IMG/VR virus record: IMGVR_UViG_2832349384_000006
Coordinates: 14,238-78,237 of that record
Origin: a virus
Taxonomy: Duplodnaviria > Caudoviricetes
Length of the DNA: 64,000 nt
Strand: one strand, 5' to 3'
In this document: piece after piece, positions 1-64,000 of the stretch
How the letters are laid out: each line of letters opens with the position of its first letter
How positions within the stretch are numbered: the stretch's first letter is position 1
Program-made: the position numbers and the translations under genes
The notes under the pieces: generated by a model
The model's input: only the letters and a program-made list of their open reading frames with translations
Database searches by the model: none
What the model was told of the DNA's origin: nothing

Positions 1-47
1 CTTAACGGGCCTGAACACCCCGTGCCTGCTGCGCCACAGGAGAGAAC

Positions 48-644
48 ATGGCGCAGTTACAACTCATCAAGCAATCACCAGGAATACTGATCCCGGCCAC
101 GCCGGAGACCAGCGAATTTCTGCAATCGAAATGCAAGCTCGGCGCCGTGCTGGTGGCCGATTTCAAACAGGTGCGCAACCCGGCGTTTCACCGTCGTTTT
201 TTCGCGCTTCTCAATCTGGGCTTCGAATACTGGGAGCCTACCGGCGGCGCCATATCGACTAACGAGCGCAAGCTGGTTACCGGTTATGCCAGATTCTTGG
301 CCACGTTCGGCGGCAATGAGCCGGCGCTTCTGAATGCGGTTGAGCAGTATCTCGAGCGCATCGCTGATCGGCGCGCTGGCAGCATCAGCGCTTGCAAATC
401 CTTTGACGCCTATCGCGCGTGGGTGACGGTCGAGGCCGGCCACTATGACGCGATCCAACTCCCCGACGGCACTCTCCGCAAACACCCCCGCAGCATCGCT
501 TTCGCCAACATGGACGAAACAGAGTTCCATCAGCTGTATCAGGCCGCACTCGATGTTTTATGGCGCTGGATCCTGCACAAGCCGTTTCGCTCCCATGAGG
601 AGGCCGAAAACGCCGCGGCGCAGCTGATGAATTTTGCGGGGTGA
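48..644 (+). CDS. DUF1367-family lambdoid nin-region protein
   Basis: RBS GGAG upstream; motifs NPAFHRRFFALL and PRSIAFANMDETEF typical of this family; position before Q. Confidence 0.8.
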   Translation: MAQLQLIKQSPGILIPATPETSEFLQSKCKLGAVLVADFKQVRNPAFHRRFFALLNLGFEYWEPTGGAISTNERKLVTGYARFLATFGGNEPALLNAVEQYLERIADRRAGSISACKSFDAYRAWVTVEAGHYDAIQLPDGTLRKHPRSIAFANMDETEFHQLYQAALDVLWRWILHKPFRSHEEAENAAAQLMNFAG

Positions 645-930
645 GACGATGAAAATTTACCGCAGCAAAAAATGGTTGGCGGCCGTCGGGCAAATCGAAC
701 AATGCGTGTTGTGTGGAAACTGGGGAACCCAGGTCGCGCACCGGAACGAGGGGAAGGGCATGGGGCTGAAAACTGACGACTGCGCCACCGCGGCGCTCTG
801 CGTTTGTTGCCACACCGCGATCGATAACGGCAAAGATCTCTCGCGCGAAGAGCGGCGTCAGATGATGGACCGCGCGATCGTTTTGACGATTATTCAAATC
901 GCCCGCCGCGGGCTGGTGGTGCCGCAATGA
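634..930 (+). CDS. Small Cys/His-rich nin-region protein (DUF1364/HNH-like); start may be ATG 649
   Basis: CxxC...AH...CxxCH pattern (CVLCG, VAHRN, LCVCCH). Confidence 0.7.
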   Translation: MRGETMKIYRSKKWLAAVGQIEQCVLCGNWGTQVAHRNEGKGMGLKTDDCATAALCVCCHTAIDNGKDLSREERRQMMDRAIVLTIIQIARRGLVVPQ

Positions 931-1619
931 TGAACGCACAGCAATTGGAATATATACGGCTGGAGTTAACCAATGCGCTGCATGATGACTCTGGCAGCAC
1001 TAAGGGACAACTCCAGGCATTTATCGAGCACCCGCCGGCTGATAAAAATCACTATCCGCGCCAGCGTATCCACAAGGTCGAACTGGAGGGTGAGCGCTGG
1101 GCCGATGCGGAAAATTCCGCCGTTTATGCGCTCGAAACACGCAGCCGCAGGCAACCAATGCCACCGATCAACGATCATGTCTTTTCGTCGTGCGCGTGGC
1201 GCCGCGCCGTCATGACGCTTGGCGAACATCAAATTGCATGGCTGCGCTACTGCTACGGCTTCGATCTGCAGTTCAAATACCAGACCGAAATTTGCCAGCA
1301 CGTGTGGGAGAGCTACCAGGCGTACAAAGTCGGCAAGCGCCTCCAGTCAAAAATTATTAAGCGCCTGGTGTCGTTAGTCTGGCTGGCCGTGCAGGAAACG
1401 GCGGCAAAAAACAAAAATGAGACGTACAAGGAATACGCCGGCAGCGCACTGGCCAACTTGATGAGCGTCGACCGTTCAACCTGGTCACGGGTATATGCGC
1501 CGCACTGGGCGCGCCTGAAAGAGGTCGCGGAGAAAATGGACGTAGAAGCCCTGCAGCTAGTGTCGTCAAGTCGCGAAGAGATTATTTATCGGTTGGAATT
1601 GCAAAATGCAACAAAATAG
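927..1619 (+). CDS. Late antitermination protein Q
   Basis: WRRAV...WLRYCYG motif of lambdoid Q proteins; followed directly by a pR'-like promoter and terminator. Confidence 0.85.
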   Translation: MMNAQQLEYIRLELTNALHDDSGSTKGQLQAFIEHPPADKNHYPRQRIHKVELEGERWADAENSAVYALETRSRRQPMPPINDHVFSSCAWRRAVMTLGEHQIAWLRYCYGFDLQFKYQTEICQHVWESYQAYKVGKRLQSKIIKRLVSLVWLAVQETAAKNKNETYKEYAGSALANLMSVDRSTWSRVYAPHWARLKEVAEKMDVEALQLVSSSREEIIYRLELQNATK

Positions 1620-1627
1620 GGCATATT
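1599..1627 (+). promoter_or_regulatory. Late promoter pR'
   Basis: TTGCAA (1599-1604), 17-bp spacer, CATATT (1622-1627) overlapping the end of Q. Confidence 0.75.
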
Positions 1628-1661
1628 CGACGCTAATTTGATAAATTGCCGAAATTGTGTT

Positions 1662-1686
1662 AACCCGCCCGCGCGCGGGTTTTTTA
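1662..1686 (+). terminator. tR' intrinsic terminator
   Basis: AACCCGC-6nt-GCGGGTT stem followed by a T run, ~35 nt after pR'. Confidence 0.85.
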
Positions 1687-1736
1687 TTTCCCGCTCCAGA
1701 TGGGCGCCCCGGAAAGTTGCCGCTCTCCGGGGCTGT

Positions 1737-2510
1737 ATGCCCGCGTCAACAGTCACGAGCACACCCGCCTATTGGAGTGCCGAGACCTTGAAAAATCACG
1801 TTAATGCAGTTGTATCACGCGCCAGCGGAAAGCCGGCGCCGATCGTCTACGCTGGCGAAACCGTCGGTTTTGGATGTGACGATCTCCACGTAGCAACGAT
1901 CCCGGTTTGGCTTGCCCGCCTGGTGATCAGCCATTTTCACTACAGCAAGCGCGTAGTGAACAACTCCTATTTGCATCTGGGTATTTTTGACGGCCGCGAG
2001 CTGGTGGGCGTCATGCAGTGGGGCTACGCGATGAACCCGAGCAGCGGGGCGCGCGTCGTGACCGGCACCGGCAACCGCGAATACATGGAGTTAAACCGGC
2101 TCTGGGTGCATGATCGGATGCCGCGCAATACTGAATCACGCGCAATCAGCTATGCGCTGAAAACCATCAAGTTGCTCTATCCCGCTGTGGATTGGGTGCA
2201 GACGTTCGCCGACGAACGCTGTGGCCGGTTCGGCGTCGTGTATCAGGCGAGCAATTTCGATTACGTCGGCAGCCATCAAACGACGTTCTACGAGCTCGAC
2301 GGCGAGTGGTATCACAAGATCGCCATGACGACGAAAGGGCGCAAGGCTGGCGCCCGTGGTAATTTCCTGCAGGCGAACGCACACCGCGCCACCGCCCACA
2401 CATTTAATCAGTTCAGGTATATCCGCTTTCTAAATAAGCGGGCGCGCAGGCGGCTAAACACGAAGCTGTTCAGCCCGAAGCCATACCCGAAACCTGAGAA
2501 TTCACCCTAG
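1737..2510 (+). CDS. mom: Mu Mom-like adenine-modification protein (GNAT fold)
   Basis: Starts MPAS like Mu Mom; [41 protein letters not shown] and [18 protein letters not shown] closely match Mu Mom as recalled. Confidence 0.92.
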
Positions 2511-2536
2511 CCCGGCAGCCGCCGGGTTTTCTTTTT
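2511..2536 (+). terminator. Intrinsic terminator after mom
   Basis: CCCGGC-AGCC-GCCGGG stem plus TTTTCTTTTT. Confidence 0.7.
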
Positions 2537-2576
2537 CATCACCCGACGATCGGGCCAGCCCCGACAGGGGGAGGAC

Positions 2577-2912
2577 ATGAAAATGCCTGATAAAAACCCC
2601 GACTTGTGGGCGCAACTGATTGCATGGCTTGCCGCTCACAAGGAGGGCGGCGGCTATGCGGCCACGGCTGCGCTTATGGCGTTACTGCGCAGCGCATACG
2701 TTGGCCAGCAAGGATGGACGCGGCGACTAATTGACGCCGCCATGTGCGCGATGGTCGCGTATTTCATCAAAGATTGCCTGGCTGCGATCGGCTGGGATTC
2801 CACATATGCCTATCTCGGCAGCATGTTTATCGGCTATGCCGGCGTCGACTATTTCGGAAATATGCTGCGCCGCATCGCCAGCAGCCGCACAGGCTCCCCA
2901 CGACAGGAATAA
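2577..2912 (+). CDS. Lambda S-family holin with dual start (Met-Lys-Met)
   Basis: MKMP start as in lambda S107/S105; IDAAMCA and FIGYAGVD motifs; sdi-like hairpin CCCC-GACA-GGGG (2559-2570) overlapping the RBS. Confidence 0.9.
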   Translation: MKMPDKNPDLWAQLIAWLAAHKEGGGYAATAALMALLRSAYVGQQGWTRRLIDAAMCAMVAYFIKDCLAAIGWDSTYAYLGSMFIGYAGVDYFGNMLRRIASSRTGSPRQE

Positions 2913-2915
2913 TTC

Positions 2916-3539
2916 ATGACTCAGGATCAATTCAAAGAGGCGGCCGGTATTGGCGCCGGACTGGCCGCGCGCTGGTTTCCACATCTGGAGGCGACGTTCG
3001 CCGAGTTTGGCATCACCTCGCCGGTGGCGCAGGCAATGTTCATTGCTCAGGTAGGGCATGAGTCGGCCGGTTTCACCGCGGTCGCGGAATCGTTCAACTA
3101 CAGCGTGGCCGGCTTGCAATCGACCTTTGGCAAGCGGCTAACTGCGGAGCAATGCAAAATGCTTGGGCGCCAGCGCGGCGAATCGGTGGTGCCGGGGAAC
3201 CGCCAGGCGGCGATCGCGAATCTCGTCTACGGCGGCCGCCTGGGTAACAAATCTACCGGGGATGGTTGGAAATACCGCGGGCGCGGCCTGATCCAGATCA
3301 CCGGCGCCGACAATTATCGCGCCTGCAGCGCCGGCATCAAAACCGATTTGCTGTTGGTGCCTGACCTGCTGGAAAAAGACGAGTACGCGATGCGCTCCGC
3401 TGGCTGGTTCTGGAAATCGCGGAATTGTGGCCAGTACGCCGGCGACGTCGAACGGGTGACGCTGCTGATCAACGGCGGCAATAACGGGCTGGCAGACCGC
3501 AAAGAACGATTTGAGCGTGCGCGCCAGGCACTGGCATGA
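2916..3539 (+). CDS. Glycoside hydrolase family 19 endolysin
   Basis: AMFIAQVGHES, GDGWKYRGRGLIQITG and INGGNNGLADR motifs; lies after the holin. Confidence 0.92.
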   Translation: MTQDQFKEAAGIGAGLAARWFPHLEATFAEFGITSPVAQAMFIAQVGHESAGFTAVAESFNYSVAGLQSTFGKRLTAEQCKMLGRQRGESVVPGNRQAAIANLVYGGRLGNKSTGDGWKYRGRGLIQITGADNYRACSAGIKTDLLLVPDLLEKDEYAMRSAGWFWKSRNCGQYAGDVERVTLLINGGNNGLADRKERFERARQALA

Positions 3540-3922
3540 GCGGCTGGCTCTCAAAACTGGCCGGCGGGGGAATGTTGCTCCTGCTGGTGGCGTCAATTTG
3601 CCTCGGTGGTTACAGCTCGCTGCTGTCGCACCGGTTGGAGCTGGCACGCCAGCAGGTTGCAGAGCAGAAAAAGACGCTGGCGCAGCAGGCAGGACTGATC
3701 ACCACACTGCGCGCGGATGACGCCCGTAATCGCGCAATGATGGCTGAACAGCAACGGAGAGAGCAGCAGCTACGCCAGCAGGGCGAAAACTACCAGAGGA
3801 AATATCAGGATGCCATTAAAAATGACGAGTGCGCCCGCCGCACTGCTCCTGGTGCTGTTCTTGACCTCCTGCGCGGAACGGACACCACCGCCGCCGGCGC
3901 CGCTCGTGCTGTTTCCCCCTGA
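3536..3922 (+). CDS. i-spanin (Rz-like)
   Basis: N-terminal TM helix plus coiled coil; follows the endolysin. Confidence 0.85.
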   Translation: MSGWLSKLAGGGMLLLLVASICLGGYSSLLSHRLELARQQVAEQKKTLAQQAGLITTLRADDARNRAMMAEQQRREQQLRQQGENYQRKYQDAIKNDECARRTAPGAVLDLLRGTDTTAAGAARAVSP

Positions 3923-4079
3923 ATCGGTGTTCACCCCCTGCGAGCAACCAAAACTGCAGGGTGAAACATGGGGTGACATTGGCAGCCACGCGCTGGCGCT
4001 TCAAACAGCGTTATCAATCTGCGCCGGCCAGGTGGCCACGCTTAATCAATGGCGGAAAAGTATCAGAAAAGACCCATAG
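3810..4079 (+). CDS. o-spanin lipoprotein (Rz1-like)
   Basis: Overlaps Rz in another frame; lipobox LTSC; proline-rich mature N-terminus. Confidence 0.85.
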   Translation: MPLKMTSAPAALLLVLFLTSCAERTPPPPAPLVLFPPESVFTPCEQPKLQGETWGDIGSHALALQTALSICAGQVATLNQWRKSIRKDP

Positions 4080-4197
4080 CATTACAGGTGGCCTTTGCGA
4101 GGGCCATCGATAATGCAAAATAACCAAAGTCGTCTACCTGCACCCACCGCGCACCCAGCGCACCGGCAGGCTGATGGCTTTTTTTATGGAGAATGCT

Positions 4198-5001
4198 ATG
4201 TCACAACCGGAAGAAAGCGGCCTCGAGCGCGATTACTGTGCCGGTCAACTTTCTCTCCGCGACCTGGCAGAGATATACGGCATCAGTGAGGGGGCAATCA
4301 GGAAGCGCGCCAAAAAGCACGGCTGGGTACGCAAGGGAAAGAGCGGTACGCAAAAAGGTACGCAGGTACGCAAAAGCGGTACGCAAAAAACCAAAGTGCG
4401 TACCGGAGGACGTAGCGCCAAATCTGGAAGCATCCAGGAAAGCGACGAAGCCCATGAGCCAAAAACGAAACCGATTCGTGGCAAACGCACAGACCCGCCT
4501 GTTAACCCCTTCGGTGCAAACAACCGAGCCGCTCTGAAACATGGTGGCTATGCCCGGCGGATGCTCCTTCCTGACGATGTGATTGAAGATGCCGAAGCGA
4601 TGGGGCTGGAGGATGAACTGCGCCGGGTGCAGGCGTCCAACCTGATTGCAGCGGCGAATATTGGCCGATGGGGTGAAGCGCTCCGCGATGAAGAAAGCGA
4701 AGAGCGAAAAAAAATCCTCCGCGAAAACATCCGCGGCGCTGAACAGGCAATGGATCGCAACACGGCGCGCATCGAGTCGATTTTGCGTACCTTCAGCCAG
4801 CTGGCCGTTAGCGAGGCGATGCTGCCAAAAATTGAAGCAGATACCGATTTTCGCCGCGCGGCAACGGACAAGACTCGCCTGGAGTGCGAAAAGCTGGGTA
4901 AAGAACTGGCCGACGATGACGACAACGACACGCCGAAGCCGGTGGCTATCAACATCAACGTGGTAGACGCCAGGAGGGATGATGATAGCGCCGACGCTTA
5001 A
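4198..5001 (+). CDS. Terminase small subunit
   Basis: RBS GGAG before ATG 4198; N-terminal HTH (LSLRDLAEIYGISEGAIRKRAKKHGW); NRAALKHGGY motif; precedes terL. Confidence 0.88.
   Translation: MSQPEESGLERDYCAGQLSLRDLAEIYGISEGAIRKRAKKHGWVRKGKSGTQKGTQVRKSGTQKTKVRTGGRSAKSGSIQESDEAHEPKTKPIRGKRTDPPVNPFGANNRAALKHGGYARRMLLPDDVIEDAEAMGLEDELRRVQASNLIAAANIGRWGEALRDEESEERKKILRENIRGAEQAMDRNTARIESILRTFSQLAVSEAMLPKIEADTDFRRAATDKTRLECEKLGKELADDDDNDTPKPVAININVVDARRDDDSADA
4326..4404 (+). repeat. GGTACGCA octamer cluster inside terS (candidate pac region)
   Basis: Direct copies at 4326, 4345, 4357, 4365 and 4378; one inverted copy TGCGTACC at 4397-4404. Confidence 0.75.
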
Positions 5002-6289
5002 TATTCCTCAGGCTCGTTTTCTGGCGATGCAGCACAAGTTCAAAGCCTACGTGGCCGGGTTCGGTTCTGGCAAAACGTGGGTAGGGTGCGGCGGTATCTG
5101 CAAGGGCATGTGGGAGTTTCCCCGCATTAACCAGGGCTACTTTGCGCCGACTTATCCGCAGATCCGCGATATTTTTTACCCGACGGTCGAGGAAGTGGCG
5201 CACGACTGGGGGATGCGCGTCCAGATCAACGAGAGCAACAAAGAGGTGCATTTCTACGCCGGCCGGCAGTACCGCGGAACGACGATCTGCCGCTCGATGG
5301 AAAAGCCGGAAACTATCGTCGGTTTTAAAATCGGTAACGCGCTGATCGACGAGCTCGACGTGATGAAAAAGGAGAAGGCACAAAAGGCCTGGCGAAAAAT
5401 CATCGCGCGTATGCGTTACAAGGTGGACGGGCTACGCAATGGGATCGACGTCACCACGACGCCGGAAGGGTTCAAATTCGTTTGGCTCCAGTTTGTCAAA
5501 GAGGTACGCGACAAACCAGAGCTGGCGACGCTGTACGGCCTTGTGCAGGCGTCGACGTTCGACAACGAAAAGAACCTGCCGCCGGACTACATTCCCTCAC
5601 TGATGGGGAGCTATCCGCCGGAGCTGATAAAAGCCTACCTGCGCGGCCAGTTTACCAACCTGACGAGCGGCACCATTTACCACCAGTTCGATCGCCGTTT
5701 GAACAACTGCGACGAGGTGGAACAGCCCGGCGAGCCGCTTTACATCGGGATGGATTTCAACGTCGGCAAAATGGCGGGTATCGTTCACGTTCTGCGCCTT
5801 GGGCTGCCGTGCGCGGTTAACGAAATCATCAACGCGTACGACACCCCCGACATGATCCGCATCATCAAGGAGCGTTTCTGGCTCTACGACGGCGCCGATT
5901 ATCGTAAGGTGCGAGAAATTTACATCTACCCGGATGCGTCCGGCGATTCCCGCAAGTCGAACAACGCCAGCAAAACGGATATTGCCCAGCTGCAGGATGC
6001 CGGTTTTAACGTGATAGTCGATAACGCCAACCCGCCGGTGAAAGACCGCATCAACGCGATGAATGCCATGTTCTGTAATGCCAACGGCGAACGGCGCTAC
6101 AAGGTCAACGTGGCACGTTGCCCGGTTTATACCGAATGCCTTGAGCAGCAGGTATGGGATGAAAAAACCGGTGAACCGGATAAAAAATCCGACAATGACC
6201 ACCCCAACGACGGCGCCGGCTACTACATCCACAAAACCTTCCCGATCATCAAGCCGGTGACCAACCTCAACATAGGATTCGCATACTGA
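4979..6289 (+). CDS. Terminase large subunit (PBSX/headful-type)
   Basis: Walker A AGFGSGKT, Walker B LIDE, nuclease motifs GMDFN, YPDASG and DHPNDGAGY. Confidence 0.95.
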   Translation: MMIAPTLNIPQARFLAMQHKFKAYVAGFGSGKTWVGCGGICKGMWEFPRINQGYFAPTYPQIRDIFYPTVEEVAHDWGMRVQINESNKEVHFYAGRQYRGTTICRSMEKPETIVGFKIGNALIDELDVMKKEKAQKAWRKIIARMRYKVDGLRNGIDVTTTPEGFKFVWLQFVKEVRDKPELATLYGLVQASTFDNEKNLPPDYIPSLMGSYPPELIKAYLRGQFTNLTSGTIYHQFDRRLNNCDEVEQPGEPLYIGMDFNVGKMAGIVHVLRLGLPCAVNEIINAYDTPDMIRIIKERFWLYDGADYRKVREIYIYPDASGDSRKSNNASKTDIAQLQDAGFNVIVDNANPPVKDRINAMNAMFCNANGERRYKVNVARCPVYTECLEQQVWDEKTGEPDKKSDNDHPNDGAGYYIHKTFPIIKPVTNLNIGFAY

Positions 6290-7707
6290 TGTCCACGCAA
6301 AACATCGATTATCGCCACCCGGCATACCGCGAGTTTCTGCCCGAGTGGGAGCTCGTCGGTGACTGCGTTGATGGTGAGCGAAAAATTAAAAAGCGCGGCA
6401 AAAAATACCTGCCGCACCCCAGCAGCGACAGCGTCAACGACGACCCACAGGATATTCGCTACAAGGCGTATAAGCAGCGGGCGCCATTTATCAATGCGAC
6501 CGGGCGGACGCTCTCCGGCCTGCTGGGTATCGCCTTCAACAAGCCGGTAAAAATCACGCTTACTGGCCGCGTTGCGGAACTGGAGGCGGACGCCGACGGC
6601 GAGGGGCAACCACTCACGCAACTGATCCGCGATAGCGTCAGCCAGAATCTGCAGCGTGGGCGCGCCGGTATCCTGACGGACTACACCGCCTCAGGTAGCC
6701 AGACGCTGGCGCGGCTTGGCCGTCCAATCCTGCGCCTGTTCACCGCCAAAGAAATCATTAACTGGCGCGTGACCGCCGGTAAGACGTCGCTGGTGGTGGT
6801 TCACTACGTCGAACCCGTGGATGACCCGCAGAATTTCGAGCTGTTGCTGCAAAAGGTGTGGATCGAGCTGCGCCTGGTTAATGGACTGGCGTACGCCCGC
6901 CGTTGGCAGCAGAGCGCCGCCGGCATGATGGAGGGAAAGCTGGTCGAGCTGAAAGACAGCGCCGGCAAGCAGCTTACGGAGTTGCCGTGGTCATGGATTG
7001 GCTCGAGCAACAACGATCACACCCCTGATGCGCCGCCGCTGGCTGATATCGCCAACGTGAACGTTAAGCACTACCAGGCGGAAGCGGATATCGCCGAAAT
7101 ATCGCACCTCACCGGACAGCCAACAATTGCAGTAGGCGGCCTGGATCAGCAATGGGCCGATAAATATCTATCGAGTGGCGTCAAAGTCGGTTCAACGAAG
7201 GGCATTTTACTGCCAAAAGACGGCGTGATCAGCATCGTGCAGGCCGAAGACCGCAATTTGCCGCTGACGGTGGCCGAACGCCGCGAAAAGCAGATGGCCA
7301 TGCTGGGTGCGAAGCTGGTGGAGCGCAACACCTCCGCCCGCACCGCAACGCAGGCCACGGACGAGGCCCAGACCGATAACAGCATCCTGTCCCTGTGCGT
7401 CGGCAACGTGGAGCAGGCCATCAACCGGGCGCTGACGTTCGCGGTGATGTTTGCCGGCAGTGGTGAGGCTACGATCGAGCTGAACAAACGCTATGAAATC
7501 TCCGCGCTGGATTCCGCGGCGCTGGCGGTACTGATGCAGATGGTGCAGTCCGGCCAGATGCTGCTGGTCGACTTTATCCGCTACCAGCAGAGCATCGGCC
7601 TGATTGACCAGAGCATGACGCCGGAGGAGGTGGAGGATTTGCTGCGCAACCAGGCGCCGGACCTGACAGGAGGCGGACGTGAGGACGATAAACAGCCGCC
7701 TGCTTGA
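6289..7707 (+). CDS. Portal protein (DUF4055-like)
   Basis: Follows terL; 472 aa; YLP...Y..Y..RA.F.N.T.RT pattern. Confidence 0.85.
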   Translation: MSTQNIDYRHPAYREFLPEWELVGDCVDGERKIKKRGKKYLPHPSSDSVNDDPQDIRYKAYKQRAPFINATGRTLSGLLGIAFNKPVKITLTGRVAELEADADGEGQPLTQLIRDSVSQNLQRGRAGILTDYTASGSQTLARLGRPILRLFTAKEIINWRVTAGKTSLVVVHYVEPVDDPQNFELLLQKVWIELRLVNGLAYARRWQQSAAGMMEGKLVELKDSAGKQLTELPWSWIGSSNNDHTPDAPPLADIANVNVKHYQAEADIAEISHLTGQPTIAVGGLDQQWADKYLSSGVKVGSTKGILLPKDGVISIVQAEDRNLPLTVAERREKQMAMLGAKLVERNTSARTATQATDEAQTDNSILSLCVGNVEQAINRALTFAVMFAGSGEATIELNKRYEISALDSAALAVLMQMVQSGQMLLVDFIRYQQSIGLIDQSMTPEEVEDLLRNQAPDLTGGGREDDKQPPA

Positions 7708-8791
7708 TGAGACGCTCGCGCACGCGCTGTTTGTCTCTCGCTATTCGACCGGCGTCGCCCGGCGAATGGTGAAAATTCTCGACCAGGCGGACGCCGAGCT
7801 TTCTTCAAAATTGCTGATGGCGCTGGATGACCTGGACCCGCAGAGCTTCACTGTTCGCCGCCTTGATTCACTGCTGGCCGGCGTGCGGGATATCAACAGG
7901 CAGGTTTACCAGCGGCTTTACGGGGCGCTTAGCGACGAGCTGGGCGATTTTATCGGGTACGAGGGCGGTTTTCAGTTCAGCCTGTTTGATTCTCTGCTGC
8001 CCGACCTGGTGAAACAGCGTTACCCGCTTATCAGCCTGACACCGCAGCAGGTTTACGCCGCAGCGCTGGCGCGGCCGTTTCAGGGGCGCTTGCTGAGCGA
8101 ATGGGCCGACAAGCTGGAAAGCGACCGACTACAGCGCATCAGCAACGCCGTGAGCCAGGGTTATCTGCAGGGGGAAACGACAGACCAGATTTATCGGCGG
8201 ATCCGCGGCACCCGCGCACGAAATTATCAGGACGGTGTTTTGCAAACCGGCCGGGCCAATGCAACCAGCGTGATAAAAACCGCCGTCAGCCATATGGCGG
8301 CTGTATCGCGCACGGAATTCGCCCAGGCCAACGCCGACGTTATCGACTGCAAGCAATGGTTGGCAACCCTCGATAACAAGACGACGCCGACCTGCATCGT
8401 GCGCGATCGCCTGCGCTACACGCTGGACAACAAACCCATCGGCCACAGGGTGCCCTATGGCGCCGGTCCGGGGCGGATCCATTTCTGCTGCCGGTCGGTG
8501 GAAACACTGGTGGTGAAATCGTGGCGTGCACTGGGTATCGATGCCGACGAAATGCCGGCGGGCACGCGCGCCAGTATGGATGGTCAGGTCCCGGCGGAAA
8601 CCAATTATCGGGACTGGCTGCAACGACAGCCCTACCGGCGCCAGGTAGAGGTATTGGGCGAAACCCGTGCCCGCCTGATGCGCGACGGCGGTATGCGGCC
8701 GGCGGAATTCTTCTCCGACAAAGGGGAGTGGCTCAGCCTGCAGCAGCTGCGAGAAATTGACGAACGGGCGTTTTCGGACGCCGGACTATAG
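7679..8791 (+). CDS. Head morphogenesis/minor capsid protein (SPP1 gp7-like)
   Basis: WLATLDNKTTPTC...HFCCRS motif; follows the portal. Confidence 0.88.
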   Translation: MRTINSRLLDETLAHALFVSRYSTGVARRMVKILDQADAELSSKLLMALDDLDPQSFTVRRLDSLLAGVRDINRQVYQRLYGALSDELGDFIGYEGGFQFSLFDSLLPDLVKQRYPLISLTPQQVYAAALARPFQGRLLSEWADKLESDRLQRISNAVSQGYLQGETTDQIYRRIRGTRARNYQDGVLQTGRANATSVIKTAVSHMAAVSRTEFAQANADVIDCKQWLATLDNKTTPTCIVRDRLRYTLDNKPIGHRVPYGAGPGRIHFCCRSVETLVVKSWRALGIDADEMPAGTRASMDGQVPAETNYRDWLQRQPYRRQVEVLGETRARLMRDGGMRPAEFFSDKGEWLSLQQLREIDERAFSDAGL

Positions 8792-8854
8792 CGACCGCCA
8801 CTCGGCGGTTTTTTTATGCTCGCGGCCTGGGGCCGCAACATCACAACGGGGTTG

Positions 8855-9553
8855 ATGATGAAATTCAAAATCACGAAAGACGAGTACAACGCGCTGAATG
8901 ACGTGCAAAAGGCGCTCTATAAAGAGTCCGGCGACGGCTACCAGGTTCAGATCGAAGGCATGCCCGACACGTCAGAACTCGACGGCCTGAAAAAGAAGGT
9001 CGACGAGCTGATGACCGAAAAGAAAACGGAGCAGGCAGCGCGGCGTAAGGCCGAGGAAGACGCCAAAAAAGCGGCGGAAGAGCAGGCCAAGAAAAACGGC
9101 GACGTTGAGGCGCTGGAAAAATCCTGGGCGCAAAAACTGGCCGACGCCGAAGCGAAGTCGAAAGCGGAAATCGCGTCGCTGAATACCAGTCTGCATGGCC
9201 TGCTGGTGGACAACGTGGCGCAGAAACTGGCGACTGAACTGGCGGGCGACGCCGCGCCGGTGATGCTGCCACACATCAAATCACGCCTGGCCATTGAAGA
9301 AAAAGACGGTCAGCACGTGACGCGCATCCTTGACGGTGCCGGCAAGCCAAGCGCGGCCAGCATCGATGAACTGAAAAAAGAATTCGTCGGTAACCCGGCC
9401 TTCAAGGGCGTGATTATCGGCAGCAAAGCCAGCGGAACCGGGGGTAACGGTGGCGGCAACCCTGGCGCCGGGGGCGGCGGGAATGGAAATGGCGACAACC
9501 CAGATTCACTGGTGAGCCGTGCACGACAAATTATCGAAAACAATCAGGAGTAA
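8855..9553 (+). CDS. Capsid scaffold protein
   Basis: Coiled-coil E/K/A-rich core with a Gly-rich tail; precedes the major capsid gene. Confidence 0.75.
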   Translation: MMKFKITKDEYNALNDVQKALYKESGDGYQVQIEGMPDTSELDGLKKKVDELMTEKKTEQAARRKAEEDAKKAAEEQAKKNGDVEALEKSWAQKLADAEAKSKAEIASLNTSLHGLLVDNVAQKLATELAGDAAPVMLPHIKSRLAIEEKDGQHVTRILDGAGKPSAASIDELKKEFVGNPAFKGVIIGSKASGTGGNGGGNPGAGGGGNGNGDNPDSLVSRARQIIENNQE

Positions 9554-9556
9554 CGC

Positions 9557-10519
9557 ATGTCCCTCATTATTTTTCAGCAGCAAGTTTCTACCGCCGCGAC
9601 TGAGCTGGTGGATCAGGAAGTGCAGAAGTTTAACGCCGCCTCGGGCGGCACTCTCATTTTGGGTAACGGCGATCACATTGGTGATTTTATCGAACAAACC
9701 AGCTGGCAGTTGATTGGCGGGCTCGCTCAGCGCCGTAATGCGTACGCGGATAAAAAATTAACGCCGGATGAGCTGGGCCAGCTGCTGGATCGCATGGTGA
9801 AAGTTGATGGACGTATTGGTCCTGTCAGCGTCACCCCTACCATGATGAAGCGCCTGGGGAAAGACGTCTCAGAGGCGGCAGCAGTTGTTGCAGCACAGGC
9901 GGCTGAGGCGATGATTCAGGACTACCTGAACACCACCTGCGGCGCACTGAAAGCGGCGATTTCCACCAATAGCGGAATGATCACCGATCTCTCCGGTGCC
10001 GCCGGCAGCGCGGTTAAACCGTCACTGCGTGGCCTGAACAAAGGCGCCCGACCAATGGGGGATGCGTTCTCCCGACTGTTGGCCTGGGTGATGGATGGTG
10101 CAACCTACAACGACTTCATCGATGAGGCGCTGACGAATGCCAACAGCCTTTTCAAGATCGGTAACGTGAACGTGATGCAAGATGGCCTCGGTCGCCGTTT
10201 CATCATTTCCGATATCCCGGCCCTTGCTGATGACAACTTGCAGCATGTGCTGGGCTTGACCTCTGCCGCCGCGGCAGTACAGACCACGCCGCTGATCATG
10301 AAAGCGCAGGACGTTCTGGGTAACGAAAACCTGAAAGCCCTGATGCAGGGCGAGTACGATTTCACTATCGGGCTGAAAGGCTATCAGTGGAAAAACGATA
10401 ACCTCAAGTCACCAACGGACGCACAACTGACCACCGGCGCAAACTGGAACAAGGTGCGCACCAGTAACAAGGATACCGCTGGCGTTATGGTGACCTTCGG
10501 GGAGAAAGCCGCAAAGTAA
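9557..10519 (+). CDS. Major capsid protein
   Basis: RBS GGAG; 320 aa after the scaffold; C-terminal KDTAGV motif. Confidence 0.85.
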   Translation: MSLIIFQQQVSTAATELVDQEVQKFNAASGGTLILGNGDHIGDFIEQTSWQLIGGLAQRRNAYADKKLTPDELGQLLDRMVKVDGRIGPVSVTPTMMKRLGKDVSEAAAVVAAQAAEAMIQDYLNTTCGALKAAISTNSGMITDLSGAAGSAVKPSLRGLNKGARPMGDAFSRLLAWVMDGATYNDFIDEALTNANSLFKIGNVNVMQDGLGRRFIISDIPALADDNLQHVLGLTSAAAAVQTTPLIMKAQDVLGNENLKALMQGEYDFTIGLKGYQWKNDNLKSPTDAQLTTGANWNKVRTSNKDTAGVMVTFGEKAAK

Positions 10520-10773
10520 TAGCGGTATCAGGTGTGACGCTTAACAAGACCTCGACCTCTCTGGCCGTCGGCGCGAATGAAACGCTGACGGCAACCGTGG
10601 CGCCGGAAGACGCCACGAACAAAGGGATCAACTGGTCAACATCTGATGCCGCAAAAGCAACGGTTGAAAACGGGAAAGTTACCGGTGTGGCGGCCGGCGC
10701 GGCAACCATCACAGCGACCACGGAGGACGGCGGAAAAACCGCAGCCTGCGAGGTTACCGTGACCGCGCCGTAA
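10516..10773 (+). CDS. Ig-like (Big_2) domain, probably a -1 frameshift extension of the capsid protein
   Basis: -1 frame reads VIAVSGVTLNKTSTSLAVG...WSTSDAAKATVENGKVTGVAAGAATITATTEDG; no convincing RBS for GTG 10534. Confidence 0.75.
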   Translation, partial: VIAVSGVTLNKTSTSLAVGANETLTATVAPEDATNKGINWSTSDAAKATVENGKVTGVAAGAATITATTEDGGKTAACEVTVTAP

Positions 10774-10779
10774 TAGTTT

Positions 10780-10800
10780 GGGGCTTCGGCCCCGTTTTTA
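10780..10800 (+). terminator. Intrinsic terminator after the capsid/Ig ORF
   Basis: GGGGC-TTCG-GCCCC followed by GTTTTTA. Confidence 0.85.
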
Positions 10801-10812
10801 TTGGGGGTGATC

Positions 10813-11301
10813 ATGCTAATAACGGATCCCGCTTCGCCGGATTTCAACAGCTACGTCAGCGTGCGGGATGCTCGTGACTTTGCTACGACGCGCGGCTATT
10901 CGTTGCCGGACGATGACAGCGAATGCGAAACGCTGCTGATGCAGGCGATGGATTACCTGGCAGGGCAAAGCTGGCGCGGCTCCCGTTCATCGCCGGATCA
11001 GGCGCTGCCGTGGCCGCGCTCCGGTGTGATAGTGGACGGTGTGCCGCTGGCCAGTGACAAAATCCCGCGCCAGCTGATCCAGGCACAGTGGCGCCTGGCG
11101 GTAGAAGCTCAGGAAACCGACCTGACGCCAAGCTTTGCCGGTGGCGGCGAAGTGGTAGCGGAAAGCGTCTCCGGCGCTGTGGCGGTGCAGTATGCCGAGG
11201 GCTCAAGCGGAAACGCGCCGTACTTCTCGTGGTTGGCCGGCCTGCTTAATGGGCTGCTCGGCGGGGGCGGCGGCATTAATTTTGACGTAATGCGGGGCTG
11301 A
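10813..11301 (+). CDS. Head-tail adaptor (DnaT-like putative ssDNA-binding family)
   Basis: NSYVSV, AMDYL...W.G and QALPWPR motifs; position after the capsid gene. Confidence 0.75.
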   Translation: MLITDPASPDFNSYVSVRDARDFATTRGYSLPDDDSECETLLMQAMDYLAGQSWRGSRSSPDQALPWPRSGVIVDGVPLASDKIPRQLIQAQWRLAVEAQETDLTPSFAGGGEVVAESVSGAVAVQYAEGSSGNAPYFSWLAGLLNGLLGGGGGINFDVMRG

Positions 11302-11302
11302 C

Positions 11303-11653
11303 ATGGCAATCAACTATACCCGGATGCGCGCCACCGCCACACGGTTGCTCACCGAGAACGGGCAAAAGCGCGTGCTCACCCGGGGCGGGAAAGTGACGCG
11401 GGTAAACGGGAAAGAGGTGCGATTACCCGACGAAAAGGCGGATGTGATCGGCGTTGTGACGGAATACAAGCCGGGAGAAATTGACGGCACGCTGATTCAG
11501 AACGGTGACGTGCTGTTGGTGGCAACCTACCAGACGGAAATCCGTATCGACGACCGCATTGAGATCGACGGGAAAAAATATCGCGTGGTTCATCCGCATC
11601 CGGTTAAGCCGGCAGCGGTGCTGATCTGCTACCGCGCACAGCTGAGGGCATGA
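11303..11653 (+). CDS. Head closure/head-tail joining protein
   Basis: Synteny; 116 aa; GTLIQNGD motif. Confidence 0.65.
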   Translation: MAINYTRMRATATRLLTENGQKRVLTRGGKVTRVNGKEVRLPDEKADVIGVVTEYKPGEIDGTLIQNGDVLLVATYQTEIRIDDRIEIDGKKYRVVHPHPVKPAAVLICYRAQLRA

Positions 11654-11654
11654 C

Positions 11655-12239
11655 ATGGCAGAAAACGACGCGTTCATGCAGGCGATCACTGCCTTCGTGG
11701 ACAAGGCAAAGGCCAACCAGGCGCAGGTAGTCCGCGCAACGGGGATCCGCATCCTCACGCAACTGGTTCAGATGTCGCCCGTAGGCAATCCCGACTTGTG
11801 GGAGGTGAACGCCACCGCCAAAGCCTATAACGACGCGGTCGCAGAACACAACGATGCGCAGCGCAACGATCCGGCCAACCTGACACCGACCGGGCGCCTG
11901 AAAAAGCGCGCCAGGGTATCCGACAGCATGGATATCAAGGCGCCGGCCGGTTATACCGGCGGCCGGTTCCGCGGCAACTGGCAGGTGGGGTTGGATGCGG
12001 CGCCGCAAGGTGAAACCGGCCAGGTGGATAAATCGGGTGGTAAAACGCTGGCCGCTGGCACGCTGGTGATCGAGCGTTTTCGTGTCGGCATGCAAGCGGT
12101 GTACTTCACGAATAACGTTCCCTATGCCTACCCGTTGGAGTTTGGTCACTCGTCGCAGGCGCCTGGCGGCATGGTGCGGATCACCGCTGCCGATTTCCAG
12201 CGTCATTTCCAGGCAGCCGTATCGGAGGTGAAATCGTGA
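11655..12239 (+). CDS. HK97 gp10-like tail completion protein
   Basis: SPVG...GRFRGNWQV and NNVPYAYPLEFGHSSQAP motifs. Confidence 0.85.
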   Translation: MAENDAFMQAITAFVDKAKANQAQVVRATGIRILTQLVQMSPVGNPDLWEVNATAKAYNDAVAEHNDAQRNDPANLTPTGRLKKRARVSDSMDIKAPAGYTGGRFRGNWQVGLDAAPQGETGQVDKSGGKTLAAGTLVIERFRVGMQAVYFTNNVPYAYPLEFGHSSQAPGGMVRITAADFQRHFQAAVSEVKS

Positions 12240-12649
12240 GTCATACCCGAGTAGCCGAACTGCTCGAAGCGCGCCTGGGTGAATGGGCAGATGGTAAAGG
12301 CGTGCCTGTAGTGTGGGACAACATCGCGGAAAACCCGCCGGATACGCTCTATCTTCAGGCCTACGCGATGCCGGCGACCACGACGACGATCGACCTGGCG
12401 GAAAAGCTGCAGGTGCTGCCGGGCGTCTGGCAGATCAACGTCGTGGCGAAGGCCGGCGACGGCGTCAGTGGCGCCCGCGCGCTAGCCGATGAGGTGGCCG
12501 CTTTGTTCCCTGTTGGCCTGGCGCTCAGCGATGAGGGGATCACCTGCTACATCAGCACGCCGCCGACGGTTTACCGTGGCATCACGTCAGACACCCGCTA
12601 TTCCATCCCCGTCAGCATGAGCTATCGCGCTCACCTCATCACACACTGA
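12236..12649 (+). CDS. Tail terminator protein (DUF4128-like)
   Basis: Synteny; G.WQINV...G.G motif. Confidence 0.75.
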   Translation: MSHTRVAELLEARLGEWADGKGVPVVWDNIAENPPDTLYLQAYAMPATTTTIDLAEKLQVLPGVWQINVVAKAGDGVSGARALADEVAALFPVGLALSDEGITCYISTPPTVYRGITSDTRYSIPVSMSYRAHLITH

Positions 12650-12692
12650 CCGCCGCGGCGGTTTTTTTATGCCCAAAATTGGAGAATCCACT

Positions 12693-13349
12693 ATGGCATT
12701 TGCATTACCAAACGGCGCCACGGTTTTCGCTGGTTCCAAGATGGCGGCAGCGCTGCCAACGTCAGCGGTTAGTAACGCCAAGGGCGCGGTGTTTACCGTG
12801 GCAAATGGCACCCTGGCCGCCGATGACATTGTGCTCATCAAATCAGGCTGGGGAAACATCGACAACCTGGTCGCCAAAGTGACAGCGGCGACGGCAACGG
12901 CGGTGACGATCGGTGCACTGGATACGTCGAATACCAAATTTTTCCCGGCGGGCGGCGCCGCCGGTGCGCTTATCAAAATCACCGAATGGACGCAGATCCC
13001 ACAAATCACTGAAGTGGGGGCGTCTGGAGGCGATCAGCAGTACGTGCAGATCCAGTTCCTTGAGGACGACCGCCAGCGCAACCTGGCGACGTACAAGGCA
13101 GCCAAGACCCAGACGTTTACCTTTGCGCATGATTCAACGTTGCCGATTTATGACGTCCTGACCGCTGCCGATCGCGTTGGCGACATTCTGCCGTTTTACA
13201 TGTATGTGCCGACGGCAAAAGAAACCCGTTACTGGTCCGGCACGCCATCCTTTGACCCACAGCCGGCAACGGCCGTGAACCAGGTGGAAACTGTGCAGGT
13301 ATCGATCGCGGTACAGTCCCGCACCATGACGTTCTACAAGGACAAGTAA
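12693..13349 (+). CDS. Major tail tube protein
   Basis: RBS GGAG before ATG 12693; MAFALPNG start; WTQIPQI and GGDQQY motifs. Confidence 0.85.
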   Translation: MAFALPNGATVFAGSKMAAALPTSAVSNAKGAVFTVANGTLAADDIVLIKSGWGNIDNLVAKVTAATATAVTIGALDTSNTKFFPAGGAAGALIKITEWTQIPQITEVGASGGDQQYVQIQFLEDDRQRNLATYKAAKTQTFTFAHDSTLPIYDVLTAADRVGDILPFYMYVPTAKETRYWSGTPSFDPQPATAVNQVETVQVSIAVQSRTMTFYKDK

Positions 13350-13394
13350 TTTTAACCCTCGGGGCGCAAGCCCCATTTTTTCGCAGGTTCCGAC

Positions 13395-13748
13395 ATGACA
13401 GCAAAATTTACCCTGGTCCCAAACTCGACGTTTAAAAAAGACGTCACAATCCCGCGCGCCGGCGCAGAAGATGGCGTGCTGACGTTCACGTTCAAGCACA
13501 AGACCCGCAGCCAGCTGGAAGCGCTGGAAAACACCCTGCGCGAGGCGACGGAAAAGCAGATTGAGGCCGGCAGCCACGGCAGTGCGCCGATGGTGGCATT
13601 CATCGAGGAAATCGCCGCGGGCTGGGCGCTGCCTGACGAGTTCAACAGCGAGAACGTGCTGGTGCTGCTGGAAAACTACCCGCGTGCGTTCGACTCTATC
13701 GCCATGACCTACACCCGCGAGCTGATGGCGATCCGAGAAAAAAACTAA
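13395..13748 (+). CDS. Tail assembly chaperone (gpG-like)
   Basis: Follows the tube gene; ends on slippery A AAA AAC TAA. Confidence 0.85.
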   Translation: MTAKFTLVPNSTFKKDVTIPRAGAEDGVLTFTFKHKTRSQLEALENTLREATEKQIEAGSHGSAPMVAFIEEIAAGWALPDEFNSENVLVLLENYPRAFDSIAMTYTRELMAIREKN

Positions 13749-14050
13749 CAGCGGTTGCCTCGGCGTTCTATACGCCTGACCCGTCGCCGGAAGAACTGGC
13801 CGCATTTGGGTTAACGCCCGAGGACGTCAAAGGGGAGCCGATCGACGTGCTCCCCGACGTGTGGCCAGTGTTCGAGGTGTTCCGGGCAATGGCGACGCAA
13901 TGGCGTACCGGTATGGGCGGCGTCACCGGGTTGGATTACAACTGCCTGCCCTGGGTGATGAAATTGCACGGCGTCGACGATGAGGCAACCGCGTTAACGG
14001 ATATCAGGGTGATGGAAGCCGCTGCGCTTGCCACCATCCATAAAAAATAA
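13739..14050 (+). CDS. gpGT-like -1 frameshift extension (DUF1799-like)
   Basis: Slippery A AAA AAC at 13739-13745; -1 frame is open through LTAVASAFYTPDP...QWRTGMGGVTGLDY to 14050. Confidence 0.88.
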   Translation, partial: KKLTAVASAFYTPDPSPEELAAFGLTPEDVKGEPIDVLPDVWPVFEVFRAMATQWRTGMGGVTGLDYNCLPWVMKLHGVDDEATALTDIRVMEAAALATIHKK

Positions 14051-14089
14051 TGGCCCGCCGCGCGGGCTTTTTACTGCACGGAGCCCCGC

Positions 14090-17017
14090 ATGACAGACAT
14101 TGCATCGATCTCCCTGCGCGTCGATACCGGCGACCTGCAGCGCGGCAACAGCGAGCTGGATAAATTCCAGAAAACTGCTGCAGGCGCCGCCGGCGCGGCT
14201 GACGGTTTCAATGCCTCGGGCAAAGAGACGGCCAAAGTATCGAAAGAGGTGGCGCATGAGGTCGAGGAAACGCACAAACGGGTAGCGGAATACAGCCGCC
14301 GCCTGCGCGAGAGCCAGACCACGGCGACGGCATCCGGCCGGGCGCAGGACCAGCTGACCGAATCTTACTTTCGCCAGATTGACCGGATCAAGCAGCTCGG
14401 CACCGGCACGCAGGAATTGCGCGCCATTCAGTCGCAGGTGCGCGCCGCCCGCGCCGCCGGCAACATCACGCAAAACGACTACCTGACGCTCACCAGCCAC
14501 GCCGCGGATAAAATGCGCGAGCTGACCAAAGCCGAAGAGGCATCGGCGGCCGCCAAATCGATCTTCATCCAAAAGCTGAAAGACCAGGTGGCAACGCAGA
14601 ACCTTTCGCGGGAAGAGCTGCTGCGCTACCGCGCTGCGCAGTTGGGCGTTGGTTCTGCAGCGGAAATCTACATCAAAAAGCTGTCCACCGCTGGCGACGC
14701 CACGCATAAATTCAGTTTGCAGACGTCGGCCGCCCGCCGGGAGCTGGGCGTTATGCTCGGAGAGCTGGCGCGCGGGAACCTGGGCGCCTTGCGCGGCTCC
14801 AGCATCACCCTGGCGAATCGGTCCGGGCTGATCGACCAGTTGATGACGTTTCGCGGCGCAGCGGTCGCAGGATCAATAGGGCTTGTTGCAGCTGCGTTTG
14901 GCGGTCTCGCCATTGCATACGAGAAGGGAAGTGCGGAAGCCAGAGAATTTAACCGCTCGATCATCCTGACAGGTAACTATGCTGGACTGACGTCCGATCG
15001 TTTGGCTCTCATGGCCGACAAGGTTGCGGATTCAACCAATAGCACTGTAAGCAAGTCCGCCCAGGCTTTGGCAACCCTCAACTCATCGGGCGAATTTACA
15101 GCTTCACAGCTAAGTATGATCGCCACAGCAGCGATCAATATGGAACAGGCTACCGGCCAATCCATAGAGAAAACCGCCGAGCAATTCAAGTCATTGCAAG
15201 GTGAGCCACTGAAAGCTGTCGTGGCACTCAATGACCAATATCACTTCCTAACCTCGACGGTTTACGACCAGATCGCGGCGCAAATTGAAGCAGGAAACAC
15301 CCGGAAAGCCCAGGAAATTGCGGAGCAATCCTATGCGCGTGCCATTAATGAGCGCGCGATGGAAATTAAAGAAGGGCTAGGGGTTCTTGAGTCTGCCTGG
15401 GATGGCATTGGTCGGGCTGCCTCGTGGGCGTGGGATAAAATGCTCGGGATAGGACGAGATGATCCGGTCGCCAGGTTGGAGAAAGCGCGTGCAGTTCTCA
15501 ATTCTCCTGTAACGTCTTCGTCTGCAAAAGATAAGGCTATGGGGGACATACTCAATAGCCTGGTGGGTAATCTGCAGGCGGACTTGCAAGGTGCTCAGCA
15601 GCAGGCCGCGAACGACAGAATTAAAGCGTTGCAAAAAGTTGACTCCCTTGAAAAATCCATGGAGTCGAACGCAGAAAAACGCGTAAAGCTCCACAAGGAA
15701 ATTAACGAGCAACTCCGATTAGGCTACATCACCCAAGAACGGGCTGACAAACTCAATGCCCGGATCGATGAAAAATTCAAAGACCCGAAAACACCGAAGG
15801 GACGCCAGTACACGGCGCCGGCCGGTGATCGAGCCGACGAAAAAGCGCAGGCTGATTTGTTGGCGCTCCAGGCTCAGCTCAAAGTGCTGCAGGAACATCG
15901 CAGCATCAATGACACCATCAGCCAACAACGCAAGGATTTGTGGGCGGAGCAGGCGAAATTTGCCGTTCTGGAGCAGGCAGCCGATAAGCGGAAGCTGACT
16001 GCGCAAGAGCAATCTCTGCTATCCAGCAAAGATAGCGTGCTGGCGCAAAAGGAACGGCTGGCGGTTCTCGGTGACGAGGTCGTCAAACAGGAGCGGCTAA
16101 ACAAACTTCAGGACGCTTCGTCCAAGTATGTCACCCAGATGAGCGAGAAGCGTCAGGCGCTGCGTGAAAGCGCCGGCTTGAGCGATCGGGATGCGCGGCG
16201 CCGCATGGAAGAGGCGCAGCTCGCGCAGGGGTGGCAGAATCAGGGCGGTAGCCTGCAAGATGACGGTTACAAGCGGCAGCTGCAGGCGGCACGTGATTTT
16301 TACACCGAAGAAGACAAGCTGCGAGCCGATTGGAAAAAAGGCGCATTGAAAGGCTGGAACGAATATCTGGACTCAGCGACCAATGTCTATTCCTCAGTCG
16401 CGAATGTCGCCAATGCTGCATTCACTGGGCTGAGCGACACGCTTACCAGCCTTGCGACAACCGGATCGGCCAACGTTAAAAGTTTCGGCGTCTCTATGCT
16501 GAAAATGGTGGTGGACGTCATCAACAAGCTATTGGTGGCTTACGCCGTTCAGGCGGCTATGGGGTGGATTGGTAGCTCGCTCAGTGCGCCATCTGGCGGC
16601 AATAACCCCGGCGCAGTACCAATGGGGTTACATTACGACGGCGGTTATACCGGCGACGGCGGCAAGTACGAGCCTAAAGGCATCGTGCACGGCGGTGAAT
16701 TCGTGTTCACCAAAGAGGCGACTCGCAATATTGGTGTTGGCAACTTGTACGCCATGATGCACAGCGCCCAGGGTTACGCGGACGGCGGCTATGTAGGTAA
16801 CGCGCCAATGCACGGGCTCACGGCGGCGGGAGGTAATTCGATCGTTGTTCATGCGCCGGTCACCATCACGCAGGAGAGTAGTAATGGTGGCGACGTCAGC
16901 GCAGCGAATACCGCCAACACAGCCCGGCAGTTGCAGGGGATTGTCCAGACCGAAATCACCGATCGCCTGAAGCGCGAGATGTCGCCGGGGGGATTGTTAT
17001 ATTCAGGACGCAGATAA
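14090..17017 (+). CDS. Tail tape measure protein (lambda H-like)
   Basis: 975 aa, Ala/Gln-rich helical; C-terminal GGYTGDGGKYEPKGIVHGGEFV. Confidence 0.93.
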   Translation: MTDIASISLRVDTGDLQRGNSELDKFQKTAAGAAGAADGFNASGKETAKVSKEVAHEVEETHKRVAEYSRRLRESQTTATASGRAQDQLTESYFRQIDRIKQLGTGTQELRAIQSQVRAARAAGNITQNDYLTLTSHAADKMRELTKAEEASAAAKSIFIQKLKDQVATQNLSREELLRYRAAQLGVGSAAEIYIKKLSTAGDATHKFSLQTSAARRELGVMLGELARGNLGALRGSSITLANRSGLIDQLMTFRGAAVAGSIGLVAAAFGGLAIAYEKGSAEAREFNRSIILTGNYAGLTSDRLALMADKVADSTNSTVSKSAQALATLNSSGEFTASQLSMIATAAINMEQATGQSIEKTAEQFKSLQGEPLKAVVALNDQYHFLTSTVYDQIAAQIEAGNTRKAQEIAEQSYARAINERAMEIKEGLGVLESAWDGIGRAASWAWDKMLGIGRDDPVARLEKARAVLNSPVTSSSAKDKAMGDILNSLVGNLQADLQGAQQQAANDRIKALQKVDSLEKSMESNAEKRVKLHKEINEQLRLGYITQERADKLNARIDEKFKDPKTPKGRQYTAPAGDRADEKAQADLLALQAQLKVLQEHRSINDTISQQRKDLWAEQAKFAVLEQAADKRKLTAQEQSLLSSKDSVLAQKERLAVLGDEVVKQERLNKLQDASSKYVTQMSEKRQALRESAGLSDRDARRRMEEAQLAQGWQNQGGSLQDDGYKRQLQAARDFYTEEDKLRADWKKGALKGWNEYLDSATNVYSSVANVANAAFTGLSDTLTSLATTGSANVKSFGVSMLKMVVDVINKLLVAYAVQAAMGWIGSSLSAPSGGNNPGAVPMGLHYDGGYTGDGGKYEPKGIVHGGEFVFTKEATRNIGVGNLYAMMHSAQGYADGGYVGNAPMHGLTAAGGNSIVVHAPVTITQESSNGGDVSAANTANTARQLQGIVQTEITDRLKREMSPGGLLYSGRR

Positions 17018-17056
17018 ACGGCCAGCCGCAACGCTGGCTTTTTTTATGGGGGGAAA

Positions 17057-17398
17057 ATGGCGGTTGATACCTTTATCTGGCGAACGCAGGCGCAGCCGAC
17101 AGGCTCGGAGAATATGAACGTGATCGCCGTTCAGTTTGGCGATGGCTATAAGCAGGTGGCCAGCAGCGGCCTGAATGCCACGGCTCAATCGTGGACGTTG
17201 AGCCTTACCGACACAAAATCCAACGTGGCGCCGATCCGAGCGTTCTTGCAAAAACACGTCATCAAATCGTTTTTCTGGGTAAACCCCTGGGGTGAGAAAA
17301 AGCTCTATCGGGTGAAAGCGGATTCGATTTCCTCGACGTTTCTCGCCGCTGAGGTGATCACCTTGTCATTCACCTTTGAAGAGGCCTTCGCACCATGA
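17057..17398 (+). CDS. Minor tail protein M-like
   Basis: VQFGDGYKQ motif; synteny. Confidence 0.88.
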   Translation: MAVDTFIWRTQAQPTGSENMNVIAVQFGDGYKQVASSGLNATAQSWTLSLTDTKSNVAPIRAFLQKHVIKSFFWVNPWGEKKLYRVKADSISSTFLAAEVITLSFTFEEAFAP

Positions 17399-18132
17399 GT
17401 TTAACGCAAGATCTACAGTCGCTGGAGCCAGGACAGCTAATCCAGCTGGTTGAAGTCGACGGTACGGCGTTTGGTATGGACCGCGTGCTGCGCTTCCATG
17501 CGCACAACATACCGGCTGACGGCTGGGCATCGTTCGCCGCCGAGAACATGCCATCGATCATCTGGCAGGGCAACGAATACGACCCTCACCCGTATGAATT
17601 TAAAGGCGCTGAGTTGACGAGCACCGGAGCGCAGCCAACGCCGACGCTGTCGATTGGCAACATCGGAAACTATGTAACGTCCTTATGCCTGGCTTACGAC
17701 GATATGGTTCAGGCGAAGGTGCGCATTCGAACGACGATGGCGAAATATCTCGACGCTGCCAACTGGAAAGCCGGCAACCCCAGCGCGATGCCGACCGAAG
17801 AGCGGGTGCAGCTTTTCTACATCAACGCCAAAAAGGCCGAGACGCGCGCCCAGATCGACTTTGAGTTATGTACCCCGTTTGATATCCAGAACCTGCAGCT
17901 GCCGACCCGGCAGATCACACCGGTTTGCACCTGGTGCATGCGCGGCTGGTATCGCACCGGTACCGGGTGCGACTACAACGGCAATCGTTATTTCAAGAAA
18001 GACGGCACTCCAACGGACGATCCTGCGCAGGATGTTTGCGGCGGCCGACGGCGCGATTGCGAGGATCGTCACGGAAAAGGGAATCCGCTGCCTTATGGTG
18101 GCTTTCCAGCGGCCAACCTGCAGGGGAAATAA
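17395..18132 (+). CDS. Minor tail protein L-like
   Basis: Cys cluster CTW...YRTGTGCDY...CGGRRRDC; synteny. Confidence 0.9.
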   Translation: MSLTQDLQSLEPGQLIQLVEVDGTAFGMDRVLRFHAHNIPADGWASFAAENMPSIIWQGNEYDPHPYEFKGAELTSTGAQPTPTLSIGNIGNYVTSLCLAYDDMVQAKVRIRTTMAKYLDAANWKAGNPSAMPTEERVQLFYINAKKAETRAQIDFELCTPFDIQNLQLPTRQITPVCTWCMRGWYRTGTGCDYNGNRYFKKDGTPTDDPAQDVCGGRRRDCEDRHGKGNPLPYGGFPAANLQGK

Positions 18133-18134
18133 CG

Positions 18135-18854
18135 ATGCGAAAAAAATTACTGGCGGCCATCCGCCTACACGTGGCCGCTGAATACCCGAACGAGGCCTGT
18201 GGGGTGATCATCGAGACGGGAAAGCAGCAGCGGTATATCCCCTGTAAAAACATTGCCGACAAGCCTATGGACTATTTCACGCTTTGCCCGCTCGACTATG
18301 CTGCTGCCGAAGAATTGGGCGAGGTGATCATGGTGGTTCACTCTCACCCTGATGTTGTGCAGCTCATTCCCTCGGAGTTCGACCGCATCCAGTGCGACCA
18401 TTCCGGCGTGGAGTGGGGGATCATGTCCTGGCCGGACGGTGACTTTTGCACAATCTCGCCGCGGGGGGACCGCGCACTGGTTGGCCGGCGTTGGGTGCTG
18501 GGTTATGCCGACTGCTGGACGCTCATCATGGATTATTACCGCCAGCATCACGGCATCTTCTTGAAAAATTATTCGGTGCCGCGCGAATGGTGGATCGATG
18601 GGAAAGAAAACATCTATGACGACAACTGGCAGGCTGAGGGGTTTGTCGAAGTGTCGTCCGAAGCTATCCGACCGGGCGACATGGTGATGATGCAGATCAG
18701 CGCGCCGGTAACCAACCATGCGGCGATTTACCTCGGCGACAACACCATCCTGCACCACAACTTCGGGAACCTGTCGGCGCGGGTACCGTACGGGAAATAT
18801 TACCGTGATCGCACCGTGCGGGTGGTTCGACACAAGGAGCTATTGGATGCTTAA
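18135..18854 (+). CDS. Tail tip protein K-like (JAB/MPN + NlpC/P60)
   Basis: YPNEACG, VHSHP, DCWTL and NHAAIYLG motifs; real start ATG 18135. Confidence 0.9.
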   Translation: MRKKLLAAIRLHVAAEYPNEACGVIIETGKQQRYIPCKNIADKPMDYFTLCPLDYAAAEELGEVIMVVHSHPDVVQLIPSEFDRIQCDHSGVEWGIMSWPDGDFCTISPRGDRALVGRRWVLGYADCWTLIMDYYRQHHGIFLKNYSVPREWWIDGKENIYDDNWQAEGFVEVSSEAIRPGDMVMMQISAPVTNHAAIYLGDNTILHHNFGNLSARVPYGKYYRDRTVRVVRHKELLDA

Positions 18855-19464
18855 AAAAATCACGCTCAAGGGAGCGATGGGTAAAAAGTTCGGCCGGCAT
18901 CATGAGTATGCGGTCGCGGATTTGCGCGAAGCGCTGCGCGCAATGTGTGCCACCATCCCAGGCTTTAAAAAATACATGTCCACGGCTCACATCGACGGGA
19001 TCCGCTTTGCATTTTTCAGCGGGCGGGAAAATATTGGCATCGAAGAATTCGACATGGCCAAAGGTGCTGATGAATTCGTGATCATGCCGATAATTGAGGG
19101 CGCCAAGCGTGGTGGTGTGCTGCAGGTGGTGATCGGCGCTGTGGCATTGGTGGCCGCGTTCTTCACTGCAGGTGCATCGATGGCAGCCTGGGGGGCAGCA
19201 CTTTCCGCCGGTGCCATGTCAGCAACAACCGTGCTCACCGGGATCGGCATCAGCATGATGCTCGGCGGTGTGGTGCAGCTGCTTACGCCTCAGCCCAGCA
19301 TGAACATTGGCGCGTCCTCAAGTACCGACAACAAACCCAACTATGCTTTCGGCGCGCCGGTGAACACCGTGGCGATGGGGTACCCGGTACCGGTGCTTTA
19401 CGGCGAACGGGAGATCGGCGGCGCTATCATCAGCGCCGGCATTTTCTCAAGCGACCAGCAGTGA
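18847..19464 (+). CDS. Tail assembly protein I-like
   Basis: LKGAMGKKFG start; C-terminal PVPVLYGEREIGG. Confidence 0.9.
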   Translation: MLKKITLKGAMGKKFGRHHEYAVADLREALRAMCATIPGFKKYMSTAHIDGIRFAFFSGRENIGIEEFDMAKGADEFVIMPIIEGAKRGGVLQVVIGAVALVAAFFTAGASMAAWGAALSAGAMSATTVLTGIGISMMLGGVVQLLTPQPSMNIGASSSTDNKPNYAFGAPVNTVAMGYPVPVLYGEREIGGAIISAGIFSSDQQ

Positions 19465-19854
19465 TTATCTTACCTTCAAAAAGTTGCGGAGTTTCTCTGA
19501 ACATTTGACCAGTGCCGCGCAAGATTTCGCATCACGATTGGACCTGGCAACGCTAAAAGCATCGTCAAAATTCTTGATCAGGGTGGTGAACTTTTTCGCC
19601 TGTCTCGGTGTTAGCCGTCGCTTTGTTTTGGTCACCCGCTCATCCCAAAACATGGGAGAAAAAACATAGTGGCCATCACTGCGCCAATAGACTTCCATCT
19701 GCTCCAGGTACTCAACAATTGGCTCTGCCAACTCGTTAAACTCTTTTCGCTTTGTATTTTCTGAGTCGACTTTACGGTTAATGAAATATGTAGCAACTAT
19801 CGCTGTTACCGATGTAATCAGGGATAGAGAGGATACAAGCAAACTAACATCCAT
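19465..19854 (-). CDS. Antisense moron: 129-aa protein with an N-terminal TM helix, function unknown
   Basis: AT-rich; opposite strand to the tail operon; hydrophobic residues 4-25. Confidence 0.7.
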   Translation of the reverse strand: MDVSLLVSSLSLITSVTAIVATYFINRKVDSENTKRKEFNELAEPIVEYLEQMEVYWRSDGHYVFSPMFWDERVTKTKRRLTPRQAKKFTTLIKNFDDAFSVARSNRDAKSCAALVKCSEKLRNFLKVR

Positions 19855-20113
19855 GTGAGGCCCTTATGCACGTATTAGATTTCCTTGTTTCTCATGGCGA
19901 GCTTATAAAGGAATGTATTTTTTACTGGGGATGCTTCTCGCTACCCATCTTTGCAATTTTTCTGACATTGAAAGTGTCTGGCTACTTCCGGTTTTTCCGG
20001 TGAAGAAATGCTTTCTTTGCTGAAATTATAAGCAAAAGTATCGCAAAGCAAACCCTGACATTTCCACAGTATTAACCTGGCTCGCTCACGCGGGCTTTTT
20101 TTATGGGTGAAAA

Positions 20114-23100
20114 ATGAGACTACTTGAAGGGCAAACGGTCATCAGTGGCCGCAAAGGTGGCGGTGAAAGCCCACATACTCCGGTAGAGCAGCCTGACGAT
20201 CTGCTGTCGGTCGCCAAACTGAAAATGGTGATTGCGTTATCGGAAGGAGAAATCCAGGGCGATCTCACGGCGCAGCAAATTTTCCTGAACAACACCCCGC
20301 TGGCGGATGATGCCGGCAATTACAACTTTTCAAACGTGAAATGGGAGTATCGCAAAGGGACGCAGGACCAGACCTATATCCAGGGCATGCCGGAGATCGA
20401 CAACGAGATTTCGGCGAATATTGTAGTTAAAGTTGCTTCGCCGTGGGTGCGGCAGTTCTCCAATCTGACGATCGATGCGGTGCGCATCAAGCTCAGTCTG
20501 CCTATCCAGTACCAGTACAAAGACAACGGCGACATGGTCGGGACGGTCACGCAATATGCTATCGATCTCTCAACAGACGGTAGCGCCTACCAAACCGTCG
20601 TTGATGGGAAATTTGATGGCAAGACCACCTCAGACTATCAGCGCGATCACCGCATCGACCTACCGCGGGCAACGTCTGGTTGGTCTATCCGGGTGCGCCG
20701 CATTACGCCTGATTCGACGTCCAGCAAACTGATCAATGCCTTCAAAGTGTTCTCTTTTGCTGAAGTGATCGACAGCAAGATGCGTTACCCCAATACGGCG
20801 CTGCTGTATATCGAGCTCGATTCCAGCCAGTTTAACGGCAGCGTGCCGAAAACGACCTGCAAGCCCAAAGGCAAATTGATCCGCGTGCCGGACAACTACA
20901 ACCCGGTCACGAGAACCTATAGCGGGACGTGGACCGGTAATTTTAAGCTGGCATACAGCAATAACCCGGCCTGGATTTTTTACGATCTGGTGCTGGATGA
21001 AATTTACGGCATGGGCGGCCGTGTGGACGCCAGCATGATCGATAAATGGCAGCTATACAGCATCGCCGCATACTGCGATGAAATGGTGTCTAACGGCGCC
21101 GGCGGGAAAGAGCCGCGCTTTACCTGCAACGTGTTCATTCAGAACCAGCAGGACGCCTATACGGTACTCCGCGACCTGGCCGCCGTGTTTCGCGGTATCA
21201 CCTTCTGGGGTAACGATCAGATCTACGTGAACGCGGACGTGCCGCAAAGCGACGTCGATTATGTGTATCACGTTTCAAACGTGGTTGACGGCGTATTCAC
21301 CTATGCCGGTGGTTCGTATAAAAACCGGTTCAGTTCATGCCAGGTATCTTGGTCAGATCCGCTTAACCACTACTCGGACACCATCGAAGGTGTCTATGAT
21401 TCCGAGCTGGTCAACCGCTACCGCGTGAATCAGATGCAGCTGACGGCGATCGGCTGCACATCGCAGAGCGAAGCGCACCGCCGGGGCCGGTGGGCTATTT
21501 TGTCCAATGCCAAAGACGGATCGATTTCCTTCAACGTGGGGCTGGATGGTTACATCCCGCTGCCGGCGGAAATCATCGGTGTGGCCGATCCTTTCCGTGC
21601 GGGCCGGGAGAATGGCGGCCGTATCAGCCAGGTCGGCGGCCGGAATATTACCGTTGACCGTCCGGCAAACTATGCTGTTGGCGACCGCCTGGTGGTGAAC
21701 CTGCCAGATGGCACCGCGCAGAGCCGCACAATCAGCGCTATTAGCGCCGACAAAAAGACGCTGACAGTCTCAACGGCTTATCGGCAAACACCTGTGCCGG
21801 GGGCAGTGTGGTGTATCGACAGTGACAAGCTGGCGATCCAGTATTTTCGCGTCACGTCTATTTCAGCAAACGATGATGGCACATTCACGATCGCCGGGGT
21901 GCAGCATGACCCCAACAAGTACCGCTATATCGATGACGGCGTGCGTATAGACCCGCCGCCGATCTCGGTCACGCCGCCAAACGTCATGCCGGCGCCGAAG
22001 GGCATCGTTATCACCGAGGTTGACCATCAGGCGCAGGGACTGACGGTAGCATCCATGCAGGTGACCTGGGAGCGCGTGGAGGGCGCCATCGACTATCTGG
22101 CGCAGTGGCGCAAAGATAAGGGGGACTGGGTAAACATCGGGCGCACCAGCGCGCAGGGGTTTACCGTTCAGGGGATCTACGCCGGGGTGTACGATGTCCG
22201 CGTGCGCGCCGTGAATGCGGTCGACGTGTCATCGCCCTGGGGTTATGCCGACTCGACCACGCTCAGCGGTAAAGTGGGTAAACCCGGCACGCCGGTGAAC
22301 CTCATGGCCAGTGATAATGTCGTATGGGCCATCGATATCACCTGGGGCTTTCCCTCCGGCGCCGGCGATACAGCCTACACCGAGATCGAGCAGGCAACTA
22401 CCGCCGACGGCCAGAACCCTCTGTTGCTGGCAAACGTTCCCTATCCTGGGGTGAGCTATCAGCACGGCCCTATGCCGGCGGGTGTGCGCCGTTGGTACCG
22501 CGCGCGGCTGGTTGACCGGATCGGGAATAAGGGGGATTGGACGCCGTTTGTTGCGGGTATGTCGAATGTAGATGCCGACGACCTGATCGGCTCGGTGGTT
22601 GATGACTACCTCAATTCCGAGGACGGAAAGGCACTGCTGGAGCCGCTGAAAACCAGCCCAGAGGCTATTCTGCAAAGCGTGCTGGCGGAATACGGCACCG
22701 CTAACCAACAATGGGCCAACTATGGCGAAAATCGGGCAGGGATAATCCAGGCACAGAAGGTGGCCGCTGATGCTCAAAGCTCAGTTGCGCAGCTGGAAAC
22801 CGACGTCACCGCCAAATTCAACGATCAGGAAGCCGCCATACAGGAGAAAATGACGGCCTACGCAGACGCTTCCGGCCCTTCGGCGATCTGGACGTTGAAA
22901 ACCGGCGTTAAGTACAACGGAACGAATTACGACGCCGGCCTGGCGGTGGCCGTGACCGTCAACGGCACGCAGGTTGACACGCGCGTTGCCGTCAATGCTA
23001 ACCAGTTCGTGGTTATCAGCGGTAGCAGCGGAAGCTATTACTCGCCGTTCATTATCAAGGATGGACAGGTGCTTATTAGTCAGGGCTTTATCGGCAAGGG

Positions 23101-23299
23101 TTGGATAGAAAACGCGATGATTGGCGATTATATCCAGTCGAATGATTATGTTGCTGGAAGGCAAGGATGGAGGCTTGATAAGAGTGGCGTCTTTGAAAAT
23201 AACGGGACGGGTAGCGGCGGAAGAATGATCCAAAGAAATAATTCAATCAGGCTATATGATGGCAATGGAGTGCTGCGTGTAGCTATAGGCGAATATTAA
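20114..23299 (+). CDS. Central tail tip/host specificity protein J-like
   Basis: GRKGGG...VEQPD start, YSNNPAW motif, FN3-like repeats; 1061 aa. Confidence 0.93.
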   Translation: MRLLEGQTVISGRKGGGESPHTPVEQPDDLLSVAKLKMVIALSEGEIQGDLTAQQIFLNNTPLADDAGNYNFSNVKWEYRKGTQDQTYIQGMPEIDNEISANIVVKVASPWVRQFSNLTIDAVRIKLSLPIQYQYKDNGDMVGTVTQYAIDLSTDGSAYQTVVDGKFDGKTTSDYQRDHRIDLPRATSGWSIRVRRITPDSTSSKLINAFKVFSFAEVIDSKMRYPNTALLYIELDSSQFNGSVPKTTCKPKGKLIRVPDNYNPVTRTYSGTWTGNFKLAYSNNPAWIFYDLVLDEIYGMGGRVDASMIDKWQLYSIAAYCDEMVSNGAGGKEPRFTCNVFIQNQQDAYTVLRDLAAVFRGITFWGNDQIYVNADVPQSDVDYVYHVSNVVDGVFTYAGGSYKNRFSSCQVSWSDPLNHYSDTIEGVYDSELVNRYRVNQMQLTAIGCTSQSEAHRRGRWAILSNAKDGSISFNVGLDGYIPLPAEIIGVADPFRAGRENGGRISQVGGRNITVDRPANYAVGDRLVVNLPDGTAQSRTISAISADKKTLTVSTAYRQTPVPGAVWCIDSDKLAIQYFRVTSISANDDGTFTIAGVQHDPNKYRYIDDGVRIDPPPISVTPPNVMPAPKGIVITEVDHQAQGLTVASMQVTWERVEGAIDYLAQWRKDKGDWVNIGRTSAQGFTVQGIYAGVYDVRVRAVNAVDVSSPWGYADSTTLSGKVGKPGTPVNLMASDNVVWAIDITWGFPSGAGDTAYTEIEQATTADGQNPLLLANVPYPGVSYQHGPMPAGVRRWYRARLVDRIGNKGDWTPFVAGMSNVDADDLIGSVVDDYLNSEDGKALLEPLKTSPEAILQSVLAEYGTANQQWANYGENRAGIIQAQKVAADAQSSVAQLETDVTAKFNDQEAAIQEKMTAYADASGPSAIWTLKTGVKYNGTNYDAGLAVAVTVNGTQVDTRVAVNANQFVVISGSSGSYYSPFIIKDGQVLISQGFIGKGWIENAMIGDYIQSNDYVAGRQGWRLDKSGVFENNGTGSGGRMIQRNNSIRLYDGNGVLRVAIGEY

Positions 23300-23308
23300 G
23301 GAGAACAT

Positions 23309-23620
23309 GTGGCGTGGGGTTTTCAAACGTGGGATATGAACGGCACTCCGAATAATACAGGCATTGTTAAGGTTTTCACAATTGGGACAATTAGAGTTGA
23401 GCAAAATCAAAAATCTGGTAGCTGGAATTTCAATGTCCCAAGTGGGTATAGAATAGACTTTATGAGCCTTCAAGATGGGATAGGTTTTACTCAAGAAAGG
23501 AGAGGGCTAAGAGTTGTTAGCAATAACACCATAGAAATGTTTGATGCAAATGGTGTCTGGGGCGGTGGTACTGCCCCTGCATACTCTGGTTGGGTTATTA
23601 TTTATCTTGTGAAGGTGTGA
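23309..23620 (+). CDS. Small tail-tip accessory protein (phi80/N15-type, after J)
   Basis: MAWGFQTWDMNG start; synteny between J and cor. Confidence 0.6.
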   Translation: MAWGFQTWDMNGTPNNTGIVKVFTIGTIRVEQNQKSGSWNFNVPSGYRIDFMSLQDGIGFTQERRGLRVVSNNTIEMFDANGVWGGGTAPAYSGWVIIYLVKV

Positions 23621-23622
23621 TT

Positions 23623-24282
23623 ATGTCATGGGGAGCGTTATTTGTAGATAACGATGGGGTACCGTGGGCTACGCTAGATAGCACGCCGATGAGCTTGGTT
23701 AAAAAATATCGTATAGATCGCGCTGGAGCAGGAAATGATCAGCTCGATGTTGATTTTACTAAGCCAGTTGTTTTGGCAATGGTGGCAAATACAAACGGAG
23801 TTATCGCCTCTGTATCCAGATCTGCGAGTGGTGGTGCATCTGTCACATCTAAGTTAATAATTGGCAATGGTCCATATGCTATAGATGTTTACGCTTTCTC
23901 GACACAATTTCAACCAGCGGTAAAATTTGGAATTAACATATTTGATGCGCAGGGCAGATGCATTCAAACTAATGAAACTAAAGTTATGCCTGCGCCGCGG
24001 CGGCTTGGCGAGCCTGGGAGCGATGGAGCCGGTTACAATGTGAGAGAAACCTTGGCGGGCAGATGGGCGATAATACCAGCCACTACAGGTTACATTACGG
24101 CTGTTATTGGTCATCAACAACCAAGGCCGTTCCAGCAACCAATATCGAGCTTTTCAGCTTTTGATGGGAGCAATACATCAGTGTATTCCGGCGCATGGGA
24201 CACTCCCGGCGGTGAAGCGCACAATATAACTTATTACAACACAAAGGATTCAGTGTACGTAATAGATGTATCTGGCTTTTGA
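23623..24282 (+). CDS. Tail-tip accessory protein (phi80/N15-type)
   Basis: MSWGALF start; internal FGINIFDAQG repeat; synteny. Confidence 0.6.
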   Translation: MSWGALFVDNDGVPWATLDSTPMSLVKKYRIDRAGAGNDQLDVDFTKPVVLAMVANTNGVIASVSRSASGGASVTSKLIIGNGPYAIDVYAFSTQFQPAVKFGINIFDAQGRCIQTNETKVMPAPRRLGEPGSDGAGYNVRETLAGRWAIIPATTGYITAVIGHQQPRPFQQPISSFSAFDGSNTSVYSGAWDTPGGEAHNITYYNTKDSVYVIDVSGF

Positions 24283-24400
24283 TTGCCGATATGATCGACA
24301 ATGCCAATTGATTTTGATTATATTGATCGTTGCAAACGATCGTTAGTCAAGGCTATCGATGATAGGATATGGATATCACAGCAAGGGAGATAATAAAGGG

Positions 24401-24637
24401 ATGAAAAGGTTAGCTGTTTTATTATTGGTTTCAGCATCTATCACTGGCTGCGCAGGCATTTTGGAAAAGCAAGAACCTATTTGCTATGGGACGGCCATTA
24501 TCGCTGGGCAGGAGACATCAGTTCCTATCTATGGCGTTCGCAAGCAGGTTGAACAGACACAATATAGAGCTGGTGGACCGTTCGGTTGGCGTTGGGTTAA
24601 TAAAACCAACTTCACTCGCACGACCTGCGATAAATAA
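24401..24637 (+). CDS. cor: Cor superinfection-exclusion lipoprotein
   Basis: Lipobox ITGC; GILEKQEPICYGTAIIAGQETSVPIYGVRKQ...TQYRAGGPFGWRWV closely matches phi80/N15 Cor as recalled. Confidence 0.93.
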   Translation: MKRLAVLLLVSASITGCAGILEKQEPICYGTAIIAGQETSVPIYGVRKQVEQTQYRAGGPFGWRWVNKTNFTRTTCDK

Positions 24638-24658
24638 AAGTCACTCAACACCAAGCAA

Positions 24659-24684
24659 CCCGGCCACTGCGCCGGGTTTTTTGT
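24659..24684 (+). terminator. Terminator after cor
   Basis: ACCCGGC...GCCGGGT stem plus T run. Confidence 0.7.
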
Positions 24685-24706
24685 TGCAAAAATTCAGGAG
24701 AACACC

Positions 24707-25621
24707 ATGCCAGCAGGCACGATAACCCTTAAAAACAACTCGGCGGCGGTCACCGGCAGCGGTACAGCGTTCAGCACAGAACTCAAGGCCAACGACTTCA
24801 TTGTGGTGACAGTTGGCCAGACCGTTTACACGCTAGGTGTTAAATCGGTGGAATCGAACACGGCGCTTACTCTGGTGCGTAATTTCGATGGACCATCTGC
24901 CGGCGGTCTGGCATGGACGCCGATCCCCTATGGGGCGATGGTTAAGATTACAGCGCAGACGCACGCCTATACCGCAGAGGCGTTGCGTGGGCTGCTGCTG
25001 GATAAGAAGAACTGGCAACAGGTATTCAGCGGCACCGGTGATGTAACGATAGCACTTCCCGACAACAGCACATACACAGGCCCGGCCTGGAATGCGCTGA
25101 GTGAGCGCTTGACTAACGTAAACGATAAGCTGGCTGGTAAGGCTGATTTGATTGATGTGCCTTTCGGCGCAATCAGTATTTGGCCTCTGGCTACACCCCC
25201 GAGCGGCTTTGCGATTTGCGATGGGCGTAGTTTTGACAAGAATGCGCAGCCGAGGTTGGCGAAGCTTTTCCCCACGGGGAAGCTGCCTGACTTTCGAGGT
25301 GTATTTCCGCGAGGATTTGATGCTGATAGAGGCCTGAATAAAGGTCAGGGGCTGCTGCAATATGCGGCGGACAGGCTCAAGCGCCATAAACACATGCCAA
25401 GTGCCGCATTCATTCGTGAGATGGGGGCAGGTGCTAGTTTTACAGGAGAAAAACAAGTCTTCCCTATTATCGGCAAAAGCTTCGCCAGTGCCAGTTACTA
25501 CAACTGGGGGAGTAATTTTGATGGGAGCTGGCCCTATATGCATTCAACGTTCAATAACGAACCTGCCGATGAGACAGCTCCTAAAAGCATTGCAGTTAAC
25601 TTCATAATCCGATTTGCGTGA
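24707..25621 (+). CDS. Side tail fibre 1 with tail collar domain
   Basis: MPAGTITL...VTGSGTAF N-terminus; VPFGAISIWP...GFAICDG...LPDFRGVFPRG collar; P..IAVNFII end. Confidence 0.85.
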   Translation: MPAGTITLKNNSAAVTGSGTAFSTELKANDFIVVTVGQTVYTLGVKSVESNTALTLVRNFDGPSAGGLAWTPIPYGAMVKITAQTHAYTAEALRGLLLDKKNWQQVFSGTGDVTIALPDNSTYTGPAWNALSERLTNVNDKLAGKADLIDVPFGAISIWPLATPPSGFAICDGRSFDKNAQPRLAKLFPTGKLPDFRGVFPRGFDADRGLNKGQGLLQYAADRLKRHKHMPSAAFIREMGAGASFTGEKQVFPIIGKSFASASYYNWGSNFDGSWPYMHSTFNNEPADETAPKSIAVNFIIRFA

Positions 25622-25628
25622 GGCACGA

Positions 25629-26213
25629 ATGATAGCGTTTGATGAGAACGGTTTTTCCCAGGGAGAAGGCTCAGTGGTGGCTTATGCCTGCTATGAGGAC
25701 ACGCATGAACTGATTGGCCCCATCACGGTCAGCGTACAGCCCGGATTTGGGCTTCCAGCCAACGCCTACCTGGATGTACCGCCACCCACCAAAAAAGGAA
25801 TGGCGATAGTGAGGGCTAAAAATTCGTGGGTTTACGTCAACGATTATAGAGGTCAGCACGCTTATGCGAAAAAAGACGGCGCAAAGGTACTAGTTGAGAG
25901 TTTGGGGGAGTTGGATGAAGGCTACACGCTGATTGCGCCGGCAACGCCATTCGATGAATGGGACGGCCAGGGTTGGTTGGAGAACAGAGAAAAAGCCCAG
26001 GCGCAAGCGCAGGCTGATGCGGAAGAAACAAAATCGACATTGGCAGCAAGCGCGGAAAGAGAAATCGCTGTGCTAACACGCGCTTTACGCCTCGGTATGG
26101 CAACCCAACAGGAAAAAACGATGCTGGATAAGTGGGAGCGTTACAGCGTTTATCTAAGTCGAGTAGAAGTATCAAACGCGCCTGATATTGATTGGCCCTC
26201 AATCCCTGCTTAG
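25629..26213 (+). CDS. Tail fibre assembly chaperone (Tfa-like)
   Basis: PATPFDEWDG and LDKWERYSVYLSRV...DIDWP motifs. Confidence 0.88.
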   Translation: MIAFDENGFSQGEGSVVAYACYEDTHELIGPITVSVQPGFGLPANAYLDVPPPTKKGMAIVRAKNSWVYVNDYRGQHAYAKKDGAKVLVESLGELDEGYTLIAPATPFDEWDGQGWLENREKAQAQAQADAEETKSTLAASAEREIAVLTRALRLGMATQQEKTMLDKWERYSVYLSRVEVSNAPDIDWPSIPA

Positions 26214-26236
26214 TTACTTTAATGGAGAAATAAAAG

Positions 26237-27544
26237 ATGGCATTAATTAGCGATATCCTGCGCGGTCCTTATGGCGACCCACAATCAAACGTGATTATTA
26301 CTATGCGTGCAAAGGAGACGAGCGCACGCGTTTTGGTGAGCAATTCATCGGCAGCCATTACCGCAGCCGATGGCAAGTATTCAATGCAAGTTTTCCCCGG
26401 TGAATATGAAGTATTGGTATCCACCCTGGGAAAAGTTGGCGAAATTCGCGTATATCCCGACTCGAAAGATGGAACTCTTAACGATTTTCTTATTACACCT
26501 GGCGAAGAGGAAATTACGCCTGAAATTGTCCAGACAGTAGAAACATTGAGAGCAGAGGCAGCAGCGTCAGCGGGTAAGTCTGCTGCATCGGCGGCGGCAG
26601 CAAAAATCAGTGAGAACAATGCGGCGGCAACGCTGGCTAGTGCGGTAAAGGAGTCATCCCGCGCTATAGTAGTTCCTGCAATTGTGAACACTATCGGTAG
26701 TGCGCAGGGGTATTTAAAATTAGCCACGCTCGCGGCGACAAACACCGGTATATCAGGCGTGCATTTTCTGATAGCTGCCGGCCGAACATATGGCAATCCG
26801 GGGATGGATATCAAACTCGTCCAGTTCTCAGCACGGAATGCGACAGCATCATCACTCGACAGCCGAGGTTTGCAGGTCGCAAGCATTGGCCCCAGCGGTT
26901 CGGATGTCAGATTCGGGGCTATATTCAATGCCGACATCTCTCGCTGGGAGCTCTGGATGGTTTCACCACCGTACAGCATGCCGTCAGTTACCATCCTGGC
27001 GAGTAGCTCAGCAACACCGATGTTTGGCATTGATGTTGTTAAAGACGCTTCATGGAAAACAACGGGGCCTGCAGGGCTATCCGTAGTTAAAGAAAGCCGT
27101 GTATTCACTGATTACAACGTTACCGTAGATGGTAACGGATTCCTGAAGGCAGCCTCGCCTGTAGTGAAGCTCTTCCGTGATGGCACCTGTGAACTCAACG
27201 ACGAAAGCCAGGGAGTGACCACTGAGCGCGTAAGCGAGGGGATTTATCGGATTTCCGGCACGCTCGGGTTTAATGCTGATGCTCAATGGGGCGGCCCGGA
27301 TGGTGGCATAGAGGTCCCTCTCGACCGCAACAAACAGCCGCTGATCTGGGTGGATTACGAGGTAGAGCCAACCGGTGACCTGCTGATCAAAACCTACCAC
27401 CGCACACATCCGGCGGCGCCGGCGTTCGCCCGCAATGACGTTCTGGGCTATGACGAGGGGATGCCGATCGATATCCCTGAGGGGCGTTGGGTAGATCTGC
27501 GTGTTGAGATGCCGGCGGTCGATGAACTAGGAACGGAAGAATAG
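26237..27544 (+). CDS. Side tail fibre 2 (Stf-like N-terminus)
   Basis: RBS GGAG; ISDILRGPYGDP...GKYS...GTLNDFL N-terminus, Ala/Ser linker, C-terminal ASPVVKLF...DIPEGRWVDLRV. Confidence 0.8.
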   Translation: MALISDILRGPYGDPQSNVIITMRAKETSARVLVSNSSAAITAADGKYSMQVFPGEYEVLVSTLGKVGEIRVYPDSKDGTLNDFLITPGEEEITPEIVQTVETLRAEAAASAGKSAASAAAAKISENNAAATLASAVKESSRAIVVPAIVNTIGSAQGYLKLATLAATNTGISGVHFLIAAGRTYGNPGMDIKLVQFSARNATASSLDSRGLQVASIGPSGSDVRFGAIFNADISRWELWMVSPPYSMPSVTILASSSATPMFGIDVVKDASWKTTGPAGLSVVKESRVFTDYNVTVDGNGFLKAASPVVKLFRDGTCELNDESQGVTTERVSEGIYRISGTLGFNADAQWGGPDGGIEVPLDRNKQPLIWVDYEVEPTGDLLIKTYHRTHPAAPAFARNDVLGYDEGMPIDIPEGRWVDLRVEMPAVDELGTEE

Positions 27545-27669
27545 GCCAGAGCATAAAGCAGGAAATCACGCCGGGGACAATCCGGCGTATACTTTCTTCC
27601 TTTATCGATCAGCGATCTACCATATCCGCAGTGAATCGCTCTTCACATCGGTTTTTTCTTGCGCTTATA

Positions 27670-27685
27670 CTGTATGTATATACAG
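27670..27685 (+). promoter_or_regulatory. LexA (SOS) box upstream of the umuD'-like gene
   Basis: CTGTATGTATATACAG fits CTG-N10-CAG and overlaps a TATACT -10. Confidence 0.9.
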
Positions 27686-27708
27686 TGTTTGTTGCGAGGT
27701 AAAACACC

Positions 27709-28104
27709 ATGGGAATGCCAAAATTTGCTAGCCCGGCAGCAGACTACGTTGAGCGCCGCTTGAGCCTTGACGAGATCTGCATTTCAAAGCCGAGCGCTAC
27801 TTATCTGCTTCGCGCCGCTGGCCAGGCTATGGCGGTCGGTATCCACGCTGACGCGTTGCTTGTTGTCGATTCGTCGGCGACGCCGGTACACGGCAGCATT
27901 ATCGTAGTTGCGGAGGAAGGCGCGCATGTGTTGCGCCGGCTTCGTCTTTACCCGTATCGCGCGCTTGAGTTTCTGGACGGCTCGGGTCTGGAAACTGAAC
28001 TCGGTAACGAAGACTCGGAAGAAGGGATCGAGGTGTTCGGCGTGGTGATGTACTGCGTCAATGATATGCGGTCGTGCGAGTGGGATGATCTGCCGGTTAT
28101 TTGA
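27709..28104 (+). CDS. UmuD'-like (HumD-like) S24-fold protein, apparently non-catalytic
   Basis: FASPAADYVE and LLVVDSS motifs; GQAM where UmuD has GDSM; LRRL where UmuD has VKKL. Confidence 0.85.
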   Translation: MGMPKFASPAADYVERRLSLDEICISKPSATYLLRAAGQAMAVGIHADALLVVDSSATPVHGSIIVVAEEGAHVLRRLRLYPYRALEFLDGSGLETELGNEDSEEGIEVFGVVMYCVNDMRSCEWDDLPVI

Positions 28105-28324
28105 TGACCGGTCATGCTTTCTGGTCTTATGATGATTTGGGAGAGGTGTGCAGGATTTTGCGATATAAAATCGCTCGAACTTTTCCCGAATCGAATCGAG
28201 ATTCTTGATAACTATTTGAATGCAAAAGACGGTTAACGAAGGTATTTTTGATGGCTTTATAATCCATGCCTGAGTTATCTATATGAAAAAATTGAATTTA
28301 TTTGTTTTGGTTCGATTAAAGGAA

Positions 28325-28343
28325 TCGTATTCGGTCTTTTTTT
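28325..28343 (+). repeat. att core copy 1 (TCGTATTCGGTCTTTTTTT)
   Basis: Exact 19-bp direct repeat with 63435-63453. Confidence 0.9.
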
Positions 28344-28356
28344 GTTTGCTTTTTTA

Positions 28357-28369
28357 AATCAATGAGTTA
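28357..28369 (+). promoter_or_regulatory. IHF site next to att
   Basis: AATCAATGAGTTA matches WATCAANNNNTTR. Confidence 0.6.
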
Positions 28370-28385
28370 CAGGAAAAACAATCAC

Positions 28386-29477
28386 TTATCCCGTCCCTTG
28401 TTCCACTCTGTTGCACCCTTTTTTACTCTGTGCCGCCACTTTGTCGCCACTCCCGGCGGCAGCCAATGCCAGCGGGTTTAATATTAACGCCTCTTCCAAG
28501 TGGTCTGGCGCAAAGTGCGCATAGCGCATTGTTACCCTGATATCCGAATGCCCCAAAATACGCTGCAGCACAATTATATTGCCGCCACCCATCATAAAGT
28601 GACTGGCGAACGTATGGCGTAGTACGTGCGTCATTTGGCCATCGGGTAAATCTATCCCAGCGAGCTTTATTACCCGGTAAAACTGTTTATAGCAGGGGGC
28701 GAACTCTCGCCCCTGCATATCCATGAGATCATCATACAGTTCGTTAGAAATAGGCACCGTTCGGTTTTTCTTGCCTTTGGTATTGGTGAAAGTGATTTTG
28801 TATTTTGATATCTGAGAACGGCGTAACTTTGCCGCCTCATTCCAACGGGCGCCGGTTGAAAGACATATTCTGACAATTAACGTTAATTCTGGGTTGCCGT
28901 GCGCCCGGCAGGCGCGCATCAAGTCGTTAAGTTGTTCAGCCGTGAGCCAGGCCATTTCTTTTTCTGGCTGATCGAACTCCCTGATGTTTTCCAGTGGGTT
29001 GGGTAATGACCATTCGCCCAGGCGCTTTAGCTCATTGAATACGGCCCGTAAAAATGCCTGCTCGCAGTTAACCGTTCCGGTGCTTACCTTTCTGGTTTCT
29101 AGGCTCACGCTGTAGCCATTATCAATTTCACCACGTAGGCGTTGATCGCGGTAGTGCGCCCAATCTTTGGCGGTTATTGCGGAGGCCACCGGATCACCCA
29201 TTCCACTGCAGATAATGTTCAATTTCCCCAGCCGGCCTTTTTTATCGTTTAGTGAACAGCCATGCAGCTTGTACCACAGATCGATCAACTCACTGAGTTT
29301 GCGGCGGTCTTCTTTCTCTCCCAACCAGGGCTTTTCCTTGGCCTGGTCAAGCTGGTATTGCTCAAACGCAATAGCTTCACCCTTCGTTGTGAATTGTTTG
29401 CGGATGCGCTTGCCGCGCCTTCCGTTGATGTAGAACTCACAAAGCCATTTCCCTGATTCCAGCCTTCTTACAGCCAT
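28386..29477 (-). CDS. int: Tyrosine integrase, 186/HP1 type
   Basis: MAVRRLESGKWLCEFY...GKRIRKQF start; STGARWNEA (R), HVLRHTFASH, LGHSDIRVTMRYAH catalytic motifs. Confidence 0.95.
   Translation of the reverse strand: MAVRRLESGKWLCEFYINGRRGKRIRKQFTTKGEAIAFEQYQLDQAKEKPWLGEKEDRRKLSELIDLWYKLHGCSLNDKKGRLGKLNIICSGMGDPVASAITAKDWAHYRDQRLRGEIDNGYSVSLETRKVSTGTVNCEQAFLRAVFNELKRLGEWSLPNPLENIREFDQPEKEMAWLTAEQLNDLMRACRAHGNPELTLIVRICLSTGARWNEAAKLRRSQISKYKITFTNTKGKKNRTVPISNELYDDLMDMQGREFAPCYKQFYRVIKLAGIDLPDGQMTHVLRHTFASHFMMGGGNIIVLQRILGHSDIRVTMRYAHFAPDHLEEALILNPLALAAAGSGDKVAAQSKKGCNRVEQGTG
28430..28451. repeat. Candidate integrase arm-type sites (left)
   Basis: TGCCGCCACT and TGTCGCCACT in tandem; TGTCGCCACTT recurs near the right att at ~63370. 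Confidence 0.6.
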
Positions 29478-29507
29478 AGCCGCCCACCCACAATAAACAG
29501 ATATACA

Positions 29508-29536
29508 AAAATACTGTATATATTAACAGTATTCAA
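29508..29536 (-). promoter_or_regulatory. int promoter with a LexA box filling the spacer
   Basis: Minus strand TTGAAT-17 nt-TATTTT; CTGTATATATTAACAG at 29514-29529 inside TACTG...CAGTA. Confidence 0.85.
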
Positions 29537-29563
29537 TGTTTGATATGGGGGCGGGCATACATG

Positions 29564-29584
29564 AAAAACCCGCCGGATGGCGGG
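29564..29584 (-). terminator. Terminator between ogr and int
   Basis: Minus strand CCCGCC-ATCC-GGCGGG-TTTTT. Confidence 0.8.
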
Positions 29585-29593
29585 CTGGTGATC

Positions 29594-29812
29594 TTAAAAA
29601 TTGATGGTTTGTTGGCCGGATTTTGAGGGGTGTGGCGGGGCCGGGTTTACTTCACCGGGGCGAACAATTGAGCGCACAAATGTTTCCATGGTGATAAAAA
29701 CATGACTGCAGTTCACGTTTGTGCATTGGTTATAACGCTCTTTTGTGGTCGTGGTTATTTCATTGCTGCTGCGGGTGTGTGCGGCATGACCACACAAAGG
29801 GCATCTCATCAT
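29594..29812 (-). CDS. ogr: Ogr/Delta zinc-finger late activator
   Basis: MMRCPLCGHAAHTRSS...ERYNQCTNVNCSHVF. Confidence 0.95.
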   Translation of the reverse strand: MMRCPLCGHAAHTRSSNEITTTTKERYNQCTNVNCSHVFITMETFVRSIVRPGEVNPAPPHPSKSGQQTINF

Positions 29813-29886
29813 GGCTATTCGCTCCTGCATTACCGATGCGTATACAATAGCATGATGTTTGCAAAAGCGAATAATAAACTTGCATT

Positions 29887-30975
29887 TTACTCCATATCCA
29901 AATCGGATATTTTCACTTCCAGCTCTAACGCCGTGGTAAAGCCGCCATCAGCTATGGTGTGCGTTACGGTGGTGATAATCCATTCTGCCGCGTCTATTTG
30001 CCGCTTGAACCCGCTGACCTTCACGGGGATCTCCGGGTAAAGCTCTGCCCGGCCCTTGGCCAACTGGATAGAAAACTGCGCGGCTCCGCGCTGGATACGC
30101 TCCCAATTGGCCTTGGCCGCCCGGCGGGCATTGGATGCATTGGCATAGGTGCGGCTCAGCACCAACACGTTTTCATCCGTCCCCACTAGGTACTCCCCTT
30201 GCTTTGGCTCCTCCTTTTTCTTGGTGGTTGTTTTCCTCTTTCTCTTCACCTTAACGCTTTGCGGCGCTGCGGCGCGCGTATCCAGCCAACTGGCCGAAAC
30301 CCCCGTGTAGGCGTTCCTGTCGGCCAGGCTAAACTGGTGGCTATCGCCATCACTGCGTTTTATCGTCACTGCTGGCAGCGCCTTACCGCTGGCGCTCACA
30401 CCTTGCCCCTGGCGGATAAACAGTAGATTGCCGTATTTTACAGCCGCAATGGCGCCCACACGCTGCGCCAGCCGCATAAGAAAGCTGCCGTCTGATTCAT
30501 TGGTTTGATCAATGTGCTCGATAGCGACGGCCGCCATTTGTTCGCTGACGTCCGATTTCAGATTATGACGGCCGGCCATTTCATTAACGATCGCGCCGAT
30601 GGTGGTTTTTGAGTAGGACTTTTCCCGCCTGATATTCAGCGTTTGGCGAAAATCGGCACTGCGGCCGCGCAACACCACTTTATCTGGTGCGCCAGAATGT
30701 TCTATTTCATCAATGATGAACGTGCCCTTGTTAATCAGCGGCTCGTTTTTCCAACCCAATAATAGCGCCAACTCCACACCGCGCGATGGCAGATCAATGG
30801 CGCCGTCGCTATCATCAAGCTCTATATCCAACTGGTCAGCCTCAAACCCGCGATTATCCGTCATGGTCATAGATATCATACGGCCTTCCAGCCTGGTGGT
30901 AATATCCTTGCCTGAAAGCGTGACGCGGAATGCGGGGGCGCTGTCTCTGCCGCTTAGCCAGTCTGGGGTGTTCAC
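29887..30975 (-). CDS. P2 gpD-like tail/baseplate hub protein
   Basis: TDNRGFEADQLDIELDD and IDQTNESD motifs. Confidence 0.93.
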   Translation of the reverse strand: MNTPDWLSGRDSAPAFRVTLSGKDITTRLEGRMISMTMTDNRGFEADQLDIELDDSDGAIDLPSRGVELALLLGWKNEPLINKGTFIIDEIEHSGAPDKVVLRGRSADFRQTLNIRREKSYSKTTIGAIVNEMAGRHNLKSDVSEQMAAVAIEHIDQTNESDGSFLMRLAQRVGAIAAVKYGNLLFIRQGQGVSASGKALPAVTIKRSDGDSHQFSLADRNAYTGVSASWLDTRAAAPQSVKVKRKRKTTTKKKEEPKQGEYLVGTDENVLVLSRTYANASNARRAAKANWERIQRGAAQFSIQLAKGRAELYPEIPVKVSGFKRQIDAAEWIITTVTHTIADGGFTTALELEVKISDLDME

Positions 30976-31436
30976 GATAACAACCCCCCAATAGCCGTGG
31001 TTGCCTGATCCTTCATGATGCTTAGTTGCTCATTGAGATCACCAAACATGCTGACCAAATCCTCATCCACGCGCTTAAGCTTGAGCGTGAATTCGATTCG
31101 CCGTGCGGCGCCATCTTTAAAGAAGATGCTTTTATTCAGATCCAGCCCTTCAATAACAAACATGCCGTAAATTGTGCCGCTGCCGTCGATCAGTGACCAC
31201 GCCTTGCCCAAGTCGGCCATTGTCTGCAATGCCAGAAGCGACAGGCGGCCGCCGGTGATCTCCGGCAACAGAACGCCGCTTAGCGTTATCATGTCATTAT
31301 CCGGGCCTACATATTGGGCTGTGGGCCTTTTGCCAACGCGGCTATTGGTAGGGAAGCGCCAGGCCATTTGGTGCTGCAGCTCCTGATATGGCACTGTTTC
31401 CAGCATAAATACGTATACCCCTAATGCCATCATCAT
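30972..31436 (-). CDS. P2 gpU-like tail protein
   Basis: MMMALGVYVF...GTIYGMFVIE...GAARRIEF. Confidence 0.92.
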   Translation of the reverse strand: MMMALGVYVFMLETVPYQELQHQMAWRFPTNSRVGKRPTAQYVGPDNDMITLSGVLLPEITGGRLSLLALQTMADLGKAWSLIDGSGTIYGMFVIEGLDLNKSIFFKDGAARRIEFTLKLKRVDEDLVSMFGDLNEQLSIMKDQATTAIGGLLS

Positions 31437-34000
31437 GATTCAAACCCCAACCCTTGATCAGAGAAGTTACTACGCGCTTTTGCCGCTTCTTTTTTCTGGT
31501 GACTTTTCAACATCTCAAACACCTCAGTAGCCACGTTTTTCTCACTTTGCCCAGGTGCCCCATGAACAACAAGATTGATATTCGAAACGTAGCCGCCAGA
31601 CGTCGCTTTTACCGGTTTGATCCCCGCGCCGGTATAGCGGCGTGAAATATCATCCGCCGTGTTACCGGTTGGCGCCGGCTCGCCGGTGTGGCCATATTGT
31701 CGAGCGATAGGATTATTTTTCAGTAATTCGTTTGTCTGCGCCAATTCCTGGTTTTTCTTTGGCAATAGATCCAGTTTTTCCAGTATCCATGACAGGCCAT
31801 CTTTTATTGTGCGCAGTGGGGTTAAGATAATATCCAGCCCGCTTTTTAATACGTTCCCGACCTTTTTCCCGGCGTCGCCGGCCAGGTTTTTAATGCTCTC
31901 CCAGGTGTCGGAAAAGTAATTTTTAACCGCGTCCCAAGTTTCCTGGGTTTTTGCCTTTGCTCTTTCCCATGCCCCGGAAATTGCGGCGCTGATCGCGTCC
32001 CATTTCTCACTGGTATAGGTACTTATCTGTTCCCAAAGTTTTTTAAACTTCGGCCCCAAAGTATCCCAATTTGACCATAGATAAATGGCAGCGGCAGCTA
32101 CACCCGCAATCACTGCCAATATAGGGTTAGCCAGCATGATGCGGCCAACCCAAAAAATTGCGCTACCCACAGCGCGGATTGATCTTGCCAACATAGCCAT
32201 CACTGACGGCCCCTTAATTCCCAGCAAGGATAATGAGAAGCGCAGCAGGGCAAACGGCCCCAGCACAGCCGCTACGCCAAGCATAAGCCCACCAAAGGCC
32301 ACGGTAATGGCCGTGATCACGGCGGCCGTTTTTATTAACCCGGCGGCCAGTTTAGGATGTGATTCAATAAAGCGACGTGTCCAACCGATGGCGCTTTTTA
32401 GTCCGTCGATAACATCCAGTAGCGGCGCTCGGAGTTTTTCTCCCAGGTCGCTAAACATGTTGCTAACGCCCGTTTTTAAAAGGGCGTATTGGGATGATAG
32501 GGAATCTTTATCGATATCCGACTCCCGTTGCATTGAACCCTTGGCGCCGCCACCCTCAACCAGGGCCAGTTGACGGTTAAACTCGTCAATATTGTTAGCC
32601 AGCTTGGCTGCATCATCACCAAATTCCTTGCCAAATAGCATGGTCATTGCGCTTAATCGCTGCGATTGTGGTAGTTTTTTTATCCTTCCCAAAACATCTT
32701 TAATCGTTCCGATGGCATTCGTAGCAATCCCTTTTTCCAAATCCTTGGCATTTAATCCGAGCAACCCCATTCCCTGAATAAAACGCTTGCCTTGCATGGA
32801 AGCAATGCCCAACTCACGCACCATAGCCTTACTGGCTGATGCCGCGACTTCGGGTTGCGTACCCAGAGAAAGGAAGGTGGAGGCTAACGCAGCTGCCTGC
32901 TTGTAATTGAGCTTGTCTGCTGTATCCCCCATGCGCTGCAGCACGTTGATGATATCCGCACCCTTGGATTGTGCGTTGTCATCCAGGTAGTTAAGCGCAT
33001 CGCCTAACTCTTCAATCTTTTGAGTCGGAACGTTATAGAGAAATGCGATTTTCCCCAGATCATCGGCTAACTGATCTGCCGGCAACTCAAAGGCTTTGGC
33101 CGCTTTTGCTGCAGTCTTGGCAAATGAAATCAAATCTGCCTTTTGTTTTTCCCACGGATCCTTGTCGCTGGAAACACCCATGCGGGCGCCGCCCTCAACC
33201 AGTGATGCAAAATCTACCGCGCCATTCTCCATCGGCAGTTGTTCCGCCGCGGCCTTGATGGTCTTTTGCATTTCGTAGTATTGAGCCGTGCGGTTGCCCT
33301 TATCATCCAGCAGGGGGTTAACCTGCTTAGCGACGCCCTTCATAGCATCCTCGATTGAGCTGTAACTCTTCACCGCCTTCAATACCGGGGCACCCATCGC
33401 TACGCCTGATGCAACCGTTGCCGCCCCTGTTCCTGCCAGGTTGTTCCTTAATTCCCGCGTCTTGTCGTACTGTTCTTTTGCCGCATTCATACGGCGCTGT
33501 TGCTCACCGGCTCGCTTGAGTTGGCGCTCCTGTTCCCGCAACTGACGGTTATAGCGCTCGGTTTCTGACGTGATTCTGCGTGTGGCGGCGGCGCCATCCT
33601 GGGCAGAGATTCCAACGTTATAAAGCCCCGCGCGAACCTGGCCCATTTGGGTGATTTGGCGGCTTTGTTTTTGTTCCAACTTAGTTACCGCGCGCCACTG
33701 ATCTTCTAACGCTTTGGTTTGTTTTTTAGTCGGGTTTTCCTGGGCGCTTAATTCACGCGTCATCATTTGCGCTTTTAGCTGGGCTGCCGCCAACTCGTCG
33801 CCGGTTTTCTTCACAGCCGTTTTCAACGAGTTAAATGACTTCAACTGATCGCCGGCCTCAGATAGCCGCTTTAACTCATCACGCGAGGTTTTTACGGCAG
33901 CGGCGAGGGCCTTATTACTCTCGCGCATTGCTTTGAATGGCCGAGTAACTTTATCTACTGCGCTCAGGATTACCTGCAGCCGCAGGTTGCGATCACTCAT
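31433..34000 (-). CDS. P2 gpT-like tape measure protein (TP901 family)
   Basis: MSDRNLRLQVILSAVDK start; ~855 aa. Confidence 0.93.
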   Translation of the reverse strand: MSDRNLRLQVILSAVDKVTRPFKAMRESNKALAAAVKTSRDELKRLSEAGDQLKSFNSLKTAVKKTGDELAAAQLKAQMMTRELSAQENPTKKQTKALEDQWRAVTKLEQKQSRQITQMGQVRAGLYNVGISAQDGAAATRRITSETERYNRQLREQERQLKRAGEQQRRMNAAKEQYDKTRELRNNLAGTGAATVASGVAMGAPVLKAVKSYSSIEDAMKGVAKQVNPLLDDKGNRTAQYYEMQKTIKAAAEQLPMENGAVDFASLVEGGARMGVSSDKDPWEKQKADLISFAKTAAKAAKAFELPADQLADDLGKIAFLYNVPTQKIEELGDALNYLDDNAQSKGADIINVLQRMGDTADKLNYKQAAALASTFLSLGTQPEVAASASKAMVRELGIASMQGKRFIQGMGLLGLNAKDLEKGIATNAIGTIKDVLGRIKKLPQSQRLSAMTMLFGKEFGDDAAKLANNIDEFNRQLALVEGGGAKGSMQRESDIDKDSLSSQYALLKTGVSNMFSDLGEKLRAPLLDVIDGLKSAIGWTRRFIESHPKLAAGLIKTAAVITAITVAFGGLMLGVAAVLGPFALLRFSLSLLGIKGPSVMAMLARSIRAVGSAIFWVGRIMLANPILAVIAGVAAAAIYLWSNWDTLGPKFKKLWEQISTYTSEKWDAISAAISGAWERAKAKTQETWDAVKNYFSDTWESIKNLAGDAGKKVGNVLKSGLDIILTPLRTIKDGLSWILEKLDLLPKKNQELAQTNELLKNNPIARQYGHTGEPAPTGNTADDISRRYTGAGIKPVKATSGGYVSNINLVVHGAPGQSEKNVATEVFEMLKSHQKKEAAKARSNFSDQGLGFES

Positions 34001-34169
34001 CACTTTCTCCGCTTCTCACCCAGGCCCGGTGGCGCCACTCCATGATCTCGGCCACTGTCATTTGATACATCTCGGACGGTGGCCAGTGGAAGATGGCAGC
34101 AATGTCCGCCATCAAATCTTCGACGGTCAGCCCTGTAGGGAATCCTGTACCGATTTCGGTAACAAAAAA
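33993..34169 (-). CDS. gpE' -1 frameshift extension (gpE+E')
   Basis: Slippery T TTT TTG (34169-34163); -1 frame reads LMADIAAIFHWPPSEMYQM...EWRHRA. Confidence 0.9.
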   Translation of the reverse strand, partial: FFVTEIGTGFPTGLTVEDLMADIAAIFHWPPSEMYQMTVAEIMEWRHRAWVRSGESDE

Positions 34170-34417
34170 CTCACTACACCCCCCGCAAGCTGCATAAAGT
34201 CAGCTGGATCCATACTGCTGATCTCTGCAATGGTCAGTGTCGGACTGGATACGCGCGGCAAAACGCTGGCGACTGCGTTGTAATCCAACTCCATCAATTC
34301 GGCCAACTTAACGCCGCGCAGTGCGCCTGATGCTGGCTTAGTCAGTGTTACCTTAGTTATTTCGGAATCACCGCGCTTGATCGGTGTGTCCAGGGTTACT
34401 TCGATGGGTTCTGCCAT
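34127..34417 (-). CDS. P2 gpE-like tail assembly chaperone
   Basis: VTLDTPIKRG...KPASGALRG motif. Confidence 0.9.
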   Translation of the reverse strand: MAEPIEVTLDTPIKRGDSEITKVTLTKPASGALRGVKLAELMELDYNAVASVLPRVSSPTLTIAEISSMDPADFMQLAGGVVSFLLPKSVQDSLQG

Positions 34418-34476
34418 TATTTTGTGCTCCACGATTTAATAGGGAAGGGCGCCGGCTGGCGGCGCCTTGGGATGGG

Positions 34477-34992
34477 TTACAGTCCGATTGCCTGGCGGTG
34501 TTCTTCCAGCCGGTCTTCACCGTCGATAACTTCAATCATGTTCACCAGGTCGATCTCGCAAATCTCTTCGCCGGCGATGGTCAGTTTGAAATAGGTCACA
34601 GCGGTGGAAATCTTGGTGGTTGAGTTGTCGCCTTGCTTGTGCTCGCCGGAATCCAGCTCTTTGTGGCGGCCCCGGATGATGACCTCAACAGCCTGGATCT
34701 CTGCGGTATCGTCTCGCTGGATGGAACCGGCATAGCGCAACGCCACGCCGTCGATCTTGGCCATACCCATTTGGCGAAATACAAGGCTTTCCATACCGCC
34801 GATAGTCCATTCCACATCAAGGGCGCCATCATCCATCCCCAGATCAACGCCAACGCTGCCATTCATGCCGCCGCCGCGGTAGTTCTCCAGCTTGCGCGTG
34901 AGCTTCGGCAAGGTGAAGGTTTCCACGATCCCTTGCCAGTTGTTCCCATCAATGAACAGGTTCAGATATTTCAATTTGCGTGGTAATGCCAT
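34477..34992 (-). CDS. Tail tube protein FII
   Basis: MALPRKLKYLNLF...YRGGGMNG. Confidence 0.95.
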   Translation of the reverse strand: MALPRKLKYLNLFIDGNNWQGIVETFTLPKLTRKLENYRGGGMNGSVGVDLGMDDGALDVEWTIGGMESLVFRQMGMAKIDGVALRYAGSIQRDDTAEIQAVEVIIRGRHKELDSGEHKQGDNSTTKISTAVTYFKLTIAGEEICEIDLVNMIEVIDGEDRLEEHRQAIGL

Positions 34993-35002
34993 TGTGAGCC
35001 CC

Positions 35003-36178
35003 TTAGCTGTTCACGTTCTGCACTAAATTAACCAGGTACTGATCCGTGATGCGCTGGCGCAACATCAGGTTTTCCAGTGGCGGAACCGGCGTATAGTCGT
35101 AATCAATGGTCAGCTTGCCGGCTTTCAGCGTATCTTTGTCGTTCGCTGCATCATCAATCCAGGCGCTACCGTCGATGATGTAACCCGCAGATTTCAACTC
35201 ACGGAACTTGGCCTTGATACCTTCCAGAATGTCTTTGATGAGCGATGCATGGATCGGCATATCCACGGCCCACTGGTGCGCTTCTGCCATCGTGTCGGCC
35301 AGAACCTGCGCGGTGCGGGTGTAGTTTTCGAACTGGAATAACGCATCATCAGAGCAGGTGCGCGAGCCCCAAAACTTATACCCCTCGCTGCGGATCAGCG
35401 TTGTTACGTCGTTTTGGTTTAGCAAGTTGGCATCCGTTGAGCTGTCTTGCAGATCCCAAAACACATCAGCGCTGATGCCGGTCACGCCATTGACGCCAAC
35501 GTTTGACAGGGTTTTATGCCATCCGGTTTGTTGGTCAATCTTGGCGCGCAACCCCAACGCGCGCGCCGTGGCGTAGGCTGTTGCGTCTGCGCTGGTTACC
35601 GTGTCCCAACTCAGGAAGTCAGGCCAGATCAGCATGGCTTCACGCTGATTGAAGTTTTCACGGTATGCGATGGCTTCCGATACGTTTTTGCAACCGTATG
35701 CGCTCAGATATGCAAAGGCACGCAGGCTCTGTGCAACGGAAAGCAGTTCAGTTGCAACCGCCTTCGTGTCGTGGCCAGGAACGCCAAGGATGCGGGGTTT
35801 TACGCCCAACTGGCCTTGTGCAGCTAACAGCGCTTTCATGCCGGTTTTCTTCCCGGTAGCTGCATCAACGCCGCCAATAATATTGGTCGTGGTTTCGGCT
35901 TCGGTTTCGCCCTGGGCAACACGGACAACAACGGTCACGGGTTTAGCCTGATCTGCAATTGCATCCAGCGAGCGGGCGAGGGTGCCGCTTTCGCCGGCGC
36001 TGCCGCTGGCGGTCAGCACATCGGTAAGCAACACAGGGGTGTTTAGCGGGAATACCGTAGCGTCCGCATCGTCGGCGGTACAAACCATTCCCACGATGGC
36101 GGTGCTTACGGTTGTGATTGAGCGGGTGCCTTCGTTAATTTCAACGACTCGCACGCCATGATGATAATCGTCAGCCAT
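35003..36178 (-). CDS. Tail sheath protein FI
   Basis: [12 protein letters not shown]...[12 protein letters not shown]. Confidence 0.95.
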
Positions 36179-36250
36179 CTGGCGGATCTCCGGTTCCGGT
36201 TAATGTTTCTCCGTTATGGTGTTCGCTGACGGCGCGCGGCGCATGTGATT

Positions 36251-36274
36251 GGCATTGTGTGAGGGATGGCACAA
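36251..36274. promoter_or_regulatory. Ogr-binding site of late promoter pF
   Basis: GGCATTGTGTG-N5-TGGCACAA containing TGT-N12-ACA, upstream of FI. Confidence 0.85.
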
Positions 36275-36362
36275 GGCGAGGGAGGCTAGCCATCTGGTAT
36301 AGATATAACTGGCTGTGCTTGACGGCATGGTCAACACAGCCAGTTTTGGCTGTGCTGCAGCG

Positions 36363-37439
36363 CTATGCGGTGCGATGCCAGGCCATCAGTTTAATGTGTT
36401 TGTTGGTCACATTGATGCTGCTACCCGCACCCAGCGCGGCCGTTTTTCCTGATACCTGGTGACCGTGATCGGGGATTGTCACCTGATGAATGTGGTTTGG
36501 CACGGGTTCGATCAACCCTTCATCGCTGTAACCATAATCAATTGCCCAACTGCGTCGGTTTGAACTGCCACCGTCAATTGAGGTGTTGCTTTCCGCGTAT
36601 TTCCCCTTGAGCGTATGCCCGCCCGCTTCTGTCGTGTCTAGCGTTCCTAGGCTCACCCCTGCGGCTGTGCCGCTAACATCAATCTGTACATTGGGCAGGT
36701 TGTCTTTGCCAATTGTGATTGTATCGCTGCCGCCCGTAGCGCCCACATCCGAGCCGTCGGCCTTCGCCAGCCGAATGACGCGATCCTCGCCAAGATACTG
36801 CCAGGTTGACCACGGCCATTTTTCGTTAGGGTTCACGTTCTGGTTAAAGAACCGCACATCACCCACCGGGTTATCCAGCTCCCAGGCGTCACGAATGGCC
36901 CCCTCCACGGCGGCGGCAATGGCGTTTTTTGTCGCCTCGTCGATCTCTGCGGCGAGGTTGTCGGCGTAGTCCTTGGCCGCACTTTCGACTTTTTGAACGT
37001 CCTCTATCGTTGCCATCACAATGCTGGGATCGGTAATCAACACTACATTTTCGGTACTGCTCACCGCCAGGCATATTCTGATTATGCTTAGCCTTCCCGA
37101 ACCTTCAGCCAGTAATGGCTTGTACGTTTCCGGCAAATTAGCCACCGCAAGGCATGTGCCATCATTGCCAAACAATGCTGCTTCCCGCAGGGTAAAGCCG
37201 CCCACCTGGGGCGGCATGATCATTTCAGCCACAATAAGATTTTGGTCAGTCTCCGATATTTTCAGGCTGTTTAACTGCGTCCTGAACAATTCATTAACCA
37301 GGCCCGTCATGTTGGCGATCGGTGTTATTTGGCCGTCGCCTACTGCCATTTGTGTAAATCCCACCGACTCGCCGGAAATGGATGCCTGCGCCAGTGCTTT
37401 GGCCCCTGCATTAGTCAAAATCGCATTGTATTTTGTCAT
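36363..37439 (-). CDS. Tail collar/fibre protein (gpH-like N-terminus; short-fibre/baseplate-like C-terminus)
   Basis: YNAILTNAGAKALA...GGFTLREAALF...LPETYKPLLAEGSG; C-terminal HIH/HGH motifs and MAWHRTA. Confidence 0.8.
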   Translation of the reverse strand: MTKYNAILTNAGAKALAQASISGESVGFTQMAVGDGQITPIANMTGLVNELFRTQLNSLKISETDQNLIVAEMIMPPQVGGFTLREAALFGNDGTCLAVANLPETYKPLLAEGSGRLSIIRICLAVSSTENVVLITDPSIVMATIEDVQKVESAAKDYADNLAAEIDEATKNAIAAAVEGAIRDAWELDNPVGDVRFFNQNVNPNEKWPWSTWQYLGEDRVIRLAKADGSDVGATGGSDTITIGKDNLPNVQIDVSGTAAGVSLGTLDTTEAGGHTLKGKYAESNTSIDGGSSNRRSWAIDYGYSDEGLIEPVPNHIHQVTIPDHGHQVSGKTAALGAGSSINVTNKHIKLMAWHRTA

Positions 37440-37450
37440 GGCATCCTCTT

Positions 37451-38800
37451 TTATTTCAGGCGCAGCGCGGCGATCAGCTCGCCAAGTGATGAAAACTCCT
37501 CATCGCTGCTATACACCTCTGGTACGGTAATGCGATACATGGCGCGCGGTGAAGTATATGGCGTTGTCATCATCAGCAGATCTGCGCCGTTAATCTTCTC
37601 GTTTCTGATGCGCAACAGGCGGCGGAAACCGGAAGGCGTCAGGACGGAGTAGCGCCAGCCGTCGCCTCTGTTCCTCGCCATGACCGGCCAGGCGATATTT
37701 TGAGAAGGATCGGCCGCGTTATTCCCGATTTCGATAGAGAAAAACAAGCGGGTTTCACCTTTGGTTACTGTGGCCGAAAGCGCTGCACCCGTCTGGATAT
37801 CATCGAATTGCTGTAAATCAACGATGGTTTCATGCACCCATTGCGCACCGTCAAAGACGGAAAACACAACATTGAAGCCGCCAAAAGTGCCACCATCAAT
37901 GCCCTGGGCGCGGTGACGATATAATGCGCCAACAAACCGGCTGCCATTCATGCAGAGCTTACCGGATTGAACGCCGGCAATAACATTCGAACTGGTGCTA
38001 TTGGCAACGAAATATTCACCGTCTTCCAATTCTCGGATATGAAAATTAAACCCCGCCGTCGTGTCATGAGGGATCGGAATCGACTCACCCGACACGCTAT
38101 GCAACTGACCGGATTGCTTGTCATAAACGCCATAGGATGGCAGGTGGCGCAGTGTTCCGGCACCCAGCGGCCCCCATTCCCACAAAATATGAATATGGTC
38201 GCGTGTGACAACCAGATCATTCGGGTAAAACGTCCGCTCAAACTCATAGCCTATTTGTGCAATGCGACTCCAGGCCATTGCGTCCAGCGAGTAGCGGTAA
38301 AGCTGCCCCTGTTGGGATACGTTGGTAATAGGGAAGTCGCGCACGATGGCATATACATCGCCGTTATTGTCTTGTGCGAGGATAGGGTAGGAATTCCCCC
38401 AGGTGGTATCCGGCATCAGAATAAAGCGTTTCATTGTGGTGACGTCGAAAGGCTTTTCCGATCGGAAAATCCGCCAGGTGTCGATGTGCATTGAGGTGAA
38501 CACCCAGATATATCCCTTTCCATCAACGGCAACCGATGGCTGATTGTGGCCGTTGTCGCTGGGGAAAATCGCCTCCGAATCATCCGACAGGCGGCAGTAG
38601 TCAGACGTAAAACTGCCGTCCGAATTGCGGATAGCCACTTTTACCTTGTGGGTGCCTTCACTGGTGGCGGTTGATGCCTCTTCCGTGACAATGTAGGCAT
38701 ACACCTCCTTGCCAAATTTCACCGTGAGCGGCTTCCACCATGCCGATTGCATGGTGCGTTCGACTTCATCAGGGAAAAGGGTGATTTCTGCGTTATTCAT
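37451..38800 (-). CDS. BNR-repeat beta-propeller protein, candidate glycan-degrading receptor-binding protein
   Basis: GHNQPSVAVDGKGYIWVFTSMH resembles the BNR_4 signature; repeated blade-like motifs. Confidence 0.6.
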   Translation of the reverse strand: MNNAEITLFPDEVERTMQSAWWKPLTVKFGKEVYAYIVTEEASTATSEGTHKVKVAIRNSDGSFTSDYCRLSDDSEAIFPSDNGHNQPSVAVDGKGYIWVFTSMHIDTWRIFRSEKPFDVTTMKRFILMPDTTWGNSYPILAQDNNGDVYAIVRDFPITNVSQQGQLYRYSLDAMAWSRIAQIGYEFERTFYPNDLVVTRDHIHILWEWGPLGAGTLRHLPSYGVYDKQSGQLHSVSGESIPIPHDTTAGFNFHIRELEDGEYFVANSTSSNVIAGVQSGKLCMNGSRFVGALYRHRAQGIDGGTFGGFNVVFSVFDGAQWVHETIVDLQQFDDIQTGAALSATVTKGETRLFFSIEIGNNAADPSQNIAWPVMARNRGDGWRYSVLTPSGFRRLLRIRNEKINGADLLMMTTPYTSPRAMYRITVPEVYSSDEEFSSLGELIAALRLK

Positions 38801-39548
38801 ACATTACCGCTCCCATATCTGCGGCGTAATCATTCAGATAATTGCCCATCGTTAATAATTCATCGTCAGTGAGCAGGCGAGGGAATGAGGCGCCCGCCAG
38901 CACGCGTTGCGAGGTCTGATTACCGTCGGGCTGTAAACTCGAACCGCCAACACGGGTGCGCCCTGTGGTTTTTGATAACGGATAGGCGTAAGTTTTGTTT
39001 GTTACCATCTTCCCGCCATAGATAACGCCAAACTTGGCCCCCGTATCATCTCCGCTGATAAATAGCGTCAGGCACCCGTCTGGCTCTGAAGGCATATCAA
39101 TGCCCCGTTCCTGCGCCTGGAATACCTTGCCCTCATAGCCGGGCACAAAGCGGAATGAGGGATACCCCGAACCCGTCACACCGCTGCCGCGCTCGACCGT
39201 CAGTGACTTGCCCGCTTCGGTGCCATCAAAACCGAAACCAAAAATCTTTGCGCCTTTGTTGAAAATGCCAGTGATCAGCGCCGTCCGAGGTACGTTCTGC
39301 GTAACGTCCAGATCGAAATAGGCAACAGCACTGCCATCGGCTTTAAATCCTGGGTTATCAATCTTCCAGGGGCCATTTAACGTTAACTGACCTACCAGAT
39401 CGCCATAAAGACGCATACGAAATTCATCGTCGTAATCACTGTTGCCGGCTAAAAACAACGCGTTGTAATCCGGTACAGGCGAAATCACCGTATCAACCGT
39501 ATCCACAGTGCTTAAAATCATGGTTTCATCTTTTAATACAATGCCCAT
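38793..39548 (-). CDS. Hypothetical tail protein, possibly ConA/LamG-like
   Basis: C-terminal F.R.LTDDEL...YL pattern; translationally coupled within the tail cassette. Confidence 0.5.
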   Translation of the reverse strand: MGIVLKDETMILSTVDTVDTVISPVPDYNALFLAGNSDYDDEFRMRLYGDLVGQLTLNGPWKIDNPGFKADGSAVAYFDLDVTQNVPRTALITGIFNKGAKIFGFGFDGTEAGKSLTVERGSGVTGSGYPSFRFVPGYEGKVFQAQERGIDMPSEPDGCLTLFISGDDTGAKFGVIYGGKMVTNKTYAYPLSKTTGRTRVGGSSLQPDGNQTSQRVLAGASFPRLLTDDELLTMGNYLNDYAADMGAVMYE

Positions 39549-39562
39549 TATTCATTACCTCG

Positions 39563-40891
39563 TTAGTAAACTTTAATGCCGCGTAAAGCCATCGCCTGTT
39601 TGCGCCTGGCATACAACAAACTGATTTCATCGACTGATAGCGCACGGTCAAAGAATATTGCCTCGGCAATATGGAGTGGGTTTGCTTTATAGTTGGCGCT
39701 ATTGGAATAGGCATTGCCAATCGCCAAATTATTTTCGGCCATTGCCCTGGTTTTGTTATCCGGCTCTCTGATCTCAAACGGCGTTTGTCCGCCAATAAAG
39801 ATCCGTCTAAAGCACGGCGCGCCGCTGTCTGTCAGTCGCCCAGAGAATGCAATAAAAATCCAGTCGCCGGGCGCCGCATTCGGGATATACCAGCCTTGCA
39901 CATCCATCCCTTTTTCAACGATCAGAGCCTTTAAGGCATCGCCGGTCTTGCCCTCATTGGTAATGACGTATCGCCCGCCTCCCACGGACAATGAATAATC
40001 CGAGTTGTTGAAGATGGTCACCCCCTTGAGGGCGTCATAACGGATAACGGCGCAGCGAGTATATTCCAGTGAATCAGGAATATCCGACAGCAGCGCCGCG
40101 CCCCACGCTGGAACGCTGACGAAATTGGAAGAAAAGGCATGATTAATACCTTGGGGGGTAATCGTATGATTCCCTAAAAGCCCATCCAGGCTATTTTTAT
40201 TACCACCAAAAATAAAATGCTCCGTCGCTTCTGATTCTATATTCTCGATAGCAATTTCTTTTGAAAGGCTTACTTTTTTTGCAAACCCATGCTTACCCAC
40301 TAAAAGCAAGCTATTGCCTGATGCCATGCCCATTTCAATATCCCCGGCTTTAATTGAATCTTTTCTGATATCAATAAATTTGTTTTTAATTAATTCCTGG
40401 GTTAGCGATATGGCATCATGATGGAAACCGCTCTCCCTGATAACGTGCGATGCCATGCCGTGTTTGCCCGTGAGCGTTAAAAGCGGCTGATCGTCGTCAT
40501 AGAAGGTTTTGCCATCTATTTTTTGTGATATCCGGCGCCCGACGCCCAAATCGCTATCCATCGCGCCGATTTTTTCCGCGACGCCCTTATTGTTAAGCCA
40601 GAAAATAAACAGCGTCTTGGCTTCCATACCTTGCGCCACACGAAAAACGTCACCGTCGGCAGTCGCCGCCAGGCCGGCTATTGTTCCATCCGGATCGCTT
40701 TCTGTCTGGGTAAACGTCAACTCTTTGGCATCAGTCATTGCATTTATGCGCAGCAGAAGATGTTGCGTGCGTGCGGCTAATTGCCTTGCCTGAATATTCG
40801 CTACGCCACCGCGGCCACCTAACACCTTTTCCATTCGTTCGATCAGGTGTATTTCATCTTCCCACATACTGGTTTCAGTTATTTTTGCCAT
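39563..40891 (-). CDS. Tail fibre/spike: baseplate-anchor N-terminus plus ConA-like C-terminus
   Basis: WEDEIHLIE...VLGG..GVANIQARQLAART anchor; DPDGTIAGLAAT..G..FRV motif; IAEAIFFDRALSVDEI end. Confidence 0.7.
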   Translation of the reverse strand: MAKITETSMWEDEIHLIERMEKVLGGRGGVANIQARQLAARTQHLLLRINAMTDAKELTFTQTESDPDGTIAGLAATADGDVFRVAQGMEAKTLFIFWLNNKGVAEKIGAMDSDLGVGRRISQKIDGKTFYDDDQPLLTLTGKHGMASHVIRESGFHHDAISLTQELIKNKFIDIRKDSIKAGDIEMGMASGNSLLLVGKHGFAKKVSLSKEIAIENIESEATEHFIFGGNKNSLDGLLGNHTITPQGINHAFSSNFVSVPAWGAALLSDIPDSLEYTRCAVIRYDALKGVTIFNNSDYSLSVGGGRYVITNEGKTGDALKALIVEKGMDVQGWYIPNAAPGDWIFIAFSGRLTDSGAPCFRRIFIGGQTPFEIREPDNKTRAMAENNLAIGNAYSNSANYKANPLHIAEAIFFDRALSVDEISLLYARRKQAMALRGIKVY

Positions 40892-40892
40892 G

Positions 40893-41492
40893 CTATCTCC
40901 CGGCGTACCTTATATTTCCGTCAAAGACTGACAGCCCGTCATATTTAATCGCCGGGTCGGGTGTCATGCCCTCCGGGTACACTGTTACTATTTCGCCCAT
41001 GAAGGCTGCCACCCCGACGAAAGCCACGCCCTGCACTCGTCTCACCAGGCTAATCTGAGCCAGATGACGGCTTACTGGTTTGGTATCACCGATTAGCCGT
41101 TCTAACTCGCTGATCATTGCTTCGGTAATGACAATGTCATTAACATCAATGGCCAGCCTGAACGTGCCGGCGGGATCGGCAACTTGCCACCATTCTTCAA
41201 TGCTCATGCTGTAGCCAAGGGTTTCAATCACTCGGCGAATAGCGGCTATAGTTCCCTTGCGGCGATGGATATAGAAAGCATCTTTCACCGCCTGGCGCTT
41301 TTCTGCTGTTGTCCACTTTTCATCCCACCGATCAACCGAAAATGCCCAGGCCAGATAGGGCAAAAACTTGGCCGGGCATCGGTCAGGGTTCCAAAGATCA
41401 CGCAGGGGGGCATTTAGATCGCTAATACCAGCGCACGCCTCGGCAGCCCGCCGTTCAAGCACAGTCGATCCAGTTGGCAAAAGGCTATTCAT
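40893..41492 (-). CDS. P2 gpI-like baseplate wedge protein
   Basis: LRDLWNPDRCPAKFLPYLAWAFSVDRWD. Confidence 0.95.
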   Translation of the reverse strand: MNSLLPTGSTVLERRAAEACAGISDLNAPLRDLWNPDRCPAKFLPYLAWAFSVDRWDEKWTTAEKRQAVKDAFYIHRRKGTIAAIRRVIETLGYSMSIEEWWQVADPAGTFRLAIDVNDIVITEAMISELERLIGDTKPVSRHLAQISLVRRVQGVAFVGVAAFMGEIVTVYPEGMTPDPAIKYDGLSVFDGNIRYAGR

Positions 41493-42393
41493 CAGTGCCG
41501 CCCAAGGTGAGCTTGTATTCCGTGCAGTTGGATGCCTGGGTGCGGTCTAACACCATATCTTCCAGTGGCGCTGCCAACTCAACGCGCTGTATCCCCTGGG
41601 TGTGTAGAGCGGCATAAATGGCAGAAAGGCGGATATCGCGCCCCAGGCGGCGCTGTTCGTTGATGTAGCTCTGCAACCGCGATTCTGCACTGGCCATAAT
41701 CGGCTCTACGGCAGGCCCCGGATAAGCGTAAAGCGTGGCATCTATTTGATAGTCGATAATTTGCGCAGACTGCACAGTTACGCGATCGGCTACCGGTCGC
41801 ACCTCTTCATCGTTCAAAGCGGCACTGACGGCTGCCAGCAGCTCTGGCGAGGCGGTGCCGTCGCCGTCGCGAGACAATATGCTGATTGTCACTTCCGCCG
41901 GCGCCGGACTGATGGCGGATGCATCTGCAACTTTGCCATCGGCGCTTAGCGCGTGAAATTCGTAGGCACCGGTAGGGCCGGCAACGCTCATACCCTCAAA
42001 GGCTGCGGGGATGCGCTGACGGTAATCGGCATCGGATTCCATCACCGCTTCGACCGGCGGGATTGCCTCGCTATCCGCCGGGGTTGTCACCAGGCGCGCG
42101 GTATTGTTGTTGGCGCCCAACTGATCAAGATCATCACCTATGGCATAAGCCACCATCACCGCCTGCGCCGCTTCATTGATGCGCTGGCGCAGCAGCAATT
42201 CCCGATATGCGTTTTCCTGCAGCAGCATCACAATGGGCTCTGATTCCAGTTCCAATGTGGCGGTGATAGCGTCCTGTTGATCTGCCGGATAAAGCGCAAT
42301 CAGCGCGGTTTTGCGTTCTTCGAACAGCGTTTCAAAGCTCAATTCCTCCACAACCTGCGGCGCGGGAAGCTGTGATAAATCGATCACACTCAT
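41485..42393 (-). CDS. P2 gpJ-like baseplate protein
   Basis: IDLSQLPAPQVVEEL...SVAGPTGAYEFHA. Confidence 0.95.
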   Translation of the reverse strand: MSVIDLSQLPAPQVVEELSFETLFEERKTALIALYPADQQDAITATLELESEPIVMLLQENAYRELLLRQRINEAAQAVMVAYAIGDDLDQLGANNNTARLVTTPADSEAIPPVEAVMESDADYRQRIPAAFEGMSVAGPTGAYEFHALSADGKVADASAISPAPAEVTISILSRDGDGTASPELLAAVSAALNDEEVRPVADRVTVQSAQIIDYQIDATLYAYPGPAVEPIMASAESRLQSYINEQRRLGRDIRLSAIYAALHTQGIQRVELAAPLEDMVLDRTQASNCTEYKLTLGGTDE

Positions 42394-42746
42394 GATGTGC
42401 TCCCATAGGAATAGGAAATGGATAGGTTGATGCTGGCTGTTGTGTCCGTTCTGCTCCCCGTAATTTCAACAACCATTTGGCCATCCATTTGCGTTGATAC
42501 GTTGACCGAACTTAGGGAAACTCGCGGCTCCCAGCGCCTGATTGCGCTATAGGCTGCCGCCATGACCTGCAGGCGTGTTGCGCCGTTTTGCGGCTGATCG
42601 ATAAGCTCTGACATAAGCGATCCAAACTGGCGCCTGGCGATGCGAGAGCCGATAGGGGTTACCAGTATCTTTCTGATGGATTGCCGGATGTGCTCAATGT
42701 CCTCTACGGCGCGACCATCATCCGTGTTCATACCCTGATACATCAT
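42390..42746 (-). CDS. P2 gpW-like baseplate protein (gp25 family)
   Basis: HIRQSIRKILVTPIGSR...RWEPR. Confidence 0.93.
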   Translation of the reverse strand: MMYQGMNTDDGRAVEDIEHIRQSIRKILVTPIGSRIARRQFGSLMSELIDQPQNGATRLQVMAAAYSAIRRWEPRVSLSSVNVSTQMDGQMVVEITGSRTDTTASINLSISYSYGSTS

Positions 42747-43336
42747 TTCACTGGCCCCCCAGAATTGCCGCTGCCTGTTTCAACCCCGCTATGTTGATGC
42801 GTGTCTACTACCACGCCATTTGAACTAAATTCCCCCCCTGAATGCCTGATATCCCCGCGCATTTCTCCGCCATCCTTTACGGACAACTCCGCCGTTTCCA
42901 GCAATTTGGTACAGGTTACTTTTGGGGTGTCCAACGTAATGCCCGTGCTCGCCTTGAAAACTGCCGTTTTGATACCGTCAATGGCCAGTTCGCCATTCTC
43001 CGGGCTATAGCTGAACCTGGCACCATCCTGGAACGTCACCACCAGATCGCTATCTGAACCTGATGGCGCGGGGTTGGCGTCAGAGAATACGGCGGGCAGT
43101 ACAAACGCGGTGGTCAACTCTCCGGCCATGCTCAAAATAATCACCTGTTCACCCACTGACGGCGCCCACCATGTTCGGGCGTTGCCTGCGCGCATCGTCA
43201 GCCAGTTGAGCCAGGTTGTTTCCAGTTCGCCAGTTTTCACCCGGCACAAGCCGTTCTCTGTATCAACATCGGAAATAGTACCGATGCGGATCAGATTGGT
43301 GAGTAGTCGCAAGATTTCGGTCAGTTGTGCATTCAT
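42743..43336 (-). CDS. P2 gpV-like baseplate spike
   Basis: MNAQLTEILRLLTNLIRIG...WWAPSVGEQV; C-terminal HQH. Confidence 0.93.
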   Translation of the reverse strand: MNAQLTEILRLLTNLIRIGTISDVDTENGLCRVKTGELETTWLNWLTMRAGNARTWWAPSVGEQVIILSMAGELTTAFVLPAVFSDANPAPSGSDSDLVVTFQDGARFSYSPENGELAIDGIKTAVFKASTGITLDTPKVTCTKLLETAELSVKDGGEMRGDIRHSGGEFSSNGVVVDTHQHSGVETGSGNSGGPVK

Positions 43337-43378
43337 GGCCACAGCCTGCCACGCGCGCCGAACGCGGCGCATGCGTCG

Positions 43379-43402
43379 GGCATTGTGTGGCCGATGGCAC
43401 AA
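43379..43402. promoter_or_regulatory. Ogr-binding site of late promoter pV
   Basis: GGCATTGTGTG-GCCGA-TGGCACAA. Confidence 0.85.
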
Positions 43403-43478
43403 AACGGCAGGGCGGTACTTGGGGAGTTAAGAAAAATAATGGTGATGGCCAGCATCGCCGCCGGCAACTGTGCTGCAG

Positions 43479-43943
43479 CTACTTACTAAGATGATCAATC
43501 AAAATATCGCCAATGGAGGCAATGGCACCATCATTCAAGCCAAGCAACTCACGCGCATCATATTTCACTTGAGGGCCGCGCTTACCGCGCTGATAAATTC
43601 GCTCTCTCAGCCCGTAATGATGTACGCGCGCAATGCGCTGTACGGGCCCGGCAAAAAAAACTACCGCATCATTTTGGCTGCTAGCCACCTTCATAAAGCG
43701 CGTGGTTTGCAGCTTGCTGAACATTTTTCGCCTTACCCGGCCAATTTTCTTTCTCCCCTTGGCTTCCTGTGGTTTGCGTGGGGTATATGGGGTTCCATCC
43801 GGGTTACGCTGCTGGCTGATCTGTTGGCGCTGGCGTTTGCGCAATTCGCTAGCCCACTGCCGGGTTAGCTTCTTTCGTTCTGCGGGGGAAAGCTGCGCAG
43901 CCAGCGCAGCAAGCCAAGCATCAATTTTTATAAGCTCACTCAT
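43479..43943 (-). CDS. P2 gpS-like tail completion protein
   Basis: QQRNPDGTPYTPRK...ARVHHYG...YDARELLG. Confidence 0.92.
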   Translation of the reverse strand: MSELIKIDAWLAALAAQLSPAERKKLTRQWASELRKRQRQQISQQRNPDGTPYTPRKPQEAKGRKKIGRVRRKMFSKLQTTRFMKVASSQNDAVVFFAGPVQRIARVHHYGLRERIYQRGKRGPQVKYDARELLGLNDGAIASIGDILIDHLSK

Positions 43944-44367
43944 TCGGCGCCCAATCATCAGGGTAAAGCGGTTCCGGCTCTGGCACTGCCTCAACCACCA
44001 TCTGCCCATCCACCTCTTTTACGATCGTGCGCTCGGTCAATTTCAGGTTAATGCTGATATCGCACCCACCATTGTTCAAAATATCGACCTCAAAGGTATA
44101 ACCTTTTTCTCTATTATCCGAGTTTGCCATAATGTCCGGCTGATTGCGGCGCAGCCAGAACAAGATCACGGCGTCCAGGATATCCTGATCCCCATAAAAA
44201 TCAGTGATTAACAGATTGAGATTGTATTGCCGCTCGTAGGAAATAGTGGCCGCTAGTGTGGAAACGATAGCGCCTTCATCAACAAAAATATGCAACTTGT
44301 CCGGGTTCTGCCCCAGGAAGGGGATCCCCTCAGAGATTGCCTTTCTTAGTGATGCCGGTTTTTTCAT
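43936..44367 (-). CDS. P2 gpR-like tail completion protein
   Basis: MKKPASLRKAI...WLRRNQPD...LKLTER. Confidence 0.92.
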   Translation of the reverse strand: MKKPASLRKAISEGIPFLGQNPDKLHIFVDEGAIVSTLAATISYERQYNLNLLITDFYGDQDILDAVILFWLRRNQPDIMANSDNREKGYTFEVDILNNGGCDISINLKLTERTIVKEVDGQMVVEAVPEPEPLYPDDWAPNE

Positions 44368-44635
44368 TCTGATTCTCCTGGCATTGGATAATGGCATCCA
44401 CCTGATCGGCGCATGTGGCCCAGGCCGCTTCTATACGGTTTTTTTCCTGTGCCAAATCGCCATTAGTTAGCGGGTTGCTGGCTGGCAACTGGCAGGCGTT
44501 CAGTTTCGGACAGCCAGGCGCGATAAGCTGCACCTCCGGTGATTGCGGGGCGCTGGTGCAGGCGGATAACATCATCAGGCAGGCGATCACCCGCCCATTT
44601 TTTAAGTGCTGCGTTCTCACGGTACAACCTCGCAA
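44330..44635 (-). CDS. o-spanin lipoprotein (LysC-like)
   Basis: Lipobox LSAC; GCP...C.LP...CADQVD; overlaps lysB. Confidence 0.8.
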   Translation of the reverse strand: MRGCTVRTQHLKNGRVIACLMMLSACTSAPQSPEVQLIAPGCPKLNACQLPASNPLTNGDLAQEKNRIEAAWATCADQVDAIIQCQENQNEKTGITKKGNL

Positions 44636-44933
44636 TCATATTTTCCCGTGTGCTTAGCAGGGTGCCAGTGTCGGCCATCTGCTGACGCAATTCTGCCTGC
44701 GCACGGTTATTGTCGTTAGCCAAAATACCCAATGTAATCAACGCTGCATTTTTGGCGGATAGCTGTTGGCTCATGTTATCGATCGTCTGGCCTTGCGCAG
44801 TGATCGTGTTTTTCTGCTGGGCTATATCATCCTTTGCCTTCCCCAATCGCCATGACTGGAGCCCCAGGGCGGCGATGCTTGCCAACAGGATGGCACCAAC
44901 AACGATCCACACGCGCGGGATACTGCTTATCAT
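44463..44933 (-). CDS. i-spanin (LysB-like)
   Basis: N-terminal TM, coiled coil, W...LPDDVIRL motif. Confidence 0.88.
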   Translation of the reverse strand: MISSIPRVWIVVGAILLASIAALGLQSWRLGKAKDDIAQQKNTITAQGQTIDNMSQQLSAKNAALITLGILANDNNRAQAELRQQMADTGTLLSTRENMIARLYRENAALKKWAGDRLPDDVIRLHQRPAITGGAAYRAWLSETERLPVASQQPAN

Positions 44934-45427
44934 GCTAACGCCCCGCCATATTCAACGTATTTGCTCAGTAACGTTTCCAACTTGTGCTCTGGCTGCCCGT
45001 ACCCCGCGCCCGGCAAACTTGCCCAAATATTGCGGCATTTCCGAATTGCCGCTTCAATCCTGCCGGCATTGATATCGGTCAGCGCGTTGCGTTCCCGGAT
45101 CAGTTGGATGGCCCATTTATCTTGTGATTCAGGGCTGAAATCGGGCAGTTTCAATTGGCGCCGGTAGTGGGCCCAATCCTTGATTAGAAACTGATAGCCC
45201 CCTGATGCAGTGCTGCGCTGCCCACGGCTGTTAAACACTTTCCCCGGCCGGCCGCCAGCAAATGGGTGATCGCGATAATCAGCGAAGGTTTCCGCCTTAC
45301 CATCAATGCCGGTCACAATCACGTTGTAACCCTGATCAGATCGAGCGAGCAAAGCAGGCCCGATCTCGCTAAAGCGCAACATATCCAAAAATGCGTTTCC
45401 GTTAGCGGTTGTAGCTATTCTGGCCAT
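44930..45427 (-). CDS. Lambda R-type lytic transglycosylase endolysin
   Basis: AFLDMLRFSEIG, STASGGYQFL, WASLPGAGYGQ.EH. Confidence 0.93.
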   Translation of the reverse strand: MARIATTANGNAFLDMLRFSEIGPALLARSDQGYNVIVTGIDGKAETFADYRDHPFAGGRPGKVFNSRGQRSTASGGYQFLIKDWAHYRRQLKLPDFSPESQDKWAIQLIRERNALTDINAGRIEAAIRKCRNIWASLPGAGYGQPEHKLETLLSKYVEYGGALA

Positions 45428-45725
45428 CTTTCCCTCTCTTGCCGTGTTTGCGGCGGTTTTTCAGCTCATCCAGCGTTGGAATAAAAATCATGATGTTGCC
45501 GCGCGACCTCAATAGCGCCATCAAGATCATGAATCCAAATAGGGCCGTTACCTGTTCAGGTGGTGGCACCCGGTCAAAAATGGCGAGCATCAACACAGAA
45601 AAGCAGACGCTGATCACCACATAGGCAACTACGGCCGCCCATCGGTTGTGGGGCGCTCCCTGGCGCTGGAATGCCAGCAGGCGCAGGGCGATTGCCAGGC
45701 AGATAAGTGACGTGATCCATTGCAT
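45402..45725 (-). CDS. Holin-like membrane protein 2
   Basis: Three hydrophobic segments, RGN motif and a basic tail; in the lysis cassette. Confidence 0.7.
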   Translation of the reverse strand: MQWITSLICLAIALRLLAFQRQGAPHNRWAAVVAYVVISVCFSVLMLAIFDRVPPPEQVTALFGFMILMALLRSRGNIMIFIPTLDELKNRRKHGKRGKDGQNSYNR

Positions 45726-45727
45726 GA

Positions 45728-46096
45728 TTATTTCCCCTTGAATATGCGGAAAATTGACGCATCGTTATCAAGCCGTTTCAGCGCGGCCAACAGCACTTTA
45801 ATGGCCACACCTGCAGCGACGAATGCGCCGGCGCCGAGCTTCACCTCAACATCTAAGCCTGTGGCCTTTTTCATCATTGCCGCGGCAATCGGCGCGAACA
45901 GGCAACCGGCAATAAAACTGCAGGCCCACAACACGCCGCGCCGTTTTAGCGTCAGTTCCTGTGATGCCAGAACAAAAAGAGACGCGCCGCCGCATGCGCC
46001 TAACAACACCGGCATCGCGTCACCCGACAAAATAGAGAGCAGGGCGCCGATGATGAACGATGCAAGCGTTGTGGTAGTGGTAACGGGTTCAGTCAT
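45728..46096 (-). CDS. Holin-like membrane protein 1
   Basis: MTEPVT start; multiple TM segments; follows gpX. Confidence 0.75.
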   Translation of the reverse strand: MTEPVTTTTTLASFIIGALLSILSGDAMPVLLGACGGASLFVLASQELTLKRRGVLWACSFIAGCLFAPIAAAMMKKATGLDVEVKLGAGAFVAAGVAIKVLLAALKRLDNDASIFRIFKGK

Positions 46097-46099
46097 TTT

Positions 46100-46303
46100 T
46101 CAATCCCAAAGTTGAATAGTTTGCTGTGTTGCCGCCGGCGCAATGTCCGGCATTTCTACCGGCGTACCGTGCGGAATAAAGGGCCCAATATCCGCCAACC
46201 CTGGGTTAGCCAACAAAACGACTTCCGCCAAACCGTCAGTGCGGCCGTAATAGCGCCAGCACAGCAGATCCACGGTGTCGTATTGGTGCGCGATGACCTT
46301 CAT
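46100..46303 (-). CDS. P2 gpX-like tail protein
   Basis: QYDTVDLLCWRYYGRT...ANPGLA. Confidence 0.93.
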   Translation of the reverse strand: MKVIAHQYDTVDLLCWRYYGRTDGLAEVVLLANPGLADIGPFIPHGTPVEMPDIAPAATQQTIQLWD

Positions 46304-46770
46304 CAGATCAATTCCACGGTCATATGCCGCTCACCCTGAATCAAACGCATTGCCCATCTGGCATCACGCCACAGATCATCAATAGATTCGTCTGTAGCAT
46401 CGGCGCGCTTGTTGCCGCTTTCCGTGGCGTCATAGTCCCGATAACGTTCATTCAGGTTGGCCTTGGTGATGCAGTACACTGCGCGGCGGTAGTGCTGCAG
46501 CAGCACGCTTTCATCGTCCAACTGTTCGGCCGGCACCGCGGCCAAATCGGCCACCCCCTCAGCCTGGCGAGCTTCCCGCCATAGGGTTAACTCCCCATTA
46601 ACTTCTGCCATTGCATTCAGGGCCGCATGCCGTAACCGCTGCACGGTAAACGTTCCATCCGTCCTGATGCATTCCTGCAAATCCCCCAGATCGATATCTG
46701 GCCAAAATGGGGTGTTTTTGATTGTTGGCAGAGCCTCTTCCGCCTGTCCTGGGGCGACGAACTTCACCAT
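46303..46770 (-). CDS. P2 gpL-like head completion protein
   Basis: FWPDIDL...YRRAVYC...YRDYDAT. Confidence 0.92.
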   Translation of the reverse strand: MVKFVAPGQAEEALPTIKNTPFWPDIDLGDLQECIRTDGTFTVQRLRHAALNAMAEVNGELTLWREARQAEGVADLAAVPAEQLDDESVLLQHYRRAVYCITKANLNERYRDYDATESGNKRADATDESIDDLWRDARWAMRLIQGERHMTVELI

Positions 46771-46868
46771 GTCGGCTTCTCTCAATAGGTGGGCGGTGGA
46801 CGGGCGTATTGATGCGGTTAAAAACCTGTCGCAACGCCCGTGCCGCCCCGCGCGTGGGCACGTTCGGT

Positions 46869-47531
46869 TTAGCCGTTACCGGCCTTTTTCAACTCGCGTT
46901 CGAGTCGCTCAATGTCTTTCTTGACGCCAATCCGCTCATGCAGTTGGAAAGCCCGCTGCAGCTGCGCCAGTGCCAACTCGTTTTGCCCGCGATCCCGCAA
47001 CCCATAGCCCATGACCTTATGCACCTTGGCGCGCACTTCGTCAGGCATATCGTGGGGTTCGGTCAGATCCAGCAGGCGGGATAGAATAGATAGGTTTATC
47101 GGCCGCCCCGCATCATGGGCTTTCAGTGCGCAATCGGCGATTTCTTCCGCCACTGCGCAGGCTGTTTGGCGTGAATAGCGGCTAGGCATGACCAGGTTAT
47201 GCCTCAGCGCATATTCGGCTATGTCGATAGCGCCGTTGTAGTCGCCCGCATCAATGCGCCATATCATGACGTGCATGATCACGTCGTCCTGGATACCGCT
47301 GCCTGATTTCAGGATCCCGGCAACCCAGGGGGCATAGTGTGGTAACAGCTCACGCTTAAGCTCGGCCTTTTTTTCCTGTGATTGAACCTGTTTCAGCCGG
47401 CGGCTATCCTCGGCAATCTTCATGAGCATCAACTCATAACCATTGGCGTGGCGATTAAGAGCGCCGCCCTGGCGGGCGGCCTCTTTAGCCTGGATAAAGC
47501 GCGCGTGGCGCTGTGCAGGACTCATGGCCAT
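46869..47531 (-). CDS. P2 gpM-like terminase endonuclease subunit
   Basis: SPAQRH...WRIDAGDY...GVKKDIERLER. Confidence 0.93.
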   Translation of the reverse strand: MAMSPAQRHARFIQAKEAARQGGALNRHANGYELMLMKIAEDSRRLKQVQSQEKKAELKRELLPHYAPWVAGILKSGSGIQDDVIMHVMIWRIDAGDYNGAIDIAEYALRHNLVMPSRYSRQTACAVAEEIADCALKAHDAGRPINLSILSRLLDLTEPHDMPDEVRAKVHKVMGYGLRDRGQNELALAQLQRAFQLHERIGVKKDIERLERELKKAGNG

Positions 47532-47533
47532 AA

Positions 47534-48598
47534 TTATTGGCCCGTACCTGCATCGCCGGCCGCCGCTTCAAACTTGCCCAACTTGATGTTTTCAATCAGG
47601 CAACCGCAGCCATAATCTTCAACCACGTAAGCCTCGTTGACCGATTCAAAGTTTTCGATCCGGTCACGTTTCGGGTTGTCGATGATCAGGCGGCGGCGGG
47701 TGTCTTCCTGCCAGTAGATGGAAAGGTTATCCAGACGGGTGATCAGCATGGCGTTGGCTGGGAAGAATGGAGCACGCACAGCCTGCAGCCCGCCCATGCG
47801 TTTCTGGCTGATGATGAGATCGGCTGCCAGAGCCTCAGAGTTCGGCTGGGTTTTGTTAACCAGCGGGAAATATTTATCAGCCAGCAGGCCACGGCCACAG
47901 ATAACTACCAGATCGGTATCGTCCTGGAACCACGGATCGATCAGGTTGTTTACCGCATCCATTACCACCGCATCCAGGTTGGCAAAATCACCGTTTTCAC
48001 CCACGCGGATTTCTGCGGAAACTACGGCGCCGGCATCATCAATGATTTTATCCATCACGCGGGCCGGTGCGTCCTGACGGTATTTTTCCAACCAACCAAC
48101 ATTCACATCCTGGAGCAATGGGTAAGTGGTGCGGTTAGACGTTTTTTCACGCTTGACGCCGTTAAAGCCAATCATGATGCGGTCTAGCGCCTGTCGGATC
48201 ACGATGGCGTTACGGATCCGCAATTGGAAGTCCTGGAACTTCGCCCACAAGTCCAATTTGCCGTAACTGAGCGACGTATCGAAGTTGGTTTGCTCACATT
48301 TGTACTCAATGGAGTCCAGTCCGCTGGGATCGGTCGGCTCACGCTCTTTGGTTGCGGTATCCGTCGTGCTGGCAATGGTGGTACCCACACCCAGCCCCAG
48401 GCGTTGGCCTGATTGTTCGGTAACCTGAACGATGTTGATCAGTTGCAGGAATGCAGAGCTTTCCTGAATTTTATCTTCCAAGGTTTGGGCTACTGATGGC
48501 TCTACAGCAAACTTGCTGCTCAGCTCAACCGGCACGCCGTTCAGCTCGGCAAGGGTGCTCAGGTAGGCGTTAAATTTAAATTTCGTTTCTTTGCGCAT
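47534..48598 (-). CDS. P2 gpN-like major capsid protein
   Basis: FAVEPSVAQTLE...QALDRIMIGFNG...NEAYVVEDY. Confidence 0.95.
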   Translation of the reverse strand: MRKETKFKFNAYLSTLAELNGVPVELSSKFAVEPSVAQTLEDKIQESSAFLQLINIVQVTEQSGQRLGLGVGTTIASTTDTATKEREPTDPSGLDSIEYKCEQTNFDTSLSYGKLDLWAKFQDFQLRIRNAIVIRQALDRIMIGFNGVKREKTSNRTTYPLLQDVNVGWLEKYRQDAPARVMDKIIDDAGAVVSAEIRVGENGDFANLDAVVMDAVNNLIDPWFQDDTDLVVICGRGLLADKYFPLVNKTQPNSEALAADLIISQKRMGGLQAVRAPFFPANAMLITRLDNLSIYWQEDTRRRLIIDNPKRDRIENFESVNEAYVVEDYGCGCLIENIKLGKFEAAAGDAGTGQ

Positions 48599-48643
48599 GC
48601 TTCCTCGATCTCCGTAATCTGTTGTCTGTTGTGCTGATGCTTA

Positions 48644-49477
48644 TCAGCAATCAGTTTTTTCGCCTGAACTATCCGCGCCGCCGCCAGGCGTTACTGGTCG
48701 AAACTTCTGATTACGGTCTTGTTTGCTCAGGTTGGTTTGCAGTTCATTTACCTGCTTGGTCAATTCGGCCACCTTGCCTTCCAGCCGTTCGGCTTTTTCG
48801 ACACCCCCGCGCAGTGCGTCCACACCGTCGCTCAACTTCTGCACTTCGCCTGCAACCAACTCGACGCCCTTATGTACATCGCTAAAGCGCTCATCGTCAG
48901 TACTGGATTTTTTGGCAAACATGGCGGTGATCCGGCCAAACAGGCTGGGCTTTTGCTCGTCCTGTTCTTCGAATTCGATCAGGGTTTCGTCGGCAGCGGT
49001 GAAGAGGTTGTCTTTATGCTGCTTGCGGTTGGCCAGTGGGTTGGCTGATGCCGATGCGCTGAATGCCAGGTATTCGGTGCCCAGACTGGCTGGGTCATCG
49101 GTAACAGCCAGGCCAACCAGATAGGCTTCGCCGGTATCAGCAAAATTTGGGTTCACCTCCATTGAGGTGTAGACCTTCTGTGAGAGCTTAACCATTTCCA
49201 CTAATTCAGCGGTTGGCGCGATATCGCCGTACAGCGCCATTTTCCCGGCTAGTGGGCCCTCTTTGATTTCTTCCGCGGTCAGGTTGGTTACATCACCGAA
49301 ACGACGGAAAGAGCTATCCGGGTGATAACCCTTGATGTGCTCCATGTTCACCCGCGCGCCGTACACGCTTGGGTTGTAGTTTTTGGCCATTTGCGTGAGC
49401 CATTCGCGGGCAATATTGCGGCCGTCGGTTGTCGCACCCTCTACGCCAATACGAAAACGCTTTGCTTTAAGTGTCAT
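48644..49477 (-). CDS. P2 gpO-like capsid scaffold/protease
   Basis: FRIGVEGATTDGR...GLAVTDDPASLGTE. Confidence 0.95.
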   Translation of the reverse strand: MTLKAKRFRIGVEGATTDGRNIAREWLTQMAKNYNPSVYGARVNMEHIKGYHPDSSFRRFGDVTNLTAEEIKEGPLAGKMALYGDIAPTAELVEMVKLSQKVYTSMEVNPNFADTGEAYLVGLAVTDDPASLGTEYLAFSASASANPLANRKQHKDNLFTAADETLIEFEEQDEQKPSLFGRITAMFAKKSSTDDERFSDVHKGVELVAGEVQKLSDGVDALRGGVEKAERLEGKVAELTKQVNELQTNLSKQDRNQKFRPVTPGGGADSSGEKTDC

Positions 49478-49551
49478 TAGTCTGTTCCGGTCAGTTCTGG
49501 TAATCGGTCAGGCTTATGGTTGCGGTGAACAGGGAAGGTAGACAACGAGCG

Positions 49552-49575
49552 GGCATTGTGTGGCTTTTGGCACAA
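49552..49575. promoter_or_regulatory. Ogr-binding site in the divergent pO/pP region
   Basis: GGCATTGTGTG-GCTTT-TGGCACAA. Confidence 0.85.
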
Positions 49576-49620
49576 TGGCCAGCAAGGGATGGCTTGGCGG
49601 CTGGTCGGTAGTCTGGCGCC

Positions 49621-51387
49621 ATGACAACGACAACACCCAACACCGATCTTGATCCCCGCAGACAGGCAATGTTCCTGTACTTTCAGGGGTTACGCATATC
49701 CCGCATTGCTGAAATGCTGGGAGAGAAGGCCGCAACAGTACACAGCTGGAAGAAGCGCGACAAGTGGGCGAGTTACGGGCCACTGGATCAGATGCAACTT
49801 ACCACGGCCGCACGCTATTGCCAGTTGGTGATGAAGGAGCATAAAGAAGGGAAAGATTTTAAAGAAATCGACCTGCTGGCGCGCCAGGGTGAACGCCACG
49901 CACGGATCGGCAAGTTTATGAACGGCGGCAATGAGGCTGACCTGAACCCCAACGTATCCAACCGCAACAACGGGCCACGCAAGGCGCCAGAGAAGAATGT
50001 ATTCAGCGATGAGCAGATAGAAAAGCTCACCGAAATTTTTCATGATTCGCTGTTTAAGTATCAACGCAACTGGTTTGAGGCCGGCGCCAAACACCGCATC
50101 CGCAACTTGCTCAAATCGCGTCAGATTGGAGCCACGTTCTACTTTGCGCGCGAAGCCCTGATCGATGCTATCACCACCGGCAGAAACCAAATATTCCTGT
50201 CTGCCAGTAAGGCACAGGCGCACGTTTTCAAGCAATACATCATTGAATTTGCCCGTGAAGTTGATGTGGAACTAAAAGGCGATCCAATGACGTTGGGCAA
50301 TGGCGCCTGCCTGTATTTTTTGGGCACCAACGCCCGCACAGCGCAGAGCTATCACGGCAACCTTTACCTTGATGAATATTTCTGGATACCCCGTTTCCAA
50401 GAACTGCGCAAGGTTGCGTCCGGCATGGCGCTGCACAAGAAATGGCGTCAAACATATTTTTCAACGCCTTCCAGCCTAACCCACAGCGCGTATCCGTTCT
50501 GGTCAGGTGCCCTTTATAACAAGGGTCGGGCCAAATCCGATCGGATTGATATCGATCTTACCCATGCGAACCTGGCGCGCGGCGTTCTCTGCCCGGATGG
50601 CCAGTACCGCCAAATCATCACCGTTGAGGATGCGGTAAACGGCGGGTGCAACCTGTTTGACCTGGATCAGCTGCGTCTTGAGTATGGGCCTGAAGACTAT
50701 CAGAACCTGCTGATGTGTGAATTTATCGACGATATGGCGTCGGTGTTCCCACTCACGGAAATGCAGGGGTGCATGGTTGATAGCTGGGAAGCCTGGGAGG
50801 ATTTCGAGGCGCTGGCCATTCGCCCGTTTGGATATCGGCCGGTATGGATTGGCTACGATCCGGCGAAAGGCTCCGCATCAGGCGATAGTGCCGGCTGCGT
50901 CGTTGTGGCGCCGCCAATGGTGCCGGGCGGAAAATTCCGCATCCTGGAGCGCCACCAATGGCGCGGCATGGACTTTGCCGCCCAGGCAAAAAGCATCAAG
51001 CAGCTGACCGAATGTTACAACGTGCAGTACATCGGCATTGACTCCACCGGGGTTGGCCATGGCGTTTATCAGCTAGTGAAGCAGTTTTTCCCCGCAGCAC
51101 GGGAGTTTGTCTACCGCCCAGAAGTTAAAAACGCCCTGGTGCTGAAAGCCAAAGACATTATCACCCATCGCCGCCTGGAGTATGACACCGGGCACACCGA
51201 TATAACCCAATCATTTATGGCTATCCGCAAGGCAATGACCGCCAGCGGTAGCCGGCCAACGTATGAAGCCAGCCGCAGCGAAGAGGCCAGCCATGCCGAT
51301 CTGGCGTGGGCAACCATGCATGCGCTGTTCAATGAACCGCTTGAAGGCGTCACGGCGGGCAATAGCAACATTGTGGAGATTTTTTAG
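49621..51387 (+). CDS. P2 gpP-like terminase ATPase subunit
   Basis: LKSRQIGATFYFAREA, LYLDEYFW, HADLAWATMHA. Confidence 0.95.
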   Translation: MTTTTPNTDLDPRRQAMFLYFQGLRISRIAEMLGEKAATVHSWKKRDKWASYGPLDQMQLTTAARYCQLVMKEHKEGKDFKEIDLLARQGERHARIGKFMNGGNEADLNPNVSNRNNGPRKAPEKNVFSDEQIEKLTEIFHDSLFKYQRNWFEAGAKHRIRNLLKSRQIGATFYFAREALIDAITTGRNQIFLSASKAQAHVFKQYIIEFAREVDVELKGDPMTLGNGACLYFLGTNARTAQSYHGNLYLDEYFWIPRFQELRKVASGMALHKKWRQTYFSTPSSLTHSAYPFWSGALYNKGRAKSDRIDIDLTHANLARGVLCPDGQYRQIITVEDAVNGGCNLFDLDQLRLEYGPEDYQNLLMCEFIDDMASVFPLTEMQGCMVDSWEAWEDFEALAIRPFGYRPVWIGYDPAKGSASGDSAGCVVVAPPMVPGGKFRILERHQWRGMDFAAQAKSIKQLTECYNVQYIGIDSTGVGHGVYQLVKQFFPAAREFVYRPEVKNALVLKAKDIITHRRLEYDTGHTDITQSFMAIRKAMTASGSRPTYEASRSEEASHADLAWATMHALFNEPLEGVTAGNSNIVEIF

Positions 51388-52434
51388 ATGAGCAAGCGCA
51401 AGAAAGGCCGCGCATTACCGCCGGTATTACCGCCGGTGCACTCGCAAAAGCAATCAGCAGGCGTTGAGGCTTTCACCTTTGGCGATCCTGTTCCGGTGCT
51501 CGATCGCCGCGAATTGCTGGATTATGTCGAGTGTGTACGCATGGATAAATGGTATGAACCGCCGATCAGCTTCGACGGGCTGGCCAGGACGTTCCGCGCC
51601 ACCGTGCACCACAGCTCGCCGCTGTACGTGAAGCGCAATATTCTCACCAGCACCTTTAAACCGCACCCGCTATTAAGCCAGCAGGCGTTTAGCCGTTTCG
51701 TGCAGGATTACCTGGTGTTTGGCAACGCATATCTTGAGCTGCGCACCAACCGCCTAAATCAACCGATGGCGCTAATCCCTTCGCTGGCCAAATACACCCG
51801 GCGCGGCATTGATCTGGAAACGTATTGGTTTGTGCAATATGGGGTTGACGTGCAGCCGTATCAGTTTGAAGAAGGCAGCGTGTTCCACCTGCTGGAACCG
51901 GACATTAATCAGGAGGTTTACGGACTGCCGGAATATCTCAGCGCGCTGAATTCTGCCTGGCTCAACGAGTCAGCTACGCTGTTCCGGCGCAAGTATTACC
52001 AAAACGGCAGCCATGCCGGCTTCATCATGTACATGAGCGACGCAGCCGCTAACCAAAGCGATATTGATAATATCCGGCAGGCGATGAAGGGCGCGCGCGG
52101 GCCCGGCAATTTCCGCAACCTGTTTATGTACTCACCAAACGGGAAGAAGGATGGCATTCAGATCATTCCGCTAAGCGAGGTAGCGGCCAAGGATGAGTTT
52201 TGGAATATCAAAAATGTCACCCGCGATGACCAACTTCACGCGCACCGGGTGCCGCCGCAACTGATGTGCATCGTTCCGGAAAATGCCGGCGGTTTCGGCA
52301 ATGTGAAGGAGGCGAGCGAGGTGTTTGTGCGTAATGAGCTGGAGCCGCTGCAATGCCGCATGCAAGAGCTAAACGAGTGGATAGGCGATGAGGTGATAAC
52401 CTTCAAGCCTTACACGCTTAGCGATGATGAGTAG
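51388..52434 (+). CDS. P2 gpQ-like portal protein (PBSX family)
   Basis: FTFGDPVPV...QEVYGLPEYL...AHRVPPQLM. Confidence 0.95.
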   Translation: MSKRKKGRALPPVLPPVHSQKQSAGVEAFTFGDPVPVLDRRELLDYVECVRMDKWYEPPISFDGLARTFRATVHHSSPLYVKRNILTSTFKPHPLLSQQAFSRFVQDYLVFGNAYLELRTNRLNQPMALIPSLAKYTRRGIDLETYWFVQYGVDVQPYQFEEGSVFHLLEPDINQEVYGLPEYLSALNSAWLNESATLFRRKYYQNGSHAGFIMYMSDAAANQSDIDNIRQAMKGARGPGNFRNLFMYSPNGKKDGIQIIPLSEVAAKDEFWNIKNVTRDDQLHAHRVPPQLMCIVPENAGGFGNVKEASEVFVRNELEPLQCRMQELNEWIGDEVITFKPYTLSDDE

Positions 52435-52455
52435 CCTTTAACCACATCGACGAAC

Positions 52456-52476
52456 CGCCGGCAGGCGGTTTTTTTA
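52456..52476 (+). terminator. Terminator after the portal gene
   Basis: ACCGCC-GGCA-GGCGGT plus T run. Confidence 0.75.
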
Positions 52477-52601
52477 TGCCTTCCGATCGTCTACACGAGC
52501 GGGCTCGCCGCAAATGAGATGGGTTCTCATTCAATCGATTATGCAGATGGTAATGATTATCATTTGCGGTGAAATTCACCCAGCAAACCCCGGCGCGCGC
52601 A

Positions 52602-52620
52602 ATCGTAGCCCCGCCACGCC
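52602..52620 (-). other. cos cohesive-end sequence
   Basis: Minus strand GGCGTGGCGGGGCTACGAT; first 12 nt match the 186 cos (GGCGTGGCGGGG...) as recalled; located after the portal gene. Confidence 0.8.
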
Positions 52621-52779
52621 TGCCCGCTTTTTGTATTGGTTTTCATGCAGGTGCATGAATAGCGGAAAGGCGCGCCATTACTGGTGCGCCCGATTGGTTT
52701 TGATCCTTTTTCGATCATGCGGATCCATGCGGCATAGACATGCATCACAACCAATGCAGCGTATTGACCATGAATAGTG

Positions 52780-52965
52780 CTAACCCCCTTCGGCATTGTA
52801 AAAAATTTCGTCACTTTCTTGGTCACTCAGCACGCTGTTGGTTAAATCTGTAATCATCCCCAGAGCTAATTTCATGTCATGTTCGTTTTGCTGTGCGATC
52901 AATACCAATTCGGCAATTAATCGAATTCTTTCTAGAGTTTGTTTTTGTTTTTCAACCGCTTCCAT
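52780..52965 (-). CDS. Tum-like SOS antirepressor
   Basis: LERIRLIAEL...DMKLALGMI resembles 186 Tum; same locus as tum; LexA box upstream. Confidence 0.75.
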   Translation of the reverse strand: MEAVEKQKQTLERIRLIAELVLIAQQNEHDMKLALGMITDLTNSVLSDQESDEIFYNAEGG

Positions 52966-52983
52966 GTTAACCCCTTATTGGTA

Positions 52984-52999
52984 CTGTTTATATATACAG
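52984..52999 (-). promoter_or_regulatory. LexA box upstream of the tum-like gene
   Basis: CTGTTTATATATACAG within TACTG...CAGT. Confidence 0.9.
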
Positions 53000-53288
53000 T
53001 ATTATGATGGTCGGTTTATAAATCATCGTCAAGGTGGTTGAATAGCGTTTTTATTGCATTCCTTTTATTTTCATTGTGTTATGTTTTTTATTTGGTGCTT
53101 TATTCAACGTTAAGTAACCTATCGTTTACATGCTGATATCATTCGTTCCTGATGTATTGCCATACAAGGGGCTATGAGTGCGGTGCGATCGATCTGTAGG
53201 TTAGCAGGGGCAGGCGTTCCGATATCTTGTGTTGACGCGCATTGGGTCTTGTCCAGCTTTCTAATAAGCCGCCCGAGGGCGGCCACTG

Positions 53289-53519
53289 TTAATTCGGATT
53301 ATATCTAACGTATACATGAAGCCCGCTTGCCCCTTCTTCATAGACACGCCATTTATATTGATAGCGGCGTATCCAGTCATTGGCTTGTTGTGGGCAGAAA
53401 TGGTGATTCACTTTCACCAATTCATGAATGAAATCGCGTACTGATACGGTGAATTTACCTGTTACATCTCGCTTGATAGCGGCGTTAAACGCGTGTGGAA
53501 TTTCGTAATCTCGTGCCAT
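53289..53519 (-). CDS. Small conserved phage protein (76 aa), function unknown
   Basis: RBS GGGAGGG; YEI..AF..AIK...TV...DF..EL.KVN...QAN.WI...NPN pattern common in enterobacterial prophages. Confidence 0.7.
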   Translation of the reverse strand: MARDYEIPHAFNAAIKRDVTGKFTVSVRDFIHELVKVNHHFCPQQANDWIRRYQYKWRVYEEGASGLHVYVRYNPN

Positions 53520-53560
53520 GTTCCCTCCCAACTAGTTGGTCGGAGTATAACCATAAAGAA

Positions 53561-53576
53561 CTGTACAAATAAACAG
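53561..53576 (-). promoter_or_regulatory. LexA box upstream of the 76-aa gene
   Basis: CTGTACAAATAAACAG; TATACT -10-like element downstream on the minus strand. Confidence 0.75.
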
Positions 53577-53659
53577 TATTTTCTCTGTTGGTCTTTATGC
53601 GTTGCTAACAGAGCTGCCAATATTGTGGTTCGTCTATGCCAAGCTGCTGGCACAGCCGG

Positions 53660-56008
53660 TTATGACTGTGATCGATGTGTTTCACGCCGGCCGTGCAAAT
53701 AGCCGTTGCTATCGGCCCGGTAAACCACATTCGAAACTTTCACCGTTTTCCCCAATTCCAGGCGCTCAACATCTGCGGCTGATGGGTTTGCGACACCTGC
53801 ATTCATCAATTCCCTGCGGATCCGCTCTCGTATCTGTTCTGTTTTCTTGGCATGGCTGCGCAATAACGCCTCCATTTCTGTTTGTGGCCCGGTAACCCTC
53901 GCGCGCAGGTGCTCAAACCGGGTTAATGCATCCGGTTTTGTGCGGCGTCGAACGGGTAATGTTTGGCGCTCGCCGGCATCGTGCTGGCGCGTTTTCGGCT
54001 TCGTCCGCCTTTCTGATGCATCACCACGCACCCGGCGGAGTAGCAGACGGCGTTCCTTGGCTGTCATTTGTGCAAAATTCAGCGCCGACAGCTCGCCATC
54101 CGGGGGATCTTCACCCGGCGGGGCCATCCTCCCACCCGGATCCCCCGTACAGTTATTGACAGAACTCCGAGAGGGCGCGGGCGCGCCCTTAAGGTCAACT
54201 TCCAAAACCGGCGCTTTTTTCGGCACTATTTTCCATTGGGTTACACGGGTGATAATGGGAACGTCCTGCCCAACTGACGGTGAGAACACACCACGCACCC
54301 GGATCACGTCTTCGCCGTATCCGTTGGATTCCTCGGCCGTTTCGTAATAGGTACGAACAACCAGATCATCACGTTTAACGAACGGCCCGCCCTGGGCGTT
54401 GATGTATTCCGCCCAGCGGCCAAAGTCGGCAGCATCATGCACCGCTGCAAATTCAACGCTAAGGCCGATCGCGGTTTCGTGGTCGGCCATCCGGCGTAGC
54501 TCGCGGTAAACGGTCACCGGGGCGCCACCGATAAACTGGAACTGCCGGATACGCCATCGCGCCGCCCAGGCGGAAACGGCGGCGGCCGTTTCTTTCAGTG
54601 GTTTGCCGCTCTCGTCGTCAAGCTCATCATCCAGTTGATAGCCGTCTATATTTTTCGAAATGTATTTAGCGATATAGCCCGTGGCGCTGCCCTGGTCAGG
54701 ATCGATAGCCTCAGCGTGAAAGCGCGCCTTACGCGCCTTATCGCTGTTTAGCTCTATTGCATCCTCTTGCGTGGCGTAGTCGCGCATGATTTCGCGGACT
54801 TGCCCGGCATCTTCCGGGCGCATAAACATCAGCATGTGCCAGTGCGGCGTGGCGTCGTGATGCGGCTCTGCAACCCGGATGCCGAAAATTCTCAAATCGT
54901 CGCGGTGCAATTTGGCGCGGACTCGTGACCAAACGGCGCGTAAATACGCCTGCGTTGCTGCCGGGCTGGCGCCATTCCACTTGCGGTTGCGGTGGCCGTG
55001 TTTATTGGTGGCGTGGAATTTTGAAGGGGCCGTAATCGTGTAAAACTCACCGATATAGCCCAGCTCGTTGCAGATATCTTCAAAGCCGCGTATGCGCGTC
55101 ATTAATTCACAACGGCGAATCGCAGGATTGGCTACGCTGCCGTCGTATTTATCGATCAGGCTGATCCGGTTTCCCGCTTCGTCTTCCAGCTCCATGCCTT
55201 TCAGAAATTCGCGGGTGCGGCGCTTCTGTTCGCGCCATTCGGTGATCGTTACCTTACTGGCATAGGGGGTAGCTTTCTTGCTGACGTTCGCCATTGCAAT
55301 ATGCAGGTGCTCGCGCCATTCGGCGGACGTGCGGCGCAGGCGGTTTAGCCACCACGCAGGCGATAACATACGGGCAACGGCCGGCCCCGCATCCTCTTCG
55401 CTGAAAAAGCGGTTACTCAGCTTTTCCCAAAGCGGCGGCGACTGGCGAAAGTCGCGCGTGATATGGCCGGCGCGGCGATACAGCAGCCACAGGGTTTTCA
55501 GCTCACTGGCACCCTGGCATTCGCCATCAACAAGGCCCAACTCCTGTGCGATGAATGCCGCGATATCTTCTGCCAGCGCTTCAACATCGCTGCGCGACAT
55601 GTCGGCCAGTTGGTTATACCTGGCCAAATATCGTGAGTTATCGGCGGTCATTTTTGATAACCGGTATTGTTTATTAACCAGTTCCAGGCGCGGTAATGCC
55701 CGCTTAACAAAGTTCAGCGTCAAGTAGGCATGTGCTCGCTGGATCCCGTGCGATTGTTCAAGTTTAAAAAAGTGCGAATTTACCTGGCGCTTCACTAACT
55801 CCGGTTGGCGGTTCAGGCTCTCGAAAGCCGCTTCAATGTCAGCATTGATGCGATCACGTTTATTTTGCTCTTCGGCGCTAACAAAAGGGGAGCCAACGCC
55901 CTGGCGCGGGGCGTTCCAAGAGTAGGCCCATTCGAAAGCAGGCGCGCCGCTGCCCGGATAGGGTAGCGGCGGCGTTGGCGCTTGGCGGCTGCGGGTGCTC
56001 TGCGTCAC
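53660..56008 (-). CDS. Rolling-circle replication initiator gpA
   Basis: FYTITAPSKFH, EPHHDATPHWH (HUH), GYIAKYISKNIDG (two Tyr), WRIRQFQF. Confidence 0.95.
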   Translation of the reverse strand: MTQSTRSRQAPTPPLPYPGSGAPAFEWAYSWNAPRQGVGSPFVSAEEQNKRDRINADIEAAFESLNRQPELVKRQVNSHFFKLEQSHGIQRAHAYLTLNFVKRALPRLELVNKQYRLSKMTADNSRYLARYNQLADMSRSDVEALAEDIAAFIAQELGLVDGECQGASELKTLWLLYRRAGHITRDFRQSPPLWEKLSNRFFSEEDAGPAVARMLSPAWWLNRLRRTSAEWREHLHIAMANVSKKATPYASKVTITEWREQKRRTREFLKGMELEDEAGNRISLIDKYDGSVANPAIRRCELMTRIRGFEDICNELGYIGEFYTITAPSKFHATNKHGHRNRKWNGASPAATQAYLRAVWSRVRAKLHRDDLRIFGIRVAEPHHDATPHWHMLMFMRPEDAGQVREIMRDYATQEDAIELNSDKARKARFHAEAIDPDQGSATGYIAKYISKNIDGYQLDDELDDESGKPLKETAAAVSAWAARWRIRQFQFIGGAPVTVYRELRRMADHETAIGLSVEFAAVHDAADFGRWAEYINAQGGPFVKRDDLVVRTYYETAEESNGYGEDVIRVRGVFSPSVGQDVPIITRVTQWKIVPKKAPVLEVDLKGAPAPSRSSVNNCTGDPGGRMAPPGEDPPDGELSALNFAQMTAKERRLLLRRVRGDASERRTKPKTRQHDAGERQTLPVRRRTKPDALTRFEHLRARVTGPQTEMEALLRSHAKKTEQIRERIRRELMNAGVANPSAADVERLELGKTVKVSNVVYRADSNGYLHGRRETHRSQS
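54147..54176 (-). other. Replication origin (ori) within gene A
   Basis: Minus strand CTCGGAGTTCTGTCAATAACTGTAC resembles the P2 ori/nick region (CTCG/GAGTCCTGTCAATAACTGT) as recalled. Confidence 0.75.
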
Positions 56009-56733
56009 TCTTGATTACCCGGTGCGGCTGCCAGCATGGCTTCGTAAATAGCGCGATGCTGCACAATAAAAAGATCGTCTTCAACTTCGTCCCATAGAAC
56101 GTCTTCACAATCTCCCGCAGCGGCGAGCATTTCTGGCGTGGGCTCAATGGGTACCAACTTGAACCCTTCCGGTGCTGACGGCGCGTTTACGTCCGTCGAA
56201 ATGCCGGCACTCCTCATTGCCGCGCATACGGCATCAGTTGGTGTTGCAGCCTCCGAGGAACCTATGGGCTCAGGTTCATCACCATAAACATCGGCGTGCC
56301 ATCGCCCTTCATATTCTGGCGTTACAGCTATCCGATGCTTCATCATTAAATGTGGCAGTCTTTCCGCCAATACATCTCGCGCTGCTGGGTTTAATCCTGA
56401 TGGTTGTCCTACGAGCAACGGCAAAATACGGCTTAACAAGCTCTGCTGTATTTCTTCCGGTGTTTCTGGTTCGCCAGGCTGTCCAAGTCCTGCGCAAAAG
56501 TCGGATATCTCACTGGTAATCAGCTTGACCGCATCTGTGTCCCTTATGGCCCCCGCAGCAAGAACCACCGGAAGTCCTATCTGTAATTCTTCGTGTTTAA
56601 CCTTTTTTAACAAACTGCAAATAAGATCCGCTTCCTCGCGATTGTAATAACCTCTCACGGTGTAGATGCCCGCTTTTAACGTCCTGCGCTTCCGGCGGTT
56701 CCTGAATTTTGTAAACAAACTGAACAGATTCAT
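56005..56733 (-). CDS. Hypothetical mosaic phage protein
   Basis: NinX/DUF2591-like segment (HRIAV...W.A...ATPTDAVCAAM) plus C-terminal VPIEPTPEML...YEAMLAAAP motif. Confidence 0.6.
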   Translation of the reverse strand: MNLFSLFTKFRNRRKRRTLKAGIYTVRGYYNREEADLICSLLKKVKHEELQIGLPVVLAAGAIRDTDAVKLITSEISDFCAGLGQPGEPETPEEIQQSLLSRILPLLVGQPSGLNPAARDVLAERLPHLMMKHRIAVTPEYEGRWHADVYGDEPEPIGSSEAATPTDAVCAAMRSAGISTDVNAPSAPEGFKLVPIEPTPEMLAAAGDCEDVLWDEVEDDLFIVQHRAIYEAMLAAAPGNQE

Positions 56734-57644
56734 GCTGTTGCCCTCACTGCCTTTATGATTTCGCACATAGCTTTTGGCGGCACGGCGTTGCCGGCCATAT
56801 GTACGGTTAACTGATGTGACGCCGGGCGGATGTAGTCATCAGGGAATGACATTGCCCGCATGGTTTCGTCCGCTGTCAGCATGCGCATGCGGTTACCATG
56901 AACCACCGCCCATCGGTCGCGGGTGGTGATTGTTCCGATGGGGCGCGAAAGTGCGCGGCCTGTTTTGGTATTGCCGTAATAGCTAAACAGGAAGCGATCA
57001 CCAAACTGTGAACGGCCGTTTTTGACTCGCTCCAGCGTGTTGGCAGCGCGGCCTGGTTTTTCGACGGGTTGCCAGTTGCCGGCAGACAAATCGACAAATG
57101 AACTAGACGGCAGATGCGGCAGTTTCGGCAGCGTCAGATACAGGGGCGATTTGCTGCGGGTGCAAACGATGAACATGCGGATGCGGTTTTGCGGTACGCC
57201 CAGATCGGCACAATCCACTATGTGCGGCGCCAGTGAATAACCCAATGCCTGCATTGCCGTTTCCCACGCGGGGTAGAGTGCCCATTTCAGAAACTCTGGC
57301 ACGTTCTCAACGATGATCGCCGGCGGCGTATGAAACTCGGCGGCCGAAACAACCGCCCACGCTGTAGAACGGCTGGCATCATGCTGCGGGTTACCGGATT
57401 TTTTACCGCGTGCCTTGCTGTGCCCCTGGCAGCATGGTGATGCCATCATCAGATCGTGCGTGGGCACCTGTGACCAGTCAGCCTGATGCAAGTCCTGGCA
57501 AACATGAATCGCGCCCGGGTGGTTCTTCGCATGTGCATCAACGGCGGCTTGCCAGTGGTTACCGGCCCATACAACTGTCGCGCCAGCCATGCGAGCGCCG
57601 GTAGATGAACCCCCAAAACCAGAAAACAGATCGATAACGTTCAA
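56730..57644 (-). CDS. C5 cytosine DNA methyltransferase (orphan)
   Basis: DLFSGFGG (I), ASPCCQGHS (IV), VENV (VI), PQNRIRMF (VIII), GNAVPP (X); TTG start overlapping the dam stop. Confidence 0.93.
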   Translation of the reverse strand: MNVIDLFSGFGGSSTGARMAGATVVWAGNHWQAAVDAHAKNHPGAIHVCQDLHQADWSQVPTHDLMMASPCCQGHSKARGKKSGNPQHDASRSTAWAVVSAAEFHTPPAIIVENVPEFLKWALYPAWETAMQALGYSLAPHIVDCADLGVPQNRIRMFIVCTRSKSPLYLTLPKLPHLPSSSFVDLSAGNWQPVEKPGRAANTLERVKNGRSQFGDRFLFSYYGNTKTGRALSRPIGTITTRDRWAVVHGNRMRMLTADETMRAMSFPDDYIRPASHQLTVHMAGNAVPPKAMCEIIKAVRATA

Positions 57645-58465
57645 TCCATAGCCCCCATGGTTGCGATAATTTCCCCGACACGGTTGCGGCCGGCAGCGGC
57701 GGCGCTGACCGAACGGCGGGCGGTAGTTGTTGCAATACTGAAATCTGAATACAAACCCAGCGCTGCGGCGGTTTCGCTGTTGGATGCCACCACGGCACAG
57801 CCGCGACGTGCGGCAACGCGCAGCATGCGGCACAGCTTGCGCTGCTGATCCGCGGTAAAACCGTTGGTGTGGTAGCCTGTAAAATTGGCGGTGGCAGATG
57901 CCGGGATGTACGGCGGATCGCAATAAATCACGTCGCCCGGCTGCGCCATGCGGATTGATTCTTCAAAGGAACAGCACAAAAACACGGCTTTTGTGGCGTT
58001 GGCCTTTTCAGAGAAAGCGCGGATTTCTTCTTCGGGAAAATATGGCGGTGTTTTGCGGTGGCCGTATGGCACGTTAAATTCACCGCTCAGGTTATAGCGG
58101 CATACGCCGTTATATCCGTAGCGATTGAGGAAAAGAAACTGCGCGGCGCGATAGAGGAAATTACTGTCACAGCGCAGATTAAAATCAGCGCGTACAGCGT
58201 AATAACCCAATTCATCGCCATGCTGCCTGAACAGGTTGCGAGTCTCGCGGATCAACACTTCCGGCAGGTTTTTTGCCATGTTGTGAAAGTTGATCAGATC
58301 GCCGTTGATATCGGTCAACAGGTAGTTGTCATAGTCGGTATTGAGAAACACCGATGCAGAACCCACGAACGGCTCTACCAGGCGTTTACCTGCCGGCAGG
58401 TGCTGGCGCAAGGTGTCGATGATGCCGGCCTTGCTGCCCAGCCATTTGAGCGGGGAGCGGTTCAT
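57641..58465 (-). CDS. dam: Dam-family adenine methyltransferase
   Basis: SPLKWLGSK, LVEPFVGSASVF, DVIYCDPPY. Confidence 0.93.
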   Translation of the reverse strand: MNRSPLKWLGSKAGIIDTLRQHLPAGKRLVEPFVGSASVFLNTDYDNYLLTDINGDLINFHNMAKNLPEVLIRETRNLFRQHGDELGYYAVRADFNLRCDSNFLYRAAQFLFLNRYGYNGVCRYNLSGEFNVPYGHRKTPPYFPEEEIRAFSEKANATKAVFLCCSFEESIRMAQPGDVIYCDPPYIPASATANFTGYHTNGFTADQQRKLCRMLRVAARRGCAVVASNSETAAALGLYSDFSIATTTARRSVSAAAAGRNRVGEIIATMGAMD

Positions 58466-59277
58466 TGTGCGCCCCCATCATCTTTCTTGAGGACGCTATA
58501 AGGATTATTGAAAGCGACAGAAATCCGTTCGATTCGATTATTGGCAAAATAAGCCAGCAATACTTCTGGATACACCAATTTGCCGATGGCTTCTCTTGCT
58601 TCTTGGGTGGCCAGAAATGCCGAAACAACATCTTCATCAACATAAAGAAGCTGCGTTATGATGTGGGCGACCTTTTCTGCCTTGAGAAAGGTTGGTGATT
58701 TCGAACGGAAATGCCCGGCGGCCATCACCTTGATTAAATCAAGAGTGGTAACGCAATCAGTTAGCGCCCGGTGTGAATTACCTCGGATAATGATGCCTTG
58801 CTGCTTGGCTGCCTCAGTCAGTTTCTGCCACTTATAACCGTCTCGCTTCCGATCGCATTGTCCGTAAAATTCGGCATAGGCAAGCATGGCGCACTGGAAG
58901 ATAGGGTGCCCATCATCAAACGCGTATTCAACACCGGCTATTTGCGCCGTCTGCATTAACAACCGAACATCATATTCAACGTTATAAATAACTACGGTGC
59001 GCCCTGAAATAATGGCATCAACTTCGCCGCAAATTTCTCGCCATGTCCGAGCGTCCCTCACATCGTCATTTGTGATTCCATGTATCGCGGTCGCTTCTGC
59101 GGGAATAAGTTTTGAAGGGCACACCAATTCATCAATCAGCACTTTGCCAGTGGAATCTATGATGCTGATTTCCACAATCTCGGCGCCGGCTTCCAGCCCG
59201 GTGGTTTCCGTATCAAGGATCAGCGCATTTTCATCCAGCCATTTCTGGGCTAATTGCTGCGGTGTCATGTTTTGCAT
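58462..59277 (-). CDS. DEDDh 3'-5' exonuclease (DnaQ-like)
   Basis: ILDTETTG, HGIT, YNVEYD, HRALTDC. Confidence 0.9.
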   Translation of the reverse strand: MQNMTPQQLAQKWLDENALILDTETTGLEAGAEIVEISIIDSTGKVLIDELVCPSKLIPAEATAIHGITNDDVRDARTWREICGEVDAIISGRTVVIYNVEYDVRLLMQTAQIAGVEYAFDDGHPIFQCAMLAYAEFYGQCDRKRDGYKWQKLTEAAKQQGIIIRGNSHRALTDCVTTLDLIKVMAAGHFRSKSPTFLKAEKVAHIITQLLYVDEDVVSAFLATQEAREAIGKLVYPEVLLAYFANNRIERISVAFNNPYSVLKKDDGGAQ

Positions 59278-59279
59278 GG

Positions 59280-59498
59280 TTATCTCCTGATGTGCCGTGA
59301 TTTGGCCTCGTGAAGCTCCTGGCAACTGGCACAGCGGGATGCGCCGGGAACGGCAAGGCGGCGCGCTTCTGGGATCTGCGCGTCGCACTCTTCACAAAGA
59401 AATGCAGAAGGGGCGGCCGGTTTCCGGCGCGCCTGTTCGATGTGAGCCGCCAATATCAACTGCTGGCGCTCTTGTTCGATATCCATTGAATCGGCCAT
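59280..59498 (-). CDS. TraR/DksA C4 zinc-finger protein
   Basis: CEECDAQIPEARR...CASCQ. Confidence 0.92.
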   Translation of the reverse strand: MADSMDIEQERQQLILAAHIEQARRKPAAPSAFLCEECDAQIPEARRLAVPGASRCASCQELHEAKSRHIRR

Positions 59499-59770
59499 TA
59501 GTGCAGCTCCAGCGCCTGATTCTGGATAAACTCGGCTTCATGGCGCAGCAGTTCCACAGCGTCGCGTACTGAAAGATCACGGGCGATAATGGCATTGGCC
59601 AGGTTCTCCAGTTTGGTGGCCATTACGGTTGCCTGGTTTTTGCGCTCATCCATCCGAGCGCGCTTTAGCATTTCTTCCAGTTGATATGCGTCGTGATGAA
59701 CAACTGAAACATCACGGCCGGCGGCCCAATCAATGCCAATAGTGATTGGCTTTTTTTGAATATTTCGCAT
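59498..59770 (-). CDS. DUF2732-like P2 early protein
   Basis: ARMDERKNQA...A.ELLRHEAE. Confidence 0.75.
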   Translation of the reverse strand: MRNIQKKPITIGIDWAAGRDVSVVHHDAYQLEEMLKRARMDERKNQATVMATKLENLANAIIARDLSVRDAVELLRHEAEFIQNQALELH

Positions 59771-59834
59771 GGTGTTCTCCTGTTTTCAGGTAATAAGAAG
59801 CCCGGCGGGTTTACGCCAATTAATTACGGTTTCG

Positions 59835-60188
59835 TTAAAAAGCTATTTCGATCGGCATGCTTAGATGCCTTGGAAATAAACTCACGACTGCGCGGAATTT
59901 ATTCATTGCACTAATCAATGCTTTTTTCTCCTCACTCGTCAGTTCATTAAATTTCAGCCCGTGACGCTCAGCCCTGATGTTGGCCAAGTAGAAAATCGCA
60001 CCCAATGCCCGAATATTTTCCTCATAACTCGGATCGCGTTTGTCGCGTAAATCAGCAAAAAATCGGTTTATTTCTTCTGTGCTGTCGCACTTGAAAATAT
60101 CCCGGCGCAACTCTGCAATGTGCTGCAGGCCGTTCGCTCGCTGCCCTGCTTTTAAGGGCACAACGCGCGCAGTTTCTGTACTAGCCAT
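59835..60188 (-). CDS. 186-like early protein (DUF5347/gpB-like)
   Basis: R.NGLQHIAELR...AIFYLANI...EKKALISAMN. Confidence 0.65.
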   Translation of the reverse strand: MASTETARVVPLKAGQRANGLQHIAELRRDIFKCDSTEEINRFFADLRDKRDPSYEENIRALGAIFYLANIRAERHGLKFNELTSEEKKALISAMNKFRAVVSLFPRHLSMPIEIAF

Positions 60189-60361
60189 TTCACCACCGTG
60201 CGGCTTAAAGATTCGCCTGGTTTAGTTGCCATCTGTGCCAACAGCTCTTTCTGGCTGTGCGCAGGGTGCCAACGCTTCCCGTTTCGCAACTCGATCCAGC
60301 CGTGGCCAAAATGCCGCGATTGGCTTTGCTGCTTGAGCAGTGGGGCAATGGATATGCTCAT
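60152..60361 (-). CDS. Fil-like small early protein
   Basis: SIAPLLKQQS...FGHGWI...GKRWHP. Confidence 0.7.
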   Translation of the reverse strand: MSISIAPLLKQQSQSRHFGHGWIELRNGKRWHPAHSQKELLAQMATKPGESLSRTVVKWLVQKLRALCP

Positions 60362-60627
60362 TTATCCCCCTTGGCTTTTGCCGTTTTGCTGTACCATTCA
60401 GTTGCGAAATTTGCCGGCTCAATCATCCCAGCCTCAAACCAACGGCGCGCATGTCCAGAAATGAACAAGGCAAGCCCGTGATCCAAGTGGTACAGCGCAT
60501 CTGATGTATGTTCCAACGCAGATAAAACAGATATCTTGTTGAAATCACCGTTGTTTGCCTGATCCAAATAGGCCATTACCAGGCTGTCGGCAGCATCAAG
60601 CCATAACTTTCTGATATCCATATTCAC
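60358..60627 (-). CDS. Hypothetical early protein (89 aa)
   Basis: RBS GAGGGG; coupled between cII and the fil-like gene. Confidence 0.6.
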   Translation of the reverse strand: MNMDIRKLWLDAADSLVMAYLDQANNGDFNKISVLSALEHTSDALYHLDHGLALFISGHARRWFEAGMIEPANFATEWYSKTAKAKGDK

Positions 60628-60630
60628 CCC

Positions 60631-61140
60631 TCAATTCATACCCAGCGATGCGCCAACAGCCGTGATGGCGTCAACGGTAGATGCCATTGTTGGGTTAGCG
60701 TGGATGCGTGACTGCATCGCCAGCCCGGCCAACGTCATGTAACGAATGCCGGCGTTAACGCTTTCGCGAATGGCCCCGCGCCGTGTGGCGGTCATGCTGC
60801 AGTTGGTTACAGCTTCCGCTGCTACCTTTCCGATCTCCGACGTGGCGCGCAGAACATAGGATTCCAGCTTGCAATCTGATAGCTCGTTGATCGGCACGCA
60901 TGGTTGGCAATGCAGTTGCGCCAACATGCCATCAATCAGCGTCGGGTCTTCGGTCAGGTCGGTCAGTATCAGCAACTCTTCCACGGTCAGGCGGTGCGGC
61001 TGATCAGGGTTCAGCTTGTTACGCAGCACCTGGGCAGAAAGGCCAGCATCGGCACTCAACTGCTTGATGTTGTGCTTATTCGCGAAAATGCGGCATGCAT
61101 CCGCGTAGTGGGTTTGTTTAGAGACTTTGTAATCAAACAT
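60631..61140 (-). CDS. 186 CII-like lysogeny activator
   Basis: MFDYKVSKQ...LRNKLNPDQPHRLT...DPTLIDGMLAQLHC. Confidence 0.93.
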   Translation of the reverse strand: MFDYKVSKQTHYADACRIFANKHNIKQLSADAGLSAQVLRNKLNPDQPHRLTVEELLILTDLTEDPTLIDGMLAQLHCQPCVPINELSDCKLESYVLRATSEIGKVAAEAVTNCSMTATRRGAIRESVNAGIRYMTLAGLAMQSRIHANPTMASTVDAITAVGASLGMN

Positions 61141-61171
61141 GGTTTTGCCCTTCAAAATTCGAATAATCGAA

Positions 61172-61573
61172 TTAACCGCGGATATAGCGACACTTGATCG
61201 CAGCCTGGCGATTTTTTTCACGCCACGCTTCCAGGTTAATCAGGGCATTGCCGTGCTTGGTCATTGTAATTTCTTCCACCTCACCGGTTTTACGGTTGCG
61301 GCGGTTCTGGGTCACGGTAGTGGTTGGAGTAGGGGCCAGCAGCACAACGCCGTTAGCGATCCACTTCTCCAGCACTGACGCGCTGATGCCGTTAACTGCG
61401 GCAAAGTCCTCTTTGGACATTGTGGGGGATGTGTGAATAGCCACAGCACGCTCTACCGCCTGCTGAATGGCGCCGCTCAGATCCGGCAGCAGCATGGTTG
61501 CAACATTTGCAATCAGGTCATGTGGATTTGGCGGGATTTCGATGCCGTTGGCATTTGCAATCTCATGAGACAT
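61172..61573 (-). CDS. Cox/Apl-like repressor and excisionase
   Basis: RBS AAGGAG; HTH SKEDFAAVNGIS...WIANG; ALINLEAW; divergent from cI. Confidence 0.8.
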   Translation of the reverse strand: MSHEIANANGIEIPPNPHDLIANVATMLLPDLSGAIQQAVERAVAIHTSPTMSKEDFAAVNGISASVLEKWIANGVVLLAPTPTTTVTQNRRNRKTGEVEEITMTKHGNALINLEAWREKNRQAAIKCRYIRG

Positions 61574-61686
61574 AACGCAATATCTCCTTTTAGTGGTTTG
61601 TGTTCTACGGTGTTGCATGTGGTGTGTATTCACTATAGATCGCAAATGTATTCAGTGTAAATTCATTTGTTTGAGCTAACTTACAT

Positions 61687-62532
61687 ATGACTGATAAATC
61701 AGAAGATTCAGCCGCTATCGTTGAGCGGTTATCATCCGCTTATGGGGTCACATCCCAGCGGGCATTAGCAAAAAGTCTCGATCTTCCCCCTAATAACGTC
61801 AGCTCATGGATTCAACGTGGCAGCGTACCTGGTAATGCCATCATCAAGTGCGCTTTGGACACTGGTGCAGATTTGCGTTGGTTAGTTACTGGAAAGTTTG
61901 AAAATGCAAATATTGAGATTGGCAAGTCAAAGATTGACGGCCGTGATTTGTATGCGCAAATTCAGGCATCCGGAGGTAAACCAGTACTTCGGCGCATGTT
62001 GGATGCCTACGGGTTTAGAACTCAGAAAGAAATGGGGGATTACCTAAATATTTCTACTGCAACGATCAGCACATGGGTAAGGCGTGAACACTTTCCTGGT
62101 GATGTGGTTATTGCCTGCGCATTAGATACTGGTGTATCTCTTTTGTGGTTGGCTACTGGGCAGGGTATGCCTGGAAATCCTGATGCAATATCTTATGAAC
62201 CGATTTTTTCTTCAATCCCTCGGCTTTCCATTGCATCTGGTTCGCTTGTAGATCTTGGATCTTGGGTGTGTGACCCGTCTTTCATTCCAGATAACTCAAA
62301 ATCTATACGTTTCGTTGAGCGCGGCAACTCATCTTGGTTGGTCGATTTTGAAAAAAATTTAATCGGCAATGGCTATTGGTTGCTTAATATCGATGGCGCT
62401 CATGATATTTATTCAGTGGTACGCATCCCCGGTAATAGAATCAAAGTCTCCACGGCATCCTCTGATTTCGAATGTTCAGTTGATGATGTTGAATGCATCG
62501 GGGAAATAAAAAAAACCATCGTTAATAATTGA
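61687..62532 (+). CDS. 186-type CI repressor with a tandem-duplicated N-terminal DNA-binding domain
   Basis: Two repeats of AYG...L....S.W..R...PG..I.CALDTG..L.WL.TG, then a beta-rich C-terminal domain. Confidence 0.92.
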   Translation: MTDKSEDSAAIVERLSSAYGVTSQRALAKSLDLPPNNVSSWIQRGSVPGNAIIKCALDTGADLRWLVTGKFENANIEIGKSKIDGRDLYAQIQASGGKPVLRRMLDAYGFRTQKEMGDYLNISTATISTWVRREHFPGDVVIACALDTGVSLLWLATGQGMPGNPDAISYEPIFSSIPRLSIASGSLVDLGSWVCDPSFIPDNSKSIRFVERGNSSWLVDFEKNLIGNGYWLLNIDGAHDIYSVVRIPGNRIKVSTASSDFECSVDDVECIGEIKKTIVNN

Positions 62533-62541
62533 GGCTATAAC

Positions 62542-62934
62542 TTGAATATAAAATTAATAGTTCTTTCCTTGCTGCTAACTTCATTGCCTACTCTAGCCAG
62601 TGGGAAGAAAGTTCCTGCATCCATAGATAAGGCTATGCGCGACCTGAATATTAGAGAATACCGCTATGAATACCCTAACCTAAAGGTTATTTTTAATTTT
62701 GATAGGGTAACAGAGATTATTGCCCGTAGCACTATGTGGAGTGTATGCGCAACACGCTGGAACGATGGGGAAAAGTGGCCAGTTGATGCCATTCAAAAGG
62801 TAGATGTTATGAATCAGTGGGAGGTGCAAAGCTTTACATTCAAAATGAACGGAAAGGATTGTGATAAATATGGCTCCTTGAGTGACGGTGATAATGATAG
62901 GTTTTTGTCCGATCACATGAGTCAATATCCATAG
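62542..62934 (+). CDS. Secreted/periplasmic hypothetical protein (130 aa)
   Basis: RBS GAGG; Sec signal MNIKLIVLSLLLTSLPTLA; two Cys; AT-rich. Confidence 0.75.
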   Translation: MNIKLIVLSLLLTSLPTLASGKKVPASIDKAMRDLNIREYRYEYPNLKVIFNFDRVTEIIARSTMWSVCATRWNDGEKWPVDAIQKVDVMNQWEVQSFTFKMNGKDCDKYGSLSDGDNDRFLSDHMSQYP

Positions 62935-62956
62935 TGTTTTATTCTAAGGGGGGGGT

Positions 62957-63328
62957 ATGAAAAAACGTTCGTTATTATGTGTTGCATCTATTCTTATTTC
63001 ATTTCAAGCATTATCTGTTCCTGATGATTTTGTCAATCCTTTAGACTTTACCGGAACAAAAGAAGAGCGCAACGCCGTAATTCGTTATATTGAAAGGAAT
63101 GTAAAGGATAGCTTGGCTGATATTGATGTTACCGATCCAATGTCTTTGCGTTTAATGGAAAAAGCAGATCTTGATGCTTTCAAAGAGTTAACAAAAGCCA
63201 CTGATCGCGATCTGTTTGAAAAAGTTCTAAATGATTATTGTGATGAGTTGGATGTTTGTGACTATAACGCGCTTAATTTAATGTACAAAGAGCAGCTTAA
63301 AGCAAGCAAAGAAACTCTTTCATGGTGA
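62957..63328 (+). CDS. Secreted/periplasmic hypothetical protein (123 aa)
   Basis: G-rich RBS; Sec signal MKKRSLLCVASILISFQALS; CDELDVC; acidic and helical. Confidence 0.75.
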   Translation: MKKRSLLCVASILISFQALSVPDDFVNPLDFTGTKEERNAVIRYIERNVKDSLADIDVTDPMSLRLMEKADLDAFKELTKATDRDLFEKVLNDYCDELDVCDYNALNLMYKEQLKASKETLSW

Positions 63329-63343
63329 TCTTGAATTATTCTA

Positions 63344-63381
63344 TGTGGCGAAAGTCCCCGTAGTCATTTTGTCGCCACTTT
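63344..63381. repeat. Candidate integrase arm-type sites (right)
   Basis: TGTGGCGA (inverted) and TTGTCGCCACTT, matching the motif at 28430-28451. Confidence 0.6.
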
Positions 63382-63434
63382 TGCAATGAGTATCAACTAA
63401 CATTTTGTTTTTTATGAATTTTATCTTTGTGGTT

Positions 63435-63453
63435 TCGTATTCGGTCTTTTTTT
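63435..63453 (+). repeat. att core copy 2; partial third copy TATTCGGTCTTTT at 63500-63512
   Basis: Identical to 28325-28343. Confidence 0.9.
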
Positions 63454-63510
63454 TATTTTTTGATTTTAATTGTTTTTTTGGAGTTAACTCGAATTTTGAT
63501 ATTCGGTCTT

Positions 63511-63827
63511 TTACAGTATCACGTACTCTTTTTCCCACGTATCGAGATACTTGTCAGTCATCTTCTCTGATTTATGCCCTCATAGTCTCCGTGCAAACAC
63601 CTTTCCTTCCTCCTTTTCATACAGTCGTCCTGATAACCACGGATCCCGTGGAATGTCGGTGGGCTATTCTGGAACGCGATCCCAGCGCTTTTCGTGCGGC
63701 GACAGGTTTTTTCGTGCTCCCATCGGGATGCTGAGCGCCGTTCGGGCTGTTTTTCCTGATGCCTGCGCTGATCATAAAGTCTGTCGTGTTGGCCAGGCGG
63801 CAGCGATCCCCCCTCTGTCAGGATAGA
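63511..63827 (-). pseudogene. Degraded lambdoid tyrosine integrase C-terminus
   Basis: Across three frames: DRCRL..DFMISAGIRKNSP..HPDG / NSPPTFHGIR / SGRLYEKEEGKVFARRL*GHKSEKMTDKYLDT; frameshifts and an in-frame stop. Confidence 0.85.
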
Positions 63828-64000
63828 TGTCACCCCCATCAAAAACGCTAATGGGGCGGTGGGGAAACACCATGAAACGCATTTCGCCCGAACGAAAATC
63901 AGCAGCACTGGCTAAATTACTGCCACCTTACAACATGACCGTCACGGCGGTTGCTCAACTGGAAGGAATATCGGAAGCTACCCTCTATAACTGGCGTAAT
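63828..64000 (+). mobile_element. IS3-family insertion sequence, left end and start of OrfA (ATG 63872)
   Basis: MKRISPERKSAALAKLLPPYNMTVTAVAQLEGISEATLYNWRN is an IS3 OrfA HTH; TG start at 63828 is a tentative IRL. Confidence 0.8.

What the first reader, a model, noticed from the sequence alone, without database searches (positions are those of the whole stretch)
28386..29584. P2-like integrase relocated behind ogr and placed under direct LexA control
Seen: int lies downstream of ogr, co-oriented with the late tail operon and separated from it by a terminator. It has its own TTGAAT-17-TATTTT promoter whose spacer is filled by a near-perfect LexA box. cI is 32 kb away at the other end, and its operon contains no int. 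Known: in P2, 186 and HP1, int is in the C/cI lysogenic operon on the other side of attP; P2 is non-inducible, and 186 induces through LexA-controlled tum. Inference: a rewired switch in which SOS simultaneously supplies the antirepressor and the integrase for excision. It raises the question of how int is made for integration on infection (undamaged cells, or readthrough from late transcription).
Basis: partly seen in the sequence, partly recalled or inferred. Interest (0 to 1): 0.8.

Follow-up and report, generated by a model that had tools for sequence, protein, structure and literature searches.

The report
Self-contained SOS-controlled integrase cassette in P2-like phages
In one lineage of P2/186-type prophages the integrase gene has left the repressor operon, sits behind the late activator gene ogr with its own promoter, and that promoter carries a DNA-damage (LexA) operator and probably a site for the phage's lysogeny activator CII, which is an undescribed way for this phage family to time integration and excision.

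Summary
A complete 35-kb P2/186-type prophage lies between exact 19-nt direct repeats (28325-28343, 63435-63453), which are the 3' end of the small-RNA gene sdsR/ryeB. Its order is att, int, ogr, D ... A, cII, apl, then cI, cargo, att. int follows the ogr terminator. Its promoter, TTGAAT-17-TATTTT, is spanned by a LexA box matching the consensus at 18 of 20 positions.

This is not a one-off. Every Int relative of about 69% identity or more has the same promoter block and the sdsR att site: 24 species genomes and 45 IMG/VR contigs. Where the upstream DNA is intact (22 genomes and 40 contigs), ogr precedes int. Ninety-two more distant relatives keep the canonical cI-int operon and have no box. 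On the Int tree the lineage forms one clade.

I add one feature. The repeat ATGTATG-N13-CAAACAT abuts the -35 element and is one mismatch from the phage 186 CII operator at pE. It is conserved across the clade. It is otherwise confined to the cII start and, in some lineages, the ogr promoter.

My reading is an autonomous int cassette repressed by LexA (likely) and activated by CII (about even odds). That would answer how Int is made on infection. No deposited phage in the collection searched, and no paper I found, shows this layout. Nothing has been tested at the bench.

The parts
28325..28343 (+). att core on the int side (TCGTATTCGGTCTTTTTTT), which is the last bases of sdsR/ryeB. Identity to sdsR extends back to about 28320.
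   Evidence: Exact 19-nt direct repeat with 63435-63453. In relatives the same core continues into a full SdsR/RyeB and SraC/RyeA locus (Rfam). A full sdsR sits at the contig start.
28386..29477 (-). int: tyrosine integrase of the P2/186 family, 363 aa, intact.
   Evidence: Pfam Int_N 1.4e-31 and Phage_integrase 4.3e-22. Catalytic R-K-H-R-H-Y residues are invariant in the alignment with 186 and PSP3 Int.
28431..28451 (+). Two arm-type Int site candidates (TGCCGCCACT, TGTCGCCACT) inside the 3' end of int.
   Evidence: The pattern YGYCGCCAYT has 5 hits in the window, 3 of them flanking att. The 186 arm consensus YAYCGCCAYTY comes from the record annotation. The count alone is not significant (10 of 100 shuffles reach it); the placement is suggestive.
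29508..29536 (-). int core promoter: -35 TTGAAT (29536->29531), 17-nt spacer, -10 TATTTT (29513->29508).
   Evidence: Read from the sequence. The -10 keeps TAnnnT and the -35 keeps TTGAnn or TTTAnn in most relatives. Only 8 of 12 positions match the sigma-70 consensus. The transcription start is not mapped.
29512..29531 (-). LexA (SOS) box TACTGTTAATATATACAGTA, matching the consensus at 18 of 20 positions.
   Evidence: Conserved at the same place in all 22 genome loci with ogr>int, in 35 of 40 IMG/VR contigs, and in 52 of 57 distinct sequences as CTG-N10-CAG.
29536..29562 (-). Inverted repeat ATGTATG-N13-CAAACAT, a candidate CII operator abutting the -35.
   Evidence: One mismatch from the 186 pE CII site ATGTTTG-N13-CAAACAT. 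Only 3 sites with 2 or fewer mismatches occur in the window against 0.26 expected. Conserved in 20 of 24 genome loci and 32 of 42 viral loci, with variable spacer sequence.
29567..29586 (-). Intrinsic terminator after ogr.
   Evidence: 8-pair stem, 6 of them G-C, followed by a T run. Equivalent hairpins are present in most relatives.
29594..29830 (-). ogr, the late-gene activator (Ogr/Delta zinc finger).
   Evidence: Pfam PF04606, 1.1e-19.
29855..29881 (+). Second CII-operator-like repeat, in the D-ogr intergenic region (ogr promoter area).
   Evidence: 2 mismatches, N13 spacing. An equivalent site just upstream of ogr is present in L020, L089, L110, L120 and L125. It overlaps the promoter-like TGGATA-18-TATTAT.
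29887..30975 (-). gpD, the last gene of the tail operon.
   Evidence: Pfam Phage_GPD.
52780..52999 (-). LexA box (52984-52999) plus a 61-aa ORF (52780-52965), a candidate Tum-like antirepressor.
   Evidence: Exact CTGT-N8-ACAG. phrog_1993, function unknown. 25% identity over 48 aa to the 186 Tum N-terminus, pairwise E 6e-5.
53289..53576 (-). LexA box (53561-53576) plus an 80-aa ORF (53289-53531) of unknown function.
   Evidence: phrog_3893. No similarity to Tum.
60631..61140 (-). cII, 169 aa from the ATG at 61140.
   Evidence: Pfam Phage_CP76, 8e-41. 54% identity to 186 CII over the full length.
61114..61140 (+). CII operator at the pE position (TTGTTTA-N13-CAAACAT), overlapping the cII start codon as in 186.
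   Evidence: Positional equivalents occur in four relatives and in 186 and Midge.
61172..61573 (-). apl/cox-position gene, 133 aa, presumed excisionase and lytic repressor.
   Evidence: Assigned by its position between cI and cII. phrog_3554, function unknown. 53-56% identical in relatives. No Pfam hit. The function is inferred.
61687..62532 (+). cI immunity repressor, 186 type.
   Evidence: Pfam Phage_CI_repr and Phage_CI_C.
62542..63328 (+). Two cargo ORFs (130 aa and 123 aa) after cI, in the place where canonical phages carry int.
   Evidence: No Pfam hit. phrog_3807 for the first ORF.
63370..63379 (+). Arm-type Int site candidate on the cI side of att.
63435..63453 (+). att core on the cI side.
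   Evidence: Exact repeat of 28325-28343.

Best explanation
The prophage is a complete 186-type member of the P2 family integrated at the 3' end of sdsR/ryeB. Its recombination module is a self-contained cassette of promoter, int and attP, and it lies inverted relative to 186 and PSP3. In the circular phage the order is D>ogr>terminator>P_int>int>attP<cargo<cI, where the canonical order is D>ogr>attP<int<cI.

**Shown**
- int is no longer part of the cI (pL/pE) operon, because it lies on the other side of attP.
- A terminator separates it from ogr.

**Inferred from sequence and conservation**
- int is transcribed from its own sigma-70 promoter.
- A near-consensus LexA box covers that promoter from the -35 to the -10. 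LexA would therefore keep int silent in the lysogen, and SOS would release it.
- SOS would at the same time release the prophage's two other LexA-boxed genes. One of them is a candidate Tum-like antirepressor that would inactivate CI and so switch on the apl-position excisionase gene. Int and the directionality factor would then appear together for excision.

**More tentative, about even odds**
- An inverted repeat abuts the -35 and nearly matches the phage 186 CII operator. I read it as a second input. CII, made from the early lytic operon after infection and again after induction, would boost P_int.
- That would supply Int for integration in undamaged cells, much as lambda CII activates the int promoter pI.
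For: **Layout and att**
- Layout of the prophage.
- att repeats. Identity of att as sdsR.
- Canonical comparison phages 186, PSP3 and Midge.

**Promoter, LexA box and terminator**
-.

**Survey**
- Int relatives at 70% identity or more occur in 24 species genomes. In 22 of them D>ogr>int is intact, and all 22 have the LexA box about 30 nt before the ATG.
- All 56 genome relatives at 64% identity or less are cII<cI>int with no box.
- The same split holds in IMG/VR: 40 ogr>int contigs against 36 cI>int contigs.
- In four relatives the far end is A<cII<apl cI>cargo>att, with no int.
- The ogr>int Ints form one clade, SH-aLRT 99, nested among canonical Ints.

**Phylogenetic footprint**
- The half-sites, -35, box and TAnnnT -10 are conserved while the spacer and flanks vary.

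**CII site**
- The 186 pE operator was read from the record.
- The window has three sites against 0.26 expected, at P_int, at the cII start and upstream of ogr.
- In 185 kb of viral loci, 32 sites lie at P_int and 5 elsewhere, 4 of those just upstream of ogr.
- The window CII is 54% identical to 186 CII.

**Portability**
- L112 carries the same promoter and int on the cI side, which shows that the cassette works as a movable unit.
Against: - There are no expression or binding data.
- The core promoter matches the consensus at only 8 of 12 positions, and the transcription start is unknown.
- If LexA and CII are both bound, LexA sits over the core promoter and should dominate. CII activation in undamaged cells would then need incomplete LexA occupancy.
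- The CII-like site is centred about 12 bp further upstream of the conserved -10 than it is in 186 pE.
- Half-site spacing is 12 bp in many relatives, although each phage's own pE site has 13 bp.
- Half-site variation is too small to test covariation with CII.
- One subclade (L106, L114, L115, L129) has lost both the box and the repeat and keeps an intact-looking int. Neither input is therefore indispensable.
- The Tum-like assignment rests on a weak pairwise match.
Confidence: 0.7

Rival explanations
1. The LexA box is the only real control. The upstream inverted repeat is not a CII site. It would be a chance or structural element, or a site for another protein such as IHF or the apl-position protein. 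Int for lysogenisation would come from basal leak of the LexA-repressed promoter or from SOS triggered by infection.
For: The spacing differs from pE (12 against 13 bp), and the site is displaced by about one helical turn relative to pE geometry. No covariation test is possible. LexA covers the core promoter, so an activator may be irrelevant while LexA is bound.
Against: The repeat matches the 186 CII operator at 13 of 14 positions in the window, and at 14 of 14 in at least 12 relatives. It is conserved while the DNA between the half-sites varies. In 185 kb of related loci it is almost confined to P_int and the ogr upstream region, and each phage has the same motif at its cII start.
Confidence: 0.3
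2. int is expressed mainly by read-through from ogr and the late tail operon. The LexA-boxed promoter would be minor or vestigial.
For: int is co-oriented with ogr and the tail operon. Intrinsic terminators are rarely 100% efficient. The core promoter is only a moderate match to consensus.
Against: A terminator follows ogr in most of the relatives read. In some relatives ogr and int are separated by 0.5-1 kb, in L007 and L008 including an ORF on the opposite strand, yet the promoter block stays fixed next to int. L112 keeps the block although int is not behind ogr. Late-only Int would come too late for integration and would serve no purpose for excision.
Confidence: 0.08
3. The arrangement is a decayed or rearranged prophage end with no functional meaning.
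For: Some relatives are remnants. L012 and L013 lack ogr, L013 has an IS630-like transposase ORF where ogr should be, and the L026 int reads only 50 codons from its ATG before a stop. The window itself lies in a crowded tandem array ending in an IS.
Against: The window prophage has a full P2-type gene set and an intact int with all catalytic residues. It also has exact att repeats. The same layout recurs in about 60 assemblies from at least 10 genera, with 33-40-kb proviruses.
Confidence: 0.03

Closest known systems
Coliphage 186 (Eganvirus) and PSP3: switch, int and SOS circuit
   Same: It has the same gene families: Int (57-63% identity), CI, CII (54%), an apl-position gene, A, ogr/B and D. 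It has the same pE-position CII operator overlapping the cII start. SOS acts through LexA-boxed promoters near the end of the early region, as with 186 p95-tum.
   Different: In 186 and PSP3, int is the gene after cI, is transcribed from pL/pE, and converges on ogr/B across attP. There is no LexA box or CII site at int. Here int is on the ogr side with its own LexA-boxed promoter. The att site also differs: sdsR here, tRNA-Ile for 186. The only Tum-like candidate is 61 aa and lacks the DinI-like part.
Lambda pI (CII-activated int promoter), with pRE and paQ
   Same: If the repeat is a CII site, the logic is the same: the lysogeny activator switches on the repressor promoter and a separate int promoter. 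In some lineages there would also be a site at the late activator gene. Lambda CII activating int and inhibiting late genes is stated in PMC7708051.
   Different: The CII proteins and DNA motifs are unrelated. Lambda int is not LexA-controlled, and for excision it is made from pL. The role of the ogr-upstream site is unknown and it cannot act as an antisense promoter to ogr. This is an analogy only, with no membership claimed.
LexA-repressed integron integrases (intI)
   Same: It is a tyrosine recombinase gene whose promoter is overlapped by a LexA box, so recombination is coupled to SOS (PMC3108266, PMC3948777).
   Different: It is a different recombinase subfamily with different substrates (attI/attC cassettes) and is not part of a phage life cycle.
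Stx phage Phi24B inverted int with its own promoter
   Same: It is a temperate phage whose int is inverted relative to the family norm and is transcribed from its own promoter, uncoupled from the CI-controlled operon (PMC3064807).
   Different: It is a lambdoid phage, not P2-like. Its pInt is described as constitutive and escaping repression, which allows multiple lysogeny. Here the promoter carries a repressor (LexA) site.
PhiW104 and other elements at the ryeA/ryeB (sraC/sdsR) insertion hot spot
   Same: It has the same att target, the last roughly 23 bp of ryeB/sdsR (PMC7380047 citing Balbontin 2008). Tandem occupation of the site is seen here as well.
   Different: I could not read the original paper or the PhiW104 sequence, so I do not know whether PhiW104 belongs to this Int lineage or has this layout.

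Membership tests
P2/186-family (Peduoviridae) tyrosine integrase | N-terminal arm-binding domain plus a catalytic domain with the R-K-H-R-H-Y residues, and homology to 186 and P2 Int. | tested here: met
   Pfam Int_N and Phage_integrase. 57% identity to 186 Int and 63% to PSP3 Int, with catalytic residues invariant. Nested among cI-linked P2-type Ints in the tree.
P2/186-family (Peduoviridae) tyrosine integrase | The 3' end of the gene is adjacent to attP, with arm-type sites on both sides of the core. | tested here: met
   The att core lies 43 nt after the int stop. TGYCGCCACT motifs occur at 28431, 28442 and 63370. Binding was not tested.
Canonical P2/186 lysogeny operon (int co-transcribed with the immunity repressor) | int lies immediately downstream of C/cI on the same strand, on the cI side of attP. 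| tested here: not met
   cI is followed by two cargo ORFs and att. int is at the other prophage end behind ogr. The same is true in four relatives.
LexA (SOS) regulon promoter, gammaproteobacterial type | A 20-bp box matching TACTG(TA)5CAGTA with both the CTG and CAG triplets. | tested here: met
   18 of 20 positions match. Exact CTGT-N8-ACAG is enriched, 4 against 0.46 expected. Conserved in 52 of 57 distinct relatives.
LexA (SOS) regulon promoter, gammaproteobacterial type | The box overlaps the core promoter or transcription start. | tested here: met
   The box spans the -35 to -10 interval of TTGAAT-17-TATTTT. The promoter is predicted, not mapped.
LexA (SOS) regulon promoter, gammaproteobacterial type | LexA binds the site, and transcription rises on RecA-dependent LexA cleavage. 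| not testable with these tools
   This needs EMSA or footprinting, plus a reporter or qRT-PCR in lexA(Ind-), lexA(Def) and recA hosts.
186-type CII-activated promoter (pE-like) | Inverted 7-bp half-sites ATGTTTG / CAAACAT, 20 bp centre to centre. | tested here: met
   The window has ATGTATG-N13-CAAACAT (1 mismatch, same spacing as 186 pE). Many relatives have perfect half-sites but N12 spacing.
186-type CII-activated promoter (pE-like) | The half-sites flank a weak -35, with the -10 lying 10 nt after CAAACAT. | tested here: inconclusive
   A hexamer TAATAT lies 10 nt after CAAACAT in the window, but in relatives that position is a poor -10. The conserved -10 (TAnnnT) lies 19 nt after CAAACAT, about one helical turn further.
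186-type CII-activated promoter (pE-like) | Activity depends on CII. | not testable with these tools
   This needs a reporter assay with and without CII and half-site mutants.

The most novel reading that the evidence does not exclude
P_int is a two-input promoter. The 186-type CII protein activates it for integration after infection, and LexA represses it until SOS calls for excision. In this reading a P2-family lineage has independently arrived at the lambda solution of a separate CII-dependent int promoter and added direct host SOS control. In several sub-lineages a third CII site at the ogr promoter would let CII also restrain the late activator, a functional parallel to lambda paQ.
Probability: 0.4. 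Interest if true: 0.72.

Novelty: new variant of a known kind. Interest (0 to 1): 0.6.

Why it matters
The P2/186 switch is one of the few temperate-phage circuits modelled quantitatively. Those models assume that Int is made with CI from pL/pE, and that directionality rests on Apl or Cox alone. Nilsson et al. 2011 (PMC3448106) describe int-C-cox as one co-adapted block.

This lineage is widespread in Rahnella, Ewingella, Pectobacterium, Acerihabitans, Pantoea, Erwinia, Mixta, Winslowiella, Buttiauxella and Dryocola. It breaks that block and puts Int under host SOS control, and probably under CII control too.

If confirmed, it would give three things:
- a natural experiment on why int is or is not coupled to the repressor;
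- a compact, portable SOS-gated integrase and att cassette;
- a case of convergent circuit design between the unrelated lambda and 186 CII systems.

If LexA and CII prove irrelevant, it is still a clean example of modular inversion in phage genomes, and of modest interest.

Tried and rejected
- **Rfam on the window:** no hit. The att target was identified only through relatives that keep the full sdsR/sraC locus and through the contig start.
- **Deposited phages (INPHARED collection):** among 604 records with an Int homologue, the best is 63% identical, and all those inspected are canonical.
- **Complete E. coli genomes:** only canonical-type ints at about 64% nucleotide identity, and none covers the promoter.
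- **Literature:** searches for LexA with P2-like int, Peduoviridae, and integrase promoter returned only integron, CTX, Phi24B and general papers. Balbontin 2008 is not held.
- **Tum:** the 80-aa LexA-boxed ORF has no similarity to 186 Tum. The 61-aa ORF has only a weak match.
- **Read-through from ogr as the main source of Int:** rejected because of the terminators seen in most relatives and the L112 layout.
- **Misassembly at the att ends:** rejected. There are three direct att copies in a coherent tandem array, and about 60 independent assemblies share the junction.
- **Covariation between each phage's pE site and its P_int site:** not informative, because the half-sites hardly vary.
- **Careful maximum-likelihood tree:** did not finish in the time allowed. 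The quick IQ-TREE and a FastTree were used instead.
- **Earlier notes of this scan:** nothing on this layout apart from a second reading of the same stretch.
Full report
**1. What is in the window**

The contig is 78 kb, and the window is its last 64 kb. It is a piece of an enterobacterial chromosome.
- It starts with a yebY-like gene and a complete sdsR/ryeB small-RNA gene.
- A roughly 42-kb lambdoid prophage follows. Its tail genes fill window 1-27500, and it ends with a LexA-boxed umuD-like gene at 27709-28104.
- Then comes a complete P2/186-type prophage of 35.1 kb, bounded by the exact 19-nt direct repeat TCGTATTCGGTCTTTTTTT at 28325-28343 and 63435-63453.
- To the right lie a third, degenerate att copy (63495-63512), what reads as the 3' end of a lambdoid-type int, and the start of what reads as an IS3-family transposase, where the contig ends. 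These last two were read by eye from the sequence and were not searched.

The repeat is the last bases of sdsR. In relatives the sequence after int runs straight into a full SdsR/RyeB and SraC/RyeA locus (Rfam scores of 98-139 bits). This site is a known insertion hot spot (PhiW104; PMC7380047). I see no sign of misassembly.

**2. The P2-like prophage**

From left to right on the plus strand, the prophage carries:
- att;
- int (28386-29477, minus strand);
- ogr (29594-29830, minus) and D (29887-30975, minus);
- U, T, tube, sheath, baseplate and fibre genes, lysis and head-completion genes, and M, N, O (all minus);
- P and Q (plus);
- two LexA-boxed small ORFs (minus);
- A (53660-56008, minus), methylases and an exonuclease;
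- cII (60631-61140, minus) and an apl-position gene (61172-61573, minus);
- cI (61687-62532, plus), two cargo ORFs, and att.

The head genes are about 73% identical in nucleotide sequence to Fels-2 and RE2010. The phage therefore has no close sequenced relative.

**3.

- int is intact, with Int_N and catalytic domains. R211, K234, H284, R287, H310 and Y319 are invariant against 186 and PSP3 Int.
- A terminator sits between ogr and int at 29567-29586.
- On the minus strand the int upstream region reads ...CATGTATGCCCGCCCCCATATCAAACATTGAATACTGTTAATATATACAGTATTTTTG....
- The -35 is TTGAAT (29536->29531), the spacer is 17 nt, and the -10 is TATTTT (29513->29508).
- The 20-mer TACTGTTAATATATACAGTA (29512-29531) matches the SOS-box consensus TACTG(TA)5CAGTA at 18 of 20 positions and covers the promoter from the -35 to the -10.
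- Exact CTGT-N8-ACAG occurs four times in the window against 0.46 expected. The four are at the umuD-like gene, at int, and at two small ORFs between Q and A.
- The core promoter matches consensus at only 8 of 12 positions, and the generic scan missed it.

**4. Comparison with canonical phages**

In 186, PSP3 and Midge the order is D>ogr/B>terminator>attP<int<(orf)<cI. int is thus part of the lysogenic operon and converges on ogr. Here attP lies 43 nt after the int stop, as usual. The difference is that int and attP face the other way: D>ogr>terminator>P_int>int>attP<cargo<cI. The simplest description is an inversion of an [int-attP] cassette in the ogr-cI interval. That inversion requires int to have a promoter of its own.

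**5. It is a lineage, not an accident**

*Species-representative genomes.* A scan returned 80 loci with Int relatives.
- Twenty-four loci have 70% identity or more. They come from Rahnella (7 species), Ewingella, Rouxiella, Acerihabitans, Pectobacterium, Winslowiella, Pantoea, Mixta, Erwinia, Buttiauxella, Dryocola, and a record titled Martelella.
- Twenty-two of them have D>ogr>int. The other two (L012, L013) lack ogr, and L013 has an IS630-like transposase ORF where ogr should be.
- All 22 have the LexA box 29-35 nt before the int ATG. Some read CTGG or CTGA in place of CTGT.
- All 56 loci with 64% identity or less are cII<cI>int, have no box near int, and do not use the sdsR att.

*Far ends.* In four relatives on long contigs the far end of the prophage is A<cII<apl cI>cargo>att, with no int.

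*IMG/VR.* The same split appears.
- Forty contigs are ogr>int at 69% identity or more. Thirty-five have the box.
- Thirty-six contigs are cI>int at 66% identity or less. None has it.

*Tree and conservation.*
- On a quick maximum-likelihood tree the ogr>int Ints form one clade (24 rows, SH-aLRT 99). The clade is nested among canonical Ints and lies next to the PSP3 group.
- Across 63 loci (57 distinct promoter sequences), 52 keep CTG-N10-CAG and 34 keep CTGT-N8-ACAG.
- The block CAAACAT-TGAAT-ACTGT...ATACAGTA-nnnT is conserved, while the 5' UTR and upstream flanks vary freely.
- One subclade (L106, L114, L115, L129) has lost the box.

*L112.* One contig has cI > two cargo ORFs > the same promoter block > int, on the canonical side, with ogr at the far end. 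It is nested inside the clade. The cassette is therefore portable in either orientation.

**6.

- The 27 nt directly upstream of the -35 form an inverted repeat, ATGTATG-N13-CAAACAT (29562->29536).
- The 186 record annotates the CII binding site at pE, and its sequence is ATGTTTG-N13-CAAACAT, overlapping the cII start codon.
- The window repeat differs from it at one position and has the same spacing.
- With 2 mismatches or fewer, the window has three such sites against 0.26 expected, and no shuffle out of 100 reached three. The three are:
  - the int promoter;
  - 61114-61140, exactly at the cII start, which is the pE position;
  - 29855-29881, in the D-ogr intergenic region.
- The window CII is 169 aa, co-linear with 186 CII and 54% identical to it.
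- In relatives the repeat sits 52-59 nt before the int ATG in 20 of 24 genome loci and 32 of 42 viral loci. At least 12 of these are perfect.
- In 185 kb of viral loci only five other sites exist, and four of those lie just upstream of ogr.
- The DNA between the half-sites differs in almost every lineage, which is the pattern expected of a protein-binding site.

Three caveats apply.
- Many relatives have 12-bp spacing, while their own pE sites have 13 bp.
- Relative to the conserved TAnnnT -10, the site is centred about one helical turn further upstream than in pE.
- The half-sites vary too little for a covariation test.

**7. Most likely mechanism**

*Shown.* int is physically outside the cI operon, behind a terminator, next to attP, and intact.

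*Inferred with good support.* int has its own promoter, and LexA sits on it. Int would then be off in the lysogen and come on with SOS. The prophage's other two LexA-boxed genes would come on at the same time. The 61-aa product of 52780-52965 has a weak match to the antirepressor part of 186 Tum. If it inactivates CI, the early operon would supply the apl-position excisionase, and Int and the directionality factor would coincide for excision.

*Inferred with about even odds.* CII, encoded in that same early operon, binds the repeat and stimulates P_int. This would provide Int after infection of undamaged cells. It would also reinforce Int synthesis after induction.

*Unresolved.* It is unclear how CII would work while LexA occupies the core promoter, and what the ogr-upstream site does. 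That site cannot drive antisense transcription of ogr. It overlaps the promoter-like TGGATA-18-TATTAT, so occlusion of the ogr promoter is one possibility.

**8. What is known**

- Nilsson et al. 2011 treat int, C and cox as adjacent in P2-like phages and mention no other layout (PMC3448106).
- LexA-controlled tyrosine recombinases are known for integrons (PMC3108266, PMC3948777).
- An inverted, self-promoted int is known in the lambdoid Stx phage Phi24B (PMC3064807).
- Lambda CII activates the int gene (stated in PMC7708051).
- I found no paper describing a P2-family int behind ogr, under LexA, or with a CII site.
- No deposited phage in the collection searched is more than 63% identical to this Int.
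- Whether PhiW104 belongs to the lineage could not be checked.

**9. Verdict**

The feature is a new variant of a known kind: a conserved but apparently undescribed regulatory architecture in a well-studied phage family. The evidence is sequence and comparative data only.

Noticed in passing
window 29855-29881; also L020 3599-3624, L089 2095-2121, L110 2079-2104, L120 2050-2076, L125 2117-2143: A second CII-operator-like inverted repeat lies in the D-ogr intergenic region, overlapping the likely ogr promoter. It recurs in several sub-lineages. CII might also modulate the late activator gene.
   Followed up: partly
window 1-28324 and contig bases 1-14237 (G000:C1): A roughly 42-kb lambdoid prophage occupies the same sdsR att site in tandem, between sdsR and the P2-like prophage. 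What reads as the 3' end of its own int abuts the first att copy at contig position about 650. Two unrelated phages therefore share one att core.
   Followed up: partly
window 27670-28104: A 131-aa UmuD-like S24 peptidase gene has its own exact LexA box (CTGTATGTATATACAG at 27670). It sits at the right end of the lambdoid prophage, and no umuC partner is visible before the att site.
   Followed up: no
window 63495-64000: There is a third, degenerate att copy (TTTGATATTCGGTCTTTT). It is followed by what reads as the 3' end of a lambdoid-type int and the start of an IS3-family transposase, read by eye and not searched. The contig ends here, probably because of the IS repeat.
   Followed up: partly
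window 56730-58465: The early region carries both a C-5 cytosine methylase (56730-57923) and a Dam-type N6-adenine methylase (57641-58465), plus an RNase T-like exonuclease (58462-59388). These overlapping ORF calls need start-codon refinement.
   Followed up: no
L112 (IMGVR_UViG_2846261027_000004) 1-3556: This variant of the lineage has the same CII-site and LexA-box promoter and int on the cI side, after two cargo ORFs of 326 aa and 194 aa, with ogr at the far end of the provirus.
   Followed up: partly
L106, L114, L115, L129 (IMG/VR), int upstream 100 nt: This subclade has lost both the LexA box and the CII-like repeat, while the -35-like TTGAAG and int remain. Its close relatives L104 and L113 keep the box.
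   Followed up: partly
L013 (record titled Martelella alba) and L052/L060 (record titled Vagococcus sp.): Enterobacterial-type P2-like prophage loci occur in assemblies labelled as an alphaproteobacterium and a Firmicute. These are probably contaminated or mislabelled assemblies.
   Followed up: no
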